DNA from: Sphagnum compactum
Lineage: Eukaryota
NCBI GenBank assembly: GCA_965153455.1
Contig: OZ234493.1
Coordinates: 16,606,213 to 16,670,212, forward strand
Length of the DNA stretch: 64,000 nt
Reading direction: 5' to 3'
A model generated the notes under the pieces. The model worked only from the letters and a program-made list of their open reading frames with translations. It was not told the DNA's origin and searched no databases. Shown in pieces: positions 1-64,000 of this stretch. Both the position numbers and the translations under genes were made by a program. How positions within the stretch are numbered: the stretch's first letter is position 1; each line of letters opens with the position of its first letter.

Positions 1-869
1 GAACATATCTTGGTGTGCCTTTGCATGATGAGTCAACGAAACCAAAGTGATTTCACAATTGACATTACATTGAGGTAAAAGCATGGTATTTTATACAAAA
101 AAAGTTGATAGAAAAATATCAAGCATAAAATGAGATAGTTTTTCACAAAAACACAAGAAAGTAAATTCAATTTTTACTTAAATTTCATTTTGAAACCATG
201 GTGCTTTCCATTGGGTTTATATTAAGTTGAATACAAAAATTGAGAAACTTTGGAATAGTTAAGTAGGGAACAAGTACTTTTGAATTTGACTAGCCAATAT
301 GGTAATCAAAAGTTTCATTAGAAAATTTAATGACATAGATTTGTGTGAAGTTTTAGCATAAAGATAATTATATATTCAAAAAAAGGAAAATAAATAAAAT
401 CTACATTCTGTATGGTAAAATATACTTGACACATATTTGAAACAAATGTTACATTGCAAAAAGTAGGTTTCAAAAGCTACTTACATTTTAAAAAGTCTAT
501 TTGAAACCTATTTTTACAATGTAAAATTTAAAAATTAATTCATAATAGTGAAGAAGTATCTTGTTTTTCATCTTTTACATGAAAATAATGTATAACAATT
601 TTATGATGGGTTTTAGTCTTACTTTTTGTTAGCTTAACAAGTAAACTACTAAGGTAATTGAATTATATATTTTACCATGCTTTCACCCATTGTAGCCTTT
701 TGCTAATTAAATAATTAATAGACCGTACTTGCTCATTATCATTATTTTGGTAACCTTTGGACCATTGAAGTACTCAATGATCATTGAAGGATTGTCAACC
801 TTTCATTTATATTGCAAAATGTTTTCCTACTTTTGCAATTGCCACATCTATTTTATATCAAACAAAATA

Positions 870-1105
870 TCATGTTCATGGTCATTCAAAAGGTGTTTCT
901 TCATGGAGGTAAATCCATGGTTATGGTTATATTACACCAAGCATCTCCATGCTTGTTTGGTAGACTACTTAGTGTTTTGAAAGCTCTTATAGTTAACTTA
1001 AGTGAAAGTTAACCAACATCACAAACGATGCACTTCATTATTTGAATAACAGTCGAATTAATTGTACTTGCTTGGTCATGGAGAACAAAAAAATACCCAC
1101 AAATG
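870..1105 (-). mobile_element. Degenerate hAT-like transposase fragment (BED zinc finger)
   Basis: Minus strand reads QIMKCIVC (1021-1044) and, after a frameshift, YNHNHGFTSMKKHLLNDH (~878-930). This is the CxxC...HxxxxH pattern of a BED finger. Stops and frameshifts are present; no TIRs identified. Confidence 0.45.
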
Positions 1106-2430
1106 CATTTGATAAATGGTAAGGAACCCAAAACAATTGATTATTGGCAAGACCGACATATCTTACCTTCCATGTAGTTAGCTCTTCAACCCCTCAAGCA
1201 CCTTGTTTCAACTTGCCACATGTTACATTTCCTATGTGGCTTCAACAAATTCTATAATGACCACATGATCACTTATTTCATCCCCAATGTAAATGTTGAA
1301 ATTTGAGAACAAAATGTCTTTTTGTAATAACCCCAACAAATGTAAGATTCAATTTTTTAAAACATTAAGGGATAGGCCATGCTTCAAACACAAAACTCCC
1401 TTATGTAGATTGTAACCACATGAAACTATGAATGGCAATGCAAAGGCAGTGCAAAGGCAATGCCATAAGAAAAAAACATTTTGTTAAAACACATGTACCT
1501 CATTCAATGTTGAAGCAAAATTGGTTGGACAAAGATATTGTAGCAATTTTGTGTAGCCACAAATGTCTTTATGAAAGAAAGAAAATAATTGTGTATTGTG
1601 GGTGCTTAATTCTAACATCCTCCCTAATGCCTTCAAAATCATGCCCTTACTTATTTCCCTCCACCCCTCACAACCTTGAATACTAGTATCATACATAGTA
1701 TGGCAATAGACAAAATATAAGTTGGTATGGTATGGGATGGAGGTCACAAACCCTAACTTCATGCCCATCACCATAACTATATTACCAACGTATACAATAA
1801 CTTCCATATTAGTTGAGTATGTTTTCATATTATTACTCATACCAATACCATATACCCAAGTTGGTTAAGACTTTTAAATGGGCATAATCCATCCAATGTT
1901 TTTATGTTTGGCCAAAAAAATTCCAAATTTGCAAAAATGAATGTGTTTTGGATTTTTAATCACCATATTTCAGAATATTTTATAAATTTAATAGCAAATT
2001 TTAATTAGGTTTTAGTAAGTAGCCAATGATTATGGAAGGATGCTTATTTTTTTACAAGTTCTTTTTTTTTAATGGCCAAAGTTTTCGAAATCATCCAAGA
2101 TGTATGATAGTCACACATCACCAATTTGAAAACACATGCACACATAGTCCTTTAAATAGTGGAATGTTAGAAAGTTGAAATTAGGAAATGTTAATTGTGT
2201 TACATTGAGGTAAAGTTTTTGAAAATTCAAAAATAGTTAGAATTTCAACCAAGATGTTGAATTGAAAGTCCAAGTAGCATATAATCAATGATGAAGAAAG
2301 GATAGATGTCATATTTAATTATAATTCAAATTTATGAATTTATAATATTTGCTTGCAAAATCTAAGTATAAATATTACAAGTCAAACTTGAAAGTGGAAG
2401 TATTTTGCATGTTTGAATTTTGTTTATCTA

Positions 2431-4052
2431 CACTACTACAAATCAATGGTTTTATGTTAGTTTTTTTTACAAGTTATGGTCATATTTTTGGTCATATTGG
2501 ACACTCAACAAAATGATTTAATTACCAATCATTTAGGTTAAAAACTTGACTAAGTTTGTTTTGATTGAATTGTTTGATGACATGTAGGTGCCCATTTTAA
2601 TAGAGATGACTAAAATTATTAGTTGACATGGAAATATAATTTTATTTTAAAAATAAAAAATGTATTTACATAATAAAAATGTATTTACATAATAATAATA
2701 TCTTTTAAATATTTTATTTTTTGTATTGAACTATTAAGGAGTCCAAAATGCAATTGTGATCAACTTGTGAATCTAATGCGCAAAAAAGTTTTTTTCCTTT
2801 TCAAATTAATTGTTCAACCCTCAACATATTTCATGATGATGTCTTCTCCCAACATATTCAAAGCAAAATTTGAACCCTCACCTTCTTGATCATAACCCAA
2901 TTTTTTTGCCATCTAACCACCATTTCATGTGGTGACAAAGGGTTGTTATTGAAAATATATAAACACATTTCTTTTTTGAATATTGCACATTATTAATTTA
3001 TTAAAAAATAAAGTAATTTCATAATAAACTTGATTACATATGTACATCATTATTTAATTTATTTCACAATTTAATTTCATAATTACCTTGAAAATTATAA
3101 TGTCTTTTTATTTCAAAATGTGAAACGTATGAAATTAATTTAATTAATTTAATTCCCATTAATTTATTCAAATATTCAGTCAATAAATATCAATTTTAAA
3201 AATTAATCATATATTTCATGAATTGGGTAAAAAATCAGGAATAATAATTTTTAAAAAATTAATCTTAAAAATCTCATTGAAATGAATTTCATTTCTAAAT
3301 TTATGTAATTAAAATTCACGCATCTTTAGTTTTTATATTTCATGAATTGGGTAAAAACCCAAGAATAACAATTTAAAAAAAAACTTAATCTTATAAACCT
3401 CGTAATGAAATAAAATTCATTACTAAAATCATATAATTAAAATTCACACATCTTTAAGTTATAATATTATTTTATTTTTACTAATTTTTTTAATTCCAAT
3501 TTTGCAAGCATTACATTAGTTCCAATTTCACATGTACATTAGGTTTTTTTACGTTTTAATAATTTAGAATATAAAAGTTTAGTTTGATTTTCCATTTTTC
3601 ATGTGTCATTTTTTTATATATTAGTTTTTGTTGCCTAATTATGTATATGCAGCATTACAAATAAACAATGACAATGTGAAATTCATAGTTGTGGATTGTG
3701 AAAAAATAAATAAATTCAAAATATCTATGACTATTTTTCATCACAAGGGAAATGTCATATTCTACATCAAAATGTTTATGAATGTTTTTAATCACATTGG
3801 AAATGTCATAGTCCATGCCAAATGTTTATGATTATTTAATCACTTACATAGTCCACATATGTATGGAATATTCCACATATACTTTGGCATGTCCAACTTT
3901 ATTATAATGTCATTTGAAATTAATCATACTAGACACACCTACTTTTTTTAATATTGAAAATAGACATAATAGTCATTATGGACAAGTATGGTTGATTCCA
4001 TAATCATTGTAGTGAAAATGTGGGGAACATAAGCCATGTTTTTGTAATAGTG
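2431..4052. mobile_element. Old non-autonomous CACTA (En/Spm-like) element
   Basis: Starts CACTACTACAAATCAATGG; the end reverse-complements to CACTATTACAAAAACATGG. Flanks are CTA/GTA (3-bp TSD with 1 mismatch). Scattered ATGAC/GTCAT subterminal motifs; no coding capacity. Confidence 0.55.
3211..3456. repeat. Diverged ~125-bp tandem duplication inside the CACTA element
   Basis: ATATTTCATGAATTGGGTAAAAA...AATTAAAATTCAC(G/A)CATCTTTA occurs twice in tandem. Confidence 0.7.
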
Positions 4053-7000
4053 GTAAAAATGGTGCTAGACTACAACAAATAAATTGAAAGTTAAGTGGTT
4101 CATTCACATACATGATTTGAATTCTTGCTCAATGAATGATCCTGAACAAAATTATTGTTGCTTAACATGAGCCCAAAATGTTTTTGTCAATTTCTACAAA
4201 TCTTTTGGATTCCATGAATTGTACAAATGATGGAAGAAACTTGTTGAAAGTATAACAATATGCTAATTTCTTGCATTACAAAAAGGGATTGCAACATAAT
4301 AAACAATGAACATTGAAAGAATGAAGCAATAACAAGCTTCTACAATTGAGAATCCATCTTTGAGGCTACAAAAAAAGAACATAACAAATACTCAAGAGGA
4401 ATGATAGAAAAGACCTTTTGCAAAGGAATTCATTCACATATGCCCCAAGCTAAAAAAATTGAGACCTTAAAAAATCATCACATGACCTTGCAAGCTTCTA
4501 GCTTAAGGTTATCATTTTGGATGATGTGGTAACAATATGTCTATTTTGGTCTACCTAGCACTTAAAGGATGGGGAGCCTATGTTATATTCCTAAATATTA
4601 GCTTTTAGTTTAGTCCCTACCATGTGGCAACATTGTAATCAATGTTTGTTTTCAAGGGTTTGATAAATTTGACCTAGGAGTAAAATTCCTTATTATTCAA
4701 AAACACCAAAGTAAACGTTGTCATTTAAATTTTAATCCACCTCAAATGATTTAAAAATTTTAAATCAACAACTAAATAACCTTTGAAATATCATCAAAAC
4801 ATGAATAATTTTCTAGCGTGGATTCTAAAACAATTTCACTAACATTGCTTTTTAACTCTCAATAAATGTCTCTAGGACCTTAATGACCTATTCAAGCTTT
4901 ATATCTAAAAAATATATAAATATTGGGCAACTTGAGGATATTTGAATTTTTCTATGGGTGAACATTTGTAATTTGTTGACAACATATATTACAAACTATT
5001 GGTAGAAGTTGGTGTAATCAATATGTTCACATTTGTTAATTAGACCAAAGTCATTTATGAAAATTGGGTTTTAAACTATTTTTTTCATTTCATGAAACAT
5101 TGATGTAATGAATACAACTTTTCTTAACTTTTGGTCAAGGTCTCTTCATTAAGAGTGTGTGCATAAAGTTATTGAAACACAATGACTAGATATATGCAAC
5201 AACATTAATTTTAGGTTAAAATGAAATGGATCTTTTGTATGAAATAGTAACAAAGTCGCAAAGTGCGTGTTGTTCTAAAGAATGTCATCCTATATTTCAT
5301 TATTTCATTACTTCATTCAAAACTTTTTGAAAGTAGTTTAGGCTTGCTATTAATTGAAATAGTGGACAATTGGTTAGATACATGAAATCTCTTTTCAAAG
5401 GACTAGAAATACACAACATCACCAAATATGATTACAACAAAGGGTGAGCACATGCTAAAGTGATTCCCTTTGTGACAAAACAATTATCACCCAAAGTCCA
5501 TTTCCTTTGTATTTTTTTAGCCTTGGAAGGACCTAAAAATTGAACAACATTCAATCCATTCAATTCAAGTAATTGTTTTATCTACTATTTGGGCCTAACT
5601 AGAGAATGTTCTTATATACATGTATGCACAAACCCAACATAAAATGAATATTTTCCATATTGACATGGACTTATGAAAAGACCCATATTTTTAACACTAA
5701 CAAAAAAGATTAAAAATTCCATTAGAAATAATTTACAATTAACATGTTACAATAATTTTAAAATTCAGTTTTATTTGATTCCCCAAAAATCATAATATCA
5801 ATCATTGGATCATTTTGATATCCATATAAAAATCCTAATGTCAAAATGCAAAATCCATTTAGTTCACAATATAAGTCCATAGATATTTTACTTTTGTATG
5901 TTATGCATAATAAATAGTTGTCATATGCATACTCAAGTTAATAATCTCAAAGTAAATCCCTATTGAATTTTTTTGACATGTATAATACAAATTAACCATT
6001 GCATTTATACTCATATGATAATACCTATCAATGTGATGCCAATAATAAGACACCTTAGCTTGCATCAACCCCAAAATATCATTTAATCATATTGAACATA
6101 TGAATGATTTGGATTTAAATTTGAGAATGACTTTTGTCTATCTATATATTTGTGTATGTGTGTGTAAAAAATTAAATTATTGAATCAATGAAGTTGAATA
6201 AAATTATGAAAATAATATTCATTTAAGATTAAAATATGTTGAATTTGCATTAGTAGTTGCAACATATGAAAATAAACTCATATTTATAATTTACATTGTA
6301 AATGACCTTACGTTAACGGATAGATACTAATTAGGTATACTTGACATATGTATGTCAATTTTTACAAGTGTATGTGTGTTATGCTCATGTTCACAATGGT
6401 TACATTCATATTTTGCCATGCCTCCAAATGATCAAATGTCATAATGTCACACATTCATAGTTTCACACATTTGGAAATTTGGAAAAATGTTTCAAAATTT
6501 TAGCAATGTAGCAAGGTACTATTTACTCTCCACTCATGTACCATAATGTTGAAAATTTTGAAGTCAAATTTTTTGAAGTAGCAATGTGGCCTCAATCATG
6601 ATTTGTCACATCCAAATGTCTTCCCTTTCCCCACCCATAAATAAGAAAAAAATAATGTGAGAATGTAGGATGGGATTTTGGTGATCATCATTCTAAATTT
6701 TTTGAAGCCATTCTGAATTATAATTGGTCATAGATCAAATTTCATTTTAGAATCATTTTTTGTTGTTTTTTTTGCAGCTTTTCAATGTTTTTGTATGTTT
6801 GTATCTTGTTGCTTATCTTACACCCTTTTTTCTTGGGGTCTATTTGTATCTTGTTGTGAACTTATTTAATGAATCAAACTTTTGTTGACAAGAATGAAAA
6901 AAAATTAATGAAACAAAATGATATATAGTGAAATTTATAGAATTTATCTTTTGAAAAGAAAAAATTGATTACAACAAAATTATTATGTCCACAAAAATTT

Positions 7001-8666
7001 TTTTAATCATTGTCACTGGTTGTGCAAAGTAGTGTGGAGCCCAAATGGATAAATATGAAGTGAAAGTCAACTTAAATATCACCATTTGGGGCAATCATGA
7101 TTATGGTTGACTAATAAAAAAACCAATGAATTTTTTTTTTTTGGGAATTAATGCATTCTTCTTCTAAGGACCTAAAATATGTGCATATTTTCATGTCCAA
7201 AGCAATTTATTAATGAATCCACTAAATTTGATTGTTGTAAACATACATCCAAGATTTATAGTTCAAAAAGTTTAATAATTCCTACTTTTAGTCACATATT
7301 TATTTGTATTTGAAATAAATTATTTTTTATTTATATACATTGTCATGGAAATAACAAATATAGTTCATGAAGGAAACTCAAAGTCATTAAATTATTTTGC
7401 ACATTTGTGCATTAAAACCAAAATCTTGTCTTAGTGCAAGCATGGCAAAACAGATAGCTCATTTATCCTTGTCACAAAAAAAAAACTTTGATGTATTGAA
7501 AGTAAAAATATTATTTTTTAATTGAAGAACCCCATAGTGAAATATCTCTTTTACAAGATGGGTTGTAAATAAATGAAATATTGATTCAAAAAATATTCAA
7601 GTTAATGGAGGGTTGAAAACTACTTATGTATTATCAATTTCTGCATATTATAATCATAATATGTCAAACTTCTAATGTAATTTAGTAATTTTGAACACTA
7701 TATTGACCAATTAGTTTGAAACTTACTTGTAAATTATTTTGATCATATTAATTTTTTTCAAACTTTGTGTTCAACTTACCTTAATAGAGAAACCGATGAT
7801 TTCTCTCTTTTTTGTAATTTTAAAAATCTATTTTATTATTTATATAAAAAATTCTCATTTTAAAATAAGAATTTGGGTAAACTTTTTTAATTTGTGGGTT
7901 TACCGTGGTTTCACCTGTCTACAACAAAGTACTTTTGAAACCAAGTTTGGTTTTCTCTTGTGCCCTTGGTGACACAAATAATGTATAGAAAAAAAAAGTG
8001 ATGTTGATTAGACAAAACATCATTTGAAAAGTTTTCTTTGGTTGTAACTTGTTCACACCAACCTCACAATCAATGGACAAGAAGGCGTAAAAATTCCAGA
8101 TAATGTAATTCCTCGTTTCATATTTACAAGTATGCAAGGAACATCGAATCTGTGAAAAAAAATTCAATAGAAATACCAACATGAAGATTGCTACCATAAC
8201 ATAAGTTCAATTTCTCTAAAAAGATCAGATTTCATTATTTGGATAATGTGGTTGCTAATTTCACAAATACATAACTTCCAAGGTCCCACCCCTCTACATG
8301 TTCTAATCAAACTTACTTCCCTAAATTGACATGAATGAGTATATGAATGTGTAGACTTTGTCTTCTTGGTTTACAAACTTACATTTCAATATTAGTTCTC
8401 TGGAGTGGAGTTCAGTTTATTGATTAAAAAGGAAATGGTCAAGGTGCATTAGAAAAGCAATATTTTGAAACTAAAATGAAAGAGATACGTAGATAAATAC
8501 GTATCTCACATTGTCACGTGAGGACTCTTCTTTTGCAACCATTCATGCATTGGTTTTTGTACTTATCAAAAGGTTTTGTTCTATTGAGACAAAAGCAAAG
8601 CCTCATACTTGGAACAATAAAATGCCCCAAACCTGGAAAATCTCACTTTTTGAAGAACACGGAAAA

Positions 8667-8790
8667 AGAATTCCTTGAGTAACTCGAGCGCCTTTAGTGG
8701 AGGACCCACATCTTAGGACATGCATTTAAGAATTCCTTGAGTAACTTGAGCGACTTTAGAGGAGGACCCACATATCTTAGGCCGTGCATT
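8667..8790. repeat. ~62-bp tandem duplication
   Basis: AAGAATTCCTTGAGTAACT(C/T)GAGCG..GGAGGACCCACAT..CTTAGG..TGCATTT occurs twice. Confidence 0.75.
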
Positions 8791-9360
8791 TTACGCGAGA
8801 TAGGGTTGTCAAAAACGTGTCAACATGTATGGTCACACTTTCTCCCATTTTGCTCCTTGTCCATCACAAATTGGAGAGAGAACGTCTCCCAATGGTCCAC
8901 CCCAACGAGGGGTTGGAGACAACCACTAAGTAAGTAGTTGCAAACTTGTCATCTCATCCAAATGCTTGTTTAAGTACTAAGGAATAATAAAAATAAGCAC
9001 AAAAACCCAAATACCCATTCCAAGTGGCCGGATTTCCTTCACCAAGATCCCATTCCATCATATTCTCTCCACATGTGTAGGGTCACAAACCAATGTAATA
9101 ATAAGTGGTCCCAACTCTAGGGTTTTTGGTTTAGGCCTATTTTTGCATGATGGTAGTAGGGTCACAAATTGTAGTAGTTGGCCCCCCAATCACCTTTGTT
9201 TTCCTTAGGATAATATTTTATTTCACTATAATTTAGGCTACATATAAATATTTATGGCATGGAACAGGACACGAATCCATGCGCTTCCATAAATACCACA
9301 CTGGAAAAAACACAAAACAAAATCTAACAGACTAATTATCCTACACTTTCTGACATCTCT

Positions 9361-9971
9361 TGTGGGCCTCGCCTACCAAGGCAAGGATATTGTGTCTAGA
9401 TTCATTACAGAGTATAGTAGCTTAAGGGATTTTGGTCCCTAGGTAATAATAGGTCTATTTTTATATGAGGATTTCTGACAGATGATATTTTGGCTTGTGT
9501 TGAAACTTGAGATTAGTTATAGAGTTATAATATATTGAAAGATTTTGGTTTCTTTTAGAGGATTTTTTGAAGATCATATTTTTGCATGGTGAAATATTTG
9601 AGTTTCCATGATTCTTCTTTTGCATTAAGATACTTTTAAATGTAAATGGCAAGGCACAGTGTGGCACACCCCTAGTTTTTTTTGATATTGTGTTTAGGTT
9701 CATTATAGAGTGTAGTAGCTTAACGGATTTTGGCCCCCAGGTAATAGATCTATTTTTATAGGAGGAATTTTGAAAGATGATATTTTGGCTTGTGTTGAAA
9801 CTTGAGATTAGTTATACAGTTATAATATCTTGAAGGATTTTGGTCTCTTTTAGAGGATTTTTTGAAGATTAGTTATATTTTTGCAAATATTTGAGTTTCC
9901 ATAATTTTTCTTTTGCCTTCAGATACTTTCAAATGTAAATGGCAAGGCCACAGTGTGACACACCCCTTGTT
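9361..9971 (+). mobile_element. Two tandem copies (9361-9675; 9684-9971, 5'-truncated) of a ~310-bp dispersed repeat with Helentron/DINE-1-like (HINE) termini
   Basis: 5' TGTGGGCCTCGCC is inverted to subterminal GGCAAGG(C)CACA. There is a 5' hairpin CCTCGCC-TACCAA-GGCAAGG and a 3' stem-loop GTGT-GAC-ACAC followed by CCCTTG/CCCTAG and a T run. No TSD. Further copies at 12031 and 42244. Confidence 0.6.
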
Positions 9972-12030
9972 TTTATTTTTGTATGAATCTCATAGGTTTG
10001 TCTCCCAGATCTTTTCCAGCCAACTGGGACCGGCCGTTTCAAGGGGCCCACCCTACGATTCTTTCGCCAAATCAGTCTACTATTGAGTGTCATGCACTTT
10101 AACCACCACCCCCCTATTTTAGAGGCTACCCCTCCACCTGCTACCATTATTATGACGGGTGGGTGGGTGGGTGACTAATTATTCGTCTAGTGGGTTCTGA
10201 GTATCATCAACCATGGCCGTAAAGGTCCGTACCTGCCAAATACGGGGCAGGTTTTCAGGAACTCTTAATTAAATGGCAGAATCGGCAGCCCGGGCTGACC
10301 TAGTCAATTTTCCTACCTACCACAATGACCTACCTGCCAGAAATAGCTTACAACTAGTATCCTACTTTACAATCTACCTAAGGACCTATATTATAAGGTA
10401 CCTCCAAAGAATGGCGGCAAATTCAGCCGCTCTGCTGCACCCTACCTACATTTCTGTGTAGGGTAAGGACCAACAATGGGGCTGTTTCAAATCGTGGGCC
10501 TTATGCAAGATAGAGCACGGGATACAAATTCCCAAAACAGCCTCATCCCAAGTTCCTTTACCTCACATGAAGAACTCCAAAATTTTGTGCCTTTAAAAAT
10601 GGATGGCAATGATTCGGTTTGAGAGGAGAGCATGGCACATGGCACCTTCCTCATAAAGGTGGCATCATCAAGAATAATATTTACTGAGATTTTAAGGTGC
10701 CCTCCACGTACACTTGGACAAAATTTCATCTCATCATTGGGCACCTCATCTTTGTAAATATCCCTCTGTAGAAAGAGGAGCGATCTTATGCCTACTCCTT
10801 GATAGGTGTAAGAACCCTCCCACTCCTATTGAGTTAGTGTGTAAGGACTCGCACCATTCTACACCTTGTGCTTTACCTATTTTTAGGTTTGTATGAGGTT
10901 CCCCTCACTGTTTCTGATGGGTAAAGCTTGTGGCTGTGCGACATTTTCAAAGTATCACGCACCCACAGTCTCGGCCACCGCCTTATCCTTAGCCCCTTAT
11001 TTTGGGAATACCCCCCCCCATCCTACCCTCAGGCTTTACCCGACACCTAACTATTTGTAATCCTGTGAAGGGCCCTCTGCAACCAGATGTTGCTCCGTTG
11101 GGGTAGGGCCAGCGTCGTCCTGCCAGGACCCAGACATCCTTAACCTAGCAGAACTGGGCCCCTAGGGCCCCTTGTACAGTACATTAAAGCAAGGGATCTT
11201 TACTGAGACTCCTCTGCTTAAGTTATTGGCAGGTAGAATCTGCACTTTTCTGCTAATTCTGCACATACAGCTTCACCGATTAAAAGCAAAGAATAGCCGG
11301 ATTTTGCAAGGGTTCCCTGTTGAATTCTGCAAGGTACAACTTCATTGGGGCCACCACCTTGGTAAGGGCACACCTGGCAGAATAGGCTCTGGAGGGCCCA
11401 TTTTTCAGGACATAACTGGTTTGGGTGTGCTATTAAGGCACTTTTTTTGAGCCCTTTTTTCCGTAGGTGGGACAATCAGCCACCTACTAATTCCCAATTC
11501 AGTGCAGCCAGTTTCACGTGTAACGTGTAACGTCAATCTGGGTTGCAGAATATGCATGAAATGTGAATCAACGGTCTGGAAAACCAGTTATGCTTTGGAA
11601 CAGGCCATGCCAGAACCTGTTTCTTCCCAACGAAACAATGGCTCACCGTACCATGCTCACCACGATTCTAGGTGGAAGGGACCCTCAAGGCAGGCCCATT
11701 CCAGAGTACATAAAGGCGATTCCCCCCTTCTCTCATTCAGGAAAAAAAAGGGGTTGAAAAGGGCAGCAGCAAAGATTAAATAGAAAGACTATAAGTAGCA
11801 CAAGCAAGTGAACTGTATCTGTACTACAATTCAGGATCACACTTTTAGGGTACAATTTGCACACATGCCATTATTGTGCAAATTCTACCTTTTTTCTTCT
11901 GGATGGGTTCTTTTTAACAGAATCCATGTTATTGATGTCAATACTAAAGTAGAACAAGAGGAATTGGAAGAGCTGAGAGGGCAAGGATGATGTAAACCTG
12001 CCAAACTTTATTGCAAGAAAATTCCAATAC

Positions 12031-12300
12031 AACAAGGGGTGTGTCACACTGTGACCTTGCCATTTACATTAAAAAGTATCTTAATGCAAAAGAAGAATTA
12101 TGGAAACTCAAATATTTCATCATGTACAAATAAAAAATCTGCAAAAAATCCTCTAAAAGAAACCAAAATCCTTACAAAATATTATAACTCTAGAAATAAT
12201 TTCAAGTTCAACACAAGCCAAAATATCATCTTTCAAAAATCCTCATATAAAAACAGACCTATTACCTAGGGGTCAAATTCCCTTCAAGCTAATATACACT
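12031..12300 (-). mobile_element. Inverted, truncated copy of the ~310-bp HINE-like repeat
   Basis: AACAAGGGGTGTGTCACACTGTGACCTTGCCATTTACATT... is the reverse complement of the 9684-9971 unit. Confidence 0.75.
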
Positions 12301-13972
12301 TTCAACACTATCTTGCATAAGGTCATTTTCCAATAACTTGGGGGCAGTTGTCCTAGCTTTTCCCCTTTGTTCGTTCTTTTTATGATCTTTAAGGTTTTTT
12401 GTATTTCAATCATTATTATTCTTCAAGGGCTTTGTAGGTCATTTTTTCGTTTGTGGGCACATGATAAGGCGACCCGTTAGTAGGGCCTCTCTTTGCCCTT
12501 GCTCATTATTGGCCTTTATGTTGTTCTTCAAAGGTTTTCCCTTTGTGTCTCTTCCTTTCTCTAGCTAATGACACCCATATCTTTGATCATGTCCATGTCA
12601 TCTCCTTAGCCTTTGATCATTTTGTTTCCCAGTTGTCTTATGTTAAATTGTTTGTTCAACCCAGCAAGTGTTCGGCTTGGGCTTCATTTCGCTTACCTCT
12701 TGAATTTGTCTCCCTTGTTGAGTATTATTGTTTCCAAGGTGGCATCAATGTCGCAACCCCACTTTGTCCAAGTGTGGGGGTGAAGCCCAACACTTGGAAA
12801 AGTTGGAGGTTTGGAGTCCTCCGGGACTCCTGAATGTTCAGAGCTCAACAGCAAGGGGCAAAACACCTCGCATTGGGGTGTTCTTGGTGTCATTGAAAAG
12901 GTCTTGAAACGTAGATATCGAAAATGGCCTTGCATTGGCCATTTGGACATCTGCAGCCCAAGTTATGGGCAAAAGAAGGGTCGGGAGTCAAACTGGCAGT
13001 TTGACTCTCGACCACTAAAAGTCGGGAATCGACCCTTTCCCGACGTCGCCTCAGGGAGTGCGACATGGCGTTGGAAAGATCTCGACGAGGGCTACAACTT
13101 TGGTTCAGACCTCGTCGCGATCGGACTTCGGAATCGGGAGTCATGACCGTTCAAAGTCCCGGGAGTCCCGCCGGGACAGTTTCGGGACTCCATTTCGGGA
13201 GTCCTGACAAAATGTGCCATTTGGATGTAGCCTCCGTGGTGAGCTGCAGAGATAACTATAAGGGGGAAGTGGTGGCTTCCCCCAAGTCCGGGCCGTGGTG
13301 AGTCAAGTAGTCCGAAGTGCCCGTGGCTTGTCGCAACACCCAAGGGTGTTCCCGAATGTGAACTAACCCATTTGTGGTTGGTTTTGGATGCAGATTCGTG
13401 CTTGATCTACTAGTCCATCTTCCTAGTCTAATCCCGGGGCTTCCAACTCGACCCTCTACCCCTTTCTAGAGTTGGAAGTCGGGAGCGTGCCCTTCGGTCC
13501 CCACTTTCCGCAACTTCACATTGGTGAACCCTCAAGTGGGTTCACCTCGGGACTAAGGAGCGCGTCAATCAAGATCTTTGATGTCTCTTTTGGTTTTGTT
13601 TTTTTCATTTTTTCTTTTTTTGTAAGAGGTTTTATGCGAAGATGTTCAATATGGAGACATGATTTCAAAATTAAGGGATATCCATGTCGCTTTTGGTATC
13701 CTCTTTCGATGTTTTGTCCATAGGCCTTCCTTTTTGCTTTGTTGCTTCCCCCCTTCCAAGTTTTCGGAATCAACTTTTTTTTAACTCCACCTTGATGAAA
13801 ATTTTTGGAAGGTTTTTAGGTTCAAGCTCATTAGAGTGCCCTGAGGTTTTTCTTGTCCATTGACAAATGGTTTTCCCCATTTTTAATGGGGGCATAAAGT
13901 TAATTTCCTTGGAGGTTATTGCTTCAATAGCCTATATGGGGAGTTGGGCTTTAATGTCACTCAAGATCTTCT
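12301..13972 (+). mobile_element. Degenerate reverse transcriptase of a non-LTR retrotransposon (CRE-like), interrupted by a solo LTR
   Basis: Plus strand reads FNTILHKVIFQ, LFPFVRSFY, VGT**GDPLVGPLFALAH (RQGDPL motif with CGA/CAA mutated to TGA/TAA, 12456-12479), SLANDTHI (xADD), VQPSKC and GGIK|IFDVSFG, which is continuous across the LTR. It then reads QMVFPIFNGGIKLISLEVIASIAYMGSWAL. Confidence 0.75.
12749..13567. mobile_element. Solo LTR (819 bp) with 5-bp TSD ATCAA
   Basis: Termini are TGTCGC...GCGTCA. ATCAA lies at 12744-12748 and 13568-13572. Highly similar to 32824-33643; GC-rich relative to flanks; no internal domain. Confidence 0.9.
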
Positions 13973-15193
13973 CGTAATAAGTAAGATAGTGTCACACAAC
14001 AAAACATAGGATCATTACATTCACCAAATTAATTGAGAAGAAGACGGAACGAAAATGATGGAGAAAAACCAACTTTGGTTTGTTGGCTTCGTTTCTTATT
14101 ACACTTTTTGCACGTTGGTCTACTGCCGCCAGTACAATGGCTTGCCCTAATACAACAACAAAACCAATGCGATCACTAGTCCCGCTGCCACTTGCATCAA
14201 CATTTGGAGCGTCCGCGTGGTGGCCATGTTTTTTGTTGTTTACTTGCAGTTATTGTTTGGTTCAGTATTGAACTTGTCTCGCTTCTCCGAATCGCATCAC
14301 GTCCAAGTGATCTTCATCCTTTCTCTCCCATACCCTATTGTTCTTATAAGATTTCGAGATTCTTTCTATAGTTCTTGACACTTGGGCACATTTTCATGAT
14401 TTGCTTCCTCCTCTACTGTTTGTTTCTTCTTGGATGCTTGCAGTTTCCCCAAATGATGGGATGCATCCTTGTGCTCCTTTCTAGTCATTTTTTTCCTTTT
14501 TTTTTCTCACATGTTGGAAAGCTTTTATGCTATCAACGGTTTCCAATCTTTTTCTACAAGAGGCAACAAAAATAGGGTTATACTTGGTAACTATCTTTGG
14601 AAAGGGAATCAATTTTCATTTGAGTCTTTTTGTTTTCTACTTCTTGGCATTTGGAACTTACAAGGACAAAATTCATGTGCAAAGTTTTTGACAAGAGTAG
14701 CCATGATCAACCAAAAGGGAATGGCACTAAGGAAACATGTGATGTAAAGAAGAAAATGCAGTGGAAGCTTGGTGAGACATAGGTTAGATTAGAGTGTTTT
14801 GATTAAAGGTTTCTTCAACTTGACAACATAGTTTATCCGATAATGCTCTTGGATGAACATAATAAGAAACAAAAATTAATTCAAGGTCAAATTGTTAAAA
14901 TTTGATAGCAAATCGATGAAAGAATAGGGATGAAAAAAATAATAGAGATTACAATGAGCTTTCCACCCAATTTGGGAGGCCTATTTGCAACCCTTGGGGC
15001 CAATGTTCTAGCATTTATTAGTAACTTGGGGCCAATTTGCAACCCAAAAGTGCTCAAATTTGGCCCCAAGTTTTTTGGCCCTAACTCTTAGTGTAAAACA
15101 TGCCTTATTATTATACAAATGTATACACAAGGTCATCAATCCTTGGAGGTGTTACCGCTTTCTAATTGAGGTCAACACCACATGTAATGAATT

Positions 15194-15333
15194 CACTACA
15201 ACAAAAGGTGTCCCTGTACGCTAAGTGATTTCATTGGATTTTGAGTGAATTCACTAGTTGTAGTGGACGGGGACCAATGAAGACGTAGTAAATTCACTGG
15301 TCTAGTGAACTGCACCCACATTTTGTAGTAGTG
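15194..15333. mobile_element. 140-bp CACTA-type miniature element
   Basis: TIRs CACTACAACAAAAGGTG / CACATTTTGTAGTAGTG match at 15/17. Perfect 3-bp TSD ATT on both sides. Internal (A)ATTCACT/AGTGAA repeats. Confidence 0.8.
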
Positions 15334-18300
15334 ATTACTTAATTAATCTTAACTTAAACATTTCATAATTCCAAAAAATAAGCGCATAAAACATAAATAT
15401 CTAAAGTTTAAAATAACTTGGTAAAAGTAACCTATTAAGATATTGACATTCAACACAAAAGATGACACCTAAAGTTTTAAGAACAAAACTCAAACAAGAA
15501 GAATTGAATGACAAATGAAAATTCAACAATTAAAACCAAACAAGAAACTAATATTTTTCAAGGCTCAATGGTATGTGAAAAATGAACAATAAAAAAACCA
15601 AACAAGGAATAAAAGAATTCCAAGGTTGAATGACAAGTCCAAGAATTTTGTAAACAAACTCTAAATTGATTCATAAAATTGTAGTTCACTTTCAAAAGTA
15701 TTTTTCAAAAATCATATGAACATTTATAAATTACATTTAACATAATGTTCTTTAATAAGTTTTGAGATCAATTTTTTATTTGCTTCATTTGAACAAATTT
15801 GAAAAAGAAAAAGGTTGTCAAAATTTGGATTTTCAAATGATTTTTCATCAAACATGATTAAAAAAAATGTTGATCTTTCATCAACAAGTGGTTTGTTTGG
15901 TTTGACGGCAAAAATGTTGGCATGCTTAAGGTTTTTTTTTTTCAAATGATGTGGAAAAATATATAAGGTGCAACTTATTGGGGAAAAAATTAATTCATAA
16001 TTTACATAAATATAAATGCATTTCTTAGTTTTTTCCCAATTTTGTGAGGTAGCTAGGTTGATGACCATATTAGCCAAATTTGGTTAATAGGTCAAATTCA
16101 TCAAAAAGAAAAATAGAATTTTTTGGGGATTCCTCATATGTTGTGATGACAAGATAAATCGTAATGTCCAAATGTGTTTTTTGTGATGAATTTTCATCAC
16201 TTGGCAACAAAAAATTAGGGATGGGGAAGGGCCTTTAAAAATTTGGGAAAATTTTGCAAAAACACTAGTGCTTAGAATTAGGTTATGAAAATATATTAAA
16301 AATATTTTCACTTAAAAGATTTTCTTATGCCATAACATACCCAAAAAAAACTCCTTTATTTCTTTCTTCCATAAGAAAATACAAAGAATAACTTCCCTTA
16401 TATATGCATATATCACTTTTTAAAAAATACATTAACACTACAACATGTGGTTGTGATTCAAAGACATAATTGTTTTTTTGGAATTTCATGAAAAAAATTC
16501 AGAAATTTCTTCCACAAGTATTTTCACAAATTATCAACAAATTCACATGCCCAAAGTTTCTCATCACTTCCTACAAATAGTTACAACTACACATTGATTC
16601 CTAGTTTGATGCAATTGCATTCAACAATTAAATCAAAAATTTCACAAGTTAGTTTTAGTAGTAAGTACATAAGCATGGTGTTCCATGGTCTTAAATGAAT
16701 CCTTTGCTTTTAAAAAAGGTTAAAACATTAACACATAGACTAGATGTGAAGAAAGATGAGCACAACCGTATCGAAATTTCTCAACAAATGTGTAAAATTC
16801 ATAGAGGGACCATAAAGATTTCATTTAATGTGCATTCTAAAATGGTGGCATGTGTATTTTTGTGGAATCTAGATAAAGGAGCCCATTATTTATATCATTT
16901 TTTACACCTTATGTTAATGAAACATCAAAGGTTATTAGATCATCTTGTGCATTGGACTTGCAAAGAGATGGTAAAAATTGATTTTATGTGTTTGTTAGGC
17001 CTTACTCCTAGAGGGAGAGGGACTATTACTTCTAACAAGCTAACATTGGTCAAAATTGTTGTTTTTTTAATCAGATTTGTGTTCATGTGTTCTCATTTTT
17101 TGGGTTGTTCACATCTCTTCTTGAGCCCAACAATCTGAATTTCAAACTTGAAACTTTTTTTTTTGTACGGTGGGGATTTACCATCAATTTTACTGCAACA
17201 AGCTCATTGTTGGAAGCAAAATGCATTCGTACTTGTTGCTTTCAGTGAACATTTAACATCAACATTCTATTCAAGTCCTATTGCCCACATCGTTGAATGA
17301 ATAATTGTTCAAGCTTGCAAAGAGAAGGGGAGTGTGTAAACTAATAGCTCCAAAGTTGTATGGAACGACAATCTTAAAGCATTTAAGCTTGCAATCAAAT
17401 TGAATGAATGTTGCCAATGCAAGTTTACACTTTAACAAATCTAGACCCAACCATAAAACCTGAAGAATACAAAAGAAAATCTAACAATTCAATTCCAAGA
17501 TTTCCTTGAGAAGGAAGTTTTGCCTAGAAAGGGGATTCATTGTTACCCATTTTATTACACATGTATAATTTTCTAGCCAAATACTTAAAGATTCACTACC
17601 TCCAAGATAAGTACCATTTACCAAGTTTTGCATCCCATTTATTTCCGAGTGGAAGAGTGAGGCTCTTTCCATCAAAATTTTAAACTTTACTCATGAAAAA
17701 TTTACCCAAAAGTGTACTAACTTGTACAAAATTACCTACTTTCAGGGATAGGTGTCATAGGTTTCAATTTATTAATGATTACTCATTGGTATACTTGATA
17801 GTGAAATAGGTTCATATGGCTACCCCAATTATCCCCATTCCTAATATTATCAAGGGTGAGACTATGTTGGTAATAGTGAAATTGATGAATGGACAAGTTG
17901 AAGACAAAACATCAAGGTCAACCTTCTCCTCTCCATTGTTTTTTGAATCTTTTCGATTTTGTTATCATCATTTATGAGTAGGGCGGATTGCTCATTTTAG
18001 TGACAAAAAAATGTCAACCCTAGAATATCTAGCAACTTAGGATGTAAATGAGTTTGGATTGACAACACATCAAACTCAAGAACCTCAAAAACCAATTAGC
18101 TATTCAAACCATTGAAGGTAACAAGGTTTAAAGTTTATAAACTCACTTGAAGATCCAAGGTAATGAAAAAAAGTTGGCAAATTGAATTAAGGAATTGAAC
18201 TTGTTACTTTAAACTATTGATAAAGCAAGTGGAGGAGCTAATTGTTCCAATCCTTGAACTAGTTGCAAAATCTGAATGGGAACAAGAGGAACACAATGAA

Positions 18301-21043
18301 AGGAAGGCCTTTAGTTGAAGACTTGTTGTGGTTGTTGAACTATTTGCGGTGAAATCAAGGCAAGTTCAATTAAATGGTAGATGTTTCTTGTTGGTGGTTA
18401 TTAGTGGTTGTGTTGGAGGTGCATTGAACTTGTTGAATTTTCATGGAGTGTTTCAAGGCTTATCATGTTGAATTGTTTGGTGATCTGTTGGCCTAGAATT
18501 TGTTTGTTACATTTCAAGTTCTTGATCTATAATGAATCCTTCAAATGACAATATGCCATTACATTGATCTAGGCATTGCAAACATATCTTGATTCAAAGA
18601 ACAACTCCTTTTTTGAATTTTGTTCCAAGAATGTTTTCCCTTTTTAACAACCAGTCGTTAATTATTATGAACCTTTCTTTTGATAACAATAGGACTTCAC
18701 TAAGTGTATGAATAATTATCCTTTGAGTGGATGGCATTGCCTATAATTTCACCTAGAAACATCTATTTGGAAATATTACAAAATTGACTTTCATTTTTTA
18801 GTGGCACACAAATTTCAAATAAAACATGCAAGTATCAAGTGAATGTTATTGAAGAATCTAACACAAACAATCCAATGTAAGAATGATATTTTTCATGATT
18901 AGATATAGATGTCTATCATATTTTTGTAAAATAATATTATAATTACGTTTGGAAAATCCATTCCTCACTTAGTCAATCCCTTTATCTTCAATAGAATCAA
19001 CAAATTTAAATTCTCATGGCCACCATGTGAGGTCTGGAGAATGATGGTGTTTTCCTTGGCACAATGCTTGTGATAACACGTATAAACAATAACACAATTC
19101 AAAATACATCATTGTAGCCTACATTAAATACACAATTTTTGGTCAAAAATAATATAGTTTATTGTATTGCCAAGGATTATGAACTTGATATTGAAACAAG
19201 GCATTTTAAAGGTGTGTCATTGATGTTTTTGGGGGAGTTAAGCAAATTTTTAAGAATTTTGATATTTAAATATAATTGCCCTAAAATCACCTAAGTTGAG
19301 GAAGCAAATAACTTAGGAAGCAAATTCACCTTGTTTGTAACAATTGCTCCCCAATCACTAGGTGGGAGGTTGCTTTGATTGCAACAATATGAGTGACATT
19401 TTTGACATGACAACCCAATGAAAGGTGTATTGATGTGGACCACATCTCCACCAAATTTTTACATTATATAAGTCACTTTATTAATCATAAAGCAAAACAT
19501 TTTTTATTTTTATGTGAAGGGTATGGTGTATGGTGTCCAATAGAAATAAATGTATTGAAAACTTACTTTAGTTAAAGTGCATGATTCAAAGATTGAATAT
19601 ATTACATAAAAGGCCATGACTTTTGCTATGAAGCTCCGTGCATGTCTGTAAAAAAAGTTCAAAATTTGTCCCTGAATATTTAGTCACTTCCATTAACAAA
19701 ATGTCCTTTGAAAATTAATAAAAGTAAAACATCCATTTGTGGAAAAACCAATCTGATTAGCAAAGAACTTTCCACTATTGTAAGGTTTGTAACATTTGAA
19801 AAGTTCTTTACATAAAATAATGAACATTCCTTTTGAACTAATCCTTGGTTTATAATGAACTTGCCAATTTGGTTTTAGAAATTGATTTTAGGATAACTTA
19901 TTTGCACAAGATATGGTGGGTGGTAAAAGCCATTGCATAGTCTAAATCCTAAAGTGAATTGGCTAGATCATTTGATTGGTCCCCATTGCACAATCTCTTG
20001 TTATTATTGATTGATTAAGTTATCTGAGTGGTCCACTTGCTTTGTTATTAGTGGCCTCCCACTTTTTAAGGTCCCACTTTCAAGTTTATGGATGGGGCTT
20101 GAAATATGTAAATAAGTAGTAAGGGAGGTGAGAAAAGTTGATGTAGATCTCAATATTCAGTATGTGTGGGGATGCTTTAAAAATTCATAGAAAATCATAT
20201 AGTGTATTACAATACAAATACTTATAAAATAAATAGTTACAATGAATGGGCATTAAATTAAAACTTCAAATACTCAACATGTGATTGTATAAGTACATGA
20301 GTGAAACTTGTACATAAGATTCAACCAAAAAATTACAAAAACCAAAAGTCAAAACAAACATGGTCAAGAAATGTAGGAAGTAGAATTAAGAAACTTTTGA
20401 CAACCAAAACCATTCAGATAAGTGATTGAAACCCTTATACATGAAATTGAACGTGCCAGTGAAAAACATTATTTCTGTGTAACAAAAAATTCAACACAAG
20501 AACAAAAGGTGAAAATCAATTAAATTTTGAGTTTTTATGTGTGAGTGAAAGTTTAACACATACAAACAACAATAAAAATCAATAAAAACATTAATTACTA
20601 TGTGTGATTAAAATTTTAATACATGCAACAAAATATTGAAAAAAAATAAAATCAATTGTTCATAATGTATGTATTTAATTTCTTGTAGTTCAAAGACTTC
20701 TTAATTAAAGTAACTTCAATAGCTGTATATTGTCTTTAAGGAACATGTAACAAGTAAAATATTAAGTTTGTTTTATCATCATCAAAGTCGATTTTGCATC
20801 AACTTCAACCAAAAGGTTGATACAACACTAGTGTTTCAACAAACATGAAAACAACTTATCATGTATATTGGAACAACCTCCTGAAAAATGAAACGATTAG
20901 TAGCATAGGATGTTTGAAGTATCGATCCAGCGATGTTGCTGCTGCCTTAATCATGAAAAGTGGTAGTAAGCAATAGGATCTGCAGAAGGTAAATTAGCGG
21001 TGAGCAAAGAGTGCTTGCAGTTTGGAAAGTATGGCAAGTGCAG

Positions 21044-23502
21044 GGTGTTATGCAACTTCTTCATGCATCGAGCGTGTTTGAAAGGAGAAGATTGCATGTT
21101 CTCTCATAGCTGGAGTGACCAGGCTAGCCAGGTAAGTAAAGCGCATCGTCTCTCCTCTAACAAGCTTCGTGCATCAAAGTGTTTCCTTTCTGGAAAAAGA
21201 TTATGCTCACAGCTTTCAGTTTGCGCATGACTTTGTTTTTCCCCTCAATTAGAACATTGTTTTTTCAGTGGTCCTGTCATGTGTGTGTACTGATTGTTGT
21301 ACGATCATGTGCAGGTATGCACATTTTATCAGCGTGGCCTTTGTTCTTATGGCAGTCGTTGCAGGTATGAGCATGTAAAACTGTCCCGTCCAGTGTCAAA
21401 TAATCCTCTCCCTCCCCTACCAAGACCTTCAGTGGTAGCTCTTAACTCATCTCCAGACACAAGTAGGGCAGAAGAGAGCTCAAGCAATACCCATACACAA
21501 AGTGCCTGGCAACTCACAGAAGGCAAGGCTAAAATGGGTCCCCGATTTCTGGAAGAAGATGATGAAAAGGATGTTGAAGAGATTGAAATGCCAACGTCCA
21601 ACGACCCCAGTGAGACCCCAATCTGCGCGTTTGCAGCTGCTGGCATATGCCCTCGGGGTGATAACTGCCCGCAGATTCATGGTGACTTCTCCCCAACTTG
21701 TGGGAAGCATTGTTTGCATCCCTTTCGTCCATGAGAATGTGATAACCACAGGCAGCAGTGTGAACGTAACCAGAAGAAGCTTGAGGCACTTCGCAAGAGC
21801 CAAGATATTGAAGGCAGTGTCTGTCTGGAACGGGTGCTTTCAAAAACAACAGTTGCTGAGCGGAAATTTGGATTAATGTCAGGTCATTCATTTTGTGTTG
21901 GCTGTATACGGGGTTGGCGGAGTGGTTCTCATGCACCAGGGATGGACATTGATACTGTTGTGCGGGCCTGCCCAGTTTGTCGAGTAACTTCACATTTTAT
22001 AGTCCCAAGTGTTGTTTGGTACTCAAGTTCTGAAGTAAAGGAGGATATAATCAACGGCTATAAGAACAAGCTCAGGTGTGTGCATGAGACCTAAAGCTGT
22101 TTGTTCTATTTGATGTCCCTCTCACAACTTGAGGTTTTATTACCCATCTGACATACTACTTGACAGATGGTGACCTGATACATAATTGTCCTTTAAGATT
22201 ATACTCACCCTATTATGGACCTGTCTAATGACCAGCCAGCTGGTTGGATTTTGACTTGCAAGATTGGCGCAGCCATTCTGGTAGGCTTGTCTTGTGGCTG
22301 CACCCAGCTGTGACCATCAGTCTTTTATCTGGTCGGGTGCCTGATTTGTCAATATTTGTGTATATAGATTGTGCTCTGATTTGTCATAGGTGGGTGGTGT
22401 GTTGCACATTAAATGACTGGAATACGACCTCCTTTTCCATCCCTTCAACAATTCAAGCAAACAAGGAGATCAAGTGGACATGGAGGCATAAGGGGTGACC
22501 CCAAAGTCCTTATTGGTCTCTAGGTGTTTGCATTCTTATGTGAGAACATATAGAATGCTTTACCTTACCTCCTGATCCACAGACGTGTAAAAATACACGC
22601 ACAATGTTTTTGTAATTGAATGTTAGCGGTGTATTTGTGTGTGCGGTGATGTTGATTGTAAGTATTTTGACTATGGAAATGGAACATGTCCCTTTGGAAC
22701 TAGCTGCTTCTACAAGGTAAGGAAACCAGCTTTTTTTGTTCTCTGTCCTCTGTGCAACTCAAATTGTCATGTCAGAGTGTAGCTGACCCCCATGTGACCA
22801 TGTTGTCTTAACACATTTGACAATTCCGGTTGGCATCAGATGCTCCTGCTCAGGATTTTGCAGATTTAGCCGGTTTCATATGTTGACTTTCCTTCATCTG
22901 CAGCATATGTTTAGAGATGGAAGTAGGGAGGAGGTGAAGTTACGGCACCTTGGTGCTGCTGATGGGAACACTGTCATTGCCAAAAATGCTCGGTAAGCTT
23001 TTCAGGCTCCCATTGCTGAAAGGTTTTCTCCTTTGTTTTTGACCGATCCTTAGGAGCTTTGTGGTTTTCATGAAATTATTAACATCTTTGGTCAGGATGT
23101 AAGATGACCAAAGATGTTCAAGATGCATACATCATTTTAAGCTCAAGACTACCCTGCCGTGATTTTTTGTGGCTTCCTGACTGCAATTGTCCATGTCCTT
23201 TGATATCAGACCTTAAATGTGTTGCTGGCAGGTCAAGGGAGAAATTATTCTGGCAGATAAAGGGTTTGAGTGTTGCAACTTCTGAAAGCTTCTGTCCTCT
23301 CTAATGCTGGAGAAGGATTTCATTCTATTCTGCATTTTGAACGTTATGTGCCACTTGTTGTAATGGTTTGCAGTTTTTGAATCCAATGTTGTTTTGATTT
23401 TCTCTTGATATGGACAGGTTATTGGACTTCCTGGACAGATTGGTTAATGCCAGGGGAACTGGATGGATGAGAATGCAAGCGGGAACCAACATGGAGACTT
23501 AG
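21044..23502 (+). pseudogene. MKRN: Makorin (CCCH zinc finger + C3HC4 RING E3 ligase) pseudogene, copy 1
   Basis: Exons 21044-21131 (RVLCNFFMHRACLKGEDCMFSH), 21315-22075 ([20 protein letters not shown]...CPVCR), 22647-22716 ([21 protein letters not shown]), 22904-22992 and 23418-23502 (RLxDFL). Lesions: in-frame TGA 21732-21734; RING IECxVC changed to IEGSVC; loss of the Cys before HxFC; AG>GG acceptor at 22645-22646. Start exon not identified. Confidence 0.88.
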
Positions 23503-26500
23503 CTTGCCAAAAATACTAATATGACAGGAAGGACCAAGTATTTAAGGGCGCTTGACACAAAGGACTGCACACAACATGTGCATTCATAATCTGTAAGCTT
23601 TTACTTTGCCCCAGCAATTCTACCCGCACTCAAACGGGTTGCCTGACTGATCTATGGGGTAGTAAAGATTCATACCCTGTTGTCCAGATATCATGATCTG
23701 GGCAGAGATGATAGTTGTGTTATCAAATAAGTTCCAGGGTTGTCTGACTGATCAATGGGGTAATTGGATTGTTATATATACTTCCCTACACCCACTATTG
23801 GGAGCTGATGAAGTGAGTAGGGTGTTGTGGCAGCTAGTCATTGCTATTCATAGTGAAGTTGATTGTCTGATACTTTGCAAGTGACACTTGTCATGTTATG
23901 ACCATACTGAATTTCATCATCTGAGTTTTGCTTGTACTAGAATTGACCCAATGGTTAGGCCTTCACAGTGTTGCTGTGGAGTTTTCTTTGCATTCTCATA
24001 GAGATGTCATCTTCCTACTGATAAGAACATATTGCTGGCTCATGTTGATAATGGCTCACCTCTAGCAGTTGGTCAGCCTTGACTTGGACGGATAGTCTTT
24101 GAATTCATCTGAAATCATCCTGGTGATATTTGCTTGTTTTAGATATGATCTGAGGATGTGAATTTGCGAACAAGGAGGGGAGAATATTAAAGGCCTCGGA
24201 AGTACTTTGTTTGCAACTACCAAAGAACTTGAATAGACAGCGAGATGTGCAGTTCACATTGACACTTAAGGTGTGTTGTATTCAATGTATTCATCGAACT
24301 TTTGTTGTCTAATCCACCTGAAATGTCAGGTGTCAGTATACTATCTGAGCTATTACAGTAAAAAAACTCTTCAAATCTGTGTCAGCTTCTCTGCAATGAA
24401 AATGCCAGTGTGCATTGCACCTTCAAAAGTTAGTTTCTTGGATGGAGCACATTCTTTTATCTCTTCAGAAGAATGGAATGCTAGTAGTATGAGATGTTTT
24501 ATGACCTCGTCATTTGATTCATTGCTAGGATATCGGACTCAGAAGTTTGGTTCTACTGAATTTAGAAGCACACTTGTTGTGTCAGCATGGACATCTAAAA
24601 TTATTTTACAGGATCTTCAACCTTGCAGGCCTTAGCAAGATTGCGTAATTCTTAGGGTGTTGAAACAAAGTTGGATGACTCAGACACCCAGTACCTCGTG
24701 ACCCCAACTCCATTAGAACAAGGTTGGCTACAATGTTCAAACATCCAGAATGACAATTGTACAATGGTGAATTTGGGTATTTTTCTAAGTATTGTGAAGC
24801 CATCTCCACCAAGATAGAATATCCCTTGCACTATGTTTTAATTTGTGGATTTATGTCCCAATTCACCTATCCCACCAAATCTGGTCCAACCTCTAAAGCC
24901 CAAGATTGGAATGGGTGAAAATCTCTCTTTTGCCTCCAAATTGTAACTCAATTCAAGATTAGCCACCATGGCCATGGAATTGGAATTCATGAAATCACAT
25001 TGCCCTTAATGAGCATCCATGGCATCAACAATTTTAGTTGTTTTGGACATGGTTCACATATGCCCTTATTTCAAGGGAAAAACATTTTTTTGTTACAGAA
25101 GAATGCCAACTTTGTTGCAAGTTCCTTCACAATAACATGAGGGATTGACAAAGAAGCAACACATTCTAGGATGGGGTGTGACGACTACAAGTTAAAAGAA
25201 CATATTTGTTGAGCTGCGACACCTACTTTCCCATAAGGAAGTGAGGAATGCTAAAACATGACATTGCAAAGTTTTATGGTTATGTGGTTGTGTTGAATGA
25301 ATCTATGAACTAATTTGAAAAAGACACTCTACATAAAGTGGTGGACCTTCAAAGTGGTGGACATTCTCCAAGCTTGGTGATTTAATGAAAATCTTTAGTT
25401 GTTGTCTTTAGAATGTTATAGGAATATAGTGTAGGTTGCACTTCTCTATTCAAGAACTTTGCAAAATAATGACTTGTAAACTTAATACACATCACAAATT
25501 GTCAATAACTATATTACAAATGATACAAAATGTTTTGTAAATTCAAGGTTGTGATAATTACTCATACAAATATTTTTCTAAAACATATTTTAGCCACAAC
25601 TCTAATTCAAGATTTATGTTCTAAGCTTTCAATCTAATATGCACAAATGGAAACTTTTGGATTTAGAAGTTGTCTTACCATATTGGATTTCACATAAAAT
25701 TATCATATTTGCATGATATTTCCAAAATGTGATTGCAAATATGATACTTCCCACAATCACAAAAAAGGGAAGTATTGTTGATAGTGTCCATTTTAACATC
25801 TAGTCATTTGTTTAGGGGGGGATGAGGGGGGGGGTCCCTAAGTAAATTGATGATACCTTGTTACCACGTATAGTTGGACATTCATATTGAATCTTTTGAT
25901 AACCTTGTTAACATGTTTGTGTTGTAACATATGTACATATATAGATTATAATAACTTCAACATAAACTTAGAAATATTTCAAATCTAGTTGAAGAATTGT
26001 GGATAAGTTGTATGCTTGATGTAAACTTTTTGAAAACCCATTTACATATAACATTATTCTAGCGATGTAGGAATTGATTATATGGGGTTCTTTGCAAAAG
26101 GTTTTGTATGTCACTTTTACATGACCATTCTAGTCGTATGGTCGTCCTTGGAACCATTCCAAAGACAATTTCGAAATAACTACCTCATTTTCAAGCTTAA
26201 CTACTTCATAACTACTTTCTTTCCTATTAACTTTCATAATAAGTATTTCTCACCTTTCCTAATAACTACTTCTATTTTATAACTACCTCACTCCTTTTTC
26301 CTATCCACCAACATGGATTTTCAAATAAAATTAACATGTGTCTTTTCATGTCCATGAATTTTAGATTAATTTAAATTAAATTTGATATTGACATAAATAC
26401 ATGAAAACATTTATTTAAAAAATAGTTGAATGTCACTAGTAGTGTGCAACAACGTGGAAGTCAAATGTAATACATATGATTAGTTATTGTAAAAATTTGA

Positions 26501-27749
26501 GACAATGGTTACAACATGGATTCCTTTCAAATCTATGAATAATATGACTATCATTCCGAGTTTTAGTAATCTTCAAACCCATAATTAAAAAATTATTAAT
26601 TTCCAAGAAAATTGTTTCTAATGTCATGAAATTTAATGTAAATTTCCATGCAATACAATCTATTCAAATAGTTGCACATTACAAACATTTCAAAGTATAA
26701 CCTTTTTTTTTAAAATTGTTTACAAATATGTATGTGACCTTGGATGCAAGTAAGAATGGATACTTACAAAACCAATGAATAGGTGCCATTTTCCCAAGGC
26801 GAGATGTATTTATTTATATTAGTATCCACAACATATATTCCCCCCCCCCCCCCCCCCCCGCTAAATGTGGTGTGTTTATGTTTGTCTCATTGAAGATTCC
26901 ATTAAAGTTGCTTTGATCAATTGCATCAATAATTTTGAATAAATGATATTTCAAATTCCATGCGCCAAAACATGAACTATTGTAGCATTGAAATGGAAGT
27001 ACTTTAAATCCTATAAAAATTCTAAAAGATTTATGAAAAGTAAGTGTGATAAGCAAATGATTAAGAAGGCCAAATCCTAGTAACAACAATTGTGTTGAAT
27101 GACAACATATATTATAAAGAATTGTGAAACTTTGAGTTTATGGACCTATTGGAATACCTTTCCACATTTACAAAAAGGATAAATTAATTAAATGGACAAA
27201 TGTTACATTAAATATACATGTTGAATTTAATCATATAATGAATATACAAATCACATCCTTTTGGAAATGGAGCCAAATCTTTTCCATAGTGCGTTGAAAG
27301 GTTCTTGGATTAATGTGGCAATATATTGCAATCCTTTCTTTTTGTTCAATCCTTCCAAACCCTGCAAAACTTCTTGCATTTCCGGTCTTTGATTTGGGTC
27401 TTCCTATAAGAAACAAATGTCATAAAAGTTAGATGTTTATTATGTAATTGTTATACATTACAATCAAACCATGGCAAAATGCTCCAATAAATAGGACCAT
27501 ATGTTCATGTCTCAATTTTCATAACATAATTTGAACATGTATCCTTCAAAAAAGAGTGTAGAAACCAACTTATATTTGTATTCAACAACATAATTCTATG
27601 TTATTTGAAACTAGGATACTCAAATTGACTTTACATATCAATCATGCAAATGGTTTAAGGAATTCCAAATGAAATTGAATGTACCATTTGCATGTGCAAA
27701 CCTTCTTAAGAAGTTTTACATTCATTAATCAATCCAATTTAACTTATTT

Positions 27750-29201
27750 CACTAGTAGAAAAAGCGTGGTTTATGACTAAATTTTAGTCACAAACAACAT
27801 TTGCCACTAAAAGTTAGCCTAGTAGCAAATGACAAATTAGGAATGACGCTAGTTGCAAACAACAGATGAAATATTTGTTTTCATAAAATACACGTATGAC
27901 AATTTTACACATGTATCCAAGGATGAGTTCTTGCGACTACACTTACAACTACAATGTACAGCAATATGTTCACACCTGGTAACCTAAAAATGTAACACAT
28001 GGCATCATTTGAATTTTTTTCAATTATTCAATTAAAGCAATTTTATTGTGCCATGTGGTGGTTTAAGATTGAACGACATGACAACTTAAAATTTATAATC
28101 ATTTAAGGTTAATTTAAGGTTGGACCACTTATGATAGGCTAATTGGCACTTGAGCTAAGCCTAGGTTAGGCCACCTAACCTAATTAAATGCCTAATGTAC
28201 GTAACCTAATTTCAAGGTAAACCATTTAAAATAGGCCATGTGGCACCTAGGCTATGCCTAGGCCACCTAGCCATTGTCTAGCTTAGGTAGGTAGGTACTT
28301 AGGTCTAGGTCTAAATTGTTACAACAACATACAATTTTATTTTAAATTTAACCTATTATGTGGAGCGTATGTGATTAGCTCCTCCCATATGGCAACTAAA
28401 AAAATTTAATGTGTTTACACCAAATCAACCTATTTATATAGTTTGTAAATTTGAAATGGAAGACAAACAATATGGGATAAAATTTTATCTATAGCTCTTA
28501 GGCGCATAGTTCTAACCTAGTTGCAACTATTCCTTAAGATATACTATTACATAGCCTACCTACTAGGTAGCATAAGTTTTTACTAGGTAATAATTTAGAT
28601 AATATTTATTTGAAGTCAAAATTTAAATAGTTTAAAAATAATTATTTATTTAAAATACCTATTTAGATAGCCTCTAAATAAATATTTATAATTAAATAGG
28701 CCTATTAAGTAGCTAGTGGATACGTAGGCATGTATGTAGGTACCTAATAAATAGCTAGATAGCTAGGTAGATAAATGGTACATAGGTAGGTGTACATAGT
28801 AGGTAGGTAGGGTATATGCACCTAGTAAATAAATAGGTAGGTAGTAGGTAGGTAAGCATTTAGTAAGTAGGTATATACATATAGATAAATATGTATTATT
28901 AAATAATCTATATGTGTAGTTACTAGGTAACATATGTACCTTATGTACTTATAATGTAACTATTTTGGTTGCATGTGCAACTAAATGTATATATGATGTT
29001 GTAAAAATAAAAAGACATCATGAAAAATCAACCTATTGAAAAGATGAAATAGGTCATAATTGCAACCTAGTTGAAAAGAAGACCAAAATCCATCCAAATT
29101 TGAAAATTAGTTTCAGAGGCAACCATTCATAGTCATAAGCGACATTTAGTCGCACATAGTCACACAAGGAATGGTTGCAAATGACAAGATCTCTATTAGT
29201 G
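27750..29201. mobile_element. Non-autonomous CACTA element in the last intron of TPR-kinase copy A
   Basis: Termini CACTAGTAGA...TCTATTAGTG with TTT 3-bp TSD. Subterminal GTTGCAA/TAGTC repeats and an internal TAGG-rich low-complexity tract. Confidence 0.85.
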
Positions 29202-30662
29202 TTTCACATTGTTTCAAATATTACATTGAATCCATGATTTTAGGTTTTTGAAATTTGCTTGACCACAAATTGAATGATAAAATAAAAGATTTGGCACAAG
29301 ATTTACCTTGATGCATTAAAGGGAAATTTGCAAAAATGATTTGGCTTCATTTCGATCAAACCCAGCAATTGAATTATTAATTGCAACATCAAAAATTTGT
29401 TGAAATCCATCTTCTTCCTCTTGAACCTCTTGTACCCATTGGATAAAGTGGCGAATGTAAATTTCATTTCCATCTAAAGTCAATGGTGATCCATTCACAA
29501 GTCGAATCAACAATACTCCAAAGCTATACACATCACTTTTTGTCGATGCTTGATTTGAATGAATTTCTGGTGCCATATATCCGCTTGTTCCTGGCCTAGA
29601 AGTTGAAGCTAATGCAATCTGAATTTAAAATTTCAAAAATATCAATAATTTCAATGTGCGTTGCATGCATTGAATATACATGTCAAAATTCATAAAACCC
29701 ATACCCAATATGGTATAATACCAATAGGAAACTTGATTTTTTTTTAATCACAAAAGTCGCAATCCTTTTGTTATTACTTGTGCACACATAAAAATTTGTA
29801 ATATAAAATTTGTAATTTCATGAATTATTACATTAAGTGTTTTTCAAATATTCATTTTACATTGTGATTGTTTATCATATTTATTCCATGACCTATAATA
29901 ATGAAAATATAAAATTATTAAATTGTGGCCCACAAGAGTGTTCAAATTTGCAAAGTTCATAATTGCACTAAGATATAATGCCCATGCATTTAATCAACAA
30001 AAAAATAATGGTGGGGCACATACCACATTTTCATCCCTGCCATGTAAAATTTTTGCCAACCCAAAATCAGCCAATTTTGGGGTGTAATCCTTATCCAAGA
30101 GGATATTTCCTGGTTTGATGTCAAGATGAACAATGGTTGGATCACATTTATGATGCAAATGTGCCAATCCTCGAGCGACCCCTATAATGATGCATATTCG
30201 TTTGTCCCAATCCAAACGTTTATCTCCATCGAGCCATTTGTCAAGAGATGAATTTGAAATGTATTCATACACCAACATGTGTTTTAAACCTTTGATACAA
30301 TAGCCCAAAAGACGAACCAAATTCATATGTCGAATTGATCCCAAGGTGTTCATTTCTGATACGAAAGATTTTTTTGCACCTTCATTATGTTCACCACTCC
30401 ATTCCAAAACTTTAATCGCAATCGTAATGCCTTTCCAACAACTTTGATACACCTCACCATAGGCTCCTCTCCCTAAACTTGGTCCGAAATTCAATTCATC
30501 GTATGTAAAAGATCGAATACTTGAATTTAATGGCAACGATTCTATTATCGGTTGGTATTCATCGAACATCCATTTCAACCATTTTCGCTCTTGTTCATCA
30601 TTTGGTGTGAGATTATGAAGTTTATCAATGGCTTCCAATGCTGCTTGATATTTGTTTAAATT

Positions 30663-32090
30663 CCAATTCATGTGGGCATAAACTGTTAAAGTGAATGCAT
30701 CATTTGGTTCAAGAACATCAGCCTTGTCAAGGTCCTCCAAGGCTCCTTGATAGTCATCCAGGTTCCTTTTGATAGCTCCACGACTCCTCAAAGTGAATGC
30801 ATCATTTGGTTTAAGAACATGAGCCTTGTCAAGGTCCTCCAAGGCTCCTTGATAGTCATGCAACCTCCTTTTGACCTCTCCACGAACACTCAAAGTGAAT
30901 GCATTGTTTGGTTCAAGAACATGAGCCTTGTCAAGGTCCTCCAAGGCTCCTTGATAGTCATCCAACATTCTTTTGACATCTCCATGATGTCGCAAAATGA
31001 ATGCATCGTTTGGTTCAAGAAAATCAGCCTTGTCAAAGTCCTCCAAGGCTCCTTGATAGTCATCCAACATTCTTTTGACATCTCCACGAACACTCAAAGT
31101 GAATGCATTGTTTGGTTCAAGAACATGAGCCTTGTCAAGGTCGTCCAAGGCTCCTTGATAGTCATCCAACATTCTTTTGACATCTCCACGATGTCGCAAA
31201 GTGAATGCATTGTTTGGTTCAAGAACATCAGCCTTGTCAAGGTCCTCCAAGGCTCCTTGATTATCATCCAACATCCTCTTGACCTCTCCACGAGTTTGCA
31301 CAGTGAATGCATTGTTTGGTTCAAGAACATGAGCCTTGTCAAGGTCGTCCAAGGCTCCTTGATAGTCATGCAACATCCTTTTGACCTCTCCACGAATCCT
31401 CAAAGTGAATGCATCGTTTGGTTCAAAAACATTAGCCTTGTCAAGGTCCTCCAAGGCTCCTTAATAATCATCCAGGTTTCTTTTGATAGCTCCACGAACA
31501 CTCAAAGTGAATGCATCGTTTGGTTCAAGAACATCAGCCTTGTCAAGGTCCTCCAAGGCTCCTTGATAGTCATGCAAGATTATTTTGAAAGTTCCACGAA
31601 CACTCAAAGTGAATGCATCATTTGGTGCAAGAACATCAGAGTTGTGAAAAGCCTCTAAGGCTCCTTGATAGTCATCCAACATCGTTTTGACCTCTTCACG
31701 AATAGTCAAAGTGACTACATTGTTTGGTTCAAGAACATCAACTTTGTCAAGGTCCTCCAAGGCTCTTTGAAAGTCATGCAACATCTTTTTGACATTTCCA
31801 AAAATCTTCAAAGTGGTTACATTGCTTGGCGCAAGAACATCACCTTTGTGAAGGTCTTCCAATGCTCCTTGATACTCATCCAACATCTTTTTAACCTTTG
31901 CATGAATTCGCAAAATGAATGCATTGTTTGGTTGAAGAATATCAACCTTGTCAATGTTCTCCAAAGCTCTTTGATCGTCATTTGATATCCCTTTTACATT
32001 TTCATGAGTTGTCAAAGGGATTGCATTGTTTTGTTCAAGAACATCAACCTTGCCGAACTCCTCCAAAGCTCCTTGATAATCATTCAACAT
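30663..32090 (-). repeat. 102-bp coding tandem array, 14 TPR units
   Basis: 34-aa period AFTLxxRGxVKxMLxDYQGALEDLDKADVLEPNN, matching TPR consensus positions G8, Y17, A20, A27 and P32. Confidence 0.95.
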
Positions 32091-32823
32091 TCTTTTGACC
32101 TTTGCACAAGTTCACAAAGTGAATGCATCGTTTGGTTTAAGAACATGAACCTTGTCAAGGTCCTTGAAAGCTCTTTCATAATTGTTTAACACATGTTTGA
32201 CATATTAATAAAAATCCCTGAAATATGTGCAATGTTTGGTTTAATAACATCATGTTTGTCAAAGGCTTCAAAAGTTTTTTCATCTTCCTTGAAGACCTTT
32301 TTTTTCATGTGCACAAGTTCTTAAACTTAATGCACTTTTGGTTCATTGAAGATAAACCTTGTCAAGGTCTTTCAAGGCTACTTGATAATCTTTCAACACC
32401 TTTTTTTCACATTTTCCACGTGTGTTATTTAAATGATTCCATTGTTTAATTCATGAATAGTAGCCTTGTGAACGTCTTCCATGGTTTTTTCATAAGCATT
32501 TCATTTGTCAAGAACATGAAATAATGGAATATATATGTATATTGAACATGAAACAAAATAATTGTGATAGAGAATATTTTTTGGGGATATTCCACCAACC
32601 TATGTCACCTTACTTTCATATAGATTTGAAATGTAATCATTACTTACACAATGATTATCATACATAATTCTTATCATTGATGATTATTCCACTTAGTTTA
32701 AAGAATGTGATTTGGTAATAAACATTTCATTACATTATGCAATTTGTTCAATTCAATAAATGTAGATAAAAGATGTTGGTCCAAATCAATATATATTTTT
32801 CCATTTCTTGATGGAGCTAAGGT

Positions 32824-33643
32824 TGTCGCAACCCCACTTTGGCCAAGTGTGGGGGTGAAGCCCAACACTTGGAAAAGTTGGAGGTTTGGAGTCCTCCGGG
32901 ACTCCCGAATGTTCAGAGCTCGACAGCAAGGCCCAAAACACCTCGCATTGAGGTGTTCTTGGTGTCATTGGAAAGGTCTTGAAACGTAGATATCGAAAAT
33001 GGCCTCGCATTGGCCATTCGGACATCTGCAGCCCAAGTTATGGGCAAAAGAAGGGCCGGGAGTCAAACTGACAGTTTGACTCCCGACCACTAAAAGTCAG
33101 GAATCGACCCTTTCTCGACGTCGCCTCAGGGAGTGCAACATGGCGTTGGAAAGATCTCGATGAGGGCTACAACTTCGGTTCAGATCTCGTTGCAATCGAA
33201 CTCCGGAATCGAGAGTTATGACCGTTCAAAGTTCCGAGAGTCCCGCCGGAACAGTTTCGGGACTCCATTTCGGGAGTCCCAAGAAAATGTGCCATTTGGA
33301 TGTAGCCTCCGTGGCGAGCTACAGAGAATACTATATGGGGGAAGGTGGTGGCTTCTCCCGAGTCCGGGCCGTGGTGAGTCTTGTGTGTCCAAATGCCCGT
33401 GGCTTGTCGCAACACCCAAGGGTGTCCCAAATGCTAAACTAACCTCCCGTGGTTGGTTTTTGGATGCAGATTCACACAAGCTAAGCTAGTCCATCTTCCT
33501 AGTCTAATCCCGGGGCTTCCAACTCGACCCTCTACCCCTCTCTAGAGTTGGAAGTCGGGAGCGTGCCTTTCAGTCCCAACTTTCTGCAACTTCACATTGG
33601 TGAACCCTCAAGTGGGTTCACCCCGGGACCAAGGAGCGCGTCA
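32824..33643. mobile_element. Solo LTR (820 bp) with 5-bp TSD AAGGT, upstream of TPR-kinase copy A
   Basis: TG...CA termini; AAGGT at 32819-32823 and 33644-33648. The paralogous empty site has a single AAGGT at 63106-63110. Confidence 0.95.
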
Positions 33644-36600
33644 AAGGTGGCAAGCATCCTTAGGCAAAATTTGATTTAACTAACAACATTATGCCAAGGA
33701 ACTCTAAAAATTTGGAACCAATAGGCATAGGTGTAACAACCCTTTCACCCTAAACATATTTAAGAATCACTTTTAAGCGAAGAATTTCCAAAAAAAGGAA
33801 TTTGCAACAAAATAACATGTATGTAAAAACTTATGTTGCGTTTTGGTGATTTTTGCCCAAAAAGTTGATTGATCATTATTTCGTATCATGTCTTACTATT
33901 GAAATTTCTCTTCCCATTCCCTTGTCATGCAACTTGAATGTTTACAAAATTGATTTGGTCGAAACATAATGGACAAATGATAAATTACAAAGAACAAATT
34001 ATTGAATCATTTAAAACATGCATTCATGTAGTTAGTTTTCATGTTGATATTCCATTTCAATGTGATTTGAATGACAAACTTGATCATTGTTGAACAATGT
34101 TGTTGCACAACTCCATCACGTGCATATTTACATGCATATGCACAAACCTTGACAAACATTACTATTGTAGTACTCTATTTATGTGAAATTCATAACTTTT
34201 AATTGTTGCAAAAGTATTTCGAGTAGCTAGCTAATGCGAGTCCCACTTTTGTTCAAATTAAACTCTTTAATATAATGCCGTTTGAAACCTAAAAATATCG
34301 TATTCATGTTTTAGTTATTCACTCATTCCATTCATCACAACCTTCATACCTTTCACATCCTTGATTAAGAACACAAACTTAGTTTTGACATTGCAAGACA
34401 TATTGAGTTCAAGATGATAGAAGTTTGTGTGTGAAACACATACCTACAAGTTTTGAGAAATTGCAAAAGATGTGATGTTCAAATGACCTTGATAGTTTTT
34501 GTTGTCTTTTAGCGTTGGTTGCTAGCCCAATCAAATGCATGTGAACACTATGGCAATCAAGAAAAACACCAAGTTAACCCACCTTAATAGAAAATCATGG
34601 TAGATGAGCATTTGTGCAAATTTGAATCATTATACAATCGTTACTTGAGGTCAAATATTCATAACATTACTAATGCATTCAAGGACATGGAACCAAAGTT
34701 TTGGTGTTTGAGACCTACCAAGTTTGACATAAAAGACGTGATGATATGTGAAAAGCATTTGCACGTGGTGATTGGATGATGAACACTTCTCTTGTTGTTG
34801 CGTTGAGCCACAAAGCCGTATAAACATATGTGAAGAGATTGATGGCAATAGTGCAACAAGGGAACCAACCTTGATAAAAGTTTGTAGCAAACTGGGGGAT
34901 GAAAATTTGGGCCAAGGGAGAATTAGTCCATTGGATTCCTTGCACTTATGCCGGACTCGCGAACATCTTGGAAGGTGGTTCTGATTAGAGGTTGAGAGAA
35001 AGGATCCAAGTGGTCCATCTAGGATGGTGCAAACCGTGTGCCATAATTTAGGCTGGTTAAAGTTTTCTGTGCTACCCGCTCAGAACTTTACTCCGGAATA
35101 TATTATTGCAGCTGGATGCTTTTCTGTCTTTTCTCTTGTCGTCTTGGGCTTTCACATTGCTCAAGATTGGAAGTCTTTAATAAAGCGACGCAGTCTGTGC
35201 GTGAGTACTAGACCTGCAACTTCCTGTGGTCACTGATTTTTCTGGCTATAAGATAATGGATGCAAGTGGTCATTGATGGATTGCACCGTCCATGTGTCAG
35301 CAAAGAAAAGTGAGGCCGGTTAGCAATCCTCAGTCGGAACTTTCCTCTTGTATAGAGTATATCAACTCGTTGCTTTGTGTAGCTTTTTCTCCCCTCATTA
35401 CCTGCGGGGAAACATTGTTCATAATTTCATTTACCATAAAGTCATGGCACGTGCCCCATGTTGGTGCTTGGCCCCAAACTTGAGCATGTGTAGGTTTTAG
35501 ACTTGAAAATTTTCCTGTGACCGGTGCTTTTCAGCCATTACAGAATCGATGGATTTGGTCATTGTTTGATAATGCACAACCTGAGTCAGCAGATATAATT
35601 GGGGTTGTTAGAGCTGGAACTAGTGAAATTGTTGTGGCTGAAATTCGCCATTTTGCTATAAATGAAAGTCCCAAGCAACATGGTCGAGGGAACTTTTTGA
35701 AAAAATCCTAAAAAAATTGTCACATTTTCAGGAATAAGAGAGTTAAGAAATAGCCAAAACAAAAAAAATTGAAGGATTTGGGCAGATTTTTAACTTTCTT
35801 CTTTTGAAATCCCCATATTTAGTTAATAGGTTCTATTGCTTTGCCAACATGTAATAAGATTGTCATAATTTTTACTTCTTTATTTGTCTTGTAATCAGAC
35901 CTGACTAAATCCTCCTGTGGCTGATTGCCTGTTTTGATGCGACATGAGAAAATTGAAAAAAAGGAACAGCGGCTGGACCCTCTGAATTGATCGTTTGTGA
36001 GCAAAGAAGACTTATCGGCCCTTTTGAAGTGCTCCCCAAGTAAAGTGGCCCACTTGAGAACTTGCCTTTGGCATGCATACAATATACTAAGGCAACAGAA
36101 ATGGTTTGCTGACATGTGAGCTGTTGAATCTTCATCACATGCTCACTGGTCATGCCCGTAATGGAGTTGGGCATACGTTAGAGAAATCGGTAAATTCAGG
36201 GGGAGTTTCACAGGGTGTGTCATACCCTATTCATTTTTTCGCCTTGAGTTCCAGCGCTCAATAAAGTCCCTGACTGTGGTCGGTTTTGGAAAAAGACGGG
36301 CTGGGAAGGCGTTGCCCACGTGGGTGCGCATTTAACTGGCTGAAAATAGGGTGGACAGTTCAAGACTGGCTTCAATAGGTGGACAGTCTAAGAAGTAGAA
36401 AATATCAACTTTTGGATTGGGGAGGGGAGGCCAGGGTGTTGGGGGAGACATTTTTGGGATTTGGAGGGAGGGTGAGAGGATTTGGGTGCGGTTTTTTCTT
36501 TCCTGAAGGATGGGTGGGCTAGGGGTTTAGGAGGATCATGATTTTATTTTTATTTTAAATTCTTTTCTTGGAGGGGGGGAAGGAGTGTGGTTCTAGGGGT

Positions 36601-38363
36601 CTTAATAGGTGGAGGTGGGAAAGGGTTTGTTTTTCTTTCCAAGTGGGTGGGTTCGAGCCTTTAAATATTTATTTTTGGTTGTTGGAGGTGTAGGGGATAC
36701 TTGGATTTATCCCAAATTTTGTATTTTTTTAATAATTGGTTGAGGTTTCATGTTCTAGGTTCAGAGTTAAGTGGGTTGGGGGAGGTTTTCATTTAATGCC
36801 CCTGTGCTAAGTGCATTGGAGATCATTGGAAATTTGAGAAGAAAGAAAGTAGGATCATTTCTAAAAGTAGTACTATTTGCATTCAGAAACAGAGGTCAAG
36901 AGTGTGGTATTCAGATTGGTTGATATCTAGCATCAACCTACACCAAAAGAACTTTCTTTTTGAGCATCAATGTTCCTCACAATCATGTTGCAACTTAATG
37001 TCTTTGCTCTCAATATTTGACATCCGCTGTTGATTTTCTGGTGTTGATTCAAGGCTTTCATCTTGTTAAGCTCCTGAGTCTCAAATTTGAAATGCACCTC
37101 ATCAAAGTCATCCTTCGCCAAGGTCCCTTTCGCAATGTCTTGGTCACAGACCATTGCTATTAACTTTCTTTAGATCTCATTGAGCTCATAATTCTTTATA
37201 TCTGAAGATTTTTGCATAGCTAACATGTCTTCTGGCAAGGCCATGATTTTTATATTAATTATGCTGCTCATGATATTGAATTGTTTAGTCAATTGTACAA
37301 CTTCAATGTTTGCATTTGTGATAGCCTTTTTCTTCATGTCCACCATCAAGATTTCTATTAGATGTGAAATATGGGTGTCCAAGGTTTCTATATTGCAATG
37401 AAGAGCTATGACCTTCAACAACTAAGCTTCATTTTGCTGTTGCAGTACACTGGAGTTACATTGGGATATTTTTGCATTGCTTAGTTTTTGATATCAAAGT
37501 CGTCTTTCCATGACTGTGGGAGTCCTTCATGGTCACCACTGGTGCCACTCAAACTTTAACATCCATGGATGTGGCACCTCCCAACTGGGGCTTTGGTGAA
37601 ACATACCAAGGATCCCAAGTACTACGGAAATCCTACCAAATAATTATTTCCCACACTGTTTGACACTTTCTTAATGGCACATTCCATAGAGATTAAATCA
37701 TTCAGGCTGCAAGACTTTTCAGATTACCAGCATATAAAAAGCCTATTGCTTAGACTGTGGGTGGAAAATTTCGACCCATTTATTTAGCAGATTGGGACAA
37801 CCCATGTCTGTGTGTAAAGATTTGGAGGAGAAGATCTCTGAAGGGATCTGTCATGAGAAGAAGCTCTTGCAATTTGACATAAGAGCAGACAGATGGTGCT
37901 AGAATTTGGGATTCAACATATGCTGGAAAACCAAGGATAGGATTTTTCAAAATGTAGAATCATTTGAAAAATGACATAAATGGTATGCTGCAATCTCCCT
38001 TTATCCTCTCCCCTGAACAACTGCCTTTTCCTGCTTTGAGTTCCCAACTATGAAAAAAAAACCTTATTTTCCTTGCAAGGTGTTGGAGGCAAGTATGGTA
38101 GACAGGGAAGATGCATTCAAGTCCCTTCCCCTCTTGCTCAAAAGAAAAGCCTTATTTTCTCTGCTAGATGACAGCTGCTAAAATGTACACAGGGGAATTG
38201 CATTTTATAAGCATGGCCTTCTTCAAGAGCTTTCCCCTCTTCAGACATCGCACTTCAAAAAAATCTTTATTTTCCCTGAAAGGTGATCGGAACAAAAATG
38301 TACAAAAGGAATTTTCATTTTGTTCCCAGGGTCTTCACCAATTTTCCCCCGCTTCAGCTTCAA

Positions 38364-39440
38364 TCTTATATATAAATTCACTTAGTCCGTGGCTGGATGA
38401 CTGGACGTTCTGGGAGCGTTTTCTACGGCAGAACCGGCCAGAGAGATAACTGACCACCGGCTACCAGCGACCCAGGTCCTGAGAGCCAGGTCCTGAGAGT
38501 CAAATGCAGCAACACGGCAGCAACAGAAGAAGGGAGCCGCGTCCGTCTGTCTGAGTGCTGAAACCCAGCTGTCGTGGCTCCTAATAGGACTTGCATGGCT
38601 TCTAAAACTAGGTTTTCTGGGTAGGTATCAATATATCAAAGAATTTGTTGAAAAAAAGAAGAAGAGGGTATTAGGCTTCAAATTTTTAGGTTTTTTGGGG
38701 GATGGGTTTGGGGTGAAGGGTAGAGTGGGGGTTTGGGTTGTGGTTCTTTCACCTTCTTTTGTATCCCACCATCAATTCCATTTAACTATGGTTAGGTTTT
38801 CTGGGTAGGTATCAATATATCAAAGAATTTGTTGAAAAAAAGAAGAAGAGGGTATTAGGCTTCAATTTTTTAGGTTTTTTGGGGGATGGGTTTGGGGTGA
38901 AGGGTAGAGTGGGGGTTTGGGTTGTGGTTCTTTCACCTTCTTTTGTATCCCACCATCAATTCAATTTAACTATGGTTAGGTTTTCTGGGTAGGTATCAAT
39001 ATATCAAAGAATTTGTTGAAAAAAAGAAGAAGAGTGTATTAGGCTTCAAATTTTTAGATTTTTTGGGGGATGGGTTTGGGGTGAAGGGTAGAGTGGGGGT
39101 TTGGGTTGTGGTTCTTTCACCTTCTTTTGTATCCCACCATCAATTCAATTTAACTATGGTTAGGTTTTCTGGGTAGGTATCAATATATCAAAGAATTTGT
39201 TGAAAAAAAGAAGAAGAGTGTATTAGGCTTCAAATTTTTAGATTTTTTGGGGGATGGGTTTGGGGTGAAGGGTAGAGTGGGGGTTTGGGTTGTGGTTCTT
39301 TCACCTTCTTTTGTATCCCACCATCAATTCCATTTAACTATGGTTTGAGTATATATGGGAGTCTTAAGACCATCCAAGTGAAGGAAAAAAAAAAGCCAGG
39401 CACGGGCGGATTGTGTCCGACCGTCACAGGTACCCACTAG
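38364..39440 (+). mobile_element. Non-autonomous Helitron (~1.08 kb)
   Basis: 5' end A|TCTTATATATAAATTC. 3' hairpin ACGGGCGGA-TTGTG-TCCGACCGT (39402-39424) lies 12 nt before CTAG|T (39437-39441). No TSD; internal tandem repeats. Confidence 0.8.
38609..39344. repeat. Tandem array, 4 x 184 bp, near-identical units
   Basis: Units start at 38609, 38793, 38977 and 39161 (TAGGTTTTCTGGGTAGGTATC...TTTAACTATGGT). Confidence 0.97.
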
Positions 39441-42243
39441 TACTGCGTAAAAACCCTTCCTTTCCCCTAAATGGAAAAAGAATAGGGAGTTTGCATTTCC
39501 CATTCAATTGCAAAGGGGATTCCTTGAGATTCTCAGATTTTCAAACAGAGGATCCCCCACAAATTTTTTGTGTTGGGTGACCCAGCACCCACACTGGTAG
39601 CATGGTAAGAACCCAAATTTTCATTTAAATTGCTTCTGAATATTACAAATACCATGCTTAGGTTAAAATAAGGTCTGTGAGATCAAATCTAAGATTTTTT
39701 GGGCTTAATACGGTCACTAATTGGCCTCGCTAAAAAAAGGTGCAGGTATCAGTGGTAGGAGCTGGTTCACCCTGGCCGTGAGGTGTGTAAGATGAGGGCC
39801 AAGCCTGAGTCGCAATCACTGACCCTGACTTGACCCGCCCAAGAAAATGGCCTCCCCTTGTGAATTTTTTTTCAAGCAATTAAAATAACTTTTATCCTTT
39901 GCTTATCTTTCCGTATCACCTTACAAGGGTCTGCTGTCCTGAGATCTTGCAGGGTTCTTATGGGAACCATGACATTATGGCATACAACCCAGGCCATTGA
40001 AAATGATAAATCATTTCAGCTGAAAAATCTTTATGCACGCAATGTCCTCTTCATAGGACCTCCTGGAGGGAGGTTCTGCCAACAATGGCGATAAGGAAGT
40101 TCACCAATTCCATTGAGAAGAGGACTCTCCCCAATAGAAGAATACTTTCTAAAGTCATCCATTATGTCTGTTCTCTGTGACATACATCAACAAGTGTTCA
40201 GTAAGCATTGGGTCATACTTCAACAATTTTATGGTTTTGTATGGGTTTGTGCAGTTCTTTTCAAGATAATTTTCATTTGGCAAAGTGGTAAATTTTTGAA
40301 AAATCGCATTTCACACCTTAAAACATGTTAAAATTTCCAAGATTTTCTCAAAGAAATATAGTAAAATTGGTTTTGTTGGAATTGTCAACACACATTTGGA
40401 TTGTTGATGATACTTTATTATTGATTTTGCAACACAAAGGTTTCAGTTTTCTATCAAAGGTTATGAGTATTTCCCTCCAAATATTATCGACTGTGTATTA
40501 GTCTTTCCTTGGCAACATCTACTATTAGTATCTTCACATTCTTGACAAAATGTTTGTAGACTTGGCCAGATTTCATATAATGTCAACATTTCTTGTAGTT
40601 TTGTCTTATCAACACATCCATAAATGTAATACATCACATTTTCAACAAACTTCAGTCATGCTTGGGAATGCAAGTAAATCTCTGAGGCAAGTCCTGTAAA
40701 ATATATCTAGTTGATCAAAATTATTTGATCAACTAGATGTACAAATCAAATTGAAATCATGTTGACATTGTAGACTCAAACTAATACTATATTGCCAATG
40801 AACTAGAGAACAAGAATTTCATTGGATCAACAAAGTAGCCTCTCTAAATTTTTAAACCTTTTTTTGGTAACCTAGGTCGGCTAGTAGGTGCCATAAAGCA
40901 ATAATCAGCCACCACTAGTGCAAACCCTAAGCCATGGCCACTCACTTCTATCAATAAGAAAATGATAAAAGAATCTCTTTTATGCTTACTGACTACTACT
41001 GTAGGAACACATTAGGCAGAATTTTTTGGAATCCACACCTTTTCCCACACGTGGCAAATTTGTACACTTCTAAAACATTCATCCAATAACTCATCATAAC
41101 AATCAATTTGGTATTCTCATTAGTAGATCGAAACTAGATAATTAGCCTTTAGTATTATATGATTACAAGATTGCACAATATTAAAACAATTCAGTTATTA
41201 AACCTTTTAGGAACTGTTTAATTGTTAATGTGAAACAAACCCAAAGAAACCCAACAAGAATGAACATGGCCATAACCTTTTGATTCAATTGCAACTTCAT
41301 TGCAACTATTACCTTTTATCTATTAACAACTACTTAACTAACTACTTACTCTTAATTATTGTCTAATTATCAACTTGACTTAACTTATTAATTAATTCAT
41401 CTTATATGACACCTAAGCTAAGTTTTGTTGAGGACTAGGCCTAGGTTGAGTGCCAGTACGATCTCAAGCACAAAAATTTCTCAGCAACTAGACAATTATT
41501 GCAATGTTCGAGTTTTGAGAGATACAAGAAATCAATTGTGGATTTGACAAATATGGACATGCTAACATGAGTTGCACAAATCCTAAGTACCTATCTTGAC
41601 ATTCTTCGCAACCATGATGTAATTTTTCAAAAAACCTAAGCACTTCTATTGACATTTCCAAACATGGTTCCCCTAGTCCAAGCCTTGATACAATCATGCA
41701 TACATAATATATGAACTAACTTCAAACCCTCCATTTAGGGAGCCAATTCCACTTAGGAATGTGGTTAATTGATGATGTTTAATTGGGTGGTAAATGGTTT
41801 TTAACTGAGGGTTTGTTTTAAAATGTAACTAATGTTTTTTAGTGCTCTTCACTGTTAATTCACATCATGCAAGGTTGCTCTCCATCATTGATGGCAACAC
41901 CACAAGTGGAAGTAGCACCTTGTCCCACCCAAGGAAAAAATCTAAAACCTATATATATGGGTCCTTTACAAGACACCAAAACAAGTCACCAACTTGGAAG
42001 AGCCGAGGTATATTTATGAATGCACCAAAGCTGGTAGGGTGAACCCAAATCTGATTACATGGTAATGGGCTTTGCTAGGGCATGTTCCAAGGTCTAGAGC
42101 AAATCAATATCCACCAGGGCGCCATCCACTCGATGCCTGTTATGGCCAAGTTGTGGGTGGACCTCCAGTAAGTTACTATATAGTTTCACCTTGATAACCC
42201 ATTTTGTGAGAAGTAGGTGCTGTCCATATGTTGGTAGATAGGT

Positions 42244-42558
42244 AACAAGGGGTGTGTCCCCCATTGTGAACTTGCCATTTACATTAAAAAGTATCCTAAG
42301 GAAAAAGAAGAATTATGGAAACTCAAACATTTCACTATGGAAAAATATAGTCTTCAAAAAGTCCTTTAAACAAATTAAAATCCTTCAAGATATTATAAAT
42401 CTATAACTAATCTCAAGTTTGAACACAAGCCAAAACATCATCTTTCAAAAATCCTCATGTGAAAATAAACCTAATATCTAAGAACCAAAATCCCTTTAAA
42501 CTACTATACTCTATAATAAATTTAAAACACAATATTCTTGCCTTGCTAGGCAATGCCA
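42244..42558 (-). mobile_element. Near full-length inverted copy of the ~310-bp HINE-like repeat
   Basis: AACAAGGGGTGTGTC...CTTGCCATTTACATTAAAAAGTATC...AACACAATATTCTTGCCTTGCTAGGCAATGCC is the reverse complement of 9361-9675. Confidence 0.75.
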
Positions 42559-43191
42559 ACAATAAAACAGATAATTAGTTTGTAAGTAGATGATTTATAC
42601 ATAGGTAAGGGATGTTTTTTAAAAAACTAATTGAACTAACTACCATCATCAGTAAGGGAACTGGAACCCAACAGAAAATTGTTTCCACAGCATTTACATT
42701 CATTTTGCATGGTGCACTGGTGGGTGCTGGTTCACTAGGATTCCGAGAAACTTTGATATGGCTACCCAACTGACATAAACCCCAGGTCTATGCCAAGAGC
42801 ACCAAGAAAAAAAAGTTTTCCGTTCAATATTCAATTGGTGGCAAATTGGCCAATTTCAACACTTTTGTCTATTGCTAGTGAACATCTGGCCGCAGCAGAT
42901 TCAACGTTTGGCTTTCAAAGCAACTAAACATTCTAGGAAATTTCCATGTAGAGGAACTTTGAACTAGGTGCCAGCAAAATGCAAACACTTTGCAATATCT
43001 CTCTACTTTTACTTATGTACCTACCTAAGTTAAATATTGTAATTTATCATAGTTCTTTTGCATTTGGCATATACTAGACTTGGCAAGTTTTGTTGTTTTC
43101 AATTGATATTGAAGATACTAAGCCATGTTTGTCTGTGTTTGTGCTTGAAGTGGTCAATAGTAGGTAGTCTTTCAAAGTTTTGCTCCTAGTG

Positions 43192-46100
43192 ATGGCTGGC
43201 TCCTAGTTCATAGCGGCAACTCATGTTGGTCATTCTCATTTTATTGTTCTAATGTTTGTTTTGATTATTATAATCCAACTGTTCATGGGTGTTCTATCTC
43301 AAATGGTAAACTACAAGGGCCGAACTAATCCTGCAAATGGTGTGTTCTATTAATCAAATTCTGAATTTGTTTGCAGTTCCAAATAATGAAATGGTCTCTT
43401 GGCTTTGAAATTTTGATTTTTTCATAAAGTTTCCTACTTCATTTGTTTTGGTAATGTTTAGTTAGATTTTCCCCTAAAGGTTGTACTGATTTATATTGCA
43501 ATTATACCTTTGATTTGCATGTATAGTAGTGGCATTAAAACAACTTTATGTTGAGTGGAACGAAACATATGATCTTCAAGGCACAGTTCATGGCTAGCAT
43601 GCAATCACTATTCAAAATGATGTTGATCCTTGCTGCAACGAAACCTAGTTTGGGCTGTTGTGTGATTTAAGCGCATGCCCAACCTATAAAGTTATTGGTT
43701 TGTGGGTTTTATATCACTTACCCTCTTGACAAGCTTTCAAAGCTTTCATAACTCTCTATTATATACACAACTTGAGTTCTCAAGCTACAAATGATGATGT
43801 TCCTACAAGAAGTCTAGTGATAATTCCAATGGAAACTATGATGTGGAGGTTAATGTTTAGTGCACTTGTTGTAGAAGATTTGTTTGAAAGTAGAATTAAC
43901 TTTAGCTTTGAAACACACAAGCCAAGTGGGAAACATTTGAGTCTTACCAGGAGTTCATAGGACTGGATCTTCAAGGCCAATTGGCTTAGGCTATTGGAAA
44001 CCTCACCAATATTTAATTCTTGTAAGTAACCTTTGTATATAAGGGTTCGAGCATGATTGGGGTGCCACATTTGAGTCTTAAGAACTCATTCCAAGGACTC
44101 TCAAATTCACCTTTTTCTTTTCTTTTTTCATGCCAAATGAAATAATTTTGCTCCAAATTTTATAGAAGCCTCTAAAGTTTTTTTTTATAAACTTATGATA
44201 GTGAAAATAATAAAATTTATCCAATTTGGGCCATGTTCTATCAATGGCCCAAAATTCCCAGAGATTTCCCTTATTTAAACTTTTTACATTACAATAGGGC
44301 ATTTGGTTTTTATCACATTCATACATTTTATACACATTAGCACATAAAATGTTTGTGTTAAAAATCTTGGGCCAAAAAAAGTTGTTTAGACATTCCTTAT
44401 GAGTCCTTGAATTTTTTTTCCTCATGAAAGAAAGTCTTGGAATTTTTTCAAGGATTTGATAAAAATCTTTATACTTATTTAAATTTGACATTTTATGGAT
44501 AGAATAATTCTTTTGTAATGTATCTATTTATGAATAAAATCAAACTTTTGATATGAATGTATTACCAAGTTTCAACAACATATTTAAGTGAAGGGGTCTA
44601 AGGAATATAAAATGAGACAATCCTTTTGGGTACCCCAACCATGCTTTGACCCATAAAACTTATTTTTCACAATGGTAGGTATAGGAGAAGGGTATATTTT
44701 TAAACTAAAGGTGTTTTCCATAACTTCAAAAGCACTTCTAGTAGGGATCTTTCATGAAGTGGAAAGCCTTGTGCTACATAAACATCCTAAAAATACAATA
44801 AAAATAATTATTTTTCTTTACATTTTTTCTATGTTTCTTTAAATGGGCATAACATGGGTACAACATTGATTTTTATGCTTGAATGATTCAACATTTTTTT
44901 TGGATTAGCCAATCAACAATAGGTACCTTAATGTGAAGATGCACTTGACATGCAAAACATTAATCTAGTAATATAATTTGCTGCAACATATTAAAGCAAA
45001 AACCAAATAAACATGGGATCTCTCCGATGTTAGTTTTAAGGTGTTTATTGTTGGATTTGCAGAACCATAAGTGGCAAACCAAGACTCTTTGAAAATCTTC
45101 CAGATGAAATTTCAAACCTCCATAACTTGTTGAAACTACAAAAATTAATAATTTTAGGAATGTTTTTGGTCATTTTCTAACTAGAATAGGTTTTCAGCAA
45201 TTTGCTTGTGAATGGGATCCACTATTAAATCAATATATATGCAAGGGAGTCAACATTCATAGCCAAATAAAATCATTTTTGCCGAAATATTGATATTAAC
45301 ATTGAATACATTTAGGAATGATTTTTGAAAAAATTGAAAGTGCCAAAATTAGTGTGTTCAAAGTGTATACTTGCTCAAATTAAAGTGTAAAGATAAGTTT
45401 GGAGTATGAGAAAATAATTTTTTTCACAAAACCATCAATCTATGACAATTTATGAAAATTTATAAATTATCAATAACATTGCATTGCCGCATGACTATCA
45501 TGCAATATTTCCATGTTATGCATTAGAATTTCATCTATGTTTAAGGTTTATGAATGAAAAAGTGACATAATTTGGGGCATTATAAGATGTAGACATCTTG
45601 AAAACAAATTGAACACACATGATGAATGTTTTCCACAACCTCACACTCATGAAAATAATGGGATGAAATTTGGGGTGGTTATTTATGGCAGGGATTTCCA
45701 TGGTAGCAATTTTATTGGACGTATACCAAATTTGCAAATGGAGTTTTTACAACATTTGTAAGCTACTAGGCATCCAAACTTTGTTAACTTGCTTTCAAAA
45801 ATTTGAAATTTGGGCACATGTTATGATTTGTTGATGTCATCTAGATTCCATATCTAAGTTTGAAACGATATTGTTATCATATGAATTTTGATGAAAGTAA
45901 TTCAATTGGGGGGCATTTGGAATCAATTTATGTTGTGGAATTATAGAGATTTGAATGGGAATGCATTAAATGGGCAAATAGCAAACACTTTCAATTCAAT
46001 CTTTGGAAAACAAAATAAAAAACTCTTGTTGTTGCAAATATTGGACTTGTCTTCAAATCAATTGATTGGCATCATGCTTAAAATGCCACTTGCCACTTGA

Positions 46101-47492
46101 CTCAATTGTAAGTGATTGAACAACCTTAGAACTTCAATAGCTAGTTGAAGCTCTTTTTTTGTTTATAATAAACTATAGTATCTATATGCAAGTTAAGAAA
46201 AACACATAAAAAAATCTTTGATACATAAAGTCCTTGATGTTTTGTCCATACCCTAAACTTTAAATTCAATTTGTAAATGTTTTAAGACTTATCTACACAT
46301 GAGGAAATTTTGTTTGCCCACCTTAGTTTGGGTGCAATCATATGTACTTAAAATAACAACATTAAAAGGATGTTTGGTCATTTTGCATAATGGACATCGA
46401 GGTGTTTCTCAACTTGTGGTGGAATTTTGAATATTGTGACGTTTTCATCAATGTTCATGTTGATGTTGTATTTTAACTAGATTGTATAAATGATTAAGTA
46501 AGGGTAGACAACTAACAAAGACATGCAAAGAATGTTATTATTGAATATATAAATAAGAAGCTTTAGAAGAGGTGGTTATTTGGAAACATAAATGTTTGAA
46601 TAATTCCTAAACAAGGACTAGGGAAACCTCTATGAAATTCGTAAAATAGCCAATCCCACAAATGTTGATTGTAGAAACATTAACCATAATCAACTTGATG
46701 GAACTCTTGATGCCTTTTTTGGATCATTGATCAACATTTATGGAATCACCAACTTGGACATTTCATACAACAAATTTTCAAGGAATGTTTCAAGTTTATT
46801 CCATAACCGTTGTGAGTAAACAAAAACCTTTCATTGAAGTGGTTGCATCATGTTTTCTTTTCACCTTTAATGTAACATTGGAAATTTTGATCGTATTATA
46901 TATGCAATGATGGGACTCATAGTAATTGCTCTTCTAGTAGTGGTTATTAAAAATATTTGCTATATTTGATATCAATATATTCATTTGGACAAATTATTCC
47001 AACTCAGAATACTAATCTAGGGCATAATTAAAGTTATCATACATTTGAAACAACTTGAAAATTTCAATCTTGAGCCCTTTTTTTTAAATATGTCAAGTGG
47101 GAATATTTAACCTCTTTAAAAACTTATTATAATATATGGTGTATGATGAATAATCTTAATATCATAATGAGAAATCAAGAATTCATTGGGGGAAATTTCA
47201 ATTTATTTTCCAAGAAAGGTTATAATAAAATAATTCATTAATAATTTACAAATCATGGAAAGTATTGAGAATCTCATTAAAATGGATTGTAAAATGGATT
47301 TGTCTCGATTGAACTTAAATCTACAACTAATCGGATGGATTAAGCTATAAAAAGATATTGAAACAAACTTTTGGTTGCATGGTTCTCTTTGAATATTCCT
47401 TTGTTTTGTAAGTTGATGAACAATAATAACTTCAATGGTGATTTTCTTAATGTACCATCAACACTTCAAATTTTGGACATATCTAAAAATAA
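43192..47492 (+). pseudogene. 5' part of an LRR receptor-like kinase/protein pseudogene (signal peptide, LRRNT cap, LRR exons), truncated by the makorin duplication
   Basis: Exon 43192-43339: hydrophobic MFVLIIIIQLFMGVLS...RTNPAN. Exon 43527-43701: VALKQLYVEW...G*...DPCCNET*FGLLC...VIGL, with TAG at both cap-Trp positions (43595, 43646). Exon 45063-45137: ISGKPRLFENLPDEISNLHNLLKL. Exon 45947-46107: DLNGNALNGQI...LQILDLSSNQLIG. Exon 46675-46811: NINHNQLDGTL...LDISYNKFS. Exon ~47413-47492: [10 protein letters not shown]...LQILDISKN. Confidence 0.82.
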
Positions 47493-49679
47493 ATGCACAT
47501 TTTATCAGCGTGGCCTTTCTTCTTATGGCAGTCGCTGCAGGTATGTGCATGTAAAACTGTCCCGTCCAGTGTCAAATAATCCTCTCCCTCCCCTACCAAG
47601 ACCTTCAGTGGTAGCTCTTAACTCATCTCCAGACACAAGTAGGGCAGAAGAGAGCTCAAGCAATACCCCTACACAAAGTGCCTGGCAACTCACAGAAGGC
47701 AAGGCTAATTTGGGTCCCCGATTTCTGGAAGAAGATGATGAAAAGGATGTTGAAGAGATTGAAATGCCAACGTCCAACGACCCCAGTGAGATCCCAATCT
47801 GCGCGTCTGCAGCTGCTGGCATATGCCCTCGGGGTGATAACTGCCCGCAGATTCATGGTGACTTCTCCCCAACTTGTGGGAAGCATTGTTTGCATCCCTT
47901 TCGTCCATGAGAATGTGATAACCACAGGCAGCAGTGTGAACGTAACCAGAAGAAGCTTGAGGCACTTCGCAAGAGCCAAGATATTGAAGGCAGTGTCTGT
48001 CTGGAACGGGTGCTTTCAAAGCCAACAGTTGCTGAGCGGAAATTTGGATTAATGTCAGGTCATCCATTTTGTGTTGGCTGTATACGGGGTTGGCGGAGTG
48101 GTTCTCATGCACCAGGGATGGACATTGATACTGTTGTGCGGGCCTGCCCAGTTTGTCGAGTAACTTCACATTTTATAGTCCCAAGTGTTGTTTGGTACTC
48201 AAGTTCTGAAGTAAAGGAGGATATAATCAACGGCTATAAGAACAAGCTCAGGTGTGTGCATGAGACCTAAAGCTGTTTGTTCTATTTGATGTGCCTCTCA
48301 CAACTGGAGGTTTTATTACCCATCTGACATACTACTTGACAGATGGTGACCTGATACATAATTGTCCTTTAAGGTTATACTCACCCTATTATGGACCTGT
48401 CTAATGACCAGCCAGCTGGTTGGATTTTGACTTGCAAGATTGGCGCTGCCATTCTGGTAGGCTTGTCATGTGGCTGCACCCAGCTGTGACCATCAGTCTT
48501 TTATCTGGTCGGGTGCCTGATTTGTCAATATTTGTGTATATAGATTGTGCTCTGATTTGTCATAGGTGGGTGGTGTGTTGCACATTAAATGACTGGTGTA
48601 CGACCTCCTTTTCCATCCCTTCAACAATTCAAGCAATCAAGGAGATCAAGTGGACATGGAGGCATAAGGGGTGACCCCAAAGTCCTTATTGGTCTCTAGG
48701 TGTTTGCATTCTTATGTGAGAACATATAGAATGCTTTACCTTACCTCCTGATCCACAGACGTGTAAAAATACACGCACAATGTTTTTTGTAATTGAATGT
48801 TAGCGGTGTATTTGTGTGTGCGGTGATGTTGATTGTAAGTATTTTGACTATGGAAATGGAACATGTCCCTTTGGAACTAGCTGCTTCTACAAGGTAAGGA
48901 AACCAGCTTTTTTTGTTCTCTGTCCTCTGTGCAACTCAAATTGTCATGTCAGAGTGTAGCTGACCCCCATGTGACCATGTTGTCTTAACACATTTGACAA
49001 TTCCGGTTGGCATCAGATGCTCCTGCTCAGGATTTTGCATATTTAGCTGGTTTCATATGTTGAATTTCCTTCATCTGCAGCATATGTTTAGCGATGGAAG
49101 TAGGGAGGAGGTGAAGTTACGGCACCTTGGTGCTGCTGATGGGAACACTGTCATTGCCAAAAATGTTCGGTAAGCTTTTCAGGCTCCCCTTGCTGAAAGG
49201 TTTTCTCCTTTGTTTTTGACCGATCCTTAGGAGCTTTGTAGTTTTCATGAAATTATTAACATCTTTGGTCAGGATGTAAGATGACCAAAGATGTTCAAGA
49301 TCCATACATCATTTTAAGCTCAAGACTACCCTGCCGTGATTTTTTGTGGCTTCCTGACTGCAATTGTCCATGTCCTTTGATATCAGACCTTAAATGTGTT
49401 GCTGGCTGGTCAAGGGAGAAATTATTCTGGCAGATAAAGGGTTTGAGTGTTGCAACTTCTGAAAGCTTCTGCCCTCTCTAATGTTGGAGAAGGATTTCAT
49501 TCTATTCTGCATTTTGAACGTTATGTGCCACTTGTTGTAATGGTTTGCAGTTTTTGAATCCAATGTTGTTTTGATTTTCTCTTGATATGGACAGGTTATC
49601 GGACTTCCTGGACTGATTGGTTAATGCCAGGTGAACTGGATGGATGAGAATGCAAGCGGGAACCAACATGGAGACTTAG
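47493..49679 (+). pseudogene. MKRN: Makorin pseudogene, copy 2 (5'-truncated, fused in frame to an LRR exon)
   Basis: Begins at CTFYQRG with no acceptor of its own. Carries the same TGA (47908-47910), RING lesions and GG acceptor as copy 1. Additional Cys>Ser in the CCCH finger and a TGA at 49614-49616. Confidence 0.9.
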
Positions 49680-50141
49680 CTTGCCAAAAATACTAATATG
49701 ACAGGAAGGACCAAGTATTTAAGGGCTCTTGACACAAGGACTGCACACAACATGTGCATTCATAATCTGTAAGCTTTTACTTTGCCCCAGCAATTCTACC
49801 TGCACTCAAACGGGTTGCCTGACTGATCTATGGGGTAGTAAAGATTCATACCCTGTTGTCCAGATATCATGATCTGGGCAGAGATGGTAGTTGTGTTATC
49901 AAATAAGTTCCAGGGTTGTCTGACTGATCAATGGGGTAATTGGATTGTTATATATACTTCCCTACACCCACTATTGGGAGCTGACGAAGTGAGTAGGGTG
50001 TTGTGGCAGCTAGTCATTGCTATTCATAGTGAAGTTGATTGTCTGATACTTTGCAAGTGACACTTGTCATGTTATGACCATACTGAATTTCATCATCTGA
50101 GTTTTGCTTGTACTAGAATTGACCCAATGGTTACACCTTCA
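47493..50141 (+). repeat. Partial duplicate of 21317-23965, in tandem with block B
   Basis: Homology ends at ...CCTTCA (50141) and restarts immediately as AGATTATGCTCAC (=21198), with a 1-bp overlap at the junction. Confidence 0.95.
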
Positions 50142-50257
50142 GATTATGCTCACAGCTTTCAGTTTGCGCATGACTTTGTTTTTCCCCTCAATTAGAACAT
50201 TGTTTTCTCAGTGTTCCTGTCATGTGTGTGTAGTGATTGTTGTATGATCATGTGCAG

Positions 50258-52445
50258 GTATGCACATTTTATCAGCGTGGCCTTTGTTCTTATGGCAGTC
50301 GTTGCAGGTATGAGCATGTAAAACTGTCCCGTCCAGTGTCAAATAATCCTCTCCCTCCCCTACCAAGACCTTCAGTGGTAACTCTTACCTCATCTCCAGA
50401 CACAAGTAGGGCAGAAGAGAGCTCAAGCAATACCCCTACACAAAGTGCCTGGCAACTCACAGAAGGCAAGGCTAATTTGGGTCCCCGATTTCTGGAAGAA
50501 GATGATGAAAAGGATGTTGAAGAGATTGAAATGCCAACGTCCAACGACCCCAGTGAGACCCCAATCTGCGCGTTTGCAGCTGCTGGCATATGCCCTCGGG
50601 GTGATAACTGCCCGCAGATTCATGGTGACTTCTCCCCAACTTGTGGGAAGCATTGTTTGCATCCCTTTCGTCCATGAGAATGTGATAACCACAGGCAGCA
50701 GTGTGAACGTAACCAGAAGAAGCTTGAGGCACTTCGCAAGAGCCAAGATATTGAAGGCAGTGTCTGTCTGGAACGGGTGCTTTCAAAAACAACAGTTGCT
50801 GAGCGGAAATTTGGATTAATGTCAGGTCATCCATTTCGTGTTGGCTGTATACGGGGTTGGCGGAGTGGTTCTCATGCACCAGGGATGGACATTGATACTG
50901 TTGTGCGGGCCTGCCCAGTTTGTCGAGTAACTTCACATTTTATAGTCCCAAGTGTTGTTTGGTACTCAAGTTCTGAAGTAAAGGAGGATATAATCAACGG
51001 CTATAAGAACAAGCTCAGGTGTGTGCATGAGACCTAAAGCTGTTTGTTCTATTTGATGTGCCTCTCACAACTTGAGGTTTTATTACCCATCTGACATACT
51101 ACTTGACAGATGGTGACCTGATACATAATTGTCCTTTAAGATTATACTCACCCTATTATGGACCTGTCTAATGACCAGCCAGCTGGTTGGATTTTGACTT
51201 GCAAGATTGGCGCAGCCATTCTGGTAGGCTTGTCTTGTGGCTGCACCCAGCTGTGACCATCAGTCTTTTATCTGGTCGGGTGCCTGATTTGTCAATATTT
51301 GTGTATATAGATTGTGCTCTGATTTGTCATAGGTGGGTGGTGTGTTGCACATTAAATGACTGGAATACGACCTCCTTTTCCATCCCTTCAACAATTCAAG
51401 CAAACAAGGAGATCAAGTGGACATGGAGGCATAAGGGGTGACCCCAAAGTCCTTATTGGTCTCTAGGTGTTTGCATTCTTATGTGAGAACATATAGAATG
51501 CTTTACCTTACCTCCTGATCCACAGACGTGTAAAAATACACGCACAATTTTTTTGTAATTGAATGTTAGCGGTGTATTTGTGTGTGCGGTGATGTTGATT
51601 GTAAGTATTTTGACTATGGAAATGGAACATGTCCCTTTGGAACTAGCTGCTTCTACAAGGTAAGGAAACCAGCTTTTTTTGTTCTCTGTCCTCTGTGCAA
51701 CTCAAATTGTCATGTCAGAGTGTAGCTGACCCCCATGTGACCATGTTGTCTTAACACATTTGACAATTCCGGTTGGCATCAGATGCTCCTGCTCAGGATT
51801 TTGCATATTTAGCCGGTTTCATATGTTGAATTTCCTTCATCTGCAGCATATGTTTAGAGATGGAAGTAGGGAGGAGGTGAAGTTACGGCACCTTGGTGCT
51901 GCTGATGGGAACACTGTCATTGCCAAAAATGCTCGGTAAGCTTTTCAGGCTCCCATTGCTGAAAGGTTTTCTCCTTTGTTTTTGACCGATCCTTAGGAGC
52001 TTTGTGGTTTTCATGAAATTATTAACATCTTTGGTCAGGATGTAAGATGACCAAAGATGTTCAAGATGCATACATCATTTTAAGCTCAAGACTACCCTGC
52101 CGTGATTTTTTGTGGCTTCCTGACTGCAATTGTCCATGTCCTTTGATATCAGACCTTAAATGTGTTGCTGGCAGGTCAAGGGAGAAATTATTCTGGAAGA
52201 TAAAGGGTTTGAGTGTTGCAACTTCTGAAAGCTTCTGTCCTCTCTAATGCTGGAGAAGGATTTCATTCTATTCTGCATTTTGAACGTTATGTGCCACTTG
52301 TTGTAATGGTTTGCAGTTTTTGAATCCAATGTTGTTTTGATTTTCTCTTGATATGGACAGGTTATCGGACTTCCTGGACAGATTGGTTAATGCCAGGGGA
52401 ACTGGATGGATGAGAATGCAAGCGGGAACCAACATGGAGACTTAG
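50258..52445 (+). pseudogene. MKRN: Makorin pseudogene, copy 3 (lacks first zinc-finger exon)
   Basis: Exon 50258-51018 carries the TGA at 50675-50677, the shared RING lesions and an extra HPFC>HPFR. Downstream exons are as in copy 1; terminal TAG at 52443-52445. Confidence 0.9.
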
Positions 52446-55400
52446 CTTGCCAAAAATACTAATATGACAGGAAGGACCAAGTCTTTAAGGGCTCTTGACA
52501 CAAAGGACTGCACACAACATGTGCATTCATAATCTGTAAGCTTTTACTTTGCCCCAGCAATTCTACCCGCACTCAAACGGGTTGCCTGACTGATCTATGG
52601 GGTAGTAAAGATTCATACCCTGTTGTCCAGATATCATGATCTGTGCAGAGATGGTAGTTGTGTTATCAAGTAAGTTCCAGGGTTGTCTGACTGATCAATG
52701 GGGTAATTGGATTGTTATATATACTTCCCTACACCCACTATTGGGAGCTGATGAAGTGAGTAGGGTGTTGTGGCAGCTAGTCATTGCTATTCATAGTGAA
52801 ATTGATTGTCTGATACTTTGCAAGTGACACTTGTCATGTTATGACCATACTGAATTTCATCATCTGAGTTTTGCTTGTACTAGAATTGACCCAATGGTTA
52901 GGCCTTCACAGTGTTGCTGTGGAGTTTTCTTTGCATTCTCATAGAGATGTCATCTTCCTACTGATAAGAACATATTGCTGGCTCATGTTGATAATGGCTC
53001 ACCTCTAGCAGTTGGTCAGCCTTCACTTGGACGGATAGTCTTTGAATTCATCTGAAATCATCCTGGTGATATTTGCTTGTTTTAGATATGATCTGAGGAT
53101 GTGAATTTGCGAACAAGGAGGGGAGAATATTAAAGGCCTCGGAAGTACTTTGTTTGCAACTACCAAAGAACTTGAATAGACAGTGAGATGTGCAGTTGAC
53201 ATTGACATTTAAGGTGTGTTGTATTCAATGTATTCATTGAACTTTTGTTGTCTAATCCACCTGAAATGTCAGGTGTCAGTATACTATCTGAGCTATTACA
53301 GTAAAAAAACTCTTCAAATCTGTGTCAGCTTCTCTGCAATGAAAATGCCAGTGTGCATTGCACCTTCAAAAGTTAGTTTCTTGGATGGAGCACATTCTTT
53401 TCTGTCTTCAGAAGAATGGAATGCTAGTAGTATGAGATGTTTTATGACCTCGTCATTTGATTCATTGCTAGGATATCGGACTCAGAAGTTTGGTTCTACT
53501 GAATTTAGAAGCACACTTCTTGTGTCAGCATGGACATCTAAAATTATTTTACAGGATCTTCAACCTTGCAGGCCTTAGCAAGATTGCGTAATTCTTAGGG
53601 TGTTGAAACACAGTTGGATGACTCATACACCCAGTACCTCGTGACCCCAACTCCATTAGAACAAGGTTGGCTACAATGTTCAAACATCCAGAATGACAAT
53701 TGTACAATGGTGAATTTGGGTATTTTTCTAAGTATTGTGAAGCCATCTCCACCAAGATAGAATATCGCTTGCACTATTTGTGGATTTATGTCCCAATTCA
53801 CCTATCCCACCAAATCTGGTCCAACCTCTAAAGCCCAAGATTGGAATGGGTGAAAATCTCTCTTTTGCCTCCAAATTGTAACTCAATTCAAGATTAGCCA
53901 CCATGGCCATGGAATTGGAATTCATGAAATCACATTGCCCTTAATGAGCATCCATGGCATCAACAACTTTAGTTGTTTTGGACATGGTTCACATATGCCC
54001 TTATTTCAAGGGAAAAACATTTTTTTGTTAAAGAAGAATGCCAACTTTGTTGCAAGTTCCTTCACAATAACATGAGGGATTGACAAAGAAGCAACACATT
54101 CTAGGATGGGGTGTGATCACTACAAGTTAAAAGAACATATTTGTTCAGCTGCAACACCTACTTTCCCAGAAGGAAGTGACGAATGTTAAAACATGACATT
54201 GCAAAGTTTTATGGTTATGTGGTTGTGTTGAATGAATCTATGAACTAATTTGAAAAAGATACTCTACATAAAGTGGTGGACATTCTCCAAGCTTGGTGAT
54301 TTAATGAAAATCTTTAGTTGTTGTCTTTAGAATGTTATAGGAATATAGTGTAGGTTGCACTTCTCTATTCAAGAACTTTGCAAAATAATGACTTGTAAAC
54401 TTAATACACATCACAAATTGTCAATAACTATATTACAAATTATACAAAATGTTTTGTAAATTCAAGGTTGTGATAATTACTCATACAAATATTTTTCTAA
54501 AACATATTTTAGCCACAACTCTAATTCAAGATTTATGTTCTAAGCTTTCAATCTAATATGCACAAATGAAAACTTTTGGATTTAGAAGTTGGCTTACCAT
54601 ATTGGATTTCACATAAAATTTATCATATTTGCATGATATCTCCAAAATGTGATTGCAAATATGATACTTCCCACAATCACAAAAAAGGGAAGTATTGTTG
54701 ATAGTGTCAATTTTAACATCTAGTCATTTGTTCGGGGGGGGGAAGAGGGGGGGTTCCCTAAATAAATTGATGATACCTTGTTACCACGTATAGTTGGACA
54801 TTCATATTGAATCTTTTGATAACCTTGTTAACATGTTTGTGTTGTAACATATGTACATATATAAATTATAATAACTTCAACATAAACTTAGTAATATTTC
54901 AAATCTAGTTGAAGAATTGTGGATAAGTTGTATGCTTGATGTAAACTTTTTGAAAACCCATTTACATATAACATTATTCTAGTGATGTAGGAATTGATTA
55001 TATGGGGTTCTTTGCAAAAGGTTTTGTATGTCACTTTTACATGACCATTCTAGTCGTATGGTCGTCCTTGGAACCATTCCAAAGACAATTTCGAAATAAC
55101 TACCTCATTTTCAAGCTTAACTACTTCATACCTACTTTCTTTCCTATTAACTTTCATAATCAACATTTCTCACCTTTCCTAATAACTACTTCTATTTTAT
55201 AACTACCTCACTCCTTTTTCCTATCCACCAACATGGATTTTCAAATAAAATTAACATGTGTCTTTTCATGTCCATGAATTTTAGATTAATTTAAATTAAA
55301 TTTGATATTGACATAAATACATGAAAACATTTATTTTAAAAATAGTTGAATGTCACTAGTAGTGTGCAATAACGTGGAAGTCAAATGTAATACATATGAT

Positions 55401-56159
55401 TAGTTATTGTAAAAATTTGAGACAATGGTTACAACATGGATTCCTTTCAAATCTATGAATAATATGACTATCATTCCGAGTTTTAGTAATCTTCAAACCC
55501 ATAATTAAAAAATTATTAATTTCCAAGAAAATTGTTTCTAATGTCATGAAATTTAATGTAAATTTCCATGCAATACAATCTATTCAAATAGTTGCACATT
55601 ACAAACATTTCAAAGTATAACCTTTTTTTTAAAAATTGTTTACAAATATGTATGTGACCTTGGATGCAAGTAAGAATGGATACTTACAAAACTAATGAAT
55701 AGGTGCCATTTTCCCAAGGCGAGATGTATTTAGTTATATTATTATCCACAACATATATTCCCCCCCCCCCCAAATGTGGTGTGTTTATGTTTGTCACATT
55801 GAAGATTCCATTAAAGTTGCTTTGATCAATTGCATCCATAATTTTGAATAAATGATATTTCAAATTCCATGTGCCAAAACATGAACTATTGTAGCATTGA
55901 AATGGAAGTACTCTAAATCCCATAAAAATTCTAAAAGATCTATGAAAAGTAATTGTGATAAGCGAATGATTAAGAAGGCCAAATCCTAGTAACAACAATT
56001 GTGTTGAATGACAACATATATTATAAAGAATTGTGAAGCTTTGAGTTTATGGACCTACTGGAATACCTTTCCACATTTACAAAAAGGATAAATTAATTAA
56101 ATGGACAAATGTTACATTAAATATACATGTTGAATTTAGTCATATAATGAATATACAAA

Positions 56160-59100
56160 TCACATCCTTTTGGAAGTGGAGTCAAATCTTTTCCATAGTG
56201 TGTTAAAAGGTTCTTGGATTAATGTGGCAATATGTTGCAATCCTTTCTTTTTGTTCAATCCTTCCAAACGCTGCAAAACTTCTTGCATTTCCAGTCTTTG
56301 ATTTGGGTCTTCCTGTAAGAAACAAATGTCATAAAAGTTAGATGTTTATTATGTAATTGTTATACATTACAATCAAACCATGGCCAAATGCTCCAATAAA
56401 TAGGACCATATGTTCATGTCTCAATTTTCATAACATAATTTGAACATATATCCTTCAAAAAGGAATGTAGAAACCAACTTATATTTGTATTCAACAACAT
56501 AATTTTATGTTATTTGAAACTAGGATACTCAAATTGACTTTACATATCAATCATGCAAACGGTTTAAGGAATTCCAAATGAAATTGAATGTACCATTTGC
56601 ATGTGCAAACCTTCTTAAGAAGTTTTACATTCATTAATCAGCCCAATTTAACTTATTTCACTAGTAGAAAAAGCGTGGTTTATGACTAAATTTTAGTCAC
56701 AAACAACATTTGCCACTAAAAGTTAGCCTAGTAGCAAATGACAAATTAGGAACGACGCTAGTTGCAAACAACAGATGAAATATTTGTTTTCATAGAATAC
56801 ACGTATGACAATCTTACACATGTATTCAAGGATGAGTTCTTTCGACTACACTTACAACTACAATGTACAACAATATGTTCACACCTGGTAACCTAAGAAT
56901 GTAACACATGGCATCATTTGAATTTTTTTCAACTATTCAATTAAAGCAATTTTATTGTGCCATGTGGTGGCTTAAGATTCAACGACGTGACAACTTAAAA
57001 TTTATAATCATTTAACGTTAATTTAAGGTTGGACCACTTATGATAGGCTAATTGGCACTTGAGCTAAGCCTAGGTTAGGCCACCTAACCTAATTAAGTGC
57101 CTAATGTACCTAACCTGATTTCAAGGTAAACCATTTAAAATAGGCCATGTGGCACCTAGGCTATGCCTAGGCCACCTAGCCATTGTCTAGCTTAGGTAGG
57201 TAGATACTTAGGTCTAGGTCTAAATTGTTACAACAACATACAATTTTATTTTAAATTTAACCTATTATGTGGAGCGTATGTGATTAGCTCCTCCCATATG
57301 GCAACTAAAACAATTTAATGTGTTTACACCAAATCAACCTATTTATATAGTTTGTAAATTTGAAATGGAAGACAAACAGTATGGGATAAAATTTTATCTA
57401 TAGCTCTTAGTCGCATAGTTCTAACCTAGTTACAACTATTCCTTAAGATATACTATTACATTGCCTACCTACTAGGTAGCATAAGTTTTTACTAGGTAAT
57501 AATTTAGATAATATTTATTTGAAGTCAAAATTTAAATAGTTTAAAAATAATTATTTATTTAAAATACATATTTAGATAGCCTCTAAATAAATATTTATAA
57601 TTAAATAGGCCTATTAAGTAGCTAGTGGATACGTAGGTATGTATGTAGGTACCTAATAAATAGCTGGGTAGCTAGGTAGATAAATGGTACATAGGTAGGT
57701 GTACATAGTAGGTAGGTAGGGTATATGCACCTAGTAAATAAATAGGTAGGTATATGGTACATATGTGGGTACCTAGTAATTAAGTAGGTAGGTAGGTAAT
57801 TAGGTAGGTAAGCATTTAGTAGGTAGGTATATACATATAGATAAATATGTATTATTAAATAATATATATGTGTAGTTACTAGGTAACATATGTACCTTAT
57901 GTAAGTATAATGTAACTATTTTGGTTGCATGTGCAACTAAATGTATATATGATGTTGTAAAAACAAAAAGACATCATGAAAAATCAACCTATTAAAAAGA
58001 TGAAACAGGTCATAATTGCAACGTAGTTGAAAAGAAGACCAAAATCCATCCAAATTTGAAAATTAGTTTCAGAGGCAACCATTCATAGTCATAAGCGACA
58101 TTTAGTTGCACATAGTCACACAAGGAATGGTTGCAAATGACAAGATTTCTATTAGTGTTTCACATTGTTTCAAATATTACATTGAATCCATGATTTTAGG
58201 TTTTTGAAATTTGCTTGACCACAAATTGAATGACAAAATAAAAGATTTGGCATAAGATTTACCTTGATGCATTGAAGGGAAATTTGCAAAAATGATTTGG
58301 CTTCATTTCGATCAAACCCAACAATTGAATTGTTAATTGCAACATCAAAAATTTGTTGAAATCCATCTTCTTCCTCTTGAACCTTTTGTACCCATCGGAT
58401 AAATTGGTGAATGTAAATTTCATTTCCATCTAAAGTCAATGGTGATCCATTCACAAGTCGAATCAACAATACTCCAAAGCTATACACATCACTTTTTGTC
58501 GATGCTTGATTTGAAAGAATTTCTGGTGCCATATATCCGCTTGTTCCTGGCCTAGAAGTTGAAGCTAATGCAATCTGAATTTAAAATTTCAAAAATGTCA
58601 ATAATTTCAATGGGCGTTGCATGCATTGAATATACATGTCAAAACCCATACCCAATATGGTATAATACCAATAGGAAACTTGATTTTTTTTTAATCACAA
58701 AAGTCGCAATCCTTTTGTTATTACTTGTGCACACATAAAAAGAAATTTTGTAATATAAAATTTGTAATTTCATGAATTATTATATTAAGTGTTTTCCAAA
58801 TATTCATTTTACATTGTGATTGTTTATCATATTTATTCCATGACCTATAATAATGAAAATATATAATTATTAAATTGTGGCCCACAATAGTGTTCAAATT
58901 TGCAAAGTTCATAATTGCACTAAGATATAATGCCCATGCATTTCATCAACAAAAAAAGAATGGTGGGGCACATACCACATTTTCATCCCTGCCATGTAAA
59001 ATTTTTGCCAACCCAAAATCAGCCAATTTTGGGGTGTAATCCTTATCCAAAAGGATATTTCCTGGTTTGATGTCAAGATGAACAATGGTTGGATCACATT

Positions 59101-62100
59101 TATGATGCAAATATGCCAATCCTCGAGCGACCCCTATAATGATGCATATTCGTTTGTCCCAATCCAAACGTTTATCTCCATCGAGCCATTTGTCAAGAGA
59201 TGAATTTGAAATGTATTCATACACCAACATGTGTTTTAAGCCTTTGATACAATAGCCCAAAAGACGAACCAAATTCATATGTCGAATTGATCCCAAGGTG
59301 TTCATTTCTGATACGAAAGATTTTTTTGCACCTTCATTATGTTCACCACTCCATTCCAAAACTTTAATCGCAATCATAATGCCTTTCCAACAACTTTGAT
59401 ACACCTCACCATAGGCTCCTCTCCCCAAACTTGGTCCGAAATTCAATTCATCGTATGTAAAAGATCGAATACTAGAATTTAATGGCAACGATTCTATTAT
59501 CGGTTGGTATTCATCGAACATCCATTTCAACCATTTTCGCTCTTGTTCATCATATGGTGTGAGATTATGAAGTTTATCCATGGCTTCCAATGCTGCTTGA
59601 TATTTGTTTAAACTCAAATTCATGTGGGCATAAACTATTAAAGTGAATGCATTGTTTGGTTCAAGAACATGAGCCTTGTCAAGGTCCTCCAAGGCTCCTT
59701 GATAGTCATCCAAGTTCCTTTTGATAGCTCCACGAACACTCAAAGTTAATGCATCATTTGGTTCAAGAACATCAGCCTTGTCAAGGTCCTTCAAGGCTCC
59801 TTTATAGTCATGCAACATCCTTTTGACCTCTCCACGATGTCGCAAAGTGAATGCATTGTTTGGTTCAAGAACATCAACCTTGTCAAGGTCCTCCAAGGCT
59901 ACTTGATAATCATCCAACATGTATTTGACAAGTCCACGAATTCGCAAAGTGAATGCATTGTTTGGTTCAAGAACATCAGCCTTGTCAAGGTCCTCCAAGG
60001 CTCCTTGAAAGTCATGCAACATCCTTTTGGCCCCTCCACGATGTCGCAAATTGAATGCATTGTTCGGTTTAAGAACATGAGCTTTGTCAAGGTCCTCCAA
60101 GGCTCCTTGATAGTCATGCATCATCCTTTTGACCACTCCACGACCATTCAAAGTGAATGCATTGTTTGGTTCAAGAACATCAGCCTTGTCAAGGTCCTCC
60201 AAGGCTCCTTGATAGTCATGCAACATCCTTTTGACATCTCCACGATGTTGCAAAGTGAATGCATTGTTTGGTTGAAGAACATCAACCTTGTCAAGGTCCT
60301 CTAAGGCTCCTTGATAGTCATCCAGGTTCCTTTTGATAGCGCCACGATGTTGTAAAGTGAATGCATTGTTTGGTTCAAGAACATCAGCCTTGTCAAGGTC
60401 CTCCAAGGCTCCTTGATAGTCATGCAACATTTTTTTGACCTCTCCACGAGTCTTCAAAATGAATACATCATTTGGTTCAAGAACATGAGCCTTGTCAAGG
60501 TCCTCCAAGGCTCCTTGATAGTCATGCAACATCCTTTTGACATCTCCACGACTCCTTAAAGTGAATGTATTGTTTGGTTCAAGAACATCAGCCTTGTCAA
60601 GGTCCTCCAAGGCTACTTGATAGTCATGCAACATCCTTTTGACCTTTCCACGAGTTTGCAAAGTGAATGCATTGTTTGGTTCAAGAACATCAGCCTTGTG
60701 AAGGTCCTCTAGGGCTCCTTGATAGTCATCCAACATGCTTTTGACCTCTTCACGATGTCGTAAAATGAATGCATTGTTTGGTTCAAGAACATCAGCCTTG
60801 TCAAGGTCCTCCAAGGCTACTTGATAGTCATGCAACATCCTTTTGACCTTTCCACGAGTTTGCAAAGTGAATGCATTGTTTGGTTCAAGAACATCAGCCT
60901 TGTCAAGGTCCTCCAAGGCTCCTTGATAGTCATGCAACATCCTTTTGACCTCTCCACGATGTCGTAAAGTGAATGCATTGTTTGGTTCAAGAACATCAGC
61001 CTTGTCAAGGTCCTTCAAGCCTCTTTGATAGTCATGCAACATCCTTTTAACCTCTCCACGAACATTCAAAGTGAATGCATTGTTTGGTTCAAGAGCATCA
61101 GCTTCGTCAAGATCCTCCAAGGCTCCTTGATAGTCATGCAACATTTTTTTTACATCTCCACGAACATTCAAAGTGAATGCATTGTTTGGTTCAAGAACAT
61201 CAGCTTCGTCAAGATCCTCCAAGGCTCCTTGATAGTCATGCAATATTTTTTTGACCTCTCCACGAGTCTTCAAATTGAATGCATCATTTGGTTCAAGAAC
61301 ATGAGCCTTGTCAAGGTCCTCCAAGGCTCCTTGATAGTCATGCAACATCCTTTTGACATCTCCACGACTCTTCAAAGTGAATGCATTGTTTGGTTCAAGA
61401 ACATCAGCCTTGTCAAGGTCCTCCAAGGCTCTTTGATAGTCATGCAACATTTTTTTGACCTCTCCACGAGTCTTCAAAATGAATGCATCATTTGGTTCAA
61501 GAACATGAGCCATGTCAAGGTCCTCCAAGGCTCCTTGATAGTCATGCAACATCCTTTTGACATCTCCACGACTCCTCAAAGTGAATGCATCGTTTGGTTC
61601 AAGAACATCAGCCTTGTCAAGGTCCTCCAAGGCTCTTTGATAGTCATGCAACATCCTTTTGACCTCTCCACGAGTTTGCAAAGTGAATGCATTGTTTGGT
61701 TCAAGAACATCAGCCTTGTCAAGGTCCTCCAAGGCTCCTTGATAGTCTTTTAACTTCTTTTTTACAGCTCCACGAACACTCAAAGTGAATGCATTGTTTG
61801 GTTCAAGAACATGAGCTTTGTTAAGGTCCTCCAAGGCTCTTTGATAGTCATGCAAGATTATTTTGAAAGCTCCACGAACACTCAAAGTGAATGCATCATT
61901 TGGTGCAAGAACATCAGCCTTGTGAAGAGCTTCTAAAGCTCCTTGATAGTCATCCAACATCGTTTTGACCTCTCCACGAATAGTCAAAGTGACTACATTG
62001 TTTGGTTCAAGAACATCAACTTTGTCAAGGTCCTCCAAGGCTCTTTGAAAGTCATGCAACATCTTTTTGACATTTCCACAAATCTTCAAAGTGGTTACAT

Positions 62101-62368
62101 TGCTTGGCGCAAGAACATCACCCTTGTGAAGGTCCTCCAATGTTCTTTGATACTCATCCAACATCTTTTTAACCTTTGCACGAATTCGCAAAATGAATGC
62201 ATTGTTTGGTTGAAGAATATCAACCTTGTCAATGTTCTCCGAAGCTCCTTGATAGTCATTTGACATCTCTTTTACATTTTCATGAGTCTTCGAAGTGATT
62301 GCATTGTTTTGTTCAAGAACATCAACCTTGTCGAACTCCTCCAAAGCTCCTTGATAATCATTCAACAT
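56160..62368 (-). CDS. TPR-repeat (27 units) / non-RD RLK-Pelle-type Ser/Thr kinase, copy B, apparently intact, ~1285 aa
   Basis: Exons 62368-58976 (1131 codons), 58574-58263 (104 codons) and 56312-56160 (50 codons + TGA), joined by phase-0 GT-AG introns with no internal stop. Kinase motifs GRGAYG, IAIK, SFVSE, HLDIKPGNILLD, DFGLAK, GTSGYMAPE, DVYSFG and CIKEDPNQR. No signal peptide or TM segment seen. True 5' end uncertain. Confidence 0.88.
56659..58157. mobile_element. Non-autonomous CACTA element in the last intron of TPR-kinase copy B
   Basis: TIRs CACTAGTAGAAA / TTTCTATTAGTG with TTT TSD. Same insertion site as 27750-29201, so it predates the duplication. Confidence 0.88.
59615..62368 (-). 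repeat. 102-bp coding tandem array, 27 TPR units
   Basis: 34-aa period throughout. The ORF is exactly 1326 bp (13 x 102) longer than the equivalent span in copy A. Confidence 0.97.
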
Positions 62369-62775
62369 TCTTTTGACCTTTGCACGAGTTCACAAAGTGA
62401 ATGCATCGTTTGGTTTAAGAACATGAACCTTGTCAAGGTCCTTGAAAACTTTTTCATAATTGTTTAACACATGTTTGACATAATAATAAAAATCCCTAAA
62501 ATATGTGCAATGCTTGGTTTAATAACATCATGTTTGTCAAAGTGTTCAAAAGTGTTTTCATCTTCCTTGAAAACCTTTTTTTTCATATGCACAAGTTCTT
62601 AAACTTAATGCACTTTTGGTTCATTGAACATAAACCTTGTCAAGGTTTTTCAAGGCTACTTGATAATCTTTCAACACCTTTTTTTCGCGTTTTTCACATG
62701 TGTTATTTAAATGATTCCATTGTTTGATTCATGAACACTAGCCTTGTGAAGGTCATCCATCGTTTTTTCATAAGC
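62369..62775 (-). repeat. About four decayed TPR units upstream of the ORF (also 32091-32500)
   Basis: Minus strand reads YEKTMDDLHKASVHESNN, DYQVALKNLDKV and NYEKVFKDLDKVHVLKPNDAFTL*TRAKVKR, with stops and frameshifts. The in-frame TGA at 62390-62392 is shared with copy A (32112-32114). Confidence 0.8.
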
Positions 62776-64000
62776 ATTTCATTTGTCAAGAACATGAAAT
62801 AATGGAATATATATATATATATATATATATTGAACATGAAACAAAATAATTGTGATAGAGATTTTTTTGGGGGATATTCCACCAACCTATGCCACCTTAC
62901 TTTCGTATAGATTTGAAATGTAATCATTACTTACACAATGATTAGGATACATAATTCTTATCATTGATGATTATTCCACTTAGTTTAAAGAATGTTATTT
63001 GGTAATAAACATTTCATTACATTATGCAATTTGTTCAATTCAATAAATGTAGATAAAAGATGTGCGTCCACATCAATATATATTTTTCCACTTTTTGATG
63101 GAGCTAAGGTGGCAAGCATTCTTAGGCAAAATTTGATTTAACTAATAACATTGTTTCAAGGAACTTTTAATTGTTGCAAAACTATTTTGAATAGCTAGCT
63201 AATGCGAGTTCAATTTTGTTCAAATTAAACTTTTTAATATAATCCCGTTTGAAACCTAAAAATATCGTATTCATGTTTTAGTTATCCACTCATTCCATTC
63301 ATCACAACCTTCATACCTTTCACATCCTTGATTAAGAACACAAACTTAGTTTTGACGTTGCAAGACATATTGAGTTCAAGATGATAAAAGTTTGTGTGTG
63401 AAACACATACCTACAAGTTTTGAGAAGTTGCAAAAGATGTGATGTTCAAATGACCTTGATAGTTTTTGTTGTCTTTTAGCATTGGTTGCTAGCCCAATGA
63501 AATGCATGTGAACGCTGTAGCAATCAAGAAAAACACCAAGTTAACCCACCTTAATAGAAAATCATGGTAGATGAGCATTTGTGCAAATTTGAATCATTAT
63601 AGAATCGTTACTTGAGGTCAAATATTCATAACATTACTAATGCGTTCAAGGACATGGAACCAAAGTTTTGGTGTTTGAGACCTACCAAGTTTGACATAAA
63701 AGACGTGATTATATGTGAAAAGCATTTGCACGCGGTGATTGAATGATGAACACTTCTCTTGTTGTTGCGTTGAGCCACAAAGCCGTATAAACATATGTGA
63801 AGAGATTGATGGCAATAGTGCAAGAAGGGAACCAACCTCGATAAAAGTTTGTAGCAAACTCGCGATTGCAAATTTGAGCCAAGGGAGAATTAGTACATTG
63901 GATTCCTTGCATTTATGCCGGACTCATGAACATCTTGGAAGGTGTTTCTGATTAGAGGTTGAGAGAAAGGATCCAAGTGGTCCTTCTAGGATGGTGCAAA

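Follow-up and report, generated by a model that had tools for sequence, protein, structure and literature searches.

The locus considered here raises the question of whether a receptor-type kinase placed behind a long TPR array forms an intact gene in the peat moss Sphagnum compactum, and whether the non-RD state of that kinase says anything about a role in immunity. It lies on the minus strand of a stretch of 64,000 nucleotides (the window, to which all coordinates refer) and comprises three coding pieces (62389-58976, 58574-58263 and 56312-56163), which encode 28 TPR units and, C-terminal to them, a complete kinase. We give roughly even odds (a probability of about 0.5) to the reading that this locus, hereafter copy A, is an intact member of a much-duplicated, Sphagnum-specific TPR-kinase family, whose product would be soluble (cytosolic or nuclear) and would act by a recognition mechanism. 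The conceptual product is 1292 amino acids long, its three-exon frame is free of stops, and each of its four splice sites is canonical. The gene is made up of the following parts:

58976..62389, minus strand: large coding exon, a 1138-codon open frame in which the 28 TPR units are joined by a hydrophilic linker to kinase subdomains I-VII
59640..62442, minus strand: TPR array as DNA, with a 102-bp period, 27.5 copies, 85% matches and no indels
58976..59470, minus strand: kinase N-lobe as far as DFG, including the Gly loop, the Lys of IAIK, the alphaC Glu and HLD, together with a juxtamembrane-like IRSFTYDEL segment
58575..58975, minus strand: intron 1, 401 nt, GT..AG, phase 0, spliced out in RNA reads
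58263..58574, minus strand: exon 2, with the activation segment, APE and subdomains IX to early XI (IALASTSRPGTSGYMAPE...SLQCIK)
56313..58262, minus strand: intron 2, 1950 nt, GT..AG, phase 0, with a TACC-rich low-complexity stretch, spliced out in RNA reads
56160..56312, minus strand: last coding exon (EDPNQRLEMQEVLQRLEGL...), with the subdomain XI Arg and a stop at 56160-56162
56033..56159, minus strand: likely 3' UTR, over which RNA read depth declines, with 5 molecules terminating at 56033

The motifs of the kinase are distributed over all three exons:

59425-59408, minus strand: Gly loop, GRGAYG
59365-59363, minus strand: Lys of the IAIK motif (Lys46)
59308-59306, minus strand: alphaC Glu (FVSEM; Glu65)
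59045..59080, minus strand: catalytic loop HLDIKPGNILLD, with HLD at 59080-59072 and Leu at the site of the Arg of RD kinases
59020-59012, minus strand: DFG
58529-58521, minus strand: APE, in exon 2
within exon 2, minus strand: subdomain IX Asp (KSDVYSFG)
56297-56295, minus strand: subdomain XI Arg (EDPNQR), in exon 3

Copy A retains Lys46, Glu65, Asp143, Lys145, Asn148, DFG and APE, and its kinase is of the non-RD type with the catalytic machinery otherwise kept. This agrees with the preliminary description of the DNA, which had called it a non-RD kinase with its catalytic residues intact; all the key residues are found after splicing. Across the family the VAIK Lys is present in 122/122 members, the HxD Asp in 119 of 120 and the DFG Asp in 113 of 118. 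Some relatives have lost the Lys of the catalytic loop (Asn in 7/120, Arg in 1/120) or show a replaced DFG Asp (Asn in 4/118, Ile in 1/118). Copy A departs from the family at one of the 116 columns conserved to at least 95%, and eight annotated relatives do so at 0-4 of about 118. It carries a Pro286Leu change, in which the residue next after the subdomain XI Arg, Pro in 16/16 relatives, is replaced by Leu.

Polyadenylated RNA-seq reads, which are strand-specific and derive from the minus strand, cross both exon joints: 33+1 reads, with 17 starts, link 58976 to 58574, and 41 reads, with 27 starts, link 58263 to 56312. Contigs of three and one further runs carry these joints as well. The 5' third of intron 1 keeps a read depth of about 15 (50-80 in the exons). 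The reads join exactly the sites at which both introns had been predicted, in a transcript that is 95-99% similar to copy A: 1993 of the 2205 aligned reads of run X24 show only this degree of likeness, and there are 13 coding sites at which the X24 reads differ from copy A without or almost without exception (e.g. 58/58 at 58332). For this reason, correct splicing and polyadenylation are shown for similar transcripts and not demonstrably for copy A's own. The letter of copy B, a tandem paralogue, is matched in 28 of the 40 listed differences between reads and copy A. Where all four runs provide coverage (56234, 56293, 58332, 59113 and the 3'-UTR site 56139) they all lack the letters of copy A; the remaining listed coding sites are covered by X24 alone, or by X24 and X1. 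A read-through product ending in CAPPFFFC was also considered and set aside; some metagenome gene calls end in this way, but these are calls on genomic DNA and not evidence of a protein.

The paralogue lies elsewhere in the window:

27254..32111, minus strand: copy B, tandem paralogue with the exon structure of copy A and a kinase region about 97% identical

Copy B has a shorter repeat tract (about 1.5 kb vs 2.8 kb in copy A) with fewer TPR units, and is a pseudogene, with a stop within the TPR array (31458-31460) and another in place of Gln276 in kinase exon 2. This raises the possibility that copy A is itself a young non-functional or silent duplicate, whose frame is open merely for want of time to break. 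We regard this as unlikely. The decayed state of its twin, the absence of its letters from four runs and Pro286Leu would all fit such a fate, as would the kinase changes that set copy A apart from the transcripts (10 non-synonymous and 2 synonymous in a manual count), a ratio that would fit relaxed constraint equally well as adaptation. Moreover, an in-frame stop (62390-62392) lies immediately upstream of the frame of the large exon, whose first Met is at 62368 (MLNDYQGALEEF), with decayed TPR units further upstream. However, the same upstream stop is present in copy B, and relatives are annotated with a start at the equivalent Met; the 5' end, start codon and N-terminus given for copy A are putative, and a small extra upstream exon is possible. 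The 1292 stop-free codons across three exons, the four canonical splice sites and a single changed conserved column, within the range of annotated relatives, also speak against a silent copy, and if the runs stem from another genotype or species, as they may, the letters of copy A would be expected to be absent.

To which kinases does the domain belong? The Pkinase and PK_Tyr_Ser-Thr profiles both match above their cut-offs, identifying a eukaryotic protein kinase domain (104.9 bits on exon 1, 42.9 bits on exon 2). The Pkinase match is split between exon 1 (profile positions 5-151) and exon 2 (profile positions 155-241). Against solved structures, the first 29 rows for exon 1 are, going by depositor names (5/29 of which are uninformative), IRAK1 and receptor-like or cytoplasmic kinases of plants, with BRI1 at 118.5 bits and the first clearly different kinase, CTR1, at 86.7 bits. 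For exon 2, which encodes the C-lobe, IRAK4 and plant RLKs lead, and the best solved relatives of the kinase are BRI1, BAK1, CERK1, SYMRK and IRAK1/4. Among the 120 matches listed for the kinase, 119 are plant or unnamed proteins and one (P0117) is a fungal kinase-like protein with 31% identity; plant RLKs are the best relatives outside Sphagnum among the matches listed. In trees with one non-RLK outgroup row and with top database matches, not a curated kinome, as references, the Sphagnum sequences form a separate clade (support 100/100) on a stem of 1.16 changes per column, which falls with CRK, SD and LRK10L rows as against LRR-I, RLCK-VII, L-lectin and CrRLK1L rows (92/97). By domain content, similarity and tree position alike, the kinase is of the RLK/Pelle type, as first proposed. 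It is very improbable that it stands outside the true RLK/Pelle family or is a pseudokinase that merely binds nucleotide or partners. The single outgroup row, the choice of references, the long stem and the catalytic residues lost in some relatives might be cited in favor of that view, but RLK, RLCK and IRAK structures rank first for both lobes, the clade is nested among rows of the family, and copy A has every catalytic residue.

A resemblance to the SD-2 and LRK10-like subfamilies had likewise been suggested. It holds as affinity, the Sphagnum clade grouping with moderate support (91/85) with G-lectin SD and LRK10-like kinases, to the exclusion of CRKs and four other subfamilies, but not as membership, as the long-stemmed clade is separate within a group of SD, LRK10L and WD40-MSP rows and is nested in neither SD-2b nor LRK10L-2. 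Among the matches listed, the nearest kinase domains outside Sphagnum are those of G-lectin (SD-2b-type) and LRK10-like kinases of vascular plants, whose identity on exon 1 is 45-53% and which score 198-213 bits per domain against the Sphagnum family profile. The HxDIKPxNILLD non-RD loop is common to all three (HCD/HLD in 13/13 SD rows, HFD in 5/5 LRK10L rows). These relatives are receptors held in the membrane by a TM helix and bearing a lectin or GUB_WAK ectodomain, whereas the Sphagnum protein has no Pfam match to either ectodomain and no TM segment, its highest 19-residue Kyte-Doolittle mean over the 1292 residues being 1.31, within the kinase C-lobe. The linker between TPRs and kinase is hydrophilic, consistent with the earlier statement that no TM segment lies between them. 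With an RLK/Pelle kinase and, from its putative N-terminus onward, neither signal peptide nor ectodomain nor TM helix, it is an RLCK in the broad sense, and our verdict on the Sphagnum TPR-kinase is that of a cytosolic kinase-fusion or RLCK-like protein.

The preliminary description had further taken the non-RD state as independent support for an immune role, and this we do not uphold. In the Sphagnum family the middle residue of HxD is Leu in 117/120 members, Phe in two, Ile in one and Arg in none, but every reference row in the group of the clade is already non-RD, namely 13/13 SD, 5/5 LRK10L, the three WD40-MSP kinases, a fern row and the LRR-bearing P0012. The Leu is therefore most simply seen as a legacy of the parent lineage, and as an inherited state it constitutes weak and non-independent evidence for immunity. 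The expansion of the family, the pseudogenised tandem twin and the hypervariable TPR positions are better hints, though circumstantial; an immune role, argued by analogy, is plausible but unproven. The order of events proposed in the preliminary description, a kinase recruited behind a TPR sensor, is likewise conjectural.

The best 120 short matches to the kinase are all 67-93% identical, and all 20 of the organism-named rows among them are from Sphagnum (7 species), with two more Sphagnum proteins among the long matches. Clustered at 90% identity, these relatives make up at least 120 clusters, every one of them derived from Sphagnum or from unnamed peat samples. With the family profile, members score over 300 bits per domain and the best outside domain 213 bits among the matches listed; these are the best 150 proteins, mostly multi-kinase proteins with additive scores that were hence re-scored per domain, and single-domain non-Sphagnum intermediates at 213-288 bits could fall outside them. 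TPR motifs occur upstream of the kinase in 71/71 family proteins with at least 40 residues there, so that both fixation of His-Leu-Asp and linkage of TPRs to the kinase are family-wide in these sequences. We found no paper describing a Sphagnum family of TPR-receptor-type kinases in the open-access literature covered.

The single open frame of copy A combines Pfam TPR_1/TPR_2 and Pkinase matches, and its 28 TPR units are in perfect 34-residue phase. Variation among them is concentrated at a few positions, with entropies of 2.3-2.4 bits at positions 10, 11 and 14, 1.7 at position 17 and at most 1.2 at all others; relative to the consensus codons there are 122 non-synonymous and 26 synonymous differences (raw counts). 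Pfam searches of the gene gave no match to NB-ARC, NACHT, TIR or an ectodomain, and it thus lacks the central NB-ARC or NACHT by which an NLR/STAND protein is defined. A search for a hidden NB-ARC, TIR or other domain in the 21 open frames of 75 residues or more upstream of copies A and B likewise gave nothing over the Pfam cut-offs; matches to Hs1pro-1_C (17 bits) and DUF4728 (17.7 bits) were dropped as sub-threshold.

By analogy, we infer a recognition role for the TPR-kinase. A TPR solenoid of near-identical units, fused directly and within one exon to a non-RD RLK/Pelle serine/threonine kinase, might bind a protein or peptide ligand through a face formed by the hypervariable positions 10, 11, 14 and 17. 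Binding would shift the output of the kinase, through release from inhibition by the TPRs or through association of kinase domains, and the kinase, whose catalytic centre as that of a non-RD enzyme would be ordered without activation-loop phosphorylation, would then phosphorylate downstream substrates. Its role could be the sensing of variable non-self or stress-related ligands, akin to that of cereal resistance proteins of the intracellular kinase-fusion type. Only tentatively do we extend this to an intracellular receptor class of Sphagnum's own, in which an array of near-identical TPR units, changing rapidly in their number and at four surface residues, is read out directly through a non-RD receptor-type kinase without NB-ARC. 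It is also possible, though doubtful, that the family is active in ordinary signalling outside immunity, in growth or in hormone or abiotic-stress responses, with the TPRs as a scaffold or autoinhibitory element, as in the BSKs, and the Leu simply inherited. The non-RD state common to the whole group, and thus not specific to immunity, is in line with this, as are the family-wide conservation of catalytic residues expected of any working kinase and the absence of matches to NB-ARC, TIR or other immune-type domains in the gene and the 21 upstream frames. Yet signalling of a housekeeping type does not predict so many clusters confined to Sphagnum and unnamed peat samples, tandem duplication with pseudogenisation, the change in repeat number between the twins or variation focused on four TPR positions.

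Comparison with known systems places the recognition reading in context. In the BSK kinases (RLCK-XII) the kinase comes first and is followed by a few C-terminal TPRs. Like the Sphagnum protein they join a cytoplasmic RLK/Pelle-family kinase and TPRs in one polypeptide, but in the latter the order is reversed and the units are 28 and near-identical (the trees contain no BSK reference). TPR and kinase occur in the Sphagnum order in proteins from Ceratodon purpureus (P0243), Glomeromycota and unnamed samples, with TPRs 35-54% identical to the Sphagnum array; however, their kinases are of the RD type (HRDLKSSN-like) and score 30-95 bits to the Sphagnum kinase, vs about 180-206 for plant RLKs. A fusion common to other mosses was hence rejected for the kinase part, these kinases being unrelated. 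Fungal NLR-like proteins contain long arrays of near-identical TPR, ANK or WD repeats that vary at few surface positions; the Sphagnum array varies similarly, but its protein has neither NACHT nor NB-ARC and would have a kinase output. The documented resistance proteins of cereals that are kinase fusions or tandem kinases (e.g. Lr9, Sr43, Pm4 and WTK4; PMC10260399, PMC10260397, PMC12830362) share with the Sphagnum protein, at the level of architecture, an intracellular receptor-kinase-type domain, a non-kinase module and the lack of both TM segment and NB-ARC. The Sphagnum module differs in being a 28-unit TPR array N-terminal to a single kinase, in a moss and with no known resistance phenotype. 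Triticeae WD40-MSP kinase rows with an HLD loop fall in the non-RD group of the Sphagnum clade, their membership of the resistance class being putative.

In cereals, receptor-type kinases that have shed their membrane part and acquired another sensor domain are a recent addition to the known disease-resistance proteins, and the Sphagnum family bears on whether early-diverging land plants made comparable inventions. It provides a clean lineage-specific case, with one fusion event, one fixed non-RD loop, many paralogues and variable repeat positions that can be mapped. It also illustrates that a non-RD state can reflect ancestry and is not to be taken as independent evidence of immunity. Peat mosses are ecologically dominant and closely associated with microbes, and a dedicated intracellular sensor family in them is therefore worth testing for; if the reading is true, the Sphagnum class would be a moss counterpart of both the cereal kinase-fusion resistance proteins and the repeat-based recognition of fungal NLR-like proteins.

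The DNA of the window is AT-rich and eukaryotic in character (30-44% GC), and Sphagnum peat mosses are the source of all its best protein matches. The TPR-kinase gene studied here, copy A, has a tandem paralogue, copy B (27254-32111, minus strand), and comprises the following features:

62390-62392, minus strand: in-frame stop upstream of the TPR frame, common to copies A and B
59640-62442, minus strand: TPR array
62389-58976, minus strand: coding piece 1, TPR array and kinase N-lobe (open frame, 1138 codons)
58574-58263, minus strand: coding piece 2, following the AG at 58576-58575 and covering Pkinase profile positions 155-241
56312-56163, minus strand: coding piece 3, lying between the intron with GT at 58262 and AG at 56314-56313 and the stop, and supplying EDPNQRLEMQEVLQRLEGL...
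56160-56162, minus strand: stop codon

Pfam models detect TPR_1/TPR_2 units many times in piece 1, followed by Pkinase at residues 986-1134 (profile positions 5-151), where the frame is terminated by a splice donor GT at 58975. Every exon junction is in phase 0, and the two introns coincide exactly with those of the preliminary description. The first methionine of the frame, at 62368, coincides with the annotated start position of several relatives and is a candidate start codon of copy A. Beyond the in-frame stop, the segment 62390-62800 (minus strand) holds decayed TPR-like units with several stops, and the 5' edge of the array looks eroded. The 21 open frames upstream of copies A and B contained no NB-ARC, TIR or other domains.

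The spliced kinase (329 aa, counted from the end of the linker) retains the GRGAYG, IAIK, αC Glu, HLDIKPGNILLD, DFG, GYMAPE, subdomain IX Asp and subdomain XI Arg motifs, so that every motif on which its earlier description as a catalytically intact non-RD kinase was based survives splicing. In alignment with BRI1, the Lys, the HLD (with Leu opposite the Arg of the BRI1 HRD) and the DFG fall on their counterparts, as do the APE and subdomain IX in alignment with IRAK4. Hydropathy averaged over 19 residues reaches its maximum, 1.31, in the kinase C-lobe of the 1292-aa conceptual product; this indicates that there is no transmembrane helix anywhere in the protein, including the interval between the TPRs and the kinase for which its absence had been proposed. 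At the level of sequence, the prediction that copy A encodes a soluble protein in which a TPR array is joined to an intact RLK/Pelle-type kinase of the non-RD class is well supported, and we class it as an RLCK-like kinase-fusion protein.

The affinities of the kinase were examined in a rapid 60-row tree and a careful one of 42 rows, with reference rows labelled from the Pfam families of their ectodomains and their source names. The 18 rows omitted from the latter were a fungal row, two CrRLK1L rows, one row without a name, one oddly placed CRK, copy B, and, on grounds of redundancy, twelve more (six Sphagnum, three CRK, two SD and one LRK10L). The 42-row tree unites the Sphagnum kinases in a clade with 100/100 support on a long stem (1.16 changes per column), which falls in a group with 91/85 support together with G-lectin SD and LRK10-like kinases, three WD40-MSP kinases of Triticeae, one row from a fern and one bearing LRRs; the references here are top database hits rather than a curated kinome, with LRR-XII (FLS2, EFR, XA21), WAK and BSK absent. 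CRK rows lie outside this group, and LRR-I, RLCK-VII, L-lectin and CrRLK1L rows make up the outgroup side (92/97 support). The previously noted resemblance to the SD-2 and LRK10-like subfamilies thus gains moderate phylogenetic backing, but the Sphagnum clade belongs to neither subfamily and is given no firm place within the group.

RNA was compared over 55800-59700 using one polyA RNA-seq run (X24, raw reads) and three contig runs (X1, X3 and X6). Intron 2 (56313-58262) is skipped by 41 X24 reads with 27 start points, and intron 1 (58575-58975) by 34 (33+1) with 17 start points. On the plus strand the two joints are bounded by CT..AC, equivalent to GT..AG on the minus strand, and the first mate lies on the plus strand in nearly all X24 pairs, as a standard stranded library would give for minus-strand RNA. 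The intron 1 joint also occurs in contigs of X1, X3 and X6, and the intron 2 joint in one X1 contig. As X24 reads skip both introns, an unspliced transcript whose product ends at CAPPFFFC, the outcome that would contradict the fused kinase, is not the main form. X24 depth is 50-80 in exons and 0-4 in intron 2; in intron 1 it is about 15 in the 5' third and then about 0-5, and a minority of transcripts may retain intron 1 or end within it. Such partial retention or alternative 3' end would yield a product without the kinase C-lobe. Read depth drops near 56033, the probable polyA site. Within intron 2, a low-complexity stretch rich in TACC/TACCTACC (57600-57900), probably a dispersed repeat, attracts contig depth from metatranscriptome runs.

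The X24 reads are close to copy A without being identical to it: 1993 of the 2205 placed show only 95-99% similarity, and there are 13 coding sites where every read, or almost every one, disagrees with it (e.g. 58/58 at 58332 and 67/67 at 59376). The copy B letter is matched at 28 of the 40 listed differences, with 104 further differences beyond those listed; the copy B stop codon is seemingly absent from the reads, its site not being among the 40. This combination assigns the transcripts to a third, very close sequence, which could be either an additional paralogue or an orthologue from a different genotype or species. Splicing is therefore demonstrated for this type of gene, in near-identical transcripts rather than those of copy A itself.

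A segmental duplication of about 29 kb, in which 54000-64000 matches 25065-35033 at 89-97% identity, carries the TPR-kinase gene along with a makorin-like CCCH zinc-finger gene. The latter occurs three times on the plus strand, one copy being partial (21294-24635, 47362-48172 and 50237-53578). The exons and splice sites of copy A recur in copy B, whose TPR tract is about half as long (~1.5 kb versus 2.8 kb); with one stop codon in the TPR array (31458-31460) and another in kinase exon 2 (Gln276 to stop), copy B is a pseudogene. Compared with copy A, an insertion sets copy B apart from its upstream flank; it includes open frames of similar composition lacking Pfam matches (33094-33489 and 12468-13146) and may be a transposon fragment. 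Between the two kinases 21 codons differ, 15 non-synonymously. With the RNA reads as outside reference, we count 10 non-synonymous and 2 synonymous changes proper to the copy A kinase, a ratio that fits relaxed constraint and adaptation equally. Arguing against decay, copy A deviates at just 1 of the 116 columns whose conservation in the family reaches 95%: this is Pro286Leu, at the residue that immediately follows the subdomain XI Arg (Pro in 16/16 relatives). In eight annotated relatives, 0-4 of about 118 conserved columns are changed.

The array of copy A consists of 28 TPR units in perfect 34-aa phase, encoded by a 102-bp tandem repeat (27.5 copies, 85% matches, zero indels). Among the 23 well-kept units, variation peaks at positions 10, 11, 14 and 17 (entropy of 2.4, 2.4, 2.3 and 1.7 bits, respectively, and at most 1.2 elsewhere), and this spacing (i, i+1, i+4, i+7) is compatible with a single helix face. 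Relative to the consensus codon, the raw counts are 122 non-synonymous versus 26 synonymous differences, and these four positions hold 58 of the 122. Searches with the TPR part also recover kinase-bearing proteins from Ceratodon purpureus (44% identical), Glomeromycota and sources without an organism name. These proteins have RD kinases that score 30-95 bits against the copy A kinase, as against about 180-206 for plant RLKs, indicating that their kinase partner differs from that of the Sphagnum family and that the TPR-then-kinase layout has been built with two different kinases. Six such TPR arrays (P0243, P0252, P0267, P0269, P0273 and P0278, one of them from the moss C. purpureus) end in an unrelated RD kinase of the HRDLKSSN type.

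Searches with the kinase part point to a Sphagnum family. Among 875 short hits, the best 120 each show 67-93% identity, and the 20 of these that carry an organism name are all from Sphagnum (7 species), the other 100 being metagenome or transcriptome predictions without one. Two Sphagnum proteins head the long-protein matches listed (77% and 71% identical), all others being at most 53% identical. When a family profile was compared with 1.84 billion representatives, solely family fragments exceeded 300 bits per domain among the matches listed, the best non-family domain there reaching 213 bits. In 122 family proteins, 120 of which cover the catalytic loop, the residue before the catalytic Asp is Leu in 117, Phe in 2, Ile in 1 and never Arg (n=120). 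The VAIK Lys (122/122), catalytic Asp (119/120) and DFG Asp (113/118) are conserved, while the catalytic-loop Lys is replaced by Asn in 7/120 and Arg in 1/120, and the DFG Asp by Asn in 4/118 and Ile in 1/118; members without catalytic residues may represent either paralogous pseudokinases or mistakes in fragmentary gene calls. TPR motifs occur ahead of the kinase in 71/71 members whose upstream part covers 40 aa or more. The family-wide occurrence of both the Leu and the TPR linkage means that each is older than the radiation of the family. In the closest long relative, P0003 (Sphagnum balticum, partial, 77%), leucine-rich repeats spanning about 400 aa stand ahead of a lone TPR remnant and the kinase; this is either a second family architecture or a merged gene model.

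Family members are listed in public databases as hypothetical proteins, and no description of the family was found in the literature searched; passages of a survey covering NLRs from non-flowering plants refer to kinase-NLRs and TIR-NBARC-TPR proteins and not to this family (10.1101/2022.10.19.512840). According to passages of PMC9992409, non-RD kinases are controlled in ways other than activation-loop autophosphorylation and are linked with innate-immune receptors (there credited to Dardick et al. 2012). The non-RD state had been offered as independent support for an immune role; as all rows of the 91/85 group are non-RD (HCD, HLD or HFD) and all rows outside it HRD, this state is shared by the entire parent group and does not provide such evidence. 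A circumstantial case, resting partly on analogy, suggests that the Sphagnum TPR-kinase family might have a role in recognition: it draws on the lineage-specific expansion, the tandem duplication with pseudogenisation, the differing repeat number of the twin copies A and B, the variability focused within the TPR repeats, and the precedent of the cereal kinase-fusion resistance proteins.

What the first reader, a model, noticed from the sequence alone, without database searches (positions are those of the whole stretch)
59615..62368. Hypervariable-position TPR array fused to a kinase: candidate repeat-shuffling intracellular receptor
Seen: 27 near-identical 102-bp units with an almost invariant scaffold. 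Variation is concentrated in a 6-nt window at TPR positions 5-6 (SV, QT, RS, KT, KS, NV, RH, QH, NG, RI) plus positions 9 (E/D/K/A/V/G/L) and 12 (R/K/S/Y/I/T). Established: helix-A residues at about these positions line the concave ligand-binding groove of TPR superhelices. Arrays with high internal conservation and a few hypervariable sites are the hallmark of fungal NLR/heterokaryon-incompatibility sensors (e.g. HET-E WD40 repeats; TPR- and ANK-NLRs), and are conceptually similar to TAL-effector RVDs. Inference: a plant cytoplasmic sensor-kinase with no NB-ARC domain, whose specificity is recoded by swapping repeat modules. I do not recognise this as a characterised plant gene family.
Basis: partly seen in the sequence, partly recalled or inferred. 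Interest (0 to 1): 0.92.

Follow-up and report, generated by a model that had tools for sequence, protein, structure and literature searches.

The report
Peat-moss hypervariable TPR-array kinase gene
This is a real, spliced peat-moss (Sphagnum) gene that joins about 27 nearly identical TPR repeats, variable at only a few groove-facing residues, to a signalling kinase; it looks like an undescribed family of fast-evolving intracellular sensors, but no function has been tested.

Summary
A 102-bp tandem array (27.5 copies, window 59640-62442, minus strand) encodes in-frame 34-residue TPR units fused to a protein kinase.

The gene has three coding exons giving 1285 codons. It has no transmembrane segment and no NB-ARC domain. 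The kinase is a complete non-RD (H-L-D) RLK/Pelle-type kinase.

Variation sits at TPR positions 5, 6 and 9, and more weakly at 12 and 13. All lie in helix A, which forms the ligand-contact face in solved TPRs. Nonsynonymous change at these codons runs about three times the synonymous rate, while the scaffold is constrained.

A tandem paralog 29 kb away has about 98% identical flanks. It carries only 14 units and two stop codons, so the arrays turn over by unit and block duplication and loss.

At least 120 related proteins were found. All 22 that carry an organism name are from Sphagnum (seven species).

Correctly spliced, strand-specific poly(A) RNA exists. However, reads at the listed diagnostic sites carry the paralog's bases, so expression of this copy is not shown.

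A sensor function, and recoding by module swapping, remain inferences. I found no paper describing the family. I class it as a new variant of known kinds: high-internal-conservation repeat receptors and kinase-fusion receptors.

The parts
63411..63440 (-). 3' end of a non-coding 5' exon, ending ...CTTGTAG before a GTATGT donor. The last three bases are an in-frame TAG.
   Evidence: Loose ends of reads and contigs at 62379 (X12) and 62387 (X24, 3 reads) are the reverse complement of this stretch, with 1 mismatch. Sequence read.
62378..63410 (-). First intron (GT..AG). Its 3' part (about 62405-62800) holds at least three decayed TPR relic units with stops and frameshifts.
   Evidence: TRF extends the array to 62442.
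58976..62377 (-). Coding exon 1, with the start codon ATG at 62368-62366. It encodes the whole TPR array, the linker and the kinase N-lobe through the DFG motif.
   Evidence: ORF; translation; donor confirmed by the RNA joint 58574|58976.
59651..62404 (-). TPR array: 27 units of 102 bp (B0-B26). B0 carries a TGA at its position 5, and translation starts at Met13 of B0. Hypervariable codons are 5, 6, 9 and (weakly) 12.
   Evidence: AlphaFold2 with alignment gave pLDDT 95.4, with helix A at residues 2-13 and helix B at 17-30 of each unit.
59549..59650 (-). Diverged C-terminal capping TPR unit (about 62% identical to interior units, 95% to the paralog's cap).
59435..59548 (-). Family-specific linker (..WLKWMFDEYQPIIESLPLNSSIRSFTYDELNF..).
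   Evidence: Conserved in Sphagnum relatives.
58976..59434 (-). Kinase domain, first part: Gly-rich loop GRGAYG, IAIK lysine, H-L-D-I-K-P-G-N catalytic loop (non-RD) and DFG.
   Evidence: Pfam Pkinase residues 979-1131, profile positions 5-156 of 263. Nearest solved kinases are BRI1, BAK1, CERK1 and IRAK.
58575..58975 (-). Intron (401 nt, GT..AG on the minus strand).
   Evidence: Joint seen in 33 reads in X24 (32 with the first mate on +, 1 on -) and in contigs of X12, X15 and X16.
58262..58574 (-). Coding exon 2: activation segment (..GTSGYMAPE) and kinase C-lobe.
56312..58261 (-). Intron (1950 nt, GT..AG on the minus strand).
   Evidence: Joint seen in 40 reads in X24 and in a contig of X12.
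56160..56311 (-). Coding exon 3: end of the kinase (EDPNQRLEMQ..) and a conserved C-terminal tail. Stop codon at 56162-56160. The spliced product is 1285 residues.
27251..32126 (-). Tandem paralog A with the same exon structure, only 14 interior/edge units plus a cap, and two premature stops (31463-31461 in unit A6; 29318-29316 in kinase exon 2). Probably a pseudogene.

Best explanation
The finding is exon 1 of a three-coding-exon gene on the minus strand of a peat-moss (Sphagnum) genome.

What it encodes. The product is a soluble 1285-residue protein. It has a continuous TPR superhelix of about 27 units plus a cap, a family-specific linker of about 40 residues, and a complete non-RD (H-L-D) kinase of the plant RLK/Pelle (IRAK-like) type. 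It belongs to a multigene family found, among named sources, only in Sphagnum.

Likely mechanism. The concave groove of the TPR superhelix is lined by the hypervariable helix-A residues 5, 6 and 9, and to a lesser degree 12 and 13. I propose that this groove binds a fast-changing ligand in the cytoplasm. Candidates are a microbe-derived or other non-self protein, or a host protein guarded against one. Occupancy would then switch the kinase, either by releasing autoinhibition or by bringing kinases together, and so start phosphorylation signalling.

How new specificities arise. Point substitutions favoured at the groove positions contribute, as do duplication, loss and reshuffling of whole units and blocks of units.

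Shown here: gene structure; splicing and transcription of this gene type; the TPR fold; the location and excess of variation; array turnover between paralogs; the family's distribution.

Inferred: ligand binding, the immune or recognition role, and the activation step.
For: Architecture:
- TPR_2 E = 2e-66, Pkinase E = 2e-30, no other domain.
- Spliced CDS of 1285 codons with intact Gly-loop, Lys, HxD-N, DFG and APE motifs.
- No transmembrane segment.

Fold:
- The AlphaFold2 model with a 34-row alignment has pLDDT 95.4 and pTM 0.81, with helix A at 2-13 and helix B at 17-30 of each unit.
- The best Foldseek matches are consensus TPR superhelices (9qhb, 8chy) and the O-GlcNAc transferase TPR superhelix (1w3b, 6eou; TM-score on query 0.77-0.78).

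Variable sites on the binding face:
- Alignment to consensus TPR puts our positions 5, 6, 9 and 12 on CTPR Y5, N6, N9 and Y12.
[quoted passage not shown] They also state that HOP TPR1 and TPR2A bind their ligands with positions 2, 5, 6, 9, 12 and 13.

Selection:
- 45 of 112 nonsynonymous changes fall in 4 of 34 codons (p = 2e-14).
- Nonsynonymous changes per site at those codons are 4.73, against 1.60 synonymous changes per site over the whole unit (binomial p = 1.8e-6).
- The scaffold ratio is about 0.6 (p = 0.009).
- Among 27 unit pairs differing by 6 bases or fewer, 50 of 132 differences lie in the four codons (expected 12%).
- The same positions top the entropy ranking in 105 unique units from 24 relatives.

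Array turnover:
- The two paralogs have flanks 97.9-98.2% identical but 27 against 14 units.
- Only the edge units and the cap are colinear.
- B15 and B17 are identical, and block B7-B9 recurs as B17-B19.

Family features typical of receptor families:
- The 120 listed relatives are 56-92% identical in linker plus kinase. The 22 that carry an organism name are all Sphagnum (7 species), on several chromosomes by locus tag.
- There is tandem duplication with a pseudogenised copy.
- None of the 26 relatives read has Arg before the catalytic Asp. The nearest kinases outside mosses are non-RD (H-C-D) lectin receptor kinases.

Transcription: strand-specific poly(A) reads cover the kinase exons at 17-72x against 0.5-3.5x in introns. 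Both introns are removed at GT..AG (33 and 40 reads). The first is also seen in contigs of three further runs, X12, X15 and X16 (X12's RNA label is a guess), and the second in a contig of X12 only.
Against: - No functional datum exists for any member.
- Expression of this copy is not shown. In the poly(A) run, all reads at the five listed diagnostic sites carry the paralog-A base (32 of 32, 17 of 17, 33 of 33, 56 of 56, 67 of 67). Array depth at 97% likeness is only 0-4x.
- The neighbour copy is dead (two stops). The A-against-B pN/pS over cap plus kinase is 0.86, so this pair shows no constraint on the kinase.
- Copy B has three private replacements at family-conserved columns, including Pro to Leu in the DPxxRP motif.
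- Scaffold constraint is only moderate (ratio about 0.6).
- Codon 12 shows 7 nonsynonymous against 5 synonymous changes.
- The counts come from parsimony on a tree of 102-base units that recombine, which can inflate counts at polymorphic sites.
- The orientation of the side chains could not be measured, because no coordinates are returned. It rests on numbering and the literature.
- Variation between individuals was not testable.
- 3 of 26 relatives have Asn in place of the catalytic-loop Lys, so some members may be pseudokinases.
Confidence: 0.5

Rival explanations
1. An ordinary scaffold or adaptor kinase. The TPR array is a structural spacer or binds a conserved partner such as a chaperone. 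The variable positions are simply exposed, unconstrained sites in a recently expanded repeat.
For: The TPR fold is generic. Exposed helix-A positions are the most variable across all TPRs. Scaffold constraint is only moderate.
Against: The nonsynonymous rate at codons 5, 6 and 9 exceeds the synonymous rate about threefold (p = 1.8e-6), which is more than relaxation predicts. Convex-face exposed positions stay conserved. Unit number differs twofold between 98%-identical paralogs. The family is genus-restricted and multi-copy.
Confidence: 0.2
2. This particular copy is a young, non-functional duplicate in a birth-and-death family. Its long open frame persists only because too little time has passed, and its extra units are neutral expansion.
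For: The neighbour 29 kb away has two stops. A-against-B pN/pS is 0.86. Copy B has private changes at conserved columns, including P336L. No read at the listed diagnostic sites carries B's base in the poly(A) run.
Against: The 1285 codons are open and all splice sites and catalytic motifs are intact. In other runs, some diagnostic sites show B's base: at 59376, 0 of 1033 (X12) and 0 of 122 (X15) of the summed contig depth carry the other letter, and 58516 is mixed. This rival concerns one copy only and does not explain the family-wide pattern.
Confidence: 0.2
3. A modular reader of a linear polymer, in the manner of TALE, PPR or PUF proteins. Each unit's variable residues would specify one element of an extended peptide or nucleic acid threaded through the superhelix, and the kinase would report binding.
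For: The units are 34 residues with a di-residue hotspot. A sequence search of solved structures returns TAL effector repeat arrays at E = 8e-27 to 1e-16, after engineered TPRs. R7, K11 and R/K12 are conserved basic residues in helix A. The array would make more than three superhelical turns, assuming 8 units per turn as in the 8-repeat consensus TPR superhelix (entry title; the rest is inference).
Against: The TALE match is a periodic alignment of about 28% identity. It puts our invariant R7-G8, not the variable pair, on the TALE variable di-residue. Our hotspot lies inside helix A, not in a loop. Pfam calls TPR, not PPR. The units carry a net negative charge (my count). No binding test was done.
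Confidence: 0.06
4. An assembly artefact. The array length and unit order would be mis-assembled from collapsed or expanded repeat reads.
For: Arrays of 102-bp units at 85-100% identity are hard to assemble. No short-read contig spans the array. No run holds half or more of the stretch's sampled words.
Against: The frame is open through all 27 units with no indel (0% indels). The edge units are colinear with the paralog. The family is seen independently in seven named species and in many metagenome contigs.
Confidence: 0.04

Closest known systems
Fungal NLR (STAND) receptors with highly internally conserved TPR, ANK or WD repeats (HET-E/HET-D; Podospora Pa_2_10340 NB-ARC-TPR)
   Same: Both have tandem, highly similar repeats with a few sites under positive selection that map to the concave binding face, changes in repeat number, and concerted evolution or shuffling (passages of PMC4986451; here).
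   Different: There is no NB-ARC or NACHT module, and the output is a kinase. The host is a land plant. The array sits at the N-terminus. Mean unit identity of 77.7% is below that paper's 85% cut-off. Variation between individuals is untested here.
Cereal kinase-fusion and tandem-kinase resistance proteins (e.g. Sr43, WTK4, Pm13)
   Same: Both are intracellular, with no NB-ARC and no transmembrane segment, and join a kinase to an extra domain thought to bind the pathogen factor (titles and abstracts in the listing only; the rest is recalled).
   Different: Those carry single integrated domains or a second kinase, not a hypervariable repeat array. They are angiosperm genes with proven resistance function. 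No function is known here.
Non-RD receptor kinases of the RLK/Pelle family (Xa21-, FLS2- and ZmPK1-like lectin receptor kinases)
   Same: The kinase type matches. The best named hits outside mosses are ZmPK1-like receptor kinases at about 43-49% identity with H-C-D catalytic loops. The nearest solved kinases are BRI1, BAK1, CERK1 and IRAK1/4. The link between non-RD kinases and innate immune receptors is recalled, not tested.
   Different: Those have a signal peptide, an extracellular domain and a membrane span. This protein has none, and carries a cytoplasmic TPR array instead.
BSK kinases (RLCK-XII), the known plant receptor-like cytoplasmic kinases with TPRs
   Same: Both combine an RLK/Pelle-type kinase with TPRs in one soluble protein (listing; domain order recalled).
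   Different: In BSK the domain order is reversed (kinase first, then a few TPRs), the TPRs are not hypervariable, and the family is conserved across land plants. The kinase here is closer to lectin and LRR receptor kinases.
Ectocarpus NB-ARC-TPR and LRR-ROCO candidate receptors
   Same: Both have repeat modules that are shuffled and carry positively selected sites; those mapped there, in the LRR domain, lie on the concave face (TPR exons were not mapped). Both occur in clustered, birth-and-death families (passages of PMC3341825).
   Different: There, each repeat is a separate exon, the TPR units are 42 residues, and the partner is an NB-ARC or ROCO GTPase. Here the whole array is one exon and the partner is a kinase.
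TAL effector repeat arrays
   Same: Both have 34-residue tandem helical-hairpin units, near-identical apart from a di-residue hotspot. They are detectable by sequence search.
   Different: The hotspot is in helix A rather than in the inter-helix loop. The alignment offsets the two hotspots. There is no evidence of DNA binding. TAL effectors are bacterial effectors, whereas this is a plant kinase.

Membership tests
Tetratricopeptide repeat (TPR) superhelix | 34-residue helix-turn-helix units matching the TPR profiles, with small or conserved residues at positions 8, 20, 27 and Pro32 | tested here: met
   TPR_2 E = 2.2e-66 and TPR_1 E = 2.6e-58. G8, A20, A27 and P32 are nearly invariant. L4, R7 and K11 replace the usual W4, L7 and Y11.
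Tetratricopeptide repeat (TPR) superhelix | Continuous two-helix repeat solenoid | tested here: met
   The AlphaFold2 model has pLDDT 95.4 with 18 helices in A/B pairs. Foldseek best matches are the CTPR superhelices and the OGT TPR domain. The single-sequence model was poor (pLDDT 56).
Tetratricopeptide repeat (TPR) superhelix | Variable residues face the concave groove | tested here: inconclusive
   Positions 5, 6, 9 and 12 lie in helix A. They align to CTPR positions 5, 6, 9 and 12, which the literature places on the concave, ligand-contact face. No coordinates were available to measure orientation.
Active eukaryotic protein kinase | Gly-rich loop, VAIK Lys, catalytic HxD..N, DFG, APE | tested here: met
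   GRGAYG, IAIK, HLDIKPGN, DFG and MAPE were read. The Pkinase profile is covered over 5-156 and 164-241 of 263 positions. Activity itself was not tested.
Non-RD kinase class | No Arg immediately before the catalytic Asp | tested here: met
   The window gene and paralog A read H-L-D. Of 26 relatives, 24 read H-L-D, 1 H-I-D and 1 R-L-D (the script pattern mis-hit two of them, which I then read by eye).
RLK/Pelle (IRAK-like) kinase family | Kinase domain groups with plant receptor-like kinases and IRAKs | tested here: inconclusive
   The best named hits are plant receptor kinases. The best solved relatives are BRI1, BAK1, CERK1, SYMRK and IRAK1/4. No phylogeny was built and the subfamily was not assigned.
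NLR / STAND receptors | Central NB-ARC or NACHT nucleotide-binding domain | tested here: not met
   Pfam finds no such hit in the 1140-residue frame or in the exon-2 frame it scanned. Exon 3 was not scanned; it encodes only the end of the kinase and a short tail conserved in the family. An in-frame TAG closes the 5' exon.
High-internal-conservation repeat receptors (as defined for fungal NLRs) | Repeats more than 85% identical over at least 100 residues | tested here: not met
   Mean pairwise amino-acid identity of interior units is 77.7% (scaffold positions alone 84.7%). Individual pairs reach 100%.
High-internal-conservation repeat receptors (as defined for fungal NLRs) | Positive diversifying selection at a few repeat positions | tested here: met
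   A rough parsimony count gives a ratio of about 3 at codons 5, 6, 9 and 12 taken together (p = 1.8e-6). Codon 12 alone is not convincing. No recombination-aware codon model was run.
High-internal-conservation repeat receptors (as defined for fungal NLRs) | Repeat-number polymorphism between individuals | not testable with these tools
   Only paralogs could be compared (27 against 14 units). Short-read contigs do not span arrays. The in-register array joints in RNA are explained by paralog-like sequence (X24) or by unknown other arrays (X12, X15, X16).
BSK (RLCK-XII) | N-terminal kinase followed by C-terminal TPRs | tested here: not met
   The order here is TPR array first, then kinase. The BSK domain order is recalled.
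TAL effector repeats | Variable di-residue at positions 12-13 in the loop between the two helices | tested here: not met
   The periodic alignment puts TALE positions 12-13 on our invariant R7-G8. Our variable pair lies inside helix A.

The most novel reading that the evidence does not exclude
The array could be a programmable reader. Each 34-residue unit would use its variable helix-A residues (5, 6, 9, 12) to recognise one element of an extended ligand (a peptide or nucleic-acid chain) lying in the lumen of a three-turn TPR superhelix. The order of units would then spell out the target, as in TALE, PPR and PUF proteins, and unit shuffling would rewrite it. The fused non-RD kinase would turn binding into a phosphorylation signal. 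This would be a one-unit-one-element code coupled directly to a kinase in a plant.
Probability: 0.07. Interest if true: 0.9.

Novelty: new variant of a known kind. Interest (0 to 1): 0.62.

Why it matters
Intracellular recognition in plants is usually attributed to NLRs, and more recently to kinase-fusion proteins in cereals. Repeat arrays that stay nearly identical while a few surface residues diversify are a hallmark of fungal NLRs. They were reported as rare in green plants: 0.4% of repeats in Viridiplantae, according to a passage of PMC4986451.

If the moss family described here is confirmed, it would show three things:
- The same evolutionary device arose in a land plant.
- It can be wired to a non-RD receptor-type kinase rather than to a nucleotide-binding switch.
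- It has expanded in Sphagnum, a genus whose interactions with microbes underpin peatland carbon storage.

It would also give a compact, soluble system (array plus kinase) for asking how repeat receptors gain new specificities. If the groove code can be read, it could serve as a natural scaffold for engineered binders with a built-in signalling output.

If the family turns out to be a scaffold kinase with loosely constrained surface residues, it is a lineage-specific curiosity.

Tried and rejected
1. The whole genome of the window is not held, so copy number in this genome could not be counted.
3. Single-sequence AlphaFold2 gave a poor model (pLDDT 56, with helices fused) and was discarded. 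The alignment-based model replaced it.
4. The representative search was dominated by multi-kinase proteins. Its top hit, P0360, is a tandemly repeated kinase fragment unrelated to this family. Only 7 of the 150 listed are 62% or more identical to the query, so it added little beyond.
5. The in-register array joints in RNA (15, 18 and 20 units skipped, and one going back 13 units) were considered as evidence of polymorphism between individuals. They were rejected as such. The X24 joints match paralog-A-like sequence with 2 mismatches. The X12, X15 and X16 joints match neither copy and may come from other paralogs or species.
6. The TAL-effector sequence hits were considered as a sign of homology or DNA binding. 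I judged them to be a periodic alignment with offset hotspots.
7. Rfam found nothing in the window.
8. Pfam on ten other open frames of the window gave only a CCCH zinc finger.
9. Literature: four searches and two follow-up readings by term search found no description of a Sphagnum or moss TPR-RLK/Pelle kinase family.
10. DNA runs held at most 0.48 of the sampled words.


Full report

Yes. Tandem Repeats Finder reports a single array at 59640-62442 with period 102, 27.5 copies, 85% matches and no indels. It lies inside a 1140-codon open frame on the minus strand, 62368..58946. Translated in register, the frame reads as 34-residue units. There are 26 full units (B1-B26) and a first unit (B0) that carries a TGA at its position 5. 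The start codon is the Met at position 13 of B0. A diverged capping unit follows at 59549-59650.

The numbering is that of Pfam TPR_1: residues 738-770 match profile positions 2-34, and unit 22 starts at residue 737.

**2. Is the variation concentrated, and is it more than relaxed constraint?**

Among the 22 interior units, nonsynonymous diversity per site is 0.50, 0.64, 0.46 and 0.32 at codons 5, 6, 9 and 12. The mean at the other 30 codons is 0.069.

I then built a FastTree of the 30 unique interior units of both paralogs and counted changes by parsimony. This gave 112 nonsynonymous and 34 synonymous changes:
- 45 of the 112 nonsynonymous changes (40%) fall at the four codons, against 12% expected (p = 2e-14).
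- Per site, the nonsynonymous count there (4.73) is about three times the synonymous count over the whole unit (1.60; binomial p = 1.8e-6).
- The remaining codons give a ratio of about 0.6 (p = 0.009).

By codon, the nonsynonymous and synonymous counts are:

| Codon | Nonsynonymous | Synonymous |
|---|---|---|
| 6 | 14 | 0 |
| 5 | 12.5 | 1.5 |
| 9 | 11.7 | 0.3 |
| 12 | 7 | 5 |

Codon 12 is therefore unconvincing on its own.

Among the 27 unit pairs that differ by six bases or fewer, 50 of 132 differences lie in the four codons. These pairs are not independent.

There are caveats. The units are short and recombine. The tree uses the same sites that are being counted. No recombination-aware codon model was run.

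'Near-identical' is somewhat generous. Interior units average 87.7% nucleotide and 77.7% amino-acid identity, with the scaffold at 84.7% and the four variable positions at 25%.

**3. The gene**

The frame continues past the array into a linker and the N-lobe of a protein kinase, up to the DFG motif (Pfam Pkinase E = 2e-30). A GT donor follows ..GRDENV.

RNA evidence fixes the structure:
- In a stranded poly(A) run (X24), 33 reads join 58574 to 58976 and 40 reads join 56311 to 58262. Both introns are GT..AG on the minus strand.
- The first joint is also present in contigs of three further runs (X12, X15, X16), and the second in a contig of X12.
- Read pairs are almost all in one orientation, which fits a minus-strand RNA in a usual stranded library.
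- Depth is 17-72x over the kinase exons and 0.5-3.5x in the introns.
- Loose ends at 62379 (X12) and 62387 (X24, 3 reads) are the reverse complement of window 63411-63440. This indicates a 5' exon ending ..CTTGTAG before a GTATGT donor, spliced to about 62377. That exon's last three bases are an in-frame TAG, so ATG 62368 is the start and no further domain can be fused upstream.

The spliced CDS (62368-58976, 58574-58262, 56311-56160) gives 1285 residues with a complete kinase. The motifs are GRGAYG, IAIK, HLDIKPGN, DFG and GYMAPE. There is no hydrophobic segment; the maximum 19-residue hydropathy mean is 1.31. The catalytic loop reads H-L-D, which makes this a non-RD kinase.

Upstream of the start, at least three decayed TPR units lie in what is now the first intron.

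**4. Fold**

A single-sequence AlphaFold2 run failed (pLDDT 56). With a 34-row alignment of window segments and relatives, the nine-unit model reached pLDDT 95.4 and pTM 0.81. Helix A spans positions 2-13 and helix B spans 17-30 of every unit.

Foldseek places the model with consensus TPR superhelices (9qhb, 8chy), the O-GlcNAc transferase TPR superhelix (1w3b, 6eou; TM-score on query 0.77-0.78), SPINDLY, BBS4 and APC subunits.

The sequence alignment to consensus TPR puts our positions 5, 6, 9 and 12 on CTPR Y5, N6, N9 and Y12. [quoted passage not shown] They also state that HOP TPR1 and TPR2A contact their peptides with positions 2, 5, 6, 9, 12 and 13.

The variable residues are thus in helix A, at positions known to form the binding groove. 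I could not measure their orientation in the model because no coordinates are returned.

**5. A tandem paralog and array turnover**

A second copy lies at 27.2-32.1 kb on the same strand. The two copies sit in a segmental duplication of about 29 kb whose flanks are 97.9-98.2% identical. Yet copy A has 14.5 repeat copies against 27.5 in copy B.

Units 0-5 and the cap are colinear between the copies (91-99% identical). The interiors cannot be matched one to one.

Within B:
- Units 15 and 17 are identical.
- Units 8, 10 and 18 are closely similar, as are units 9 and 19.
- The block B7-B9 recurs as B17-B19, a run of three units at 95% identity or more at a lag of ten units.

Copy A carries two premature stops: Q18 of unit A6 at 31463-31461, and LQISL*CIK in kinase exon 2 at 29318-29316. 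It is probably a pseudogene.

Over cap, linker and kinase, A against B gives pN/pS of 0.86. Copy B differs from family-conserved columns at 12 of 217 positions. Nine of these are shared with A. Three are private to B: one in the cap, Q285R, and Pro to Leu in the DPxxRP motif.

**6. Which copy is transcribed?**

In X24, every read at the five listed diagnostic sites carries the base of copy A (32 of 32, 17 of 17, 33 of 33, 56 of 56, 67 of 67). B's array is covered at only 0-4x at 97% likeness.

In the other runs the pattern is mosaic. At 59376 they show B's base, at 58516 they are mixed, and at 59113 and 58332 they show A's base. These may be other genotypes or species.

Transcription and splicing of this gene type are therefore shown. 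Expression of copy B as assembled is not.

The in-register joints inside the array seen in RNA are explained by A-like sequence in X24. In X12, X15 and X16 they are explained by neither copy. I do not count them as evidence of polymorphism between individuals.

**7. Family and host**

A search with the kinase region gives as best hits a Sphagnum balticum protein (73% identity) and Sphagnum fallax BDL97_05G115300 (67%). The latter is a 722-residue protein with ten near-identical TPR units and the same kinase. All other named hits are angiosperm or fern receptor kinases at about 50% identity or less.

Among shorter proteins, the 120 listed are 56-92% identical over linker plus kinase:
- 22 carry an organism name, and all 22 are Sphagnum (seven species). 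Locus tags place them on several chromosomes.
- By my count of the table, 51 of the 120 have TPR families on record.
- The rest come from unnamed metagenome or metatranscriptome contigs.

In 105 unique units cut from 24 of 26 relatives, the highest entropies are at positions 6, 5, 9, 15, 12 and 13. The hotspot is therefore a family property.

None of the 26 has Arg before the catalytic Asp: 24 read H-L-D, one H-I-D and one R-L-D. Three have Asn in place of the catalytic-loop Lys.

Other mosses have different combinations:
- Ceratodon proteins join diverged TPRs of the same subtype to an HRD kinase of another class.
- Other Ceratodon-type proteins join an H-L-D kinase 47-51% identical to ours to an N-terminal region with no Pfam hit.
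- A Botryococcus NB-ARC protein carries near-identical TPRs of the same subtype.

The window is thus most likely from a Sphagnum genome. I did not try to determine the species.

**8. What it most likely does**

The anatomy is a long TPR superhelix whose groove residues diversify faster than silent sites, placed directly in front of a non-RD receptor-type kinase. The gene sits in a genus-restricted, dispersed and tandemly duplicating family with dead copies. This matches what is expected of a cytoplasmic recognition receptor.

I propose that the groove binds a fast-changing ligand and that binding switches the kinase. Ligand binding, the immune or symbiont-recognition role and the switching step are all inferences.

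The main rivals are:
- An ordinary scaffold kinase whose exposed residues drift.
- A young dead duplicate (this applies to this copy only).
- A TALE/PPR-like reader of a linear polymer (a bold reading).
- Mis-assembly.

**9. Comparison with known systems**

In evolutionary behaviour, the closest match is the fungal NLRs with highly conserved TPR, ANK or WD repeats (passages of PMC4986451) and the Ectocarpus NB-ARC-TPR and LRR-ROCO genes (passages of PMC3341825). This gene has no nucleotide-binding domain, so it is not an NLR.

In architecture, it resembles the cereal kinase-fusion and tandem-kinase resistance proteins (listing only). Those have no hypervariable repeat array.

The only plant cytoplasmic receptor-like kinases with TPRs that I know of are the BSKs. 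They have the opposite domain order (recalled; listing).

The sequence search of solved structures also returned TAL effector repeat arrays at E = 8e-27 to 1e-16. That alignment is periodic, about 28% identical, and offsets the two hotspots. I treat it as a resemblance between 34-residue helical hairpins.

**10. Novelty and verdict**

Four full-text searches and two follow-up readings found no description of this family. Supplementary files could not be seen.

I rate it a new variant of known kinds. It is real and of clear interest to people working on the evolution of plant immunity and on repeat receptors. Its function is entirely untested, and this particular copy has not been shown to be expressed.

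Noticed in passing
window 27251-32126 (minus strand): A tandem paralog of the gene with 14 instead of 27 units. It has two premature stop codons (31463-31461 and 29318-29316), yet poly(A) reads at the listed diagnostic sites carry its bases.
   Followed up: yes
window 62405-62800 (minus strand): At least three decayed TPR relic units with stops and frameshifts lie upstream of the start codon, in what RNA evidence indicates is the first intron. The array seems to erode at its 5' edge.
   Followed up: partly
window 59651-60670 (query): A sequence search of solved structures returns TAL effector repeat arrays (AvrBs3, dHax3 and others) at E = 8e-27 to 1e-16, just after engineered consensus TPRs. 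The alignment is periodic, and the TALE variable di-residue falls on the invariant R7-G8 here.
   Followed up: partly
protein P0001 (Sphagnum balticum): A predicted protein joins leucine-rich repeats (including types found in resistance proteins) and a single relic TPR to the same linker and kinase (73% identical). It is either an alternative sensor domain on this kinase or a fused gene model.
   Followed up: partly
proteins P0121, P0123, P0129: The same TPR subtype (..PNxAFTLxxRGxxK..) occurs behind a kinase in an unnamed protein (P0121), between two kinase domains in a Ceratodon protein (P0123; read by eye, not scanned), and as near-identical repeats behind an NB-ARC domain in Botryococcus braunii.
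   Followed up: no
proteins P0261, P0265, P0271: Three of 26 family members have Asn instead of Lys in the catalytic loop (HLDINPQN). They may be pseudokinases.
   Followed up: no
window 59750-60304, 60968-61753 and 30690-31658 (plus strand): Long antisense open frames (184-322 codons) run through both arrays. They are most simply a by-product of a unit that has no stop in that antisense frame.
   Followed up: no
window 21294-22094, 47362-48270, 50237-51037: Three copies of a similar set of overlapping open frames. The one scanned (47362-47910) has CCCH zinc-finger matches. They are part of repeated DNA within and beside the segmental duplication.
   Followed up: partly
window 38609-39345: A 184-bp tandem repeat, 4.0 copies, 98% matches, in a G+C-richer stretch between the two gene copies.
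   Followed up: no
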